This document shows positions 1 to 64,000 of a stretch of DNA of 64,000 bases, piece by piece; positions within the stretch are counted from its first letter, which is position 1, and each line of letters starts with the position of its first letter. Source of the DNA: Octopus sinensis. Its lineage: Eukaryota. The notes beneath the pieces are model-generated. The model did not search any database. It was not told the DNA's origin and saw only the letters and a program-made list of their open reading frames with translations. The stretch spans positions 47,616,001 to 47,680,000 of the forward strand of contig NC_043010.1 in the NCBI RefSeq assembly GCF_006345805.1, written 5' to 3'. The position numbers and the translations under genes are program-made.

Positions 1-85
1 GACGGCTTGATAACAAATAACAAAAATGTCGATGAAAATGGTTTTGAGTTTGTTGATGGCGATGAAATTATACCTCTTAACACGA
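1..85 (+). CDS. Laminin alpha-like gene, partial upstream exon (5' end outside window)
   Basis: Open frame DGLITNNKNVDENGFEFVDGDEIIPLNT ending at strong donor A|GTAAGT (86); phase 1 matches the acceptor at 4730 (A+AT = Asn). The peptide itself is not diagnostic. Confidence 0.55.
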
Positions 86-629
86 GTAAGTAAAAATTTA
101 GGAATTGTGTTAGGCAAACTTTGTGACTGAGATGGACGGACAGGTGGGTAGGCAATCTTTATCCTGACCTAATATGACTGTTGTGTTAGAACACTGAATA
201 CTGCCCTATTTACCTTGAGAGGACCTCTGGTATGGACACATCATCATCATCATCATCATCGTTTAACGTCCGCTTTCCATGCTAGCATGGGTTGGACGAT
301 TTGACTGAGGGCTGGTGAATCAGATGGCTGTACCAGGCTCCAATCTTGATCTGGCAGAGTTTCTGCAGCTGGATGCCCTTCCTAATGCCACATGGTGCAT
401 AAAAGCCTCATGTGTCCATATGATTTGTTTGTCATATGCTACTGGATGTCTGTCACTGAGGAGCCCAAAACAGGTTGAAATTTCAGCAGCTATGGCAGAT
501 GGTTCTCATCTGACAATGATATAAATATGAGTACTTTTGTGCACCACGTATCTATATGAGAGGTCCTTTCAAGATAGATAATGCAGTATTTGTCACGCTA
601 ACAAAGCATACATACATACTTGCATACAT

Positions 630-905
630 AGCCTAGTGGTTAGAGCAGTGGACTCGCGGTCGAAGGATCACGGGTTCGAATCTCAGACTGGGTGATGTGT
701 GTGTTTATGAGCAAAATACCTAAGCTCTACACAGCTCCGGCAGTAATGGCTGATTCTTTCGCCACAACTTTCTCTCACTCTTTCCTCCTGCATCTTGCAG
801 CTCACCTGCGACGGACCGACATCCCGTCCAGGTGGGGAACCTATGCGCCAAGGAAACCGAGAAACTGGTCCTTATGAGCCAGGCATGGCTCGAGAAGGAA
901 CAAAC
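630..905 (+). mobile_element. Third tRNA-derived SINE family
   Basis: GCCTAGTGGTTAGAGCAGTGGACTCGCGG...GGTTCGAATC head and GCGAyGGACyGrCrTCCCGTCCAG body; copies at 52126-52435 and 60527-60775. Confidence 0.75.
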
Positions 906-1374
906 AATGCATGCATGCACACACACACACTAAATAAATAGCTGTTTGTGACGTCCTGTAGAAGCACGATAATATTAAATTATAATAGATTATATCTGCA
1001 TTTGTCGATCTGTCTGGCCAGTCAGCTGGCTGTTCCCCTTCCCTCCTTCTGCAGAGCATGACATATAACTATTTATTTACGATTCCATATGTTCTGTTAC
1101 TAACACAATACAACCACTATAGTCTCTTTGAAATAGACAATGTCTGTATTATCTTTATAGTACTTGTTGATGTATAAGTACGCTCCATAATTATTATTGC
1201 ATTGTTTACTTTCAGAAGAAATGGTGCTTATAGTATTGTACCATTGAAACTCATATAAAGGATGAAATAATTAAATTTATCACTGCTATTATTCTTTTGT
1301 GATCTAAAAGATTAAAAGAGTAATTTCTATACATATGTATATACAAATGGACATTCATACATTTATATATCCAT

Positions 1375-1441
1375 TTATCTGTTTGTTCGTCTGTCTGTCT
1401 ATCTATCTGTCTATCTATCTATCTGTCTATCTATCTATCTG

Positions 1442-1530
<89 letters not shown>

Positions 1531-1559
1531 ATGTCTGTATGTCTGTCTGTCTATCTATT

Positions 1560-1649
<90 letters not shown>

Positions 1650-1653
1650 CCTA

Positions 1654-1684
<31 letters not shown>

Positions 1685-1803
1685 CTTTATTTCTTTGTCT
1701 GTCTATCTGTTTGTCTATCCATCTGTTTATTTATCTGTCTATCTATATCTGTATATCTACATGTTGTATGTATGTGTTTGTGCGTGCATGTGTGTGTGTG
1801 TGT

Positions 1804-1849
<46 letters not shown>

Positions 1850-1890
1850 TTGTGTGTGTGTGCGTGCACATGTTTGTGTGTTTGTGTAAG
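1375..1890. repeat. Compound microsatellite (TCTA)n/(TCTG)n/(TG)n
   Basis: Directly visible. Confidence 0.95.
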
Positions 1891-3517
1891 TATTGTTGTT
1901 CTCTGTTTGTGTTTATTTATATATTTGTTCTGATTGAGTGGTCAACAAACACAAATCAGTCATTAGTTTCAATTGCTTTATTATTATAAAGCCATGACTT
2001 TCCAATCAGCTCAGAGTTATCTCATTTAGGAAGGCATAATGAGCTGAAAATGCTTCTAGGGTCAAAGAAATAGTATCAATGCACTGAAAATGGTGTATTT
2101 GCATCTTTATCATAAGTGAGAATTTTTTTCCATGATAAACTACAATGAAATTACCTTTAGATGTTAAATCAGATCACAAAAATATTTGAACTAACCTGAA
2201 GTTTGTAGCATATTCTTGTATACTATTTCTATATACCATTGTGTTTGTAAGATATATTTGTACTTCACAGAGAGACTGCTGGAAGCTTACATGGATGAGA
2301 CCTCTATCAAGAGTAAAAAGGTGCAGAAACGTTGCTATAATGTCCAGCAAGACATTCAAGGTATATAAAATTTTGTTTCTTTTAATCATGGTGAAGATGT
2401 GACAACTTTTTAGTGTTGGTGTACAGGAAAAACATCTAGTACACTCTGAAAAGTGGTTGGTAATAGGAAGGGCATGCAGCCAAAGAAGCCAGGCTAAAAT
2501 GAAATGTGAGCAAAAGAAAAGTTCACAAATTCATTTGAGTATGCAGTACACCTTGGATACCTGCTGGTTCCTACAAGGACAACCTAGCCAATCTATGCCA
2601 GCATGGAAAGTGGATATAAAACATTGTGTGTACACACATATGCACACACATGTCGGTATAGTGGATTAGGTAAACTGTCTCAGAGAAAGAGAAAACCCAA
2701 TTTGAAAAAAAAAGCTATTTTATTGTGGGAATTATAAAGTTTACTGGCTCACAAGGACATATAAAGACGTATGTATACATATACACACCCGTGCACACAT
2801 GCACGCTCACAGACGCACACACACACATGCACACATATACACACACATTATACTCAGTGTAATGTACACTTGCTGTCATGAAGCTGACAAATATTTATAA
2901 AATACCTCCCTTGAAATGTCTTTCATCACAACAATCAAGCGTCGAAGCAGTTTTGTGCCAACTTCAGCAATACTCACATGATTTATCAAAATACTTAGGA
3001 ACATAAGCTCAATATTGTTTAAAATCAAAACTAAATATTTTTTAAAGCATATAAAACAGGTTTTGAACATAAAATGTTTTTTTTATGCTTATAAACATAA
3101 AATATGCTTTTATATACATATATGAGATAGTATCAAAAAGTTCCTGGACTAGTTAATTCTCTTTTTAATAAACTCAGGAATTTCTTTCAAAATTCTTCTA
3201 AGTGAACTTAGGATTTACTTATAGGACTAGGAATACAATTGCAGATCTGTCTATGTGTTCAAACATACATACATTATATATATATAATATATATATATGA
3301 CACTCAGCTGTAGAAATGAGTTGCGACGTCACAGGTGCCAAGCTGTATTGGCCCCTTTGCCTTTCCCTTGGATAACACTGGTGGCGTGGAGAGGGGAGGC
3401 TGGTATGCATGGGCGACTGCTGGTCTTCCATAAACAACCTTGCCCAGACTTGTGACTAGGAGGGTAACTTTCTAGGTGCAATCCCATGGTCATTCATGAC
3501 CGAAGGGGGTCTTTACC

Positions 3518-3563
<46 letters not shown>

Positions 3564-3815
3564 ATATATATATATATATAGTGTAGACAGAGTTAGCAGT
3601 TATAATAACCAACTAAGGGATAAAATATCCTTGACAATCAATGCTAGTGTGTTTACGTCCCTGTAACTTGACGGTTTGGCAAAAGAGGCCGATAGAATAA
3701 ATACTAGGCTTACAAAGAATAAGTCCTGGGGTCGATTGCTCGACTAAAGGTGGTGCTCCAGCATGGCCACAGTCAAATGACTGAAACAAGTAAAAGAGAG
3801 AGTAATATATTTATG

Positions 3816-3912
<97 letters not shown>

Positions 3913-4729
3913 CACGTAAAAGTCACCTGTGCTGATGACATGTACAAGACACCCTGAGCACTCTGTAAAGTGGTTGGTTTAGCAAGGGCATCCACAAACC
4001 AATATTTACATGCTATTATTTATAGCTTTATCTGCTTCAAGTCTCCCCCTTCCAGAAAAAGAATGTATATATAATATACCCACTCTGTTACCTTATATAC
4101 GGGTGCCTGGTTTTCTGACTCATGAAAATTTGCTGGATATTGTCTGTCTGTCTATCTATTTCTGTTTTCTTTCTTCTTTCTTTCTTTCAACTTCACTACT
4201 CATTTTAAATTATACCACACACACACACACCACACATGCCCACTAAGGTTACATCATTCAACAGTTAAAACAATGTGAAGCACATTGTGATTATTAATTA
4301 TAGCGTTGGGCTTATAATCACAAGGTTGTGAGTTCAATTCCCAGACTGTGATGTGTGTTGTGTTCTTGAGCAAGACACTTTATTTCTTGTTGCTCCAGTT
4401 CACTCAGCTGTAGAAATGAATTGTGATGTCACTGGTGCCAAGTTGTATCAGCCTTTGCCTTTCCCTTGGACAAAATTGGTGGCATGGAGAGGGGAGGCTG
4501 GTATACATAGGCGACTGCTAGTCTTCCACAAACAAGCTTGCTCAGACTTTTGCCTCAGAGGGGAACATTCTAGGTTCAATCCCATGGTTATTCATGACCA
4601 GGGGTGGAGGCATTGCTTTATCCTATATATTCTCACCAGAGTCACATAATTAAGTTTAATTGTATACTAACAATAACAAAAGTAATTTAAAGTGTCTTAT
4701 AATTAATTAAAAAATTTTTTTTTTTCTAG

Positions 4730-6445
4730 ATTTGAAACCTAAGTTGGCTCAAGTATCCTCGGAACTATCCAGAACTGAAAAGTTAGCCAATAGTACCACT
4801 TTTCTCCAAACCCATATTTTTGAATTCCTGTCCAACAGAACCAAATATATAGCTGAACTGAAAGAAACCACTGCTGAGCTTGAACTTATTCTGAATAAAA
4901 TTGAGACCTTGAATAATTTGGCAGAAAAAGTTCTTGCAGATGAGGACAATTTAAGAAAGCTCCTGGAAAAGAGGAAGAAAGAAAAAGAGAAGCGAATGAA
5001 AAAAGACGAAAAGAAGGCGAAGAATATGACTGGGAAAAAGAAGAAACCAAAGGGAAAGAAAAATGATAAACAGCGAGACAGATCTGAGGCATCAGGTGGG
5101 AAGCGTAAATCAAAGGTAAACACAACTGAAGAGGATGAGGATGAGTATGATGAGGATGGTGATGATGATGGTGGTGTAGATGTGGTACCTCCCATCAGAA
5201 ATAAAAAGAGAAAAAAGGAAAGAGATGAAATTAAAACAGAATCGGAAAGTGATGTGAGTCTTGGAGATGGGAAGAATTTAGGTAGTAAAGGAAACAGGAA
5301 GAAAGCTGATAAACATTCTGGCAGAAACGGGAATTCAGTGATTGTAAATAGACAAGATAAAAAGGTCAATGGACAAAGAAAGAGAGGTAAAAGTGATGTA
5401 AGCGAGAAGGAAGATGAGATTGAAGGAGAGAATAGAAAAGGGAAGAAAAGGAAGAAAGAAAGTAAAGGGAAAAGTGATGTAAAGAAAAAAGTTGAGGTGG
5501 AGGAAAAGAATGAAAAGGTGAAAAAAAAGAAACCACATGAAAAAGATGAAAAGGAAAATGACAAGATTGGTGGCAGTAAGGATAACAAGGAAGAAAATTG
5601 GTTGGATGTTTGGGAAGATTTGGTAAACTTTGAAAATATGGTCAGAAAGAACGAAAGCCTAAAATTGGTAAGTGAAGAAACAAGTAGCAAAAAATCCAAT
5701 AAAGCTGAACTTGAAAGAAAAACAACAAAAGATGAAAATAATGACAGGGAAGAAGTTTTGGTACTTAAAAAAGATGATTGGAGCAATAAGAAGAAGAATG
5801 GTAATGAAAAAAATGAAGGTAAAGATACTAAAAGCAAGAAAAGGAAAAGCAAGAGAAGGAAGGACATGAACAAGACAGAAAGTAAGGAGAAGGGTGGCAG
5901 TTCTAACACCAAGAAAGAAAATTGGTTAGATTTGTGGGAAAATTTGATAGAGTCTCAAGAATTGTTGAAGAAAGGTGGAAGTGAAGATTTAAATAGAAAT
6001 GAAGAAAGTCAATTTCAAAATGAGCAAAATTTGGCTGAGAGAAAAGATGGATATTATGAAAAGCAGCAAGAAAAAGAAGGAGGCGAGGAAATCAAAGATT
6101 TTGAAAAGGAGAATAGCAAGAATGTTGGTAACATAGTAAATATAAAGAAGCAGAAACATTATAAAATACTTACAAAAGAAGATCAAGAGTCGAGAAAGAA
6201 TAAATTAAAATTGAAAATTAAAAAACTACAAAGATATAGAAGAGATTTGCGAAACATTGACAAAGACAGGAAATCCTTTAATAGAAAGAGAGATGCCAGG
6301 CGGAGAAGACGGATGAGAAAGAAGAGAAGAAAAAATCCACGTAGAAGGGATAGAACACATGCAAGATTGCAGTCAGATAAAGCAGAAGATGAAGATGCTG
6401 TCGTAAAATTTGTCACAAAATTAAATAAGCAGATTGAAATTGATG
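4730..6445 (+). CDS. Laminin alpha-like gene, giant exon: coiled-coil segment followed by ~500 aa K/E/R/D-rich low-complexity insert
   Basis: Poly-T tract + TAG acceptor at 4729; uninterrupted 573-codon frame; heptad-like start (LAQVSSELSRTEKL...ELELILNKIETLNNLAEKVL); donor G|GTAATT at 6446, phase 1 matches exon 9623. Confidence 0.8.
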
Positions 6446-6480
6446 GTAATTAACTATTTTTTTAAATATTTTTGAACCAA

Positions 6481-7195
6481 GGCGCAGGAGTGGCTGTGTG
6501 GTAAGTAGCTTGCTAACCAACCACATGGTGGCACCTTGGGCACCTTGGCCAAGTGTCTTCTACTATAGCCTCGGGCTGACCAAAGCCTTGTGAGTAGATT
6601 TGGTAGACAGAAACTGAAAGAAGCCCGTCGTATATATGTATATATATATATATGCGTTTGTGTGTCTGTGTTTGTCCCCCTAGCATTGCTTGACAACCGA
6701 TGCTGGTGTGTTTATGTCCCCGTTACTTTGCGATTCGGCAAAAGAGACCAATAGAATAAGTACTGGGCTTACAAAAGAATAAGTCCTGGGCTCGAGTTGC
6801 TCGATTAAAGGCGGTGCTCCAGCATGGCCACAGTCAAATGAGTGAAACAAGTAAAAGAGTAAAAAGAGAGAGAGAATCACTTCCAAAGCCTTGTTAGTGG
6901 ATTTGGTAGACGGAAACTGAAAGAAGCCCATCGTATATATGTATATATATATATATATGCGTGTGTGCATTTGTGTGTCTGTGTTTGTCCCCCTAGCATT
7001 GCTTGACAACCGATGCTGGTGTGTTTATGTCCCCGTTACTTAGCGGTTCGGCAAAAGAGACCGATAGAATAAGTACTGGGCTTACAAAAGAATAAGTCCC
7101 AGGGTCGAGTTACTCGATTAAAGGAGGTGCTCCAGCATGGCCACAGTCAAATGACTTAAACAAGTAAAAGAGTAAAAAGAGAGAGAGAATCACTT
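6481..7195 (+). mobile_element. tRNA-derived CORE-like SINE with internal (TA/TG)n, plus a tandem partial second copy
   Basis: GGCGCAGGAGTGGCTGTGTGGTAAG head, CCTTGG(G/C)CAAGTG core, ACAAGTAAAAGAG tail; about 20 full or partial copies occur in the window. Confidence 0.85.
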
Positions 7196-8629
7196 CTAAA
7201 TATTTTTCATAATTTGTGACAAATTTCCCCAGCTTTACTTTTCATGCTTCAAATTTTCTCCTATTGAATATTAAAATTGTCATGAGCATGTTATACAGTG
7301 AGAATCAAAATGATGGCATGCATATTCATTTTTAACACATTTCAGCAGATTCAGGCGTTAATATCCTAACTACTGTTAAGGCAGAACTGTTGGCCTGCTG
7401 GGCAAAATCCTTAGCAGCAGTTCATCTATCCTCGTGTTCTGAGTTCAAATTCTGCTAAGGTTGTCTTTGCCTTTCATCCTCAAAAAGATGAAAGGCAAAT
7501 AAGTTCCAGCTGTACACTGGGGTCAATGCAATCAACTTAGCCCCTTCCTGAAATTGCTGGCCTTCTGCCAAAATTTGAAATCAACATGTTAATTGCTGTT
7601 GTATTTTACCTTCAGAAAACAACATCTGAAGATGATGTGTGTTGATGCCATTGTCTGTTAAAACACTGATGTCTCTGTGTCTCTTTACATCACTGAATTG
7701 AGTGTGTTATCAATAAACATTGTGTAAAGGGAAAAGGTGGAATACAATAGAGGTTACCATAACTACATTCAAGTGTACCAGAATGTGTTACCAATAAATA
7801 TGCACACCATCATTTTCCAAATGCATTTATTTTTATTTTTTTTTTTTTCATTTTGTTTACTTGTTTCAGTCATTTGACTGCGGCCGTGCTGGGGCACCAC
7901 CTTTAAGGGTTTCAGTGAAACAAATCAACCCCAGAACTTATAATTTTAAACCTAGTGCTTATTCTATTGGTCTCTTTTGCTGAGCTGCTAAGTTACAGGG
8001 ATGTAAGCACACTAACACCGGTTGTCAAACAATGATGGAGGAACAAACAACACACACACACACACACACACGGAGACACACACACACACACATGATGGAC
8101 TTCTTTTAGTTTCTGTCTACCAAATTCACTCACAAGGCTTTGGTCTGCCTGAGGCTATTGTAGAAGACATTTGCCCAAGGTGTCATGCAGTGGGACTGAA
8201 CCCGGAACTGTGTGGTTGGGAAGCAAGATTTTTACCACACTGCTATGCCTGTATCTATATTTACAATCTTTTAAAACTAAAAACATGTTTCAAAACTGGA
8301 AAAAAAATTATACCTTTCTTCATTTGATAGTTTTATCATATCAGTTCTTCATTTTGCTATTTTTAATGTTTGTTTTTGACATCAGAACATGGTCACAACT
8401 TTGTTAGTGAATGGGAATCGGTTTAAATCGATCCATGTAGATAACAACTATTTCATTATAACCTGTCCCGAGGGAATTTAAAGCTGAGGAAACATAGCAA
8501 GAATTGAACTCAGCATGCTGATGGATGAAATTACATGTTTTGAAACATTTAATCTGGGACTGTTTTTTTGTCATTTTATTGCCTAAAATAATTTTTTTTA
8601 AAATTTAAATAATAATAATAATAATAATA

Positions 8630-8664
<35 letters not shown>

Positions 8665-9622
8665 GTGGTGTTAGTAGTAGTAGTAGTAGTAGTAGTAGTA
8701 ATTATAATAATAATAGTAATAATAATAATAATCCTTTCCACTGAAATTTCTGGGGAGGGGGCCAGTCAATTAGATCGACCCAAGTATACAAGTCGTACTT
8801 ATTTTATCAACCCTGAAAAGATGAAAGGCAAAGTCGACCTCAGAGGAACTCAGAATGTAAAGACAGGTGAAATACTGCTAAGCATTTCATCCAGTGTGCT
8901 AACAATTCTGCCAGCTCGCTGCCTCTTCTACAAAACCATATTCTTGAATTCCTGTCCAACAGAACCAAATACATGGATGAACTGAAAGAAACCATAATAA
9001 TAGTTTCAAATTTTGGTACAAGGCTGGCAATTTCAGGGGTGGCAATAGATTGATTACATCAATTACGGTGCTCAGCCGGTACTTATTTCATCAACCCCCA
9101 AAGTATGAAAGGCAAAATCAACCTCAGGGTAATTTGAACTCAGAACATAAAGACATGAAATGCCACTAAGTATTTTGTCTGGTGTGCTAACAATTCAGCC
9201 AGCTGACTGCCTTGAACATAATGATTTCAAATTTTGGTACAAGGCCAAAAATTTCAGGTATGACATAAGTCGATTACATTGACCCCCGATGCTCAACAGG
9301 TACTTATTTTATTGACCTCAAACTGCTAAGTTACAGGGATGTGCACACACCAACACCAGTTCTCAATTGGTAGTGAGGGACAAACACAGACACAAAGACA
9401 TACACACACAACATCGTATACAACAGGTTTCTTTCAGTTTCTATCTACTATCCATTCATAAGGCTTTGATCAGCCCAAGAATATAGTAGAAGGCAAAGGT
9501 TCCACATTGGGACTGAACCCCGAATTATGTAGTTGGGAAGCAAGCTTCTTATCACACAGCCATGCCTGCACCTATTATGAATATGTATGTGTAATTTTTT
9601 ATTATTTTTTTTTATTTTGCAG

Positions 9623-9786
9623 TTACTAAAAGCAAGGAAAATATTGTTATTATGAACAAAACCTTGCAGGAACTTCCGAAAGATTTACACCAGTCAGTTA
9701 TTAGTAATGTGGAACAGCTGCGAATGAATATCTCCCAGATTCAATACAAAATTCACTTGGCACGGACATTGTTGTCTGCAATGAAG
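9623..9786 (+). CDS. Laminin alpha-like exon, end of coiled coil (domain II-like)
   Basis: TTTTGCAG acceptor; TKSKENIVIMNKTLQELPKDLHQSVISNVEQLRMNISQIQYKIHLARTLLSAMK resembles the laminin alpha domain II end (NISxLKxxIxxARxxxxxIK); donor AAG|GTAC. Confidence 0.85.
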
Positions 9787-9895
9787 GTACTACTACTACT
9801 ACTACTTCACTCCCTCAATTTGTGTGTGTATGTGTGTGTGTGGTGTGTGTGTATGTGTGTGTGTGCAGTGTGTGGCATCTTGGGCAACAGTCTTC

Positions 9896-10244
9896 AGATC
9901 TTTTCGGTTTGAATGGCAGTTTTTAACATAATTTCTAGGTAACTAAAAAAGTTTAAACTTCGTATACTGGTAGAATGTGTTTATAAAACATCTTTTTCTC
10001 TTGGCTTTATTGAGAAAATTCTATAGTTTGTAAGATATTTGTTGTTGTTTTTTCTTCAATTTCTGCAAGTTCAACCAATCACTGACATTTATTGAGGTAC
10101 AAAAAAACATTCTGTGCCGTATGAATATGTCCCTCGTTTAAGAAACAGATTGAAATGCAATAGATCAATACTAGGGTCATAAATATGGGTGACAATTTCA
10201 TATGACACCGCTAGAAAAAACTGCCGTTCAAACCGAAAAGGTCC
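9896..10244. mobile_element. MITE with ~28-bp TIRs and 8-bp TSD (Merlin/hAT-like), nested in a SINE
   Basis: TIRs CTTTTCGGTTTGAATGGCAGTTTTT / AAAAACTGCCGTTCAAACCGAAAAG; TSD CAGTCTTC at 9888-9895 and 10245-10252. Confidence 0.8.
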
Positions 10245-10879
10245 CAGTCTTCTACTATAGCCTTGGGCTGGTCAAATTGATTCCTGGACTGGGTGATGTA
10301 CAAAACACTTTATTTCACATTACTTTAGTCCATCCAGCTGAAAAAATGAGTATTCCTGTGACGGGCCAGCAATCCATCCAATGGAGAGATATATATACCC
10401 CACAGAATCCTATATATATATATATATGTATGTGTATACACACACACACATACATGCGTATATGTATGTATGCCTGTGTGGATGGTTGTATGTGTGTGTT
10501 TGCATCTCTTTGTCTTGGCATTGCATGATAGACATTTGTAAATGAGTGTTACTCTTATACAAGTGGTGTCATTCATTTCCAGTCTTTTTTCAAAAACATG
10601 TCTCACTATGGGGAAAATATTACCTTGCATGGAATCAGGCAACAGGGAGGCCATCAAGCTATAGAAAATCTACATCAAAGAAACCTGTCTTGGAAAAGGA
10701 GACATTACAATGATGATGGGGCAATGATGATACCAGATTTCTTTATTCATGTTTTGTTTTTCATTATGCTTCAATTTATGAATTTTTTCTTTACTATTTA
10801 TTTATTTTGCATTTATTTTAATAGTTTGCATTTATTTTATTTTATATTTTAATATTCATTTACTTATATCTGTTTGCAG

Positions 10880-11026
10880 ATCCCTGTGAAATTCACAGGC
10901 AAAGATTATCTAAAAGTACCATTACATCCTGGTTATGATTCTAGAAAAATCCAGTCAGATATGGATGTTTGTGTTAAACCAAAACTGAAGAGTGGCGCCA
11001 TTCTTGCAGTAAACATCAATAATTCT
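10880..11026 (+). CDS. Laminin alpha-like exon, start of LG1
   Basis: TTTGCAG acceptor; IPVKFTGKDYLKVPLHPGYDSRKIQSDMDVCVKPKLKSGAILAVNINNS; donor GTAAGT; phase 0/0. Confidence 0.88.
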
Positions 11027-11304
11027 GTAAGTTCTTTTTACTCTCTTACTCTTTAACTGAACAGTGGGATTGCTGGTACACTGCTTTCAAGGGTTTTAGT
11101 CAGTTTCACAAATCTTTATAGCTAACCTGGTTTCCATTTTATTGATCCATATTTAACAAACTGTGAAGTTCAGTATTCAGCTATGGAATTACATCCTTAC
11201 TTGGCTGGAAATATCACAAAGTATTCACACTGGTAAATGTAAACACATACACACACAAACATACTCACGTATGTCCGTACGTACATACGTACATACATAC
11301 ATAC

Positions 11305-11337
<33 letters not shown>

Positions 11338-11870
11338 TATACATACACACACACACACACAGTGCCAGTGGCATGTGTAAAAAGATCCGAGTGAGGTCGT
11401 TGCCAGTACCACCTGACTGGCCCCTGTGCCAGTGGCACGTAAAAGCATCCACTACACTCTCGGAGTGGTTGGCATTAGGAAGGGCATCTAGCTGTAGAAA
11501 CTCTGCCAGATCAAGATTGGAGCCTGGTGCAGCCATCTGGTTTACCAGACCTCAGTCAAATCATCCAACCCATGCTACCATGGAAAGCGGACGTTAAACT
11601 ATGATACACACACACATATATATATATATGCTTGTTTGTGACTAAAGAGTCTTTGACTATTGTTTCTATCAATGCTGGTGCTGCCCTGCACTCTTAGTCA
11701 AGTTTAGTGAAGATGAATTTTTTTCCTTTCTGGTTTTAAATTGCATCTAGCCAGCTTAATCATTTTATAACATTCACGTTACCATTCTGCTAAATCAGTC
11801 ATTGATTCCTATGGTAAATTCTATAAATACTGACATGCGAAATTCAGTTTCACCATCAGCAATGGAGTAG

Positions 11871-11920
11871 CATCACTGATGATCTTTGATTTCATGCGAA
11901 ATTGGCATGCCAATCTGATG
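11871..11920 (+). ncRNA. Type I hammerhead ribozyme motif
   Basis: cauca-CUGAUGA-...-GAAA-uuggcaugccaa-UC-ugaug: perfect stem I and palindromic stem III; stem II is degraded. Confidence 0.65.
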
Positions 11921-13334
11921 TCCTCATTTGCTATGAGGAGGTTGTCTCCCTTGTCAGTACATAGAATTGTGCTTGTTTGTGGCTAAAGAGCCTTTGACTC
12001 TTATTTCTAGCAATGCTGGTGCTGTCCTGCACCCTTAGTCACTTTTAGTGGTGATGAATTTTTTCCTTTTTGGTTTAAATTCCATCTAGCCAACTTAATC
12101 ATTTTATATATATATATAGGGAGAGAATTCATGAAAAAAACAAAAGTCGAAGACAGGTGGTGTAAAAAACAAACAGATGTATTAGGATAACGTTCGGGAA
12201 TTGAAAAAGTTTTTAACGTTTCGAGCCTATGCTCTTCCACAGAAAGGAACACAGACAGAAACAAGGAGAGAAAAAAATGTGTGTTTTGCAAGATTCTTGA
12301 TGTGAAAATGTGTGTTGAAACATGTTGTTATAATAAAGATCATTAATTGATGTCCATGTTTCATGCTCACATAAGTTAGATCTTTTGACAAGATGTGATA
12401 GGTCTAAGGACTGCATTGTATTCCAATGTCTGTTTTGGCATGACTTCTATAACTGGACACCCTTCCTAATACCAACCACTTTATGTATTCTGAATGCTGT
12501 TTTCAGTGCCAGTGGCACTAATGAGGTCGCATGTAGCTCACTACCTCACTTAGTTCAACTGGAACTAGCAAAAAGCATCCAGTATACACACACACATATA
12601 TATCACAGTTTCAATTTACCCAATTTCACTCAAATCATTCACACCTTAAGCTGTTATAGAAGACACTTGAGCATAGTGCTACATAGTGGGGTCAGAGTGA
12701 TCAGAACTAGAACCAAACTCCTTCACCACACATCCATGCCTTGCTTTCTTTCCTAAGCCCTTCACTCCATATGGAATACAGGTCATTGAAGGCATTTCTC
12801 TATTGTTCTCAAATCTGGACTGTCTTTTCTACTTCTCTACAGTTGGATCCCTGTTTTTTCAACTCTCCTTCAGTATCTTACCTTCAACAATTTTTAGGGC
12901 ATCTTCCCTTGTGGGTAGCAGGTCAGGGCCTGATGTGTCATATTTCCCTGAGGGAAGGTCTTCTTCTCATGGGTTTTGTTGGTTTAAAATTGTCATTGAT
13001 ACTTCTGTAATTTTACATTTTTCTCGGTAGGGATGTTGACCCTATGCAAACCAATTATTACCACTAGGAAGAGGTGGTCCATATTAGTTTGGTCTTCATC
13101 CTTTCATCTGTCTGGCATGGGAGGCCCTACCAAGACCTTGCACTCTATTGGCATATCTTTCTGGATCATTGAAGCATAAAAACCATGACACTACAACATG
13201 GACTGGTCCTTGCGGTGGACACAACCATACCTGTACCCATCTTTAATTAGTTTTTCATTTTCTAACTTGTTTTTATCTATTTTCCTTGTTAGTGTTTGTG
13301 GGATAGGTTTGGATAGATTTGGGTATTTGTACAT

Positions 13335-13865
13335 TGGGTGGAATTCTGGTTTAAGCACCCCATATAAACCCTCATAACTTTTTTATTTTTTTGGCATTTT
13401 CAGAAATTTTTTTACGAATTTGTGTTCTACACACAGGAATTCATACAATTATGCAAAAAACATTTTTGGATGATTTAAGGACAATTTAGATGTTATTTCT
13501 AGCACATCTCATGACCACCTAATACCTTCCTTGTTTCTTTGTCATTTTGACATGTATTGATGTTTTTTTATATTTTTCTCCCCATAAACACATTTAATAG
13601 AATGATGTTGCACCTAAGAGCAGTCAATTGCTGGGATTTAAACAAAATATTTGGCCTGTCTGTATTTTAAACACTGATTAAAAAAAAATTTGAAAATGAG
13701 TGGAACTTTTAGGATTTATGGGATGTGGGGTGGACAGTTAAAAAAAATCATAATTTGAATTCCTGTGCATAGAACACAAATTTGGAAACATTTTCTGAAA
13801 GTTCCAAAAAAATATAAGCATTATGAGGAGTTATATGGGGTGCTTAAAGTAGGATTTTGTCATAC
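13335..13865. mobile_element. MITE with ~110-bp imperfect TIRs
   Basis: TTTAAGCACCCCATATAA...CAGGAATTCA is mirrored by TGAATTCCTG...TTATATGGGGTGCTTAAA. Confidence 0.65.
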
Positions 13866-13957
13866 ATTGTTGACGGAATTGTGTTTTGTATTATCCTTCC
13901 TCTTATTATTCAGCCAACCTGTTACTAGTTAAGAATCTGTGTAGGATATATTGTTAA

Positions 13958-14350
13958 CTAGCAGTGTTGCCCGGCGTTGCTTGGGTTTGTTTCGACCCTT
14001 TAGAATTGGAATTTTTGAAAAGTAAAAATTTTGCATTATGTAGCTTGTTATTCTCTTTAAGTGAACATTTTTCTGGTTGAAATACACCGAAAAGTGGCGA
14101 CACAGCAGTAAAAAATCGTAATAAATTAGGCATTTTCATAGAAAAAAAAAGCACCGTTTTCATGTAAATAATTGTTAACATGGTCCGATTTGAATTTTTT
14201 CTTCTACGGAAGGAAGAGCAAGCCTTCTTCTATCATACTCTCAATTTTGGTCAACTTGTGCCGCAGGGTCTCAGGGGAAATAGTGTTAGTTGAAGGTTAC
14301 CAAACCTGCCATACACAGACAACTTCAGCTTTATATAGAGAGAGATAGAG
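13958..14350 (-). mobile_element. Non-autonomous Helitron (second family)
   Basis: Reverse complement of 62909-63299; CTAG end with subterminal hairpin. Confidence 0.75.
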
Positions 14351-14802
14351 ATTTAAAAAAAATATACTAAAGAAAGCAGAGTTACCTACCTTGTCTCAGA
14401 GACGTACACCATAGTTTTATGATTTACTGTTTAGTCATCCACCCAGCATACTAATCTTGTCACAATGATCATATCTATAAGATATGCATTGGTGTCTACA
14501 AGACATTTATTGTGTTTATCAGATATTCATCCCAATTGCCCTTATAAGACATTTAATTGTCTATAAAAAAATAATTCTGTCTATAAGCCTTGGATTCAGT
14601 CCCGTCACACTGTGGCATCTTGGGCAAATGTCTTCTACTATATATGCACAGGTGTGGCTGTCTGATATGAAATTTGCTTCTCACCCACATGGTTTCAGGT
14701 TCAGTATGTACCCTGGGCAAACGTCTTCTAATATGACCCTGGGCCAACCAATTCCTTATGTATGGATTTGGTAGTTGGAAACTGAAAGAAGCCCATTGTG
14801 TG

Positions 14803-14876
<74 letters not shown>

Positions 14877-14878
14877 TA

Positions 14879-15262
14879 TCTCTCTCTATATAAACGGCAG
14901 TTTGTCTGTGCGTTTTCTGTGTGTCTGTTTTCTCGTACCCTCACTCTGACCACGGCTTTCAACCGATTCTGATGAAACTTGACACACACATAGCCCAATG
15001 TCATAATTCAAAACTAACGCAGCGAAAATTTTGAAAAGTTCCCCCAGTTCTGAAAAAAATCGATAAATTCGACATGGGGTCGAGAATCAGAAACCCAAAC
15101 CACAGACCGTCTAGGGGACGCAACTCCACCTTTTTTAACTCTCAAAAAAAATTTACCATCATTTTTTTTCCATTTTTTTGCTATTTTTTGGCTATAACTC
15201 TCTAAAAATGCTTTATAGTTATTTCCCTTACAAACCTGAGCAACGCCGGGCGATACTGCTAG
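14879..15262 (+). mobile_element. Non-autonomous Helitron
   Basis: 5' TC...TATATAAA start; 3' hairpin CCTGAGCAACGCCGGG then CTAG-T; no TSD. Confidence 0.75.
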
Positions 15263-15517
15263 TATATATATATACACACACACACACACATATATGTATA
15301 CATATACATATATTTTATTCTTTTATTTGTGTCAGTCATTTGACTGCGGCCATGCTGGAGCACCGCCTTTTAGTCAAAGAAATGGCCCCCAGGACTTATT
15401 CTTTGTAAGCCTGGTACTTATTCTATCGATCTCTTTTGTTGAACCGCTAACTTACAGGGATGTAAACACACCAAGATCAGTTGTCAAGCAGTGGTGGGGG
15501 AACAAAGAAACACATAA

Positions 15518-15548
<31 letters not shown>

Positions 15549-17254
15549 AACGGTAATTATTTCTACGCCAGCTGCTATGTTGTTGTTGTTTTGTCTCATT
15601 TGGTCTAAAGTCGTATGACAACCACCATTATATATATTTTGTTTATTCATTACTGTTTTCAATTTCGTTTTCGTCTCTTGTATTCACATCCGTCTGTGCG
15701 TTCACATTCCTGTCTTCTACCAAGAAATCTAATGCTTACAGCTTAGTTTTTTTTCTTGGGGCTGGCCGAGTTGGAGCAAATATCAGAATTGAACAGCCGA
15801 AATTTGCTATGATGATTCGGTGTCTGACTGAAGATTGAAGGCTTCGAATGATTTGTCTGTGTTCCGTGTTCGTCCCTTCCTGTATTTCACGTTCATTATA
15901 TATAAAAACATTCATTCTTATATATATATATATATATAAAATTAGAAAATGCAGATAACATAGATTATCCGGTACATCGATTGGACCACATTTAAAGCTT
16001 GTTTATTGATAACCTATGTTTTTCCCCATTTTCTTCTATAGCCTCAGGCTGACCAAAGCCTTGTGAGTAGAGATGGTAGGCAGAAACTGAGAAAAGCCTA
16101 TATATATGTCTGTGTGTGTGTGTGTGCCTTTATATCTGTTTGTCTCCACACTACTGCTTGATAACTGATGTTGGTGTGTTCACATCCCCATATCTTAGCA
16201 ATTCAACAAGAGAAACTGATAGAATGAGTACCAGGCTTAACAAAAAAAATAAGTACTGAGGTCGATTAATTCAACTAAAAATTCTTCAAGGCGATGCCTC
16301 AACATGGTCTCAGTCTTATGATTGAAACAAAAATTTTTTTTTATACATGTGTGTGTGTTTGTATATGTATGTATGCACACACATACATACACACACACAC
16401 ACACATGTATATGCTGTGTGTGTGTGTGTGTGTGTGTGTGTATGGATGTACGTATATATTTAACACACACACTCTCTCCTTTCTTTAATACTTAATTCTC
16501 TTTTCATACTTTCTCCTGAATATCTATATTGCACCTGATTACTAACTATATATAAACACTTCATCTAAATGTACAATTTACGTGGCTCCACACAGGCACT
16601 TTTATGTGTGTATATATGTATGTATCAATGAATGTATACATATATGTATATGTGTGTGTCTGTATGAATGTCTGTATTGTATGTATGTATGTATGTGTAT
16701 TTGTCCCCACCACCACTTCATGACCAGTGTTAGTATTAGTAATCTCCCCATTACTTAGCAGTTCAGTAAAAGAGACTGATATAAGTACCAGGTTTTAAAA
16801 TATAAGTTCTGACATCAATTTGTTCAACTAAACCCATCGAGGTTGTGCCTCAGCATGACTACAGTAATGACAGAAACAAGTAAAAGATGTGTGTGTGTGT
16901 ATGTGTGTGTCTATGTTTGTATTTGTCCCTCACTACCACTTGATCACTGGTGTTGGTTTGTTTATGTGTCTGTAACTTACCATTCGGCGAAAGAAGAAAC
17001 CAACAGAACAAGTATCAGGCCTCAATTTGATTTTGACTAAATCCTTCAAGATGGTGCCCCAGCATGGCCGCAGCCCAATGACTGAAACAAGTAAAAGATG
17101 GAAAAAATATTAAAAAAATTTAACTAAGACATTGCAAACTAGTTTTGTAGTGTGTCCTCATTTCCCTCATTATCACCAACCTCATTTTTGCTCTGATTAT
17201 TACACTTATCATAATCCTTAATATTGTAAGCATGAAATTTCCCACGCTTTTTCT

Positions 17255-17365
<111 letters not shown>

Positions 17366-17392
17366 ACTACTACTACTACTACTACTACTACT

Positions 17393-17426
<34 letters not shown>

Positions 17427-17954
17427 GTTGTTGTTGTTATTGTCTCAGAGTAACAATAAATTTTCAGTAAAATGGAATCTTATAATTTGGTTTTGTCATC
17501 AGTCACGATAACTTCATGTTGCTAATATACTTACTGTGATCCGAAATGGAATATTGCTCCTACATTTGTGAGGGTGATCCTTGGAATTTGTATGTGCACT
17601 CACACACACACACACACACACACACTCTCTCTCTTTCTCTCTCTCTTACACACGCACACCCTTTCTTTCTCTTAAACACACACACACTCGCACACACTCT
17701 CTCTCTCTCATACACACACACAGACTCCATCACATATACACACACTTTCACACATACACACACACACACACTCTCACATATACACACTCTTTCTCTCTTC
17801 TCTCACATACACTCACATACACACTTTCTCTCACATACACTCTCTCTCTTTCTCTTTCTTCTCTCTTTCTCTTTCTTCTCTCTCTCTCTGACACACATGC
17901 ACACACACACACACACACACTCAGCTAGAGAAGGCACATTTTTCTCCACAAAAA

Positions 17955-18165
17955 GGTGGCAAGCTGACAGAAATGTTAGCACGCCAGGTGAAATGCTTAG
18001 TGATATTTTGTCTGTCTTTACATTCTGAGTTCAAATTCCGAGGTCAGCTTTGCCTTTCATCCTTTCGGAGTCAATAAATTAAGTACCAGTTGCATACTGG
18101 GGTTGATCTAATTGACTGGCCTCCTCCCCAAAAATTTTGGGCCTTGTACCTAGAGTAGAAAAGAT
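17955..18165 (+). mobile_element. Nin-domain-like SINE
   Basis: GCCTTTCATCCTTTCGGAGTCAATAAATTAAGTACCAG; copies at 7378, 8745 (-), 9003 (-), 27043 and 38630 (-). Confidence 0.65.
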
Positions 18166-18473
18166 TCTTCCCCATAAACATATAAGACCAGCATTGAATT
18201 TTGTTGGTGCTAGCGATGATGATGAGGATGAGAATGATGTGTTTATCTACTTATTTACTTAATTAGTCATAATTAATTCCTATTAGATAATTAATTAAAA
18301 ATTATTGTAATTGATTCATGTAATTCATACACGATAATAAAATTAATGCATTCAGAATTATTAGTAAACTTTTGAAAAACCTTTCTCTGTGTCATTTGTT
18401 TTTCTTTCTCATCCGCGAACTTTTAATAAACCAATGCATGCTTTCTCTGTGTCTTTTTTTTTTATTTCTTCAG

Positions 18474-18607
18474 GTGAGCTATATTCTTGGCCTGAAGAAC
18501 AGTGCTGTGTTTTTGTCAGTGTATGATATGGATGGAAAAGAACTTAAAGTAGTTGAATCTAAAAGTAAAACAAAACCAGAGGTTTGGTACAAGTTTGGAA
18601 TCCAAAG
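18474..18607 (+). CDS. Laminin alpha-like exon, LG1
   Basis: Polypyrimidine + CAG; VSYILGLKNSAVFLSVYDMDGKELKVVESKSKTKPEVWYKFGIQR (LamG W-x-x-hydrophobic-x-hydrophobic-x-R); donor AG|GTAAC, phase 2. Confidence 0.85.
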
Positions 18608-18920
18608 GTAACATTTTCTAATAATTGCTTATATCATATACTTTCTAAGACTATCTCAGACCCCCTTCGGTCACGACACAGATCATGAGATTGCACCTAA
18701 AAAGTTACCCTCCAAGGCACAAGTCCAAGCAAAGTTGTTTATGGAAGACCAGCAGTCGCCCATGCAAAACGGGCTCCCCTCTCCACGCCACCAGTGTTAT
18801 CCAAGGGAAAGGCAACGGCCGATACAGCTTCCATAAACCTTACAATTGTGAATCAAATACCCTAACCACTAAACTATGTGTCAGAATGGGAAAGAGAAAA
18901 ATGACAAAAAGAAGCAGACA

Positions 18921-19099
18921 GGCGCAGGAGTGGCTGTGTGGTAAGTAGCTTGTTACCAACCACATGGTTTCGGGTTCAGTCCACTGCGTGGCACCTTGGG
19001 CAAGTGTCTTCTACATATAGCCTCGGGCCCCGACCAAAGCCTGTGTGAGTAAATTTGGTAGACGGAAACTGAAAGAAGCCCGTTGTTATATGTATATAT

Positions 19100-19150
<51 letters not shown>

Positions 19151-19365
19151 GGTGTGTGTGTGTGTGTGTGTGTTTGTCCCCCTAGCATTGCTTGACAACT
19201 GATGCTGGTGTGTTTATGTCCCCGTCACTTAGCAGTTCGGCAAAGGAGACCGATAGAATAAGTACTCGGCTTACAAAGAATAAGTCCCAGGGTTGAGTTG
19301 CTCGATTAAAGGCGGTGCTCCAGCATGGCCACAGTCAAATGACTGAAACAAGTAAAAGAGAGAGA
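18921..19365 (+). mobile_element. Full-length copy of the main tRNA-derived SINE
   Basis: A/B-box-like head TGGCTGTGTGG...GGTTCAGTCC; same body as 6481. Other + copies near 22830, 27186, 50713, 53750, 63550. Confidence 0.85.
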
Positions 19366-19696
19366 GACATGAAATAAGGCCTCCACTATCAATGACTACT
19401 CAGCTTGGTTGCCCTAAACACTTCCTATAAATAAAGGAGCATTCTATTCAGAAGGAAAGTTCTCATGCTATTAACACTACAGTCAGTAACTTGCTGAATT
19501 CTTATAGATAATGTGAGAAATGTCTAACACACTCACATAGACATTTGCATTCATGCACACACACACTCAGATATACATGGTTTACACACATACTTAAGGA
19601 TGCTCACTCATGTAAACAGAAACACACACACACACAAGGGTGAGTCAGAAAATATTGCAATTTTTATTTGCTTTACTTTCTGGCTCATCTTCATTT

Positions 19697-19733
<37 letters not shown>

Positions 19734-19739
19734 ATTAAT

Positions 19740-20425
19740 CAATATAGGGTGGTGAAAAAAATTTTGTAGAATTCTTTTGCCACCCGGGCCTAGTGGGAAA
19801 AAATTAAATAGTCATAGACCATTTTTAAGTTCAACATCAACAATCAAGGAACGGCCATAATAGGCCATTCACCACTAGAAATAACAGCCAAAGCTTCAAC
19901 CGCAAATAAAGATCAATTCCGTAAACAGGAGAAAATTTAAAAAAACATTTACCCTGTAATTTCTTGTACGATGCACCGTTTCGTCTGCTGTTAATGGTAA
20001 ACTAACCTGATTAAATTAAATCAAGCCAATCTTCCATAGGCCCTCAGATTCTTCAGCAAGAAATAGCCAAGTCGGAACAGATATTTTCACGAGGCATTTC
20101 CGACCTTGCCAAGGCAATATCTGACCTAAAATTTTCAAATCGTCGCACTCGCGCCAAATTTATCGGCAGCAAATAAATATAAGCCGTCGATTCCATTACG
20201 GAATTAACCAGAAAATTCATAATTAATCAATATAGGCTTAATTTAATCAGGTTAGTTTACCATTAAACAGCAGACGAAACGGTGCATCGTACAAGAAATT
20301 ACAGGGTAAATGTTTTTTTTAATTTTCTCCTGTTTACGGAATTGATCTTTATTTGCGGTTGAAGCTTTGGCTGTTATTTCTAGTGGGTGAATGGCCTATT
20401 ATGGCCGTTCCTTGATTGTTGATAT
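19740..20425. mobile_element. Penelope-like inverted pLTR structure
   Basis: 19840-20020 is the reverse complement of 20240-20420; contains a hammerhead motif; flanked by (TA)n. Confidence 0.65.
19963..20060 (-). ncRNA. Type I hammerhead ribozyme motif with long stem II insert
   Basis: Minus strand cuug-CUGAAGA-aucug...cagac-GAAA-cggugcaucg-UA-caag. Confidence 0.65.
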
Positions 20426-20481
20426 ATATATATATATATATATAATATATATATATATCAAATATATTTGTGTGTATGTTG

Positions 20482-20525
<44 letters not shown>

Positions 20526-22217
20526 CATATATATATATATATGTTGATGTTAGGAAGGCCATCCAGCTATAGAAATCATGCCAAAGCTGATACTGTCCAA
20601 CTATCCGATTCGTGCCACCATGGAAAGTGGACATTAAATGATGATGATGGTGGTGGCAGTGTCAGCAGCAGCAGCAGTGACGAAGATGATGATGATAATG
20701 ATGTATTATTATCCTCATCATCATCATCATCATCATCATTTAGCGTCCGTTTTCCATGCTCATATATTATTAATTTTTACAAGGAAAATGGTTGACATCA
20801 ACTTTGAAGTTTCGGATTGCGCACCATCATCACACTGTTATCATTATAGACTAGCCGCTAGCAAACCGAAACTTTGAAGTTACTGCCAGAAAATGAACTT
20901 TACTAAAAGGAATCAATTAATCCTCTAGTTTCATGTGAAATTGTTTTTATGTATAACTTCTCATAAAACAAGCATTTATCAATCCATCCAACCAACCAAC
21001 CAAGCAAAGGAGGGTATCTATGGACAACTGCTTTGAAACCTCCAGCTTCTATATACAGACTATGAATTCATATTCATATCAAATTGGAGCACTATGTTTT
21101 GTTAGTAAATGCTTAAAGGATAATCTGGATAAACTGGGATTTTCAGGAAGAGAAATTGACCGGCCGATCTGTACATTACAAGTCCAATCTGTGAGTGGAA
21201 CAGTAAAAATATGCAAGGCTTTTCTCAAGTTCCAAATGTGAATTTGTCTGTGTTAACTACATCTCAAAGATGGATCCTTCTGTCTTTGTTGGAGACCGAC
21301 TCCCTCTTTAGTGGAAGATTTATAATAATTAAAAAATAGAATAGATATACATGCCTACATGTGTGTGTGTGTAATGTCATCATCATCATCATCATCATCA
21401 CTTAACATCTATTTTTTGTGCTGGCATGGTATCGGACAGCTTGACAAGAACTGGCAAAGCCAGGGGCTACACCCATTTCCATAGTTTGTTTTGGCTTGGT
21501 CTCTACAGCTGGATGCCCTTCCTAATGCTAACCACTCCACAGAGTGTACTGGATACATTTTGCATGGCACCATCACTAGTGTTTTTTGTGTGGGACCAGC
21601 CCTCACACCAATGCTTTTCATGTGGCATCTTGGTTTCAAGATATCAACTGCGTTGCGGTGAGTGGGTCTTCTTGAATACACCAATACACCACATATCTTG
21701 GTCCTGTTGTCTCCTTCATAAAGCTCAGCATTTTGAGATCAACCTCCATTACTTTATCTCATGTCTCCCTGGGTCTCCCTCTTCCGCAACTTCCCTCCAC
21801 TGTAAGTGATTGGCACTTCTTTATGCAACTGTCCTCATCTATCCACGCTTAAAACTGACCCTACATTGGTTATGACAATGAGTGTCCCTGTTCATCCAAT
21901 CAATGGAGCAGCCTGCTCATGGAATTAATGTGCAAGTGGCGGAGCACTTCACAGACATGCCTAAAACTTAATATAATTTTCAGGGAGATTCAGCATGATA
22001 CGGGCCACTGTTGGGTATTGAAATCATGACCTTACAATCTTGAACTGAATACTGTAACCGCTAAGCCACATGCCTTCACACATACATCTAAGACTCAGTC
22101 ATTCATATATTTGTCAATAGACTGGGTAAATGTATATATTTATAAATGTATAAAGTATTATTGATTCATTTCAGCCTATCTTCTAATTTGGTTTCGCTTT
22201 GGCTGTGAGATAACTTG

Positions 22218-22295
<78 letters not shown>

Positions 22296-22420
22296 CCTTT
22301 CTCTCCCCCTTTCTCTCTCTCTCTCCCTTTCTCTCTCTCTTTCTCTCTCTTCCTCCCTCCCCCCTCTCTCTCACATACACACACACACTTATACATGTGT
22401 ATACTTCTTAATTTTTCTAG

Positions 22421-22571
22421 AATTGGTCGAAACTTCAGCGTGACAATCAGCCCCATTTCAGCTGCAGCTCAAACAAATAAAGAAGTTGTTAAAATATTTC
22501 TCCCAAAAATAAATGCTGAGTACACAGCTCCTTCAGTTGCTTATGTTGGTGGTTATCCTGAGGAATTATGG
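22421..22571 (+). CDS. Laminin alpha-like exon, LG1
   Basis: TTTTCTAG acceptor; (R)IGRNFSVTIS...SVAYVGGYPEELW contains the LamG YVGGxP motif; donor GTAAGA. Confidence 0.9.
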
Positions 22572-23770
22572 GTAAGATTATATATTTTTCTATAGCAGGT
22601 CACGTGTACTTTAGATATTGTTACTGTGTCTATGCAAGGGACACTATCAGAAGATATATAGTGATGTGTTAATAGCATACTTCTACACACTTTCATATGT
22701 TATATCTTCTAAGCTATTTATAAACATTTTTAGTTTGTCACTTGGCAAGTGGTACATTGTGCAAGATAACAGAGCCTACAGTCCACAGTTGATTTAGCAC
22801 TTTATTATATTTAGCACTGTTATATAGGTACAGGTATGGATGTGTGGTAAGAGGCTTCCTTCCCAACTACATGGTCCTGGGTTCAGTTCCACTGCATGGT
22901 ACCTTGGGCAAGTGTCTTCTTCTATAGATCCAAGGTTGAACAAAGCCTTGTGAGTAGGTTTGGTAGGTGGAAACGGAAAGAAGCCAGTAGTCTCTGTGTA
23001 TGTGTGTGTGTGTGTGTGTGTGTGTTTGTCCCCCAATACCACTTGACAACTGGGGTTGGTGTGTTTACATCCCCTTAACTTAGCAGTTCAGCAAAAGAGA
23101 ACAATAGAATAAGTACCAGGCTTAACAAAAAATAAGTACTGGGGTAGAGTCATTTGATTAAAAATTCTTCAAGGCGGTACCCCAGCATGGCCACAGTCTA
23201 ATGATTGAAACAAGTAAAAAAAAAAAAATACAAGATTTCATTGGAGGTTTGCTTATGATACCTAACCAATGCCCTACCCCCCACCCACCCAAAAAAAAGC
23301 AAAGAAGTTACATTGCCTCCACAATTTTATATTTTCATATTCTTTAAAGGGTACATCTGATTATATAAAGTTAGCAAAATCGATTCCGTTTATTGCATAA
23401 GTGTATCTATCACACACACAGTTTATTTAAACAGAATTCTTTTTCATTGATATACTGTGTTATATTTGAATATATGCATGTGTGAGTACTTTACATACAT
23501 ATTAATCTATCTATATATATATGTGTGTATATGTATACACACCCACAAACACATACAAATGTATGCATAAATGTATTCTTAAATAAGAATGCTGTTGACA
23601 GTGATTTTGAAGTTTTGGCCAACTAAAGCCCTCGTCAGACTGGCCAAAACTTCAGCCACTGTCAACGACATTCTTGCAAAAGAATAATAAATTTGTACTC
23701 TAAAATAAGTATAGAGCAACCTCCAGATTAATGTAAAATTATTTTTATATAACTGAACATAAAAACAAAC

Positions 23771-23807
<37 letters not shown>

Positions 23808-23929
23808 TATATATATATGGGCTGGGAGCTTTCCTGAGCCAGCAGGGTGGCGTCATTGAAGGCTAAAACATTGCGAATGCATTGTGACCAGCGATGTGTA
23901 ACAACATCTGATGGTCTGGTCGTAAAAAA

Positions 23930-25130
23930 AATATATATATATATATATATAGTATATACATATATATGTATATATTATACACATATATATGTATATATTA
24001 TATACATATATGTATAGATTATATACATATATATGTATATACTATATACACTATATGTATATATTATATACATATATATGTATATATTACATACATATAT
24101 ATTATATACATGATGATGATGATGATGATATATATATATATATTATATTATATATATATATATATATTGTATATATATATATATATATTGTATATATATA
24201 TATATATTTTATACATATATTTTTATATTATATATACATATATTATATATATATATATTTTATACATATATTTTTATATTATATATACATATATATATAT
24301 GTATATATATATATATTATACATATATTTTTATATTATATATCATATATATATATGTATATTATATATATTTTATACATATATTTTTATATTATATATAA
24401 TATATATATATGTATATATATTATATATATATATACTTTATTAATATATATATATATATATATCTATATAATATATATTATATCATATATATATATCATA
24501 TATATATATCTCTATATATATTATTATATAATTTATATATATATATTATATATATAATAATATATATTTCGTTTTGGGATTTGGTTTGCAAGATTCTTTA
24601 TATGAGTTCATGTGTTGAAGCATATTCCGTTGTGTCTGGGGAGAGTCATTTTCTTTTTGTGCCTTATAATTTAACACACTCACCAGTAAAATTTCCACTT
24701 ATTTCTTATTTTTATTTTCCTAAAATTTTTGTTGCGTCTTGCAACCTTTTCAATAGTCTTGACTCTGTATATTATTTACACTGTGTTCCTTTTTGTTTGT
24801 TTGTGCACATGTTTGTGGGTCAGTGTGTGTGTGTGTGTACCTATGCATGTATGTATGTTTGTATGTGTGTATGTATGTATGGATGTGTATGTATGTATGG
24901 ATGTGTATGTATGTATATATGTGTTTGTATGCATATGTATATATGTATGTATGTGTGCATCTGTATGTATGTATTCTGCATATTCATGTGCTTGTATGTC
25001 TGTGTTTGTGTATTTTCTATGTACGAGTGTGTGTGAGCATTTGTTTGTATATGTATGCACCTCTGTCTCCTTGTGTGTACATGTCTGTGTGTGTGTGTGT
25101 GTGTCTGTGTCTGTGTGTTTTGCAACTATG
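23930..25130. repeat. Long degenerate (TA)n and (TATG/TG)n low-complexity block
   Basis: Directly visible; interrupted by a Penelope-like fragment at 24565-24760. Confidence 0.9.
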
Positions 25131-25518
25131 TACCATGATTGTATGTATGGATGTGCATCTCTATATGTGTGGACCCATGTCTCCATAGTGTCCTTGTGTG
25201 GAATAAAGTGTGTGTGTATATATGGTCATGTGTTTCAGTTTCCATTTGCGTATGTGTGCTTGTCTATTCATATAACCTATGTACCTATCCATCTGTATGT
25301 TGAGCTGTTTATTTTGATATCCATATGCTTACATACAAAAAAAAATACATGTGCATACACACATACTCACACACACATACATACATCTATCTGCATAACA
25401 GTCCACTAACTATTCTACTCTACCTGTGTAAACTGTGGGTATGGAGGTATGATATCTACTATGTATATTTCCTATTTAGTATTGGTGGGGTTTTATTTAT
25501 AAGGTCGTACTCCCATAT

Positions 25519-26049
25519 TTGTCTGAGTGTTGGGTCTTTTGGGTGCTTGGATACGATGCAGATGTAGAGGCCACAGCCCATGGAGAACTAACCCGCAGAT
25601 TTAGAAAAGCTCTGAAGGAGACCAAACTCAACATTAAGATTGTTGAAAAGCCTGGGAACTCCATCAGATCACAACTGTATAGGACGTACCCATTTGAGAA
25701 AACCATATGCACCAATGATAACTGCATGGTATATAGGATTAGCCCTGGCATTGACTGTAGAACTCGAAATGTAATTTACAGCATAAGATGCATAGAAGGT
25801 GCTTGTAAAGACATGAACATGACATACATAGGGGAGACATCTAGGAGCATTGCGGAACAGATAAATGATAATCTAAGACAATATGACGACAAAAAACAGT
25901 CCTCGATACTCTACCAATATGCCAAAGACCATCATGGAGGCAAGTTGGGTCAACTTGACATCCGCATCTTATCCAAGTACCCAAAAGACCCAACACTCAG
26001 ACAAATGCGGGAGTACGACCTTATAAATGAACCCCCCCACCAATACTAA
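25519..26049 (+). mobile_element. Penelope-like element remnant, GIY-YIG endonuclease region
   Basis: CRTRNVIYSIRC...YIGETSRSIAEQINDNL: VIY...YIG motif with upstream Cys cluster typical of Penelope-like element endonucleases. Confidence 0.85.
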
Positions 26050-26332
26050 ATAGGAAATATATAAAGTCAAAGTAATTTAATGAAAATTAATTTGAAAATG
26101 CATCATTTAAAACCAAAATTAAAAATTCCACAAGAACTTTCTTGACAACCTAATATATATATATATATAAATGTATGCATGTTTCCCTTGTCTAGGCAAC
26201 TTATGTATGTATGTTTGTGTGTGTGGGTGTTGTATGTGTGACTGTGTATGTATGTGTATGTAAGAATGTGTGATTCATTCAACTATAGAAAACTCTTTTC
26301 CATACATATTTGATATTCTTTATCAATAACAG

Positions 26333-26451
26333 AAAAACAAATTAAAACAGCTGGAAGGTTGTGTGGGGTCTCTTGATGTTGATGGACATGCTATGTCTCT
26401 GATGCAGCCTTTTTCAGATGGTTCTCAGCCTACACCTTGTACACATGGATG
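26333..26451 (+). CDS. Laminin alpha-like exon, end of LG1
   Basis: KNKLKQLEGCVGSLDVDGHAMSLMQPFSDGSQPTPCTHG contains the LamG GC...C motif; donor TG|GTAAGC, phase 2. Not in the supplied ORF track in this frame. Confidence 0.85.
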
Positions 26452-26791
26452 GTAAGCAGTTTACTTATTTTATTTTATTTTATTTTTGGATTGGTTTCTA
26501 TGGCTGGATCTCCTTCCTAATGCTAGCCACTCCAGAGAGCGTACTGGGTGTTTTTATTTTTTGTTTTTTGTTTTTTTTATGTGGCACCAGAACCCACTCT
26601 AATGCTTTTAAGAAAAGGGTTATATACAGAATTAAATCTGCAATGTTCTTCTGATCTCTCACCAGTTTTATAAAAATCATAAAAGTATTGGGAGATTATT
26701 TTAAATATCATGTAGTTATTATTTTATTCTTAATTAGATACATAATAATTAACAATTCTAAATCCATTTTGTGTTGTTTCTTGTTCCACAG

Positions 26792-26936
26792 TGGTGACAA
26801 TTCTTCAATGGTCTTCGAAGGTAATGGTTTTGCAGAATTTCACATTGATGATATCCTGAAGACTGGTTTAACATCAGTTCAGCTTACCTTCAAGACATAT
26901 CAAACAGATGCTTTGCTTTTATTTCTGAAGAATACA
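26792..26936 (+). CDS. Laminin alpha-like exon, start of LG2
   Basis: GDNSSMVFEGNGFAEF...VQLTFKTYQTDALLLFLKNT, classic LamG FxGxGF and FKT..DALLL motifs; CAG and GTAAGT sites. Confidence 0.92.
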
Positions 26937-27341
26937 GTAAGTGCTTTTTGATCATTTTTTTTTTTTTAAGGAAGTTTTTCTTTACTTCTGTTTTTGCTAA
27001 AAGCAAACAAGTTATACAGAGTAATAGACCTAAGAACATTCAGGCAGCAAGCTGACAGAATTGTTAGCTTGCTGGGCAAAATAAAATGCTTAACAGTATT
27101 TCGTCCATCTTTATGTTCTGGGTTCAAATTCCGTAAAGATCACCTTTGCCTTTCATCTTTCCTGGAGTTGATAAAATAAGTACCAGGAGTGGCTGTGTGG
27201 TAAGTAGCCTGCTAACCAACTACATGGTTCCAGGTTCAGTCCCACTGCGTGGCACCTTGGGCAAGTGTCTTCTACTCTAGCCTCAGGCCAACCAAAGCCT
27301 TGTGAGTGGATTTGGTAGATGGAAACTGAAGGAATCCCATC

Positions 27342-27386
<45 letters not shown>

Positions 27387-27911
27387 CATGTATATGTGTG
27401 TGTATATGTTTGTGTGTCTGTGTCCTCCAACATCGCTTGACATTGATGCTGGTGTGTTTACGTCCCCGTAACTCAGTGAGACTGATGGAATAAGTACTGG
27501 GCTTACAAAGAATAAGTCCTGGGGTCAATTTGTTCAACTAAAGGCAATGCTCCAGCATGGCCTCAGTCAAAATGACTGAAACGAATAATAGAATTGAACA
27601 CTGGGGTCAATGTAATAGACTTACTTCCCTAAAATAGTGGACCTTGTGCCAAAATTTGAAACCAATATACAGAAGAATATTAGTCTATATAATTTGTTTG
27701 TATATTTATTTTGTTTATGCTACCTGTCTGTGTATCTACATACCTACATATCTACCTACTTAATTATGTACCTCTCTTCCTAGCTACTGTACAGTTACAT
27801 AGATCCCCAAATGCCCACTTATTGCGAAACACATCTACTTATAGACAAAACTATTTTTTAATCTAGCTAGTCATCTCTCTCCCTCTTTCTCTCTCTCTCT
27901 CTCTTTTTCTC

Positions 27912-27955
<44 letters not shown>

Positions 27956-28409
27956 TTCCACAAACACATATATACTTACACATATTAATATATGTTTGTA
28001 AGAATCTCTCGTATATGACTGAGAAAGATATCCACCATGTACGAAATGAACTTAATTTTAAATAATTACAAGTGAGCCAAAGAATATAACTTAAACCAGC
28101 TAATGTAATGAATTTAGATCATTCAGGTTGATGATCTGAAATTTACCTCTAAGTTGGAGAAAGAACACAAAATCCTCACAGCAATTATTAGTTACGCTAC
28201 AAGAAAAAGGGGAGATAATTTCAAGGAATTTTAAATTAATTTTGCAAAAAATTGAATTTTCATGTTAACGAAAAAAATCTTATCTGCTTTTGTTGGTAAC
28301 GTTGACAGCTGCATACACGTTTCCATCTTAGATCTTTGTCAGCTCAGTATTGTTGTTTTCAAAGCCATCAGGTAATTCATGATTAATTGAAAACAATGCA
28401 AACAAACAA

Positions 28410-28990
28410 GCATTACATTATTTACATTATTTACATTCGACAGATATTTGTCCTCATCTTGTTTGTTGTAAACACAACGTTTCGGCTGATATACCCTCCA
28501 GCCTTCTTCAGGTGTCTTGGAGAAATTTCGAACCTGGGTTCTCATTCCTAAGGTATTTTTCGATATTGTTATTATTATTAGTGTTCAGATCACTGCTTGG
28601 AATCGAACTCGGAATTTTGGGGTTGGTAGCCCGTGCTCTTAACCACTATGCCATATGCCCATGGGCAATTATGGAGTGAATTTTAGGGCTTATAAATCTA
28701 ATATTTTTCTACCCTTCCTTAATACCAGTTCCCATATGCTGGTCATATCTGCACTCGGTCTGCTTAGGAGGTTAGTGGTTAAGAGCATGGGCAACTAACT
28801 CCAAGATTCCGAGTTCGATTCCAAGCAGTGACCTGAACACTAAGAAGAAGAAGAACAACAACAACAATAATAATAATAACATCGAAAAATACCTTTGGAA
28901 TGAGAACCCAGGTCTGCTTGGGAGGTTAGTGGTTAAGAGCACGGGCTATTAACTCTAAGATTCCGAGTTCGATTCCAAGCAGTGACCTGG
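28410..28990. mobile_element. Penelope-like pLTR cluster with inverted and tandem tRNA-like segments
   Basis: Hammerhead motif; GGTTAAGAGCACGGGCTA...GAGTTCGATTCC segment occurs once inverted and twice direct; similar copy at 61770-61915. Confidence 0.65.
28472..28515 (-). ncRNA. Minimal Penelope-type hammerhead ribozyme motif
   Basis: Minus strand acac-CUGAAGA-a-ggcug...cagcc-GAAA-cg-UU-gugu; decayed copies near 30945 (+) and 61830-61870 (-). Confidence 0.75.
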
Positions 28991-29258
28991 TGGTGGTGGT
29001 AAAGCAACAATACGGGTAAGGGTGATTAGGTGATGGTCTAGGGTTTAGGAGCGGGAGACCCCAGACCTTGGGGAAAAAAAAAAACTTGGTCGTCTTGTAG
29101 TCGAGGGCTCTTCGTTGACACCCAACACCACTGGGAGGTGGCCCTAGAGGTCACTGGAAATGGAGGTCTCCAGGTCCAAATTCTTGAACAGCTGCTGCTG
29201 TTGCTGACCATCAAATGATACAAGTTATTAAAATACGTTTGTCATTGTCTTTTTCTAG

Positions 29259-29384
29259 AATTTTCAACTAATTGTCACATTGGAATCAGGCAATATCCTT
29301 ATCCAGTATGAATTGGAAGATACACAGACAGCTAAGTTAAGTGGACCTAAAGAACTCTCCAATGGAATGTTGCACAAAATTCAG
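29259..29384 (+). CDS. Laminin alpha-like exon, LG2
   Basis: NFQLIVTLESGNILIQYELEDTQTAKLSGPKELSNGMLHKIQ (LamG LxxG and NGxxHxI); TTTTCTAG and CAG|GTAGGT; phase 0/0. Confidence 0.88.
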
Positions 29385-30484
29385 GTAGGTTTGTCATTCT
29401 CATATGTTTTTAACAACAATTAGAACAGGTACGGCTTGTAGTCATACTTATTACACAGCTGCTGCCAGGATTTCGAGATGGCAGTTCTTTCATCATCATC
29501 ATCATTTAGCGTCCGCTTTCCATGCTAGCATGGGTTGGATGGTTCAACTGGGGTCTGGGAAGCCAGAAGGCTGCACCAGGCCCAGTCTGATCTGGCAATG
29601 TTTCTACGGCTGGATGCCCTTCCTAACGCCAACCACTACATGAGTGTAGTGGGTGCTTTTTAAGTGCCACCGGCACAGGTGCCAGACGGGGCTGGCAAAC
29701 GGCCACGGTCGGATGGTGCTCTTTACGTACCACCGGCACGGGAGCCAGGCGAGGCTGGCAATGGCCACAATCGGATGGTGCTTTTTACGTGCCACCAGCA
29801 CGGAGGCCAGTCAGGGCAGTGCTGGCAATGGCCACAATCAGATGGTTCGCTTACGTGCCACCAGCACTGGTATCACAGCTGCAATTTCCATTGATGTTGA
29901 TTGACTTCGATTTTGGTTCTGATTTGTATTTACATATACACATATGCCTTTTACTCTTTTACTTGTTTCGGTCATTTGACTGTGGCCATGCTGGAGCACC
30001 GCCTTTAGTCGAGCAAATCAACCCCAGGACTTATTCTTTGTGTTTTGGGTTCAGTCCCACAACATAGCACCTTGGATAGGTGTCTTCCACACAGCTCTGG
30101 GCCAACCAAAGCCTTGTAAGTGGATTTGGTTGAAGGAAACTGAAAGAATCGTGTATCATGTGTGTGTGTGTGTGTGTGTGTGTATGCTTATGTTTGTCTC
30201 CTCCACTGGGAAACAACCAACATGGGTCTATTTTGGTCCCCCATAACTTAGCATTTGGAGAACAAGAGACTGAACAAATAAGTACAAGGTTTAAAAGTAT
30301 GTACCGGGGTCAGTTTGTCTGACTAAACCCTTCAAAGTGGTGCTCCAGCATGGCCACATTCCAATGACTGGAACAAGCAAATGGTAAAAAAGTAAATAAA
30401 TGTTGAGTCCTTGTGTTTTGTGGAGAAGAAATATTTGTAATATTCAGAAAAGGTCATAAATAATAGAGCTTATAATAACTGTTC

Positions 30485-31020
30485 GATATACAAAGGCAAA
30501 ACATACTGCCCACTCAAAATAAGGGTAGAGGAACATCGTAAAGCTGTAACACAATGTTGAAAAATCAGGTATAGCCGATCATGTATGGAAAAGCAGAGAC
30601 CACCTTCCGCTGTGGGATGAAGTTAAAATAATAGACAGAGAACACCACTGAAAAATATGAAAACTAAAAGAGGCAGCACATATGCTAGGACACAATCACC
30701 TATTAAGTGGACCGAGTGCAGATATGAGTAGAATATGGGAACTGGTATTAAGGAAGGATACAAAAATATTAGGTTTATAAGCCCTGAAATTCACACTGTA
30801 ATTGCCCATGGATATATAGCGTAATTGTTAAGAGCATGGACTACTAACCCCAAGATTCTGAGTTCAATTCCAGGCAGTGTCTTGAATAAATAATAAAATC
30901 AGCAAAAAAAAAAACCAGGGTTGGGTTCAAAATTCTACCAGGACATCTGACGAAGGCTGGAGAGTAAATCAGCTGAATCAAGACAAGGACACATATCTGT
31001 CCAATGTAAATAATGAATAG
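30485..31020 (+). mobile_element. Decayed Penelope-like element 3' region
   Basis: Interrupted translation LKIRVEEHRKAV...SGIADHVW...WDEVKIIDRE...KLKEAAHM, then a pLTR related to 28410-28990. Confidence 0.75.
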
Positions 31021-31306
31021 AGCTTATAAATCTTGGTTTCAGATTAAAATTCAGGCAAAACAGATTCAAAATTGCAAGGAATATTTATTTACCTTCCTTT
31101 TACTTATCATTTTGCTTGTTTCAGTCATTTGACTGTGGCCATGCTGGGGCACTGTCTCGAACGATTTTAGTTGAATGAATTGGCCCTAGTACTTATTTTT
31201 ATCGGTCTCTTTTCCTGAACTACTCAGTCATAGGGACATAAACAAACCAACAACAGTCATGAAGTGGTAGTGGGATACAAACACAGACACAAAGACACAC
31301 ACACAA

Positions 31307-31353
<47 letters not shown>

Positions 31354-31594
31354 ATATATATATATATATATTATATATATATATATATATATATTGGTCT
31401 TCTTTCAGTTTCTATCACTCACACACACACACACACACACACAAACATTTTATACAACAGACTTCTTTCAGTTTCCACTCACATGGTTGGAAATGAAGCT
31501 TCTTACCACACAGCCATGCTTACCTACATGTTACCTAGTTTTAAAAACAATTGTTTTGTACTAATGAATGAAATCTACTGCTTATATATTTTAG

Positions 31595-31752
31595 ATCTCC
31601 ATCAAAAATGGAAAATTTAGTGCTGGGATTGTCGGTGAAAAGTTTAAATTTGACAACACAGACTATAAACCAGAGAAAAATGAGCTGGAGACAGTTTTTT
31701 CACTTGGAGGCCTATCACCTCATTATCAAAACAACACTATCTCTCACTACAG
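31595..31752 (+). CDS. Laminin alpha-like exon, LG2
   Basis: ISIKNGKFSAGIVGEKF...ETVFSLGGLSPHYQNNTISHY(R) contains LGGL; TTTTAG and AG|GTAAGT; phase 0/2. Confidence 0.85.
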
Positions 31753-31895
31753 GTAAGTCAAAAACAAAATATCACAGAATATATATTTAAAAACAAATTT
31801 TATAAATCTGCTTGCATGACATCTTGGACCAATGTTTTCTGCTATTGCCTCAAGTCTTGTGATTGAATTTTGGTTGAATAGAAGCTCTGTGGAAA

Positions 31896-31928
<33 letters not shown>

Positions 31929-32229
31929 GTGTGTGTGTGTGTGTGTGTGTCTGTGTGTGTGTGTGTGGTGTGTGTGTGTGTTGTGTGTGTGTGTGTGTGT
32001 GACATGTGTTCTTGGTTTTATTTTCCAAATTTCTCACACATGAAGAAAGAATTAGTTTCTAGCCTAGAAACAAAAAAATCTTCCATTGGAATTTAGACAG
32101 CATCAAACGGAGTAGTCTTGTGTGTATGTGTGTGTGTTTGTTCCTCCACCATCTCACAACCTATGTTGGTTTGTTTATATCAGACATTTGTTCATTCATT
32201 TGTTCATTCTTCTCTTTCACTTTTTAATT

Positions 32230-32650
32230 TAGAGTAAATTTTGACCAGCCCCTCTATTCGATAGCAAGATTGTAAAAGAAAGTATCTTCTTTTAACCATC
32301 TTCCTTTAAATCTTAAGAAGTTCTTGCAGATTCTTATAGCCCCAGATATCATGATCATTTGTAACCTGTGAATTAAGGATTTTCATTCTCTCTCCAAGAT
32401 CCCAAGTTCAGCCCCACATCACTCCAGGCAGGTTGTTATATATCCTGTTGCTCCAATAATAATTGTCATGAAGCTGAAAGTATATCTTAGGTACTGGATT
32501 TGCAAACTCCTTATCAGTGATCCATACATGTCCTCTTTCTCTTGTATTTTTCTAACCACATTCATGTCCAGAGAGCAGCTAATTTCCATAACAGAACATA
32601 TCTTTTCTCTGTGGTCCCTGACAATGATATCTGGTTGTTTGTATCATAAC
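32230..32650 (-). mobile_element. RLE-type non-LTR retrotransposon 3' fragment
   Basis: Minus translation PDIIVRDHREKICSVMEISC...EKEDMY...IIIGATG resembles the restriction-like endonuclease domain. Confidence 0.65.
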
Positions 32651-32850
32651 TTCATGATTTTGTATGTATGTATGTATGTATGTATGTATGTATGTATGTA
32701 TGTATGTATGTATGTATGTATGTATGTATGTATGTATGTATGTATGTATGTATGTATGTGTGTATGTGTGTATGTATGTGTGTGTGTGTATGAATGTATG
32801 TCTGTGTGTGTGTGTGTATGTGTATGTATGTATGTATGTATGTATGTGAA

Positions 32851-33155
32851 GGCGCATGGCTCAGTGGTTAGAGCATCGAGCTTACGATTGTGAGGTTGTG
32901 AGTTCGATTCCCAGACTGGGCTGTGAGTTGTGTTCTTGAGCAAGACACTTTACTTCACGTTGCTCCAGTTAACTCAGCTATAGAAACGAGCTGCGACATC
33001 ACTGGTGCGAAGCTGTATCTGCTGTTGCCTTTCCCTTGGATAACACTGGTGGCGTGGAGTGGGGAGGCTGGTATGCATGGGAGATTGCTGGTCTTCCATA
33101 AACAACTTTGCCCGGACTTGTACCTCAGAGGGTAACTTTCTAGGTGCAAGCCCAT
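32851..33155 (+). mobile_element. Second tRNA-derived SINE family
   Basis: GGCGCATGGCTCAGTGGTTAGAGC...GAGTTCGATTCC head; related copies at 3301-3520, 4280-4610 and 18660-18835 (-). Confidence 0.8.
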
Positions 33156-34420
33156 GTGTGTGTGTGTGTGTGTGTGTGCATGTAACGGTTAGTTCTTCGT
33201 TGCAGTCGAGGGTCACCAATTGTAACGGTTGTTGTTAAGGTGTTGGTTGCCAGTATGCAAGATGGAAGAAGAACAGTGATTGAAGTTTGAAGGACATATT
33301 TATTTACCGTTACTTTGTATAATGTCTTGACTCGACGGACAAGTGGCTGTATTATATAAAAGCAACAGAGTTATCTTTTCTTGTATGTTATTGCTTTTTC
33401 TTCTTCTTCCAATCAGCCACAAAGAATAATCTCTAATTCGAGCCTACTCTAAGCTACTAAGAATGTGTATGGCAACTTGAAGATCCACCCACCACACGCA
33501 ATAGACTGGCGGTTGCACAGGCGTGAAAGCTACGTTGTTATCCTCATTCCCTAAACAGTGGCTTTTAACGGGTGGAGAGCTGAACCATCTTGGGATACAG
33601 AGGATTTGCAATATAGACTAGATCTGAAAGTTTACCACACCATTGTGGGTTACACCATGGTTCCTCTGCTTTGTGGCAGAAGTAGGAAGAAAGAGTGAGA
33701 GAAAGTTGTGGTGAAAGAGTACAGCAGGGTTCACCCCCGCCAGAGCCTCATGGGCTTAGGTGTTTTAGCTCACTAAACACTCACAATTTGGTCCTCAATC
33801 ACCAAATCCACGCCATGCCCGTATGATCCACTACAAATGTATATATGCATGCATGCACATGTATGTGCATGTATGCATATACATATTGAGGCAACTATGT
33901 GATATGGATGGCATTACTTATGTGGTTCTTACTACATTCCTACTTTTATTCTTCCACTAGTTTTATGGGCTGTGGCCATGCTGGGGCACAGCCTTGAAGA
34001 ATTTTAGTCAAAAGAATCAACCCCTGTACTTAATTTTTAAAACTGCTACTTATTCTATTCTATTGGTCTATTGGTTTAGTTGCTGAACCACTAAGTTACA
34101 GGGACATAAACACACCAACACCGGTTATCAAGCAGTAATGCAGGTCAAACACACACACACACAACTGGCTTCTTTCAGCTTCTGTCTACCAAATCCACAT
34201 ATATGACTTTAATAGAAGACATTTGCCCAGGATGCAAATGTCTTCTTCTAAACGTTTGTTTAATATCTGTTAGTATTTATATCTTCATGAAAGAATTTAT
34301 CATGGAAATAATCTAAGGATGTTTTTTATTTATTTATGAATTCTTCATTCCTTTCTATTATTATCAGCTGCTTCTAAACAAATTTGTTTGCTTAACAAAA
34401 ATGTTATTCATCTGCTGCAG

Positions 34421-34526
34421 GTCATTGACAGGGTGTCTGTCCAATGTCTGGCTAAACGACCAAGAAGTGAGTTTGTTACACCTTCAAGATGCTCGTCATG
34501 TACAGCTTGGAAACTGTGATAAAAAT
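34421..34526 (+). CDS. Laminin alpha-like exon, end of LG2
   Basis: SLTGCLSNVWLNDQEVSLLHLQDARHVQLGNCDKN, LamG GC...C motif; CAG and GTAAGT. Confidence 0.9.
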
Positions 34527-35089
34527 GTAAGTAAATTATTTTTGGCTGCTGCTGCTGCTTCTTCTTCTTCTCTTCTTCTTCTTCTTCTTCTTCTTCTCCT
34601 TCTTCTTCTTCTTCTTCTCCTTCTCCTTCTCCTTCCTCCCTCTCCTCCTTATTCTCCTCTTCCTTCTTCTCCTCCTTCTCCTTCTTTTACTTCTCCTCCC
34701 CTCCCCCTCCCCCTCCTCCTCTTCTTCCTTCTTCTCCTCCTCCTCATTCTTCTTCTTCTTCTCCTTCTTCTTCTCCATCTTCTCCTTCTAATTCTAACCA
34801 GGACTCATGCCATTAGCCACAAAGAATAATCTCTGATTCGAGCCTACTCTAAGCTACTAAGAATGCGTGTGGCAACTTGAAGATCCACCACACTCGATTG
34901 ACTGGCAGTTGCACGGGCGGGAGAGCTACGTTGTTATCCTCATTCCGTAAACAGTGGCTTTTAATGGGTGGAGAGCTGAACCATCCTGGTGTACAGAGGA
35001 TTCGCAATCTAGACTAGGGTCTGAAAGTTTACCACACCATAGTGGGTTACACCATGCTTCCTCTGCTTTTTGGCAGAAGTAGGAAGAAA

Positions 35090-35770
35090 GACCACAAACA
35101 CAGTCTTCTCTTTTGCACACTGCATCTAATTCCTCTTATGCCTAGTTTTTCTCTCAATACACTAACTCTCTGTCGCACATGTACACTTATATTAAACATC
35201 CAGCTGAGCATACAAACCTTATTCCTCTCTAGCCTTTGCTTGTCCTTGACATTCAAGGCCCATATCTCACTACCATATAGAATTGGTGTTTGTATACAGG
35301 CATCATACAATCTTCCTTTCACTTGGAGAGAGAAACCTTTGGTTGCCAACAGAGGTAAAACTCCCTGAATTTTCTCCATCCTATTTTTATCCTAGCTATC
35401 ACATTCTCTGTACATCCTTCTCCACTACTAATTTGGTCCCCTAAGGTGCAGAAATTATTCCACTGCACCTTGTGTGCCCCTAGCTTTCTCTGGGTACAAC
35501 CAATGGAATTCCTGCTTACATCTTTCCTACTAATCAGGCAGAGTCACTTACCTGAAGAGGATAAAGCTCTGTGTGTCTTCTTGCTAACTAAAACCTTAGT
35601 GTTTGTTAAATTAACCTTAATTCCCTTAAATTCCAGGTTTTGCTTCCACTCTTGGAATTTCTTTTCTAGATCTGATATGAGGGCAAGATCATCAGTATAT
35701 AGTAGTTCCCAGGAGTTGCCAGTCTTGAATTCCTCTATTATGGCTTAGAGGACAATGATGAAAAGGAGGG
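35090..35770 (-). mobile_element. RTE-clade LINE RT fragment
   Basis: LPLLATKGFSLQVKGRLYDACIQTPILYGSEIWAL, with upstream ELLYTDDL. Confidence 0.8.
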
Positions 35771-36561
35771 GAAAACATATATATATATATATGTAGTCAT
35801 TTCAAATAAACAAAAAATTCAAATAAATGGATAAAAAACGAAAATAATAAAAACAATAAACAGGAGGACATGCACAAGAAGCATATTAGCTGCTTGATGC
35901 TCAGTGAACGGGGAGAGTTTAATGTTTCAAGCATAACTCTTCGTCTGAGAAAGGGAAAAGTTCAAAGAAGGAGGAGAAAAAGAAATTTCCAACTGGCCAA
36001 GTGTAGTTATATATACACCCAAATACATAGTGATTGATCCATCTTCACAGATGATTGCCATCTCCTTGTGCTTCCTTACTGTCAATGGCATTTCTGACTT
36101 TCCATTCATGACCTCTCAGATGACTATTCAGTCCCATTGCAAATCTGCATGGTTTTGAGAAGCATAGGTAACAGACAAACGTTGTAACTCACGGTGTGCT
36201 TCCAACTGGTTTTGTCTGCATCCATCACTATTCTTTCATCGCCCTAGGACTTTTAATAGATGGAATGACAAATGAAGTTACCGTGAAGTGACATCTGTAC
36301 CTCATTGGATTATAGTGATAAATGCTTGTACAACACAAGTACCACTCAGAGCCTCTCTGATTAGTACCAAGTGGTAGGCTGAAGCAAAATGACCAGTAAT
36401 CTCATGCAACTGCACACATACACACATATATACATGTACATACACACACATACGCATACACATTATTTATCAATCTCTTTATCTATCTGTTTGTTGTTTA
36501 TCTCTGTCAAATGTAAAACTTATTTATTCACATTTTTAATAATTAATCATGTATTATCCAG

Positions 36562-36696
36562 TTGTGGTTATCATGCATCCAATTCACAAAACATTCCAAG
36601 GCATTCCAGCTTCCAGACTTTGGCTTTGTAAAGTCAATATCTATCAAAGTTAGTCATCAAGCTAATGGTGTGGCACTATTCTTTGAAAGAGAAAAG
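36562..36696 (+). CDS. Laminin alpha-like exon, start of LG3 (divergent)
   Basis: LWLSCIQFTKHSKAFQLPDFGFVKSISIKVSHQANGVALFFEREK; CAG and AAG|GTGAGT; phase 0/0. Confidence 0.8.
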
Positions 36697-36929
36697 GTGA
36701 GTCACATTTTATTTATTATTCATCAGTTTATTGTATTATTCTAGATATTGGCAGATCTTAAGTTTTCTATTTAGTACCTAACTCAGCTATTTAGCTTAAC
36801 AAGGAATACCGTAAATCCTCGAGTATAATCCGCATTTTTTTCCCAAAATTTAAAGGTCAAAATCCCTAGTGCATATTATACACGAGGTTAAAAATGAAAA
36901 TTGTTTTCTAAGCAATGTTCGAGTACCAG

Positions 36930-38140
36930 TTTCAGGCATCCACTAATGATGTGTCATACCATTTCACCCCTCTCACTACACATTCTGCATTTGTTGCTAT
37001 CGGTAACATTGTCTATTTGGCACTTCATATAGTCAGTCCCTAACGCTTGTTCCTGAGCTGTGCATATGAGTGCTTTTGTCTCTGTCTTTAAGTCACTCCT
37101 CCTCATCCATAGCCTCTGGCCCTTGTATCTGTCTTGACATTCACATCTCTTGCAAACTGACCGTACATTTTCTTTTCCTTCCATGCTTTTTCTTCTTTTT
37201 TGTACATTTCTTGTTTAGATTTTTCTTTCATTTCACAATTTTCAGTTTTGATGACGCTGGCCTTCTTCATGTGTTTCAACAGTGGCTCATTGACATTTTT
37301 TATATACCACCTTAAGCTGTTTTCCTCTGCTTCGATACAGTCTTGGCAATTGATCAAACCTCTCCCACCCTTTCTTCTGGACAAGTACAGCCTGTGTACT
37401 GTCAACACTTTTCTGTTCTTGGTATCCATTTTCTTCATTTCTCTCTTTTGCCATTTTATAATTCCAGCTCCATACTTAAGTGATGCTCTCACCCACATAT
37501 TAACTGCTTGGATTTTATTCCATCCAGTCAATTTTGAGCACAGTACTAACCTCAGTCTTAGGAAATACTCCATCCTTAGTTGCACTTTCATTTCCTTTTC
37601 CATTATCTCATTGAACTCTTGTACACCAAAATATTTGTATCCTTCTGTTTCGATTTTGTTTACTCAAGTCTTTATTCAGTAATTCTACCTCTTTTTAGGT
37701 AGATTATTCCACACATTATTCTACAGATTATTTAGGTAGATTATTCCACACATCTTGAATCCGAATTTCATTCTAATATCAGTACTAAAACAGTGGACCA
37801 TGTTCATCAAGGAATTCACTTGTGTCTCATTTTTTCCATACAGTTTCAAATCATCCATGAAGAAGAGGTGGCTAATTGTTTTGGGATTTTTCCTTTAGCT
37901 GGTACCCCAAGTTCATTTTCATAAGTACCAAGGTCAGGAGTATCATGCAGAGAACAAAAAGCAATGGAGATAGGCTATCACCCTGGAAAATCCCCCTTCT
38001 GATACCTAGGGTGCCCAAGCTTTTAACATAAGATGTCAGTTCAGTTTTCCATCTTACCATACTCCTCTTCAGGAAACACATTGCATTCCTCACAATTCCA
38101 AACAGATCTAAGCACTTGATGAGCCACAAATGTGGAATCA
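36930..38140 (-). mobile_element. Non-LTR retrotransposon fragment, R4/Dong-like (RT to CCHC)
   Basis: RRGIFQGDSLSPLLF, HLFFMDDLKLY, RLYLSRRKGGRGL, ICTAQEQAL and CRMC motifs across frameshifts. Confidence 0.85.
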
Positions 38141-38163
38141 TATTATCATTTATTATTTTCCAG

Positions 38164-38300
38164 AAATTTGCTATTGAGGTGAATCTACAGGATTCTCTGG
38201 TAGAGGTTACAAACCATGTGACAAAGGATAAATCCAGTATGACCAGAAATTCAAGCACTGCACTCTGGAATGTTATAAGTGTCATTGACCAGGTGGGAAA
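38164..38300 (+). CDS. Laminin alpha-like exon, LG3
   Basis: TTTTCCAG acceptor; KFAIEVNLQDSLVEVTN...ALWNVISVIDQVG; donor AA|GTAAGT, phase 2 matches the next exon. Confidence 0.8.
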
Positions 38301-38309
38301 GTAAGTAAA

Positions 38310-38340
<31 letters not shown>

Positions 38341-40382
38341 CTTCTTCTTCTTCTTCTTCTCCTCCTCCTCCTCCTCCTCCTCCTCCTCCTGCTGTTGCTG
38401 CTTCTGTGGCCTCTGCTTCTTGAAGCTGACTGCTCTTATACCACAATCACTTAAGCACTATTCATACATTCATCTCTCTTCCTCACACCTTCCCTCTATC
38501 CTGTCCCTCACACATTTCCACACCCTAACTGCAAATATACACCAAGGACAGTGATCCTCTGCAATTCCTTCTGTGCATGTGCTTTTCATGTAGCTGTCAG
38601 TTCGGGATCATTCCAATAGAAATATTAGTTTCAAATTTATGCACAAGGTCAGCAATTTTGGGGAGGGGTTAAGTCAATTATATCGCCCCCCCCACACACA
38701 CACACACAAAAAAAAATAATAAAAGGCTATGTCGACCTCAATGGAATTTGAACTCATGATGTAAAGACAGACTAAATACCACTAAGTATTCTGTCCAGTG
38801 TGCTTATGATTTTGTCAGCTTGCCACCCTGTTCCAAAAGAAATATTAACTGTGTCGATCTCATTGATCTTAGGAAGACCTGTGAAGACTGTGGGAAAATT
38901 TGTTGTCAACTCCACTACTTCCACATGATCGCAAAGAAAAAATCTCTTCAGTGTTGCATCAACAATTTGTGATCTGACACCATTGTTTTGAAATAGAATA
39001 TTCTCCTCTCAAGATACCCAGTTGGTCATGTATAACAGAAACAGAATCATGTTTATATCTCCATGCATATTCAGGCATCTGTTTCAGTCGCTTTGCCCTA
39101 GTTTCATCTGATTCAGTTGCTTGTCTTTATCTCTGCCATTGTGCCTTTGCTGCTAAATTATCTTTATCAGTCGTTTATTATATATAAATGAAAGCTCATT
39201 AAAAACTATCTTGTTAAGCGTGCTAGAAATAGCACCAATCACATGGTTATTATTGTAAGGCTTATAGCATTCCAAGTAGACATAGCAACAAAATCACATA
39301 TCATTTAAAAAAAAAAATTATACCAGTATATTAAAGACTTTTCATTTTATCAAAAATATTCATTTAACAAACTCCAGAAACTGCTAATATTCTGGAAATG
39401 GTGCCTCATGTCAAAGTTATATAGCAATTATTAAATTATCGTTAATGAAAATAGAGGCAAACAAGAATGAGAGACTGTTGCAAATAAAAATGTAAAATGT
39501 GGCTTGCAACAAATTAATAGTGCTTATTATTAAACATTAAAATCTTCTCCGCTGTGAATGCAATGAATATTTAAATTCAAGAATGCCGTGAATGCAATGA
39601 ATATTTGAATTTGTGAGAATTTGAAGTTTTAAAAATTCAATAAACTTCAGAAATTGAAATTAAAGGCAATTTCTTAGAACATCTGTATATATATAAGGCA
39701 AGATGTGTGTGTGTGTGTGTATGTGATTGTAGTTTATGCACATCCACAAATTAGCACACATGTCGCTCAAATTTTAGGAGGACATTTGTCACAATCCTAG
39801 CTGTATTTTCGTCAAATTATTTTCCCCCGAGGTACCTGCGAATAGCGGTAAATAATTTTTAGCCATAACTTCTAAATTTTTACAGCGATGAAACCTACCA
39901 TTGTTTACAAAGCAAACATGAGTTAAGTCGCCTCCTAGCGACGGTGTAAAGAGAGGGAGGGAGGGAAGGAGAGAGAGAGAGATAGCAGATTTTTAAAATT
40001 TCGTCTTTTTACTGGCAATAACAGACAGACAGGTGTTGTTATGTAAGTATGTGTGAATGACTTCAGTCACACATACACACACGAGCATTTATGCAATAGG
40101 TGTATGTTCATATATGTTTCTCGATTTTTTTCCACTCATCGATTGTTTTTTCTTTTTGTTTTCATGTAACCCCACTTCGTCCATGGGTTAAGAACCCTTC
40201 CAGCAAGGAAAATAGAACGCCCAAAAGGGCCCCCCGATCCTCTGTGTGAGAAATGGTTATGTTCAGATCACAACTAAGATTATATATATGGGCAACAGAC
40301 ACACACACACAAACGTATACGTACATACACCTATTGTATACACTTTTTTCATAGTGCTTTTTTCATAGCGTTTTTCAGATGG

Positions 40383-40450
40383 CCAGATAACTGAAGAGAT
40401 GGTGGTGTGGATTTCCACCTCGGCATCCGAAACTCAGAATTTTATCTTGG
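40383..40450 (+). ncRNA. Type I hammerhead ribozyme motif
   Basis: ccagauaa-CUGAAGA-gaug...caucc-GAAA-cucagaa-UU-uuaucuugg; stem III is imperfect. Confidence 0.6.
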
Positions 40451-40772
40451 CTACCGAGTAATTGTCACATTTTTTACAGATATATATATATTATATATAT
40501 ATATATTCATTACAGATATAGGGTGAAAGATAATTAATTTAATAAAATCAACAAATTTCACCTTATTCAGTAAAAACCATATTCAGTAAAAACTTATACA
40601 AAAAGTTTTTTTTATATATAATTATAACAATACAGGTTTTGCAAAACCCTTATTGTTATAATTATATATATATATATATATATATTATATATGATGACTT
40701 TCCACATAGATATAATATGTTCATTTTTTTAAAGAAAGTAACTAAGAATAATTGTTTGTTTTCAATGTTTAG

Positions 40773-40964
40773 TCTCCATATTAGCCTGGATGGTCAAAAT
40801 AGTGTGGATATGGGCTATAAAAAAAACACTGGCTGGTTTCAGAACAACGTTAATGATTTTTCCATGAGCATCACTATTGGAGGATTGTCTGAAGACTACC
40901 AAGAATCCAGTAAGAAATCAAAAACATTACATGGGAGTATATCATCTGTGCTTATTGAAAATGC
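40773..40964 (+). CDS. Laminin alpha-like exon, LG3
   Basis: LHISLDGQ...SITIGGLSEDY...TLHGSISSVLIEN (LamG ISLDG, IGGL, and GS in place of GC); TTTAG and GC|GTAAGT. Confidence 0.87.
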
Positions 40965-41430
40965 GTAAGTATAACAGAGTTTAAACCTTTTGATACCAAC
41001 CTGCCTAAGACTACCACAAACCCTATGTTTTCAAGTGATTTAAATAAAAAAAAATGCCTGGCAAAACTTCATGTTAATTTACATCCTAGATACCAGCTTA
41101 ACTATTATTACAAACCTTGCTCTATTTTCAAAATTAATTGAAACAAAGGCAGTGTATTTTAACAGAAATATACTAACAAAAGAGTTGAACAAGGAATTCT
41201 CAAACTACTCTGTTTTCTTTAGCTATTCTTTAGCAGCCAAGCTTTATAATGTTAACCTGGGAAACAGAGTGTATAATGTACATAGGAACACAAGTATATG
41301 TGTATGTTGCATGTGTGTTTGTTTTGAAAATTTGTAGATTACATAAATCATTAAAATGTGGAATGGATGCTGAAAATGAAAGAAAACAAATTTGAAAAAT
41401 GAAACACACACACACATGCATACATATGTA

Positions 41431-41809
41431 CACTACCGTCAGAAATTAATTAGCACCCTTGATTTGCTCTTCACTCAAGGTATGTGCTGTCACCTAGTGG
41501 CCATATCTCGAACTATTGCTTTGTTGCGAGTTCACTGTTGCGCAGAACGATGACGTAACTTTGTTTGCAGAGCAGTTTGAGAGTCTACAGCCTTATGATG
41601 TTGACATAGCAGTGCAACAACAACTTGAAGTGCGGATGCAGACAAACTTCCTTTGTTTAATAGATATAGGTAGCGCCTCGCAAGGACCGAAATCACACCA
41701 TACTAAGTTTTCTCATCGCGTAAGACGTTTTGAACAGCTCATAGGTTAATTGATTTAACCTATTTAATGTAGAAATTTGAGAAGTGCTAATTAATTTCTG
41801 ACGCAAGTG
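41431..41809. mobile_element. Tc1/mariner-type MITE
   Basis: TIR CACTnnCGTCAGAAATTAATTAGCAC at both ends; TA TSD. Confidence 0.8.
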
Positions 41810-41840
<31 letters not shown>

Positions 41841-42001
41841 ATATACATATATTCTCTCCCTCTTTATTTCCTTGTGTTCCTTTCTGTTGAAGAATGTAGG
41901 CTCGAAACATAAAAGACATTCTCACCTTCCCAAGCGTTAAACTAATACACCTGTTTATTGTTTATACACCTGTCTTCGTCTTTTGATTTTCTGTAAATTT
42001 C

Positions 42002-42050
<49 letters not shown>

Positions 42051-42815
42051 TAGGCATAGGCATGGCCGTGTGGTTAGAAGCTTGTTTCCTAAACACATGT
42101 AGTCCCGCTGCGTGGAATCTTGGGCAAGTGTCTTCTACTATAGCCTTGGGCCGACCAAAGCCTTGTGAATGGATTTGATAGACGAAAACTGAAAGAAGCC
42201 ATTATATATATATCAATCAATACAGAGCAAATAATTCATGAGAAAATATTCACGAAGATATCATTGACTCTATTATTATCTAGTGTAACCCATTAGCAAT
42301 CGATGCTAGATGTGTCAAAATCTATTCAATTTGATGGCCAAATATTTTCATTAATTTTAACTAAACACTTTGAAACTTCGGATATTGGTAGAATGTATGA
42401 CACAGAATAGGGATTGCTCTTAATGTTTTTAACAAAATTTTGTATTTTAGAAGTTATTTCGTGTTAAACTTATCGTATTTAGTTAATATTAACCAATCAA
42501 TGATGTGTATTCAGCTGAAGAAAATTAGTGCTGCTGTATTATATACATGTATATATATGTATATTATATATATATATGTATATATTAAATAATATTTATA
42601 TCATCATCATCGTTTAACGTCCATTCTCCATGCTAGCATGGGTTGGACGGTTCGACCGGGGATCTGGGAAGCCAGAAGGCTGCACCAGGCTCCAGTCTTA
42701 TCTTGCAATGTTTCTACAGCTGGATGCCCTTCCTAACGCCATATATATATATATATATAATATATATATTAAATATATTTCTACTATATATACTAGCATG
42801 GAAAGCGGATATTAA

Positions 42816-43036
42816 CCCTTTAGTGTTCACATTATTCTACCAAAATTAATGCTTTTTTATCCACATTGTTTTGAACTAATCATGCATTATCTTGTAGCTA
42901 TGAGATTTTGATGAGGTAGCTGTTAATTTTTAAAACGATATTGTAGGGTTGGTGTGAGAGACCAGATCTGGCCAGTTTGAACATAAAACAGGCAGAATAC
43001 TTTTGGCCAGATATGGTCGGTTTAAATGCTAAAGAG
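42816..43036. mobile_element. piggyBac-type MITE
   Basis: TTAA-CCCTTTAG...CTAAAGAG-TTAA, splitting a SINE tail at its TTAA. Confidence 0.7.
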
Positions 43037-43129
43037 TTAAATGATGATGATGATGATGATATATATATATATATATGTATGTATATATTATATATATATG
43101 TATGTATATATTATATATAGACACTTGTG

Positions 43130-43650
43130 AAGACCTGTTGAGGCAAGTGAAAACCAAAACAAATCAAAATAGATGAACATCAATGGAATTTGTATCTTTG
43201 TGGTACCAGTGCTGGTGGCACGTGGCACGCAAGAAAACCATCCGAACGTGGCCGTAGCCAGTACCGCATCGACTGGCCTCCGTGCTGTGGGCACGTAACA
43301 AACACCATCCGATCGTGGCCGTTTGCCAGCCTCATCTGGCACCTGTGTCGGTGGCACATAAAAACACCATCCGAGCGTGGCCGTCTGCCAGCCTCGTCTG
43401 GCACCTGTGTCGGTGGCACATAAAAAACACCATCCGAGCGTGGCCGTTTGCCAGCCTCGTCTGGCACCTGTGTCGGTGGCACATAAAATCACCCACTACA
43501 CTCTCGGAGTGGTTGGCGTTAGGAAGGGCATCCAGCTGTAGAAACACTGCCAGATCTGACTGGACTGGTGCAGCTTTCGGGCTCCCCAGACCCCAGTTGA
43601 ACCGTCCAACCCATGCTAGCATGGAAAGCGGACGTTAAATGATGATGATG
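43130..43650 (+). mobile_element. RTE-tail-type short retroelement with internal ~62-bp tandem repeats and (GAT)n tail
   Basis: GGTTGGCGTTAGGAAGGGCATCCAGC...CATGGAAAGCGGACGTTAAA(TGA)n; copies at 240-390 (-), 11360-11600, 21380-21560 (-), 29490-29910 (-), 42600-42740 (-). Confidence 0.75.
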
Positions 43651-44172
43651 ATGATGATGATGATGATATGTATGTATATATTATATATATAAATATTTAT
43701 ATATTATATATATATGTATATATTATATGTGTATATTATATATTGGGTTGGCAACTAAGTTCCCGCCGTTTTTTTTTAATTTAAATTTTTTAAAAAGTGG
43801 GATAACGAGTAAAAATTTTATCCCTAATTTTATGGTTATAGAACTTAGCTGTTCTTTCTAGTGTGTTGAATCCCACAAGTAGATTCCTTGTGTGTTTAAA
43901 TGTACACTGTATTTTATGACTAATACATAGTCTTTGGACTAAATTTTTACACGTTAGGCCACTGGAAATGATAATTTTAATTAATTTCCATTTCCCTTTG
44001 ATATAATTAGGTATTCAAAGTTTTTGGATAATTTTCGGTTTTTAAAAGTTGGCATTTTTTTATTGCCGGTGAAGGGCTGTGTCTGCGCAGTAGATTTTGA
44101 AGAAAATAGGATGTATAAACAAGAGGCACATAGTTTGATCGCCTCGTGTTTATATATTTAATCTAAGGTGTA

Positions 44173-44249
44173 CCTGTTGAAGACGATTTCACCTAGCTGG
44201 TAAAAGTTATTTACTTGCTAAACAAAAATCAGAAACAAATTGGTCCAGG
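44173..44249 (+). ncRNA. Degenerate hammerhead motif (C3 to U)
   Basis: ccug-UUGAAGA-cgauuu...aaauca-GAAA-caaauugg-UC-cagg, between 482-nt-period direct repeats. Confidence 0.5.
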
Positions 44250-44453
44250 AAACTAGATGGTGAAATGTTTTTATTTTCTCATTTCGTTCCTGTCGAATTT
44301 TATCCCTAATTTTGTGGTTATAGAACCTAGCTGTTCTTTCTAGCATGTTGAATTCCACGAGTGGATTCCTTATGTGTTTAAATGTACACTTTATTTTATG
44401 ACATATATATATATATATATATATATTATGTATATATATATATATGTATATAT

Positions 44454-44515
<62 letters not shown>

Positions 44516-44724
44516 TATATATATTATATTATGTATATATATATTATATATATGTATAATATATATATATAATATATATATATATATTATATGTATATAC
44601 ATATTATATATGTGTATATATATATTATATATACATGTATATATGCATATACACACACATACACAAGCACATACATACACTCACACACATATATATGTAA
44701 AATTTTTTGTTTTTTGTTTTGCAG

Positions 44725-44794
44725 ATTGCTTGATTTGAGAAGACTTGGAATTTCTAATCAAATAGATGTTTGCAGTAAACCTATTGGAGCCTAA
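44725..44794 (+). CDS. Laminin alpha-like terminal coding exon (end of LG3, stop)
   Basis: Long T-rich tract + GCAG; phase 2 gives (A)LLDLRRLGISNQIDVCSKPIGA-TAA; total spliced length 3585 nt is divisible by 3. Confidence 0.8.
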
Positions 44795-44860
44795 TCATGC
44801 CAGTTGTTTTTTTGCTGCTGCTCACAACAACTACTACTTCTACTACCACTACCACTACCA

Positions 44861-44898
<38 letters not shown>

Positions 44899-45106
44899 GT
44901 TATTATACAATCTTCCATTCATCAACAGCTTCTCGAGACTGATCTACAGGAAAACTTTGATAGATAAACCGACAAAAATATGTTTAACTTGTGACCAGAA
45001 ATTAAAACTAGTGAATCTAGAAATTCTTCTGTCTCTGTTTATGATTTCATCCCTCGTCTATTCCATCTGTCCTTTAGTCAAAGCTTTACACACACACACT
45101 GACTAA

Positions 45107-45200
<94 letters not shown>

Positions 45201-45612
45201 TACACGTACATATATTGCCAAAGAAGCAGACTCTGTATGAGATATGAGTGCTGAACCTGCTAGAAATAACAACTGAATCTCCGTCAGATTTCATTCTGCC
45301 ATTTTAAAAAAAAAGAACTGAAATGTTGGATATTGTATTTCTTGATATACCATATTTGTAAAACAAAAGACAAGATGGTCCTGGTTGGAACACCCCTGAT
45401 CATAGATCAGTTGAATCAACGTTGGAATTGGGGAAAACAAAAACAGCATTAAATATATTGACATTCTTGAACTTCAAAAATGGTGTATTTGTTGTAATTT
45501 AACTTCTTTCTCATGCTTCCTTTAACAGACACCTGTCTGTATGTGGCTCTGAAGCAAAACGATCTACTGTTAACTACCATTGATGTATCATTTTCTAACA
45601 ACAAATGAATTT

Positions 45613-45618
45613 AATAAA
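45613..45618 (+). promoter_or_regulatory. Candidate polyadenylation signal of the laminin-like gene
   Basis: AATAAA about 820 nt after the stop codon; the hexamer is common in AT-rich DNA. Confidence 0.35.
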
Positions 45619-46429
45619 AGAATATGTTATCAATGAAGTGGGTTTACATGTCATGACATAATTTCACACACACACACACACATATCTGCTTATTCCATTA
45701 TCATAATTCAGTATGTAGTCTCAGTTGCTGCTGTGTATTAGTTCAAAATACATATTAAAATTGAGAATTATGGAAATATTATTTGTAGACTTATGGTATA
45801 ACAAAACAGGTAATTGGAAATTTTTTGGTATTCTTTATTTCACCATTACACATGTTTCATTTGCTAATAGGAATTATTAGAAATTCTTCAGACAGAGAAA
45901 CTAAATTTTTAAATATCAATGATGATGATGATGATGATGATGATGTTAGAAGAAGAAGAAGAAGAAGAAGAAGAAGAATATTATTATTATCATTATTATT
46001 TAATTTCTCCATCTGAAGAATTTCTAATAGGAAATTCCTTACATATCTATCTAACATGTAAAATTTTATAATTCCTATTAGCAAGTGAAACATGTGTAAT
46101 GGTGGATAACTAATACCAAAAAATTTCCCATTTTCTGTTTTATTACACATACATACATACATACATACATAATTACATACACACACATACATATATATAG
46201 AGAGAGGAGAGAATTCACAAAAAAACAAAAGACGAAGACAGGTGGTGTAGACAACAAACAGATGTATTAGTTTAACACTAGGTAAGTGAAAATGTCTTTA
46301 ATGTTTCAAGCCTATGCTCTTCCACAGAAAGGAACACAGAAAGAAACAAGGAGAGAAAATAAAACGAATATATATATAAATATAATTAAGGGTTATATAT
46401 ATATATATATATATATATATTCTCTTTAC

Positions 46430-46669
46430 TCTCTCTTTACTCTTTTACTTGTTTCAGTCATTTGACTGTGGCCATGCTGGAGCACCGCCTTTTAGTCGAA
46501 AAAATTGACCCAAGGACATATTCTTTGTAAGCCTAGTACTTATTCTATCAGTCTCTTTTGCTGAACTGCTAAGTTACAGGTACGTAAACACACCAGCATC
46601 GGTTGTCAAGCAATGTTTGGGGGAGGGAGACAAACACATACACGCAAACATGTGCACACACATACATAC

Positions 46670-46722
<53 letters not shown>

Positions 46723-46885
46723 GATGGGCTTCTTTCAGTTTCCGTCTACCAAATCCACTCAACAAGGCTTTGGTCTGCCCGAGGCTATAGTAGAAGACAC
46801 TTGCCCAAGGTGCCACGCAGTGGGATTGAACCCAGAACCATGTGGTTGGTAAGCAAGCTACTTACCACACAGCTACTCCTGCGCC
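46430..46885 (-). mobile_element. Full-length main SINE, minus strand
   Basis: Reverse complement of 18921-19365. Other - copies near 7850, 15318, 31110, 33970, 51110, 51540. Confidence 0.85.
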
Positions 46886-47175
46886 TATTTGATAATTATA
46901 TATTTTCCTTAAAGTAATATCCGTACCAGGGCATTAGAATAGCACTATACTGTAGCAAACAGTCTTCACACAGTATGCTTGGATGGAAGGATTGGTTAAT
47001 TAAATATGCTACAAGCTCATTAGAAGAAACTCAACCAAAGCATTATATATCAACATCATTTTTATATAAGTTTTTATTGTATAGATAAATATTCAAATTG
47101 TCAACACAAATTCCACCAGCTAATTGTATTTTTATGGTAATTTTTATTCAAAGATTTTTTTTGTTTTTCTCAATC

Positions 47176-47330
47176 TCAAATCAAAGCTGGGAATGTTCTT
47201 CTTCGCAGACGTTCAACTTCTTGGCGTAACGTGGTCAGTTCCGCTGCTTGTTTCTTGGCTCTGCTGATCAACTTCTTGCGGTGACATATGTTGAAGTATT
47301 TCACTCTCTCGTATGTTCCCGGAGTTTCCT
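47176..47330 (-). CDS. CFAP43: Cilia- and flagella-associated protein 43, terminal exon
   Basis: RKKLISRAKKQAAELTTLRQEVERLRRRTFPALI-stop matches the recalled conserved CFAP43 C-terminus (EVERLRMxTFPAL); acceptor TACAG, phase 1. Confidence 0.9.
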
Positions 47331-47364
47331 CTGTAGTAAAATAAATATATAATAGATATATTAA

Positions 47365-47397
<33 letters not shown>

Positions 47398-47399
<2 letters not shown>

Positions 47400-47840
47400 C
47401 TGTAAATCCTCGAGTATAATCCGCATTTTTTTCCCAAAATTTAAAGGTCAAAATCCCTAGTGCATATTATACACAAGGTTAAAATGAAAATTATTTTCTA
47501 AGCAATGTTCGAGTCTCTATTTGCTGTCCGGCAATGTTTATTCAAACGCATTTTGTGATGTCAGGCACAAAAATACCTTAAGCTAAGCCTGAAAGCAATG
47601 AAGTCATAAAAGAATCATCCATAACTTGCAGTAAGCAACATTTATTAAACGCTATTACTGTTATTTCTTTATTTTCTGCAAACAAAATGCACAAAAAAGC
47701 TACATGTTTGCATTATGTTATATATACAATAATAATAAAGTACGTTACTGTAGACATTTTTACAAACCAAGGACGTTATATAGACCTCCTTGACTCAAGT
47801 TAGAGAAGGGGTGCGTATTATACACAAGGTTTAGGTTTTT
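47398..47840. mobile_element. Tc1/pogo-type MITE remnant (shorter copy at 36808-36925)
   Basis: Shared TA-CnGTAAATCCTCGAGTATAATCCGC start, near-identical for ~120 bp. Confidence 0.6.
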
Positions 47841-48279
47841 CAGGAATTGAAACCACAATCTTGTAATCATGAGTGCAACACCCTTACCACTAGGCCATGT
47901 GCCCTCTGCCTACATACGTATATATAGCTAAATGCTCAATGAGCACTTGCAGAACCTTGTAGGGATTGGTGTGTATGTGTGTGCCTTTGACTGTGTATGT
48001 GTTTGACTGGGGGAGGGTGTGTGTGTGTGTGATTGTGTGTGTAACTACTTCCTTACCATAGTTTCTTGTAATATTCAGTTATTTGGACTCAACAAGCTTT
48101 AGCAAACTCTTGTCATAATTGTTAAATCAAAAGGCAAGACTTGTCTGTTGTCTCAACAAGAACAGTTCTTTGAAGACCACTGGGTCGTTATTTCTGGATA
48201 CAACATTACACATCCAATGGAGTTTGTTGTCATTATTTCTTTCTAGTTTTTAGTTCTCGTGGTTTGCAATCATGTAACA

Positions 48280-48850
48280 TAGCACTACACACATGCATCT
48301 ATACACATAAGCCTCTACACATATAAGCATCTACAAATGTAAGCATCTACACACATAACCCCTACACACATAAGCATCCACATATGTAAGCATCTACACA
48401 CATAAGCACTATACACATGCATCTATACACATAAGCATCTACACATATAAGCATCTACAAATGTAAGCATCTACACACATAAGCCCTATACACATGCATC
48501 TATACACATAAGCATCTACACATATAAGCATCTATACACATAAGCACTATACACATGCATCTATACACATAAGCATCTACACATATAAGCATCCACATAT
48601 GTAAGCATTTACACACATAAGCACTATACACATAATCATCTATACATATAAGCATCTATACACATAAGTATTGTACACATATCCATCAACACAAAGGCGT
48701 CTAAGCACTACACACAAGCATATACACTTGTCAACATCTACACACATAAGCATCTACAAATGTAAGCATTTTACATATAAACATCTACACATTATATATG
48801 CATTAACAAATGAAAGCATCTACACATATAAGCAATACATCACTATATAT
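48280..48850. repeat. Minisatellite, ~17-nt unit ACACATAAGCATCTAC
   Basis: Many degenerate tandem units with higher-order blocks. Confidence 0.9.
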
Positions 48851-49260
48851 ATATGTCGTATAATCTAGTCATTACCTGGAAAAAAAATTTCTTTGTTGCT
48901 AGCAGAGGCTCCCTAAACATTTTCCACCTTGTTCTTACATAAGTTACTATGCTTTCCAAACACCCATCATTACTATTAATTAAGTCATCTAACAGACACC
49001 TTGTGGTTGGGAAGCAAGCTTCTTACCACACAGCCATGTCTGCGCCTGGTGTTACAATATCATTATAAACTGCTACAAGGGCAAAAAAGGACCATCTAGA
49101 GTAGTGGTCCTTAACCATTTTTTACCTATGGATTCCTTTGATTACTATTTTATTTGGGTGGCCTTTCATTGCTATATAATGTTTTAAAAAAAAACAATTT
49201 AATTTTTATAATTATATTTTAAGAATAATAAATCTCTGAACGAGGTATAAACAGCATCCA

Positions 49261-50018
49261 CCCTTAGTGGTTAGCCACATTTAAGTGGCAAATATACTTC
49301 ACATTGTCGTGCAGCTACTGTTTATACATCGTTCAGAGATATATTATTGCTTGTTTACACTTTTGCGAGATCAGTGACTTTTCGTCACTGGAAAAAGGAT
49401 ATATGTATTTGCATTGGGACCCCTTCGCATCAAAAACCGGTGATTGTCATGCGCTGACGACGGATAAATACCCAGAAACCCGGGTCCGTGCATATCACAT
49501 CAGGTTGAAGATGGGAAGGATGGCTTTCCTTTGCAAATACTGATAGGGTACAGAAAGTGTGTCAATAGCCAGCTGAAGTAGATATTCTCCTGGGGCTACA
49601 AGCTACAGTAGCCTCTGCCCTTAGTGGTTAGTCACATTTAAGTGGCAATATACTTCACATTGTCGTGCAGCTACTGTTTATACATCGTTCAGAGATATAT
49701 TATTGCTTGTTTACACTTTTGCGAGATCAGTGACTTTTCGTCACTGGAAAAAGGATATATGTATTTGCATTGGGACCCCTTCGCATCAAAAACCGGTGAT
49801 TGTCATGCGCTGACGACGGATAAATACCCAGAAACCCGGGTCCGTGCATATCACATCAGGTTGAAGATGGGAAGGATGGCTTTCCTTTGCAAATACTGAT
49901 AGGGTACAGAAAGTGTGTCAATAGCCAGCTGAAGTAGATATTCTCCTGGGGCTACAAGCTACAGTAGCCTCTGCCCTTAGTGGTTAGTCACATTTAAGTG
50001 GCAAATATACTTCACATT
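49261..50018 (+). repeat. 356-nt near-perfect tandem dimer plus partial third unit, each full unit with a hammerhead-like motif (retrozyme/Penelope pLTR-like)
   Basis: Units start CCCTTAGTGGTTAG at 49261, 49618 and 49974; CTGACGA at 49454 and 49810, each followed by GAAACCCGGGTC. Confidence 0.85.
49449..49493 (+). ncRNA. Type I hammerhead ribozyme-like motif (second copy 49805-49849)
   Basis: gcg-CUGACGA-cggauaaauaccca-GAAA-cccggg-UC-cgu; palindromic stem III; stem II is weak with a C-A mismatch at its base. Confidence 0.55.
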
Positions 50019-50471
50019 TTATTAAGAATTATATTTAAAAAATTTGTTAACATATTTTGTGTGTTGTAGAAGTATAACCAGTTTATTGCACATAAATTTT
50101 AACTACGAAATCTTACATGGACCCCCAAAGGTCATAAGGACCCTGGTTGAGGACCACTATTCTAGAGAGATGAAACTACAGAGGTATCAAACTGAACTGT
50201 TAGATTGTCTCATGAAGACCAGAGTTTTAGGAACAGGATAAGCCTTGATGAAATTCAGTCCTACTTTGTGCCAGGAAAAGGTTCCATTGATGCCTGACTA
50301 AAGGGACAACTACAAGAGATGTACTTTGATTATAATTGCAACAAGTTTCAGGTTGTCACCGCTGCTCATTGTCTGTGTTTTATTACTTTACAGTATTAAT
50401 CTTCTCACATGTATCCTGAACAATTTGCCGTTTGAACAAAAATAATAAGATAATGAATGATACCAACTCAC

Positions 50472-50625
50472 GACAGACATTAGCGATATGTCTCCGATCA
50501 TTTACTTGAACATTAATGATTTTGATCTGTTTAGCTAATTTCTCATTTTCCTTCTTCTTTGCCTTTATGTTCATTTTTAGCTTGTTAATATCGTCTTCGA
50601 TTTTCGACTGTTTTTTTTCATGTAT
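50472..50625 (-). CDS. CFAP43: CFAP43 exon
   Basis: IHEKKQSKIEDDINKLKMNIKAKKKENEKLAKQIKIINVQVNDRRHIANVC; CCAG acceptor, GTGAGT donor; phase 0/1. Confidence 0.85.
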
Positions 50626-50712
50626 CTGGAAGAAGTATTAAAATAAAGTAAGAATAGAAAAATTAAAAAAAGCACTGAAATGGTAATGGAAAGAATCTTT
50701 TATCATTTTATA

Positions 50713-51946
50713 GGTGCAGGAGTGGCTGTGTGGTAAGTAGCTTGCTTACCAACCACATGGTTCTGGGTTCAATCCCACTACGTGACACCTTGAGCAAGTG
50801 TCTACTACTATGGCCTCGGGTCGACCAAAGCCTTGTGAGTGGATTTGGTAGACAGAAACTGAAAGAAAGCTGTCGTATATATATCTATATATATATGTGT
50901 GTGTGTGTTTGTGTGTCTGTGATCCCCAACATTGCTTGACAATCGATGCTGGTGTGTTTACGTCCTGGTAACTTAGCAGTTCGGCAAAAGAGGCCAATAG
51001 AATAAGTACTAGGCTTACAAAAAATAAGTCCTGGGGTCGATTTCCTCGACTAAAGGCGGTGCTCCAGCATGGCCACAGTCAAACGACTGAAACAAGTAAA
51101 AGAGTATTTACTTGTTTCGGTCATTGGTTTTGCAGCCATGCTGGGGTACCACCTTGAAAGGTTTTGTCAAATAAATCATGCTCAGTACGTATCTTCAAGT
51201 CTGATACTTATTCTGTCAGTGTCTTTTGCTGAACTGCTAAGTTACAGGGATGTAAACAAACCAATACCAGTCGTCAAATGCTAGATGGGAGACAAACACA
51301 CATATACATAAATACACACACATGTATATATATGATGAACTTCCACACAGTTTCTCTGTACCAAATTCACTCACAAAGCATTGATCAATCCAGGGTTATA
51401 TTATAAAACATTTGTCCAGGTGAACTTGCAGTGGGACTGAACCCAGAACCACATGGTTGCAAAGTGAGTTTCTTAACAACACAGCCATGCCTGCACCTCA
51501 AAATTTCTTTCGCATCATTTTACAATAATGTTAATAACTCTTTTACTCTTTTATGTGTTTCAGTCATTTGACTGAGGCCATGCTGGAGCACCGCCTTTAG
51601 TCGAGCAAATTGACCCCAGGACTTATTCTTTGTAAGCCTAGTACTTATTCTATCGGTCTGTTTTGCCAAACCACTATGTTACGGGGATGTAAACACACCA
51701 GCATTGGTTGTCAAGTGATGCTGAAGGAATAAACAGACACACAAACATATACAAACACATACACATATATATATACATATATATGACAGGCTTCTTTCAG
51801 TTTCCATCTACCAAATCCACTCACAAGGCTTTGGTCGGCCCAAGGCTATAGTAGAAGACACTTGCTCAAGGTGCCACGCAGTGGGACTGAACCTGAAACC
51901 ATGTGGTTTGTAAGCAAGCTACTTACCACACAGCCACTCCTACGCC
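50713..51946. mobile_element. Cluster of three main-family SINEs (one +, two -)
   Basis: 50713-51104 (+), ~51108-51498 (-), 51540-51946 (-). Confidence 0.8.
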
Positions 51947-53049
51947 TATACATTGATTGTTGCTGGTGTTGTTGTTTAGACACCAAGTCAGCTCTGATCA
52001 AGTAGACTTATGATCAAAAGCTTTCCATGCATGACCATCTCATCATTTGTGTATATCTAGGATTACACTGTTCAATGTGTTCTTTTTTTCTTTTCAATAT
52101 AGTTGGGTGTAATATGAGAGTAGAGGCGCTATGGCCCAGTGGTTAGGGCAGTGGACTCGCAGTCGAAGGATCACGGTTTCGATTCCCAGACTGGGCGTTG
52201 TGTGCGTTTATTGAGCAAAAACACCTAAAAATCTCCACGAGGCTCTGGCAGGGGGTGGTGGCGACCCCTGTTGTACTCTTTCGCCCCAACTTTCTCTAAC
52301 TCTCTCTTCCTGTTTCTTGAGTAACGCTGTGATGGACTGGCGTCCCGTCCAGCTGTGGAGGTGGGGGGACACATATGCCACAGAAACCAGGAAACCGGGC
52401 CTATGAGTCTGGTTAGGCTTGAAAAGGGCGACATTTATTGTTGTTTTTTTATCGGAGTATGACAGAGAGAGAGAAAGAAAGAAAGAAAGAGAGAGGTTAG
52501 ATTGTTGTTTCTAAGCAGATCTTGCAACCTTTTGAACAGTTTCTCATTGGATTGGTGACAATTATAACAATAGAGAACAATGACAACAATAGAAGAAGTG
52601 GTAGTTATGATGGCAGTGGTAGCGGCAGCGGCGGCGGCGGTGGATGTGGTGGTGGTGGTAGTGGAGGCAGTTTTGGTGGTGGGGGTGATGGTAATAATGG
52701 TTTTAGTAAGGTGTTCTCTTGATAAATTACATTTCATTTGATATTTACAACAATCAATAAAATAGCACCAACAATTCATCAATAGACAAAATATTTCTCA
52801 ATGTTGCCAAGTATAGTTAAAAGTAAGTGTTAGCATATTTAATTCAGGAAGCATGAAAGAAATACTAACTTGAAAATAAAATTATGCTCTGCAGGTGTGG
52901 CTGCATGGTAAGAAGCTTGCTTCCCAACCACATGGTTCCAGGTTCAACCCCACTGCATGGCACCTTGGGCAAGTGTCAGGTCAACCAAAGCTCTGTGTGT
53001 GGGTTTGGTAGATGGAAACTGAAAGTGGCTCATTATATATATATATAAA

Positions 53050-53516
53050 GAGTCCAGAAGCTGGCTACCTGCATGGTTCTTGGTCTCAAGAATTTGTCTT
53101 ATGAAGAAAGGCTGAAGATGCTCGACCTTTATTCTCTAGAAAAACGACGACACCGTGGTGATCTCATTCTTGCTCACAACATCATAAGCGGAAAGTGTAA
53201 CCTCTTGAAAGAGCTGTTCTTCACTCCTGCTCCAGAGCATCGGCTGCGGGGTCACTCCAAAAAGCTCTATCTGCAACGATTTCATCTCAATCAAAGGAGA
53301 GGGGCTTTCTCCGTCCAGATTGCAGATCCGTGGAATAAGCTGCCGGACGAGATAGTGAAGATGCCGATGACCACTCAGTTCAAAGTCTCTCTTGACCAGA
53401 AATGGCCTGAACTCTTTGCATGAACACCACCCTGTACATAATTCCATGTCCCCCTACATGGCCTTGCTTTTTGCTTTTTGAGCCAAAAAATTAACTTAAC
53501 TTAACTTAACTTAACT
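53050..53516 (+). mobile_element. CR1-like LINE 3' end with (TTAAC)n tail
   Basis: LSYEERLKMLDLYSLEKRRHRGDLI...LRGHSKKL...WNKLP; tandem TTAAC tail at 53491-53516. Confidence 0.85.
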
Positions 53517-53808
53517 ATATATATATATATATACATGAGCAAAACGTCCCCGTCCAATGGATGGTGGTGAGTTGTCAAACATTTAAACCAAATTTTCTCA
53601 AAACAACTTGTCCGACCGTCCCATAGGCCTCCCCTTTGAGAAACACTGATTTAACCTAAATTTGAGACACCAGCAAAAGAAGAAATAAAGATAGACTTTT
53701 TTTCTATTCCTAAGAAAACTGATTTTATTCACACAAATATGCAACCTCAAGCTGACCAAAGCCTTGTGGGTGGATTTGGTAGACAGAAACGGAAAGAAGC
53801 CTGTCGTA

Positions 53809-53863
<55 letters not shown>

Positions 53864-54127
53864 ATATGTTTGTGTGTCCGTGTTTGTTCCTTCAGCATTG
53901 CTTGACAACCAATGCTGGTGTGTTTACATCCCTGTAACATAGCAGGTTGGCAAAAGAGACCAATAGAATAAGTACTAGGCTTACAAAGAATAAGTCCTGG
54001 GGTCGATTTGTTTGACTAAGGGCAGTGCTCCAGCATGGCCGCAGTTAAATGACTGAAATAAGTTAAAAAGTAAAGAGAGTATATATGCACACACACACAC
54101 ACACATATACATACACACATCTCTCTC

Positions 54128-54272
54128 TATCCGCTCAGTCGAAGTCGACTCTCAGTCACTAGTTGGATCAGTGTCCTCCAGTCAGTTCTATCCTGGGCCT
54201 CTTCTTTCAGATTGGCTATGTCCATTCCGGTATCACTCTTGATGGTGTCAAGCCAGCGGGTTCTTGGTCGGA
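54128..54272 (-). mobile_element. RTE-like LINE 3' end fragment
   Basis: RPRTRWLDTIKSD...AQDRTDWRTLI...VTESRLRL. Confidence 0.7.
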
Positions 54273-54557
54273 CATACACACATACATACATACACCAATA
54301 TTTGTGATGTGCATGCATGTGTGTGCATACACACCCTTGCCCTGACATCATATGACAGTTGTAAATAAGCATCACTGTTGTCTGAGAGAGGATGTTCATT
54401 TCCTATCTTCTATAGAAAAACATGTCAGGCCATAAGGAAAACAGTACTTTGCTTGGGAACAGGTGAGGGTTGGCAACAGGAAGAGCATCTGGTCATAGAA
54501 AATTTACGTCAACAAATTCCATCCGACCCATGCAAACATGGAAAATTAGATGTTAAA

Positions 54558-54588
<31 letters not shown>

Positions 54589-54768
54589 CGATGACAATGA
54601 TGATAATGATGATGAAAAATAAAAGACAAAGTTGATGTTGGTGGAGTTTGAACTCAGGGTACAGTGAGCCAGAATGAATACTGCAAAATATTCTACCCGA
54701 TGCACTTAATAACCCTACAAACTCACAAACTTCAATATTGTTATAGAAAAGATTTTATGTATACATAC

Positions 54769-54849
54769 AGTCTGAACTCCAACAAGTAATTTTTCCAGTC
54801 GGTCAGTTTGTTGAGCATTGTAAACATTATAATTCTCTTCTTCCAAATA
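54769..54849 (-). CDS. CFAP43: CFAP43 exon
   Basis: YLEEENYNVYNAQQTDRLEKLLVGVQT; ACAG and GTATGT; phase 0/0. Confidence 0.82.
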
Positions 54850-55909
54850 CTGTTCAGAGGAGAGAGAAAAATAGAAAAGAAAAAAAAATAGGTGAGTTTG
54901 TAATCTGAAATTTGTAAATAATGTATAGAAAAAATAATTACAATAGTGAATATGCAAACACGCAAATTCACAAACATTGTCAGTGTATAAAGAGAAATAT
55001 ATATATATATATATATATATATACTGTTGTGTCTGGGGAGAGTCATTTTCTTTTTGTGCTTTTTAATTTAACACACACACCGGTAAAATTTCCACTTATT
55101 TCTTATTTTTATTTTCCTAAATTTTCCGTTGCGTCTTGCAACCTTTTCAATAGTCTTGACCCTTTACCGGTGAGTGTGTTAAATTATAAGACACAAAATG
55201 AAAATGACTCTCCCCAGATACAACAGAATATGCTTCAACACACGAACTCACATAAAGAATCTTGGAAACCAAATCCAAAATCGAAATATATATATATATA
55301 TAAATTAGAAAAAAAAACACCTTTTATTAATTCAAAACGAACAATTAAATTACACCATTTAGAAAATTACATATAATAGAAATATCAAAATTAAAATAAC
55401 AATTATATTATTTTAACAATTGTAGTTTTATTATATATGTTTTTATTATTTAAAATTTTTTTTTGTAATTTACTTAATCATTGATATTTTATTGTCATTT
55501 TAATATTTCTATTATATGTAATTTTCTAGATGGTGTAATTTAATTGTTCATTTTGAATTGATAAAAGGTGGGGTTTTTTCCAATTTATATATATATATAT
55601 ATATATTATATTGTGTGAAACTTGATTTAGTATTTCTAAATTGAATTATTTTTCCCTGTAAGTTTGGATTTATATTCCCTCAAATAATAATTATTATAAC
55701 ATATATATATATATATATACGTTATATAATTAGGGTTCAGTAAAATAATTTACTTTACCACACACTGAACTTTTAGAAATAGCAGCCAAAAAATCTTAGC
55801 TATTTCTTCTACTATAAGAAAAATCTCCCAGACAATGTATACTCAAAAATAATTCACGTAGGTATGGAGGGAAAAATAACAAAAGATCACATGAACATTA
55901 AGATTACTC

Positions 55910-55966
55910 GAGAACGTACGTTTCTAGATTAGTTGAATTTAAAACTCAACATTTCCTTCGTCAGCT
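55910..55966 (-). ncRNA. Type I hammerhead ribozyme motif
   Basis: Minus strand gag-CUGACGA-agg...guugaguuuuaaauucaac...cua-GAAA-cguacg-UU-cuc; palindromic stem III. Confidence 0.65.
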
Positions 55967-56183
55967 CAAAGATTTCTTAGATTTGGATTTGAGAGCACTA
56001 AAAATCGAACATACCCGTCTGATATGAGTAAACCCAGACAAACCATCTTCGACTGCCAGTACCAACAAATTCAAACAGTACGAATGAAGCTTTGCATTCA
56101 TCCCGCTTCCACCCACGTGAGTTATAGAGTAAACAAATTCCTACAGAGAACTGTAGTTGAAAAACAGGGAGAGAGAATTATAT

Positions 56184-56221
<38 letters not shown>

Positions 56222-56225
56222 GATG

Positions 56226-56292
56226 TCACACATCCTGTGACCTCTTCTGTGACTCTCCATCCCATATATCTCCTTCTCTTCTCTCTCTCTCC

Positions 56293-56368
<76 letters not shown>

Positions 56369-56434
56369 CGAGAGAGAGAAGAGAAGAAGATATATGGGAT
56401 GGAGAGTCACAGAAGAGGTCACAGGATGTGTGAC
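56226..56434. repeat. Near-perfect ~210-bp palindrome
   Basis: TGTCACACATCCTGTGACCTCTTCTGTGACTCTCCATCCCATATATCT-(CT)n-(TA)n-(AG)n-reverse complement. Confidence 0.9.
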
Positions 56435-57388
56435 AAAAGATTTCCAGACAAAAGACATAAATTAGTAACAATAATAAATCTGATGTGAAGCGCAAATATA
56501 CAGTACGTACATTTATTTGACAAAACAAAAAAGAAAATGGCCACTCTGAAATATAACACAAACACACACACACACACACACACGCGCACATACATATATA
56601 TATATATAATACTTTGCAGTTTTATTATCTTTTAAACAGTTTTAATGTAGTGTTAATCGTAACAAAGTTTTATAATAATAGTTAATTACAAGTATACTTT
56701 TATTAGTTCCTATTTAATAAATTTAATGTTACATTATAGCTTGTAAGAGCATGTTGTGTTTTTATTATTAACTTTTAAATTATGAAATAATGTATTTCAT
56801 TCATAATTATTATATCTTTCATTAAATTAAATTCAATCATGTTTTGTTTGGGAGAGAATTAAAATAAAGCTTTCACTTTCTTTTATTATAGTAGTAATTA
56901 TGGAAGACTGGTGGGATTATTATTATGTGTATGGACTTAAAGATTGGCCACTATTTAGCGTATAATTTAGTTATTGTAGGTTTACTATTAATACCGATAC
57001 AGATGTACATAGATTTATGTGTTTCTTGTTGTAGTTTAATTTTAAAGTTAGTAATAATAATAATAATAATAATAATGAATATAATATTGTATAATAGTTG
57101 CACCACAACTTGTCAAAAGTGCGTATAAAGTATATGTAATAATGTATATGCTTGTTTAATCCTGCTTACATTTAGATTGAATATTGTTGTACATAGGATA
57201 AATGTGTTTTTGGTATGTTTGTCCCCAAACATAACTTCTTTTAGTGCTGTTGACACCACTGCATTGAATGGTACTGCCCAGGTGTCGAAACCATAATGAT
57301 ATCCGTGGAGCAGCTGATGATGGAGGTATGTTGGATTGTTGGTATGGCTGTTTTTGTATATGTGGAATAATATTATAACACATCCTTT

Positions 57389-57427
<39 letters not shown>

Positions 57428-57879
57428 CGCACACAAGAGGGATACCCAAAAGAAACCTGAATTTTGCAATATTATTTTATTCACTTAGTTTTACATATTT
57501 ACACCTTTATCGCCTTCAAAGTATTCTCCATTTGAAGCAATGCATCAGTCCAGATGCATTTTTCACTATTCAAAGCAGAGCTTTAACCAAGCAAAACTAC
57601 CTGTGGAGTCCAAACACTGGTCTTCAGTCCAAGAAATTCCCACCCATGATCAAGGAGCTAGAAGCCTTTGAAACTGGACATCATACTACTGCTGAAATTT
57701 CCTAAGTCTTCTAATTTTTTTCAAAGTAAACTTCAGGTAGACATCCATAGGCTTAATATTTCTAATAGAACTTCACTTTTTTCAGACATGACAAAAAATT
57801 AAATAGAACAGATAATGATAAACATGCATCACCACTAAACATATGCATAGCCACACAACAATAGCATTACACTAATATA

Positions 57880-58080
57880 CAGGAAGGGAGCTACTCAAGC
57901 CCTTAATAGCATTAACCATGAAGCCAAAGAAATAGCTTTTAGACAAGGCATTGAGGACAGGGTGGAGGCTTTAGCAGAAAAGGAGGTCTTTATGATGATT
58001 AAAAGCCACAGACTAAACTTTACCTCCAGCCTCAAGTGTTGTCTAATCAACCCTCCAGAATTGGAGATTGGCTTGTGAGC
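57880..58080 (+). mobile_element. Decayed Penelope-like ORF fragment
   Basis: LNSINHEAKEI...EKEVFMMIKSHRLNF...CLINPPELEIG resembles the PLE motif KDHKxNF...CRLINPxKSEIG. Confidence 0.5.
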
Positions 58081-58256
58081 ACATTCACCATATAAATGAG
58101 ACCATCTATAACCTTATCAGTCCATGTACACATAGTTTTTGGTAATTGATGGTAACTGCTACTGGTCTGAATTTGAATATATCAAAGAACAGAAAAAATA
58201 ACAAGAGAAAATAAAGTGGGTTATAGCGGTTTCATATCTTTCTTGCCACAACTTAC

Positions 58257-58347
58257 CTTTTGTACTTCACGGGTCACTTTCATGAATTTTACTATATTCA
58301 TCTTTTGTTTTAGATCTTCCATCATCATCATCATTTTTCTGTGTTCC
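58257..58347 (-). CDS. CFAP43: CFAP43 exon
   Basis: (W)EHRKMMMMMEDLKQKMNIVKFMKVTREVQK fits CFAP43 WEHKKMxMxMEDL...KVTRE; TTTCAG and GTAAGT. Confidence 0.9.
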
Positions 58348-59510
58348 CTGAAAGAAAAATGATTAACAACTCCAAGTATTAAACACTAGAACCATCAAGT
58401 TTCAGTAAACTCCTGTCTCATGAAGTTTGCAACAAGGATTCAGTTCCTAGTTGAACAATTTTTTTCTTTTTGTACTCATTATACAAGTAATTTCCAGCCA
58501 TAAATAAGATGCAAAATCAGTAAAACTTTTATTAGAAACTCAATAAGTGTTCATAAATGGTTACAGTACATTTCCATACTCATTCTTTAAATAAATCTAG
58601 CTTTTTGGCAAATTTTATTATCATAGTTATTGGCAGAATTGTTAGCACATCAAACAAAATGCTTTGTGATATTTCTTTCAGCTGTTTACATTCTGAATTC
58701 AAATAAGATAATGAGGTGGTAAAAAAATATGCAAAATCTGACTCTCTAGTCAAAATTTTAGAGTTCCATCCCTTTACATTTTCATTTCAAGTCAGATTTG
58801 GATCGACTTTCATTTCATTCTTCAACACAAGAACTTGTGTTATGTTGAAAGAAACCATTATTGTAGCAATCTAAGCTTGTCAAGAGATAAAAATTGTAAA
58901 GTGTCTCATTGTAATTAGTTTAATTTCACTTTGGGTGCAGAGGCTTTTTGTTTTTCTGGATTCAATGAAATAAATATAGTAGTCTTTATGTACTTAGGTC
59001 TTCCTAACACAGTATAGCCAAATGGCTAAGAAGTTTGCTTCATATTCATGAGAGCCCAGGTTTGCTCTCACTGTATAGTATCTTGGGCAAATGTCATTTA
59101 CCATAAGTTCAAGTGAACCCAAATCTAGGGAATGAAATTGGACAGAAGGAAAACTGTAAAAGCCCTTCAGATAGATTGAAATTGTCAATTAAGTGTCAAA
59201 TTGATATCGCCTTTAAATTACTTATTACAGAAGGACATGTTCAGTCACTTACACCCTAATTCAATGAGCAGGGGACCCAGTTAATCAAACAGCTGGGCAC
59301 TTATTATCAGAACTAATAGAGATCCAGCATCCTGCTTTACAATTTTTTTAGCAATTTGCCAAAGTTAGAATCCTTGTTACATGACACATCTAACTCGAAC
59401 ACACCATGAAAGTGTCCAAAACATTTACCATTCCAGTCATCACTCTTATACTACCAACATGTATTCTGAAATCCTTCTTTTAATATAAAGTCTATTATAG
59501 TATCACTTAC

Positions 59511-59584
59511 CATTCTTTATGAAATATTTGCTTTTTGAAGTTTTTGCTTTCAACCATACTAGAAATTTTCTGTTCTCCAAGTTC
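59511..59584 (-). CDS. CFAP43: CFAP43 exon
   Basis: ELGEQKISSMVESKNFKKQIFHKE(W) fits CFAP43 LGEQKIxSMxESKDF; TTTCAG and GTAAGT; phase 0/2. Confidence 0.9.
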
Positions 59585-59942
59585 CTGAAATTGCCAAAAT
59601 ATAAAAGACTAATTAGTAAGGTTAATTCTTTGTTTCTGAATTGTCCTATTCTCTGAATTATTTGTCCCAGTTGTCAGTAGATTTATTGTTGAATGAAAAC
59701 TGAACATGGATGCACTGTATCCATAGTCAAGACATGCAACTCTCAATGGCTTGTTCCACCCAACTGTGTCTTTTTAAAGACCATAGTTTCAAGTTCCCTC
59801 ATGTAAAGGTCATGATATGAAACTATTCCAATGAAACACATCAATGGTCAAATATATACAATTATTGTAAGTTCAAGATGTTGTCGTTTGAGTGAAGGCA
59901 CTGTTCAATCCCCAAATTAACTCTTCTTTCAAGGAAGAGAAC

Positions 59943-59982
<40 letters not shown>

Positions 59983-60877
59983 AAGAAAGAAAGTAATTAA
60001 GTATTTATGTTGAATCAAAATTTAATTTAATATATGTAACAAATCTTTAATATATTTCATTCTGAGAAAGAAATCCTGTTTAAAATACTTTTTGATGTTT
60101 TTACTTATTGAATTAAAAAGTAATTTTTTGTTACTTATTAATGATTATTACAATAATTGCTTATTATAATAATGATACTATAATTATTATAATAATTACT
60201 TATTAAACCTTACATATAGTGAAACAACATCTGAAATTTTTTTCAGGGTTCTCTTGTGAACTTTGCACCAACATCTGTTCAAAATAGAATGTCCATTCCC
60301 AATATAGTTTAACCCTTACAATTATAATCATAAGACTAATGGTTAATGAATTAGTAAAATCCAACTGACTTTTTTCTTCAGAAATGAACTGTTCTTGAAA
60401 CCTTAAATACTTCCTCTCTCCATGGCAAACTAAGATAACTCCTTTTCCCCCCAAAAGAAAAAAATTTATGAGATCCATACATATACACATTACATATATT
60501 ACTACAGTATAAACACCAGAAAGTGGAGGCACGTGGCTTAGTGGTTAGGGTGTCAACATCATGATCATAAGATTGTGGTTTCGATTTCTGGACCAGACAA
60601 TGCGTTGTGTTCTTGAGCAAAACACTTCATTTCACATTGCTCCAGTCCACTCAGCTGGCAAAAATGAGTAACGCTGCGATGGACTGGCGTCCAATCCAGC
60701 TGGGGAACACATACACCATTGAAACCGGGAAACTAGGCCCATGAGCCCGGCTAGGTTTTAAAAGGGCACATTTATTTTATTTATTATTATAAACACCAGA
60801 AAACACATAGTTACACAAATCATTCATGTTTACATTATCACACAATCATGCAAACTTTGTGCAATTAAAATAAATAC

Positions 60878-61037
60878 CTTAATTTTGGTGTTAAGTTCTT
60901 CAATAATGCTGCGGTGTATTAGGACAGCCCCTTGGGAATTATGAATCAGAGCATCATGTTCTAACTCCACTTGTCCCTGCTTTATCAAAAGCTGTATATC
61001 AATGTCAATGTGGAATTGTTGTTTGTCTCTCTTCAGT
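60878..61037 (-). CDS. CFAP43: CFAP43 exon (gene continues 5' beyond this exon)
   Basis: LKRDKQQFHIDIDIQLLIKQGQVELEHDALIHNSQGAVLIHRSIIEELNTKIK contains the conserved QLLxKQGQVE and LIHRSxIExLN motifs; TGTAG and GTATTT. Confidence 0.9.
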
Positions 61038-61138
61038 CTACAATGAAACCAAAGTGAACTTCAATTAGGCAATGTTTAGTTCTCAAACAGATGTAAAATC
61101 TGAAAAATGGCTGAGGGTCTTTTAAAAAGAACGCTTAA

Positions 61139-61476
61139 CCCTTTGCATGTCCTGTGTGTCATATGTGATATGCAGAATATATTTCCCTGGCTTTCATACA
61201 TCATATATATGACGATGCATGAAAACACATGTGAGATGTCACTAACTGAGAAACACAACATATTTCTATTAAAAAATGAAATGTGATGTGGGGACCTGTT
61301 TCTTCACTATTTTGACTTTGACCCCATTTTTCTCAATTGTTTATTTATCAATATCCTATGGGTTTTCACATGCACCATCAAATATGATACATATTCCCAT
61401 TTTGTCCTTTATAACTAGAATGATTTCAGACTTATGAAAGGCAAATTTTATATTACTTAAACTTATGAAACAAGGG
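61139..61476. mobile_element. piggyBac-type MITE
   Basis: TTAA-CCCTT...AAGGG-TTAA. Confidence 0.55.
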
Positions 61477-62908
61477 TTAAGCATCTGAAAACAAGTATAT
61501 ATATTTAGGACAAATTATAAAAAGGCTTTCGACAGTGTCATGGCTTCAAAAGATATTTCTTGAGTGAGTTGGAGCTTGTTTAGCCTTACCTAAGTAAATT
61601 AGCTTGCCATATCCAACAAAAATATTCTACCTGTTTATATTCAAACCACCCAGATCTAGCCTTTCATACCCACCCTACAATTTCATTCTGAAAATTAAAA
61701 GTTACCTCATCAAATTCACAAAGCCACGAGGTAATTCATGATTATTTCAAAACAATGCGAACAAACAAGCATTACATTATTTACATTATTTACATTCGAC
61801 AGATATTTGTCCTCATTTTGTTTGTTGTTAACACGTTTCGGCTGATATACCCTCCAGCCTTCTTCTGGTGTCTTGGGGAAATTTCGAACCTGGATTCTCA
61901 TTCCTAAGGTATTTTTTCCTTTTTTTACGATATTGTTGTTGTTGTTGTTTCACTACCTGGCTGGCTCCTGTCAATCATCTTACTCATGCACGCATGGAAG
62001 ATGGACATTAAACAATGACAACGGTGATGATGATGATATGTATGTATATATACATACATATTTCCTCAAAAATTTTGAAAATTTCCCCCAAAATTTTTGA
62101 CAAATTTTTTGAAAATTTCCCTAAAAATTTTATGAAATATATACATACGTATTTATATATATATTATATATTTGTACTATATATGTAATATATATATGTA
62201 TTATATATGTCTCAGTGTCTATGTTTCTCCCCAACTACTGCTTCTCAACTGGTGTTGGTGTGTTTATATCCCTGTAACAGTTTGGCAAAAGAGACTGATA
62301 GAATAAGTACCAGGCTTAACAAAATAATGATAAGTACTGGAGTTGACTTGTTCGACTAAAATTCTTTGAGGTGGTGCCCCAGTATGGTCACAGTCTAATG
62401 ACTGAAATAAGTAAAAGATAAACAATTACATATATGTAATAATGAAATTACATATTATGAAATTTATTACATCTTGTCATGTTTGTGATCTCTCAGTTCA
62501 TAGAAGTGTTATCCTGCATGAAATCAGCTCATAGTTTTGGGACTGCTGTTGTAGTGGATCGGTAACTAATTAAAGCCAGAGTACGTTCTGACCGTGATGA
62601 CAAACATTAGTCTTTATTAGCAATTCTAAATAGATATATGTATTTGTATGCTGAGTTACCATGAAAGATAATTAGCAATTACGGCTTGCTTCCTAGCTAT
62701 ATGGTTTCGGGTTCAGTCCCACTGCGTGGCACTTTGGGTAGGTGTCTTTCACTATAGCCCCGAGCTGACCGGAGCTTTGTGATTCAATTCGGTAGGTGGA
62801 AGTTACTGCCGTGTGTGCATGTGTGCGTGTAGGTGCTTGTGCCTCTCCGAAAGAGAGAGAGGGAGTCTAGAACTTGCAGTAACTTTAGTTGTTTTAGTCA
62901 TTTGCTAT

Positions 62909-63299
62909 CTCTCTATATATAAAGCTGAAGTTGTCTGTGTGTGGCAGGTTTGGTAGCCTTCAACTAACACTATCTCCTCCGAGACCCTGTGGCACAAGTT
63001 GACCAAAATTGAGAGTATGATAGAAGAAGGCTTGCTCTTCCTTCCATAGAAGAAAAAATTCAAATCGGACCATGTTAACACCAAAAATTATTTACATCAA
63101 AAAGGTGTTTTTTTTCTATGAAAATCCCTATTTTTTACGATTTGCTGACTGCTGTGTCGCTATTTTTCGGTGTATTTCAACCAGAAAAATGTTCACTTAA
63201 AGAGAATAACAAGCTACATAATGCAAAATTTTTACTTTTCAAAAATTCCAATTCTAAAGGGCCGAAACAAACCTGAGCAACGCCAGGCGATACTGCTAG
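62909..63299 (+). mobile_element. Non-autonomous Helitron (second family)
   Basis: TCTCTCTATATATAAAGCTGAAG...CCTGAGCAACGCCAGGCGATACTGCTAG-T. Confidence 0.75.
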
Positions 63300-64000
63300 T
63301 TTATGTAAAGAGAGAGTGTGGTGTTGCATAAGTAACTCCTTGATGTGTGTAGTTACAGTATCTTGATGCTGTTTAATGAGGTTTGATTTACAGCTTAGTG
63401 GACTGAGCCAGTTAGAGTAAAGTCTCTTGGCCATGGACACAATACAGCCCCTGTACAATGGGATATAAATCATCAAACATGGTAGCCAGCAACCTGTTTT
63501 CCTACAGACAAGGCTCAACAGTAATCTTATTGATAACAGTTATTGATACTGGTATGGTTGTGTGGTAAGTAGTTTACTTTGCAAGCATGTGGCTTCAGGC
63601 TCAGTCCCACTATGTGGCACTTTTGACAACTACCTCCTACTATAAACCCAGGCTGACCAAGGCCTTCTGAATGAATTTGGTAGACAGAAACTGTGTGGAA
63701 ACCCATCTTGTGTGTGGCGGGGGCGGGGGAGTGCTTGTGTGTGTTTTGTGTCTGTGTTTGTCCCTCACCACTGCTTGACAACCACTGTTGGTGTATTTAC
63801 ATCCCTGTAACTTAGCAGTTCGGCTAAGATACCAATAGAATAGGCACCAGGCTTAAAAAATAAATATTGGAGTTAATTCATTCAAGTTAAAATTCTTCAG
63901 GGTTATGACTGTCTAATGGCTGAAAGAAGTAAAAGATTAATTCAAAACAATGTGAATAAATAAGCATTATATATGAGAGAGTAATCTGAATGTTGAAGGG

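Follow-up and report, generated by a model that had tools for sequence, protein, structure and literature searches.

The locus and its largest exon

The window analysed here is a stretch of 64,000 nucleotides from Octopus sinensis (NCBI RefSeq assembly GCF_006345805.1, contig NC_043010.1, positions 47,616,001 to 47,680,000 of the forward strand), and positions are counted from its first letter unless a contig is named. It holds the 3' part of a gene with 25 coding exons that extends across about 132 kb of contig C14. The locus is annotated merely as uncharacterised or laminin alpha-2-like. The features of the gene in the window are the following.

1..85, + strand: 3' end of exon 10 (220 nt, most of it before the window starts), where acidic loop 2 ends
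2271..2360, + strand: exon 11, 90 nt, phase 1-1, coiled-coil helix
4730..6445, + strand: exon 12, 1716 nt, phase 1-1, residues 742-1313 of XP_029645281 (P0009)
8923..8994, + strand: partial copy of exon 12 positions 70-141, 72 nt, 90% identical, within the next intron
9623..9786, + strand: exon 13, 164 nt, phase 1-0, the final coiled-coil exon ahead of LG1
10880..44794, + strand: exons 14-25, LG1-LG3; the stop ends at 44794, with no LG4-5 downstream in the window

Exon 12 is bounded by an AG at 4728-4729 behind a T-rich tract and by a GT at 6446-6447. One of its six frames is free of stops and the remaining five contain 7-89, while the best of three frames in 5000 base shuffles always had at least 27. 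An earlier note on this DNA had singled out a stop-free exon of 1716 nt among exons of 70-192 nt, and the boundaries, the frame, and the shuffles agree. The size range is right for the remaining complete exons in the window (n=14) but not for the gene as a whole, as upstream exons measure 298, 398, 376, and 220 nt. Exon 11 was overlooked in that note, which placed a junction at 85/4730; the exon that truly precedes exon 12 is 2271-2360, which puts the junction at 2360/4730.

The product of exon 12 matches residues 743-1313 of the O. sinensis RefSeq model XP_029645281 (P0009, 1907 aa) exactly and is 98% and 82% identical to its counterparts in O. vulgaris and O. bimaculoides, respectively. The exon is single-copy in the genome, barring the 72-nt intronic fragment and low-complexity matches to its acidic run. 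The intronic copy of the exon start at 8923-8994 appears to be a remnant of local duplication. Intronic frames at 25480-26049, 35047-35391, 37103-38435, and 53049-53423 resemble decayed retroelement fragments.

Transcription of exon 12

Of 24 runs listed, none of them recorded as RNA, 19 (from 7 studies) contain at least half of the exon 12 words. Contigs were mapped to the stretch 4600-6600, with partner exons outside it, for four RNA-like runs from three studies that are presumed to be RNA. In all four, a single contig spans 4728-6445 without a gap and extends past both splice sites, and the intron flank at 4600-4666 has a depth of 0. No joint was found inside exon 12 in any of the four runs among contigs over 4600-6600, which drop rare variants. 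Two contigs extend exactly 1860 nt beyond 6445. This length equals 1784 coding nt, the 13 downstream exons up to the stop, plus 76 nt to a trinucleotide repeat, which lies 76 nt after the stop and is an expected contig break; the extensions thus give indirect support for the whole downstream exon chain. The exon is also part of both RefSeq isoforms and of the gene models for O. vulgaris and O. bimaculoides. Coverage across the exon and tests for internal donors had been named in the earlier note as checks; the coverage came out in its favor, and no internal joint appeared in these contigs. Exon 12 is confirmed to be real, and all four RNA-like runs carry it whole.

It is hardly credible, in consequence of these data, that the charged part of the exon is an annotation artefact or is mostly removed via an internal donor or exon skipping. 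Phase 1-1 would permit in-frame skipping, in-frame GT candidates follow positions 5095, 5818, and 5881, and rare variants would be lost from contigs; however, the whole exon lies in one contig in 4/4 runs, it is present in every model named above, and assembly-derived relatives have the charged stretch in frame with LG1-3. The one unexplained item on the side of splicing is an extra short contig at 5806-5872 in two of the four runs (X4 and X8), near the GT candidates after 5818 and 5881, which may stem from low-complexity cross-matching or from a minor splice variant.

Architecture of the host gene

Exon 1 provides a start and a hydrophobic, signal-like stretch that is spliced to the coiled-coil exon series, as judged by eye. 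The only Pfam domains in P0009 are LamG, in three LG stretches. No LN domain was detected by Pfam in P0009, and none of the 10 LN, 51 LE, or 4 L4 matches in the genome lies on contig C14; between aa 100 and 210 the protein has just 4 cysteines. No LG4-5 match occurs downstream of the stop at 44794 within the window, which bears out the claim in the earlier note that LG4-5 had been lost. Of the canonical alpha features tested, the domain I/II coiled coil is present, and LN, LE/L4, and five LG domains are not. Judged by its sequence, the gene product is a headless laminin alpha ending at LG3, not a canonical alpha.

For the C-terminal 600 aa, the best PDB match is 5MC9, the laminin-111 integrin-binding fragment (E 3e-21), which is also the best by fold. 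The fold model of the C-terminal part is mediocre (pTM 0.41) and its domain packing is uninterpretable. The non-loop helical segments, with ends set by eye, total ~544 aa, compared to 585-588 in two vertebrate alphas, and five of the seven show heptad periodicity at a level reached by no more than 5 of 300 shuffles. The upstream helices (aa 195-660) have no significant match to vertebrate alpha coiled coils (z 1.3-2.3). The helices that flank the exon 12 insert map to adjacent profile positions, 412-507 and 508-581, with weak scores (E 0.002 and 0.0006). A search of the ESM Atlas gave a lead of 0.75 to a LamG/Laminin_II cluster for aa 705-1420 and no usable match for aa 200-560. A genome search with Pfam Laminin_II returned nothing and was uninformative, since it missed the canonical alphas too.

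The loop in exon 12 is one of four charged loops in the protein. The others are encoded by exons 2, 9, and 10 (398, 376, and 220 nt) with net charges of +19, +20, and -14, so that a net basic charge is found in three of the four inflated exons (+19, +20, +50). The whole chain carries +95, versus -33 for frog alpha2. Loop 1 is basic and closes with an R-x-R-R motif at aa 608; loop 2 is acidic and contains a Ser-Gly site of the kind that carries glycosaminoglycan chains, placed between a pair of cysteines. These two loops, encoded just upstream of the window by exons 9-10 (C14:47612735-47616085), are 92-93% identical to their O. bimaculoides counterparts.

Origin of exon 12

The 23 introns from aa 232 onward were paired with IVS33-57 of human LAMA2, with two human mini-exons merged; nine of them are absent from the positions listed in the available part of PMC11221619. 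Phases agree for 14 of the 14 that are testable against this listing, for which the chance is 1.4e-6, and the gene therefore shares its exon-intron structure with the laminin alpha family as far as that source reaches. A two-codon offset of the intron before LG1 was considered as a diagnostic character and vanished after the human numbering was re-anchored.

The exon equivalent to exon 12 is 177 nt long, phase 1-1, in both canonical octopus alphas, and the coiled-coil regions of both contain no charged frame longer than 62 aa. A same-phase equivalent of this size, together with the lack of such a frame in the canonical alphas, indicates that exon 12 grew from within. By this comparison of sequences, it is to be read as an ancestral laminin-alpha exon inflated roughly tenfold, not as an inserted exon. 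The earlier note had known of no such insert in canonical laminin alphas, and neither canonical alpha of this genome has an exon of this type.

Descent of the gene

Five LN loci were found in the genome, including two alphas on C10 and C30. The others are on C6, C1, and C8, and we take them to be beta, gamma, and netrin, respectively, from domain context and sequence motifs. The two alphas (C10:28.54-28.76 Mb; C30:8.35-8.39 Mb with C8905) are full-length and have matching exon layouts; the second probably continues from C30 onto C8905. Their LN exons both favor alpha5 over alpha1 (92 vs 58 and 94 vs 50 bits), and the pair is apparently the result of an alpha3/5 duplication. An alpha2 LN query revealed no further LN locus in this assembly, which may be incomplete. 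Because both canonical octopus alphas are of the alpha3/5 type and no alpha1/2 head was found, the gene is probably a remodelled alpha1/2.

The LG2 region carries further information on descent. A phase-0 intron interrupts LG2 of this gene where LAMA2 IVS50 is placed in the available listing, and in both octopus alpha3/5 genes the LG2 region is a single exon of 109-111 aa without that intron. A ten-row LG2 tree, in a comparison that left out vertebrate alpha3/5 and other molluscs, places the gene on the alpha1/2 side with support of 90/89 and a very long branch (4.4). One intron, after aa 1642, fails to coincide with the octopus alpha3/5 position and was counted against alpha1/2 orthology. Taken together, descent from alpha1/2 is considered probable on sequence evidence.

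Two other ideas were set aside. The best PDB match, 5MC9, is not diagnostic of alpha1/2, since an octopus alpha3/5 LG2 exon likewise scores higher to 5MC9 (90 bits) than to alpha5 5XAU (18 bits). A separate alpha1/2 short-arm gene on C6 was also considered and rejected; no LG lies near that locus, and the LN, coiled-coil, and terminal exons there resemble those of laminin beta, which the locus presumably encodes, judging by its motifs.

Several observations on the other laminin loci can be added. The first LN exon of the probable beta gene (C6:118.70 Mb) lies 5.6 Mb from the rest (C6:113.04-113.12 Mb), which suggests an assembly mis-join or an enormous intron. Several short tandem matches to the C-terminal segment of LN (query 231-261) at C30:8368210-8369074 suggest that an exon fragment may be repeated in the second alpha3/5 gene. 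The beta and gamma terminal exons were located on C6 and C1, and the gamma tail has a Glu four residues from its end, resembling the integrin-binding Glu.

Composition and predicted structure of the insert

Exon 12 can be divided into the following parts.

4732..4968, + strand: heptad helix at the exon start (~79 aa), AlphaFold helix 2-100 with pLDDT 78-93
4969..6387, + strand: charged insert of 473 aa (exon residues 80-552), 54% K/R/D/E, net +50
5128..5169, + strand: acidic run, from the sequence
5554..5958, + strand: internal duplication, 81-nt copies at 5554-5634 and 5878-5958, 73% alike and 324 nt apart
6175..6354, + strand: strongly basic predicted helix (AlphaFold) and run (sequence)
6388..6445, + strand: coiled coil resumes (laminin domain II), from sequence and helix comparison

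The heptad helix has a hydrophobic period of 3.46 residues (1/300 shuffles). The insert that follows breaks the laminin-alpha coiled coil, as the earlier note had proposed, and does so ~70 residues ahead of LG1. The acidic and basic runs described in that note were both located, at 5128-5169 and 6283-6354. By exon arithmetic (1716 minus 177 nt), the insert is about 510 aa long. It is 17% hydrophobic, lacks cysteine, and has nine runs of four or more K/R. Its charge is blocky (kappa 0.24 vs 0.14+-0.02 when shuffled), and with a net charge of +50 the loop, which the note had called a polyampholyte, is not an even one. The final 55 aa alone account for +21. Each copy of the 81-nt duplication encodes a Trp-containing amphipathic motif.

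In single-sequence AlphaFold models of the exon 12 product, pLDDT is below 50 for 241 of 571 residues. A basic helix is predicted with confidence at exon aa 482-534 (pLDDT 88-93). Between exon aa 290 and 465, at the two duplicated Trp motifs, the predicted helices are short and of low confidence. The insert is thus predicted to be mostly non-helical. The description of ~500 disordered amino acids in the earlier note stands in that respect, but not for residues 482-534, and the charged part proper is 473 aa.

Octopus and cuttlefish-type relatives

The exon 12 frame is open in three Octopus species, and the four indels relative to O. bimaculoides are all in frame, an outcome that agrees with the frame conservation in cephalopods named as a check in the earlier note. 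The insert is 87% identical to that of O. bimaculoides, compared with 83-93% across the rest of the protein. In run X8, the insert differs by 10 non-synonymous to 3 synonymous changes, small numbers whose ratio is close to the neutral transition ratio of 1.9; residue-level selection on the insert is not visible. In the same run, 8 of 15 differences cluster in 86 nt of the basic helix (6254-6339).

A cuttlefish-type protein (P0004, assembled) is 40% identical over the C-terminal part, and its cluster is 94% identical to a Sepia pharaonis protein annotated LAMA1_2. It shows a weak Pfam Laminin_II match (E 7e-6) below the cut-off. The LG1-proximal helix is conserved like the LG domains, with 45% identity between octopus and cuttlefish-type proteins. 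Up to 551 charged residues precede the equivalent helix in P0004, a stretch known from the protein alone. P0004 is probably incomplete at its start and has a 30-aa helix at 101-131, which gives an insert of about 420 to more than 550 aa. The octopus and cuttlefish-type inserts have charged fractions of 0.54 and 0.58, net charges per residue of +0.106 and +0.113, and a kappa of 0.24 each. Their alignment score of 300 compares to 290+-17 for shuffles, and no sequence homology is found between them. The octopod and cuttlefish lineages diverged some 270-300 million years ago.

No orthologue outside cephalopods was retrieved by three word-based searches and one full scan, all of limited reach, and a comparison of the exon 12 product with 1.84 billion representatives yielded the O. 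bimaculoides protein only.

Proposed function and alternatives

According to the part of PMC11260871 available, LN domains form the polymer node, and polymerisation fails in alphas whose short arms are truncated. The same source gives LG4 as the site for heparan sulfate, sulfatides, and dystroglycan, and LG1-3 plus the coiled-coil end as the part to which integrins bind. With LN and LG4-5 absent and LG1-3 and the coiled-coil end kept, the octopus chain would have retained the integrin-facing module alone. We propose that the chain is secreted by way of its signal-like N-terminus and may join the single beta and gamma chains in an alpha-beta-gamma rod which, having no alpha LN, would be non-polymerising. 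About 70 residues above LG1, the cationic insert would loop out of the rod and could bind sulfated glycans or other polyanions electrostatically, substituting for the missing LG4-5. Selection would then act on the bulk charge of the insert and not on its sequence. Our confidence in this reading as a whole, a non-polymerising headless laminin whose looped-out cationic insert binds polyanions in place of LG4-5, is evenly balanced; glycosaminoglycan binding by the insert is plausible from its composition. The charged stretch at the same site in the cuttlefish-type orthologue, with near-equal charge statistics, appears to support conservation of bulk properties. A-rich slippage alone gives runs of K/E/N/R/D, and the cuttlefish likeness could in part be mutational.

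Slippage of this kind is also the basis of a different reading, which we consider rather unlikely: it would have expanded an exon where the coiled coil can loop out, leaving bloat that is tolerated or serves as a passive spacer, with selection on frame and solubility only. The near-neutral 10:3 ratio, the failure of the two inserts to align, and the local DNA turnover seen in the internal duplication and the intronic copy are what this reading would predict. It accounts less well for the fact that the two lineages agree in the site of the insert, its approximate size, its positive net charge, and the blockiness of that charge, for an identity to O. bimaculoides that falls within the range of the rest of the protein, and for the net basic charge of three of the four inflated exons. 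A further reading is that the protein left the laminin trimer and became a charged matrix protein, structural or coacervate-forming, that acts alone or as a homo-oligomer and adheres through its LG end. Extreme divergence (the LG2 branch of 4.4), the interruption of the rod by four loops with blocky charge, and the loss of sequence likeness in the upstream helices point this way; we consider it quite unlikely, as all coiled-coil exons are kept in order and phase, total helix length is near canonical, and conservation of the LG1-proximal helix equals that of the LG domains.

The earlier note had suggested that furin-type cleavage in the loop releases LG1-3. In its broader form, proprotein convertases would cut at the polybasic end, thereby releasing or activating the C-terminal helix and LG1-3. 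The four R-x-K/R-R motifs of the insert all fall in its last 55 aa and are kept in three Octopus species, the motif at aa 608 similarly closes loop 1, and a basic patch stands right ahead of helix resumption in the cuttlefish-type protein. However, the count is marginal (4 against a shuffle mean of 1.3, with a 99th percentile of 4), and the cuttlefish-type motifs lie at 134-139 and 434 of 551, off the junction. In a trimer, the beta and gamma chains would presumably retain the cut piece as well. The proposal is thus weak, and processing as the purpose of the loop is regarded as quite unlikely. The reading favored here remains that of a cationic loop on a non-polymerising laminin.

Comparison with known systems

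The alpha1/2 class, such as human LAMA1/LAMA2 and Drosophila wing blister, shares the coiled-coil and LG1-3 exon series with the octopus gene, with all 14 phases that the available source allows to be compared. The LAMA2 IVS50 intron and the best structural match, the alpha1 fragment 5MC9, are also shared. Unlike members of this class, the octopus gene is without LN, LE, L4, and LG4-5, and has four charged loops and a net charge of +95. The truncated alpha3A and alpha4 chains (laminins 3A32, 411, and 421) likewise have no alpha LN, are rod-like, and retain LG1-3, as described in the accessible part of PMC11260871. The octopus losses, however, are gene-encoded and arose independently, and the likeness would be functional only. 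Alpha3A and alpha4 derive from alpha3/5, their genes still encode LG4-5 along with a few LE domains, and we know of no long charged loop in them. The laminin beta knob (L-beta) is a short cysteine-containing loop in beta that leaves the trimeric rod and so sets a precedent for looping-out of a single chain; the octopus loop is in alpha, is about 470-510 aa long, and has an insert without cysteine. Pif-like/LamG3 shell and eggcase proteins are secreted proteins with an LG-type domain that occur in cephalopods (bioRxiv 10.1101/2021.07.10.451900, in the part available). They have chitin-binding domains, one LamG3, and no laminin coiled coil, and are unrelated to the octopus gene.

No paper describing the gene was found in the literature covered, which excludes subscription papers and supplements; supplements of cephalopod genome and single-cell studies may list it. 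Five accession or locus ids gave 0 literature matches.

Implications for the cephalopod basement membrane

Essentially all bilaterian genomes contain a pair of laminin alphas along with a single beta and a single gamma (PMC3308698), and the Drosophila alphas fall into the alpha1/2 and alpha3/5 classes (PMC4068974), as stated in the available parts of these papers. It is conceivable, at slightly less than even confidence, that coleoids rebuilt this basement-membrane toolkit: alpha1/2 would have lost its polymerising arm and LG4-5 and become a rod with giant cationic disordered loops under charge selection, anchoring matrix electrostatically, while the duplicated alpha3/5 would supply the polymer network. 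If alpha1/2 has indeed been dismantled in an animal that has a closed circulation, a large brain, and strong muscles, this would be a real exception. It would also provide a natural test of which laminin functions are replaceable, such as polymerisation and dystroglycan binding through LG4-5. The insert would be an extracellular disordered region that keeps its charge statistics while its sequence turns over, and, if the trimer forms as proposed, a loop of roughly 500 residues may be tolerated within a trimeric coiled coil.
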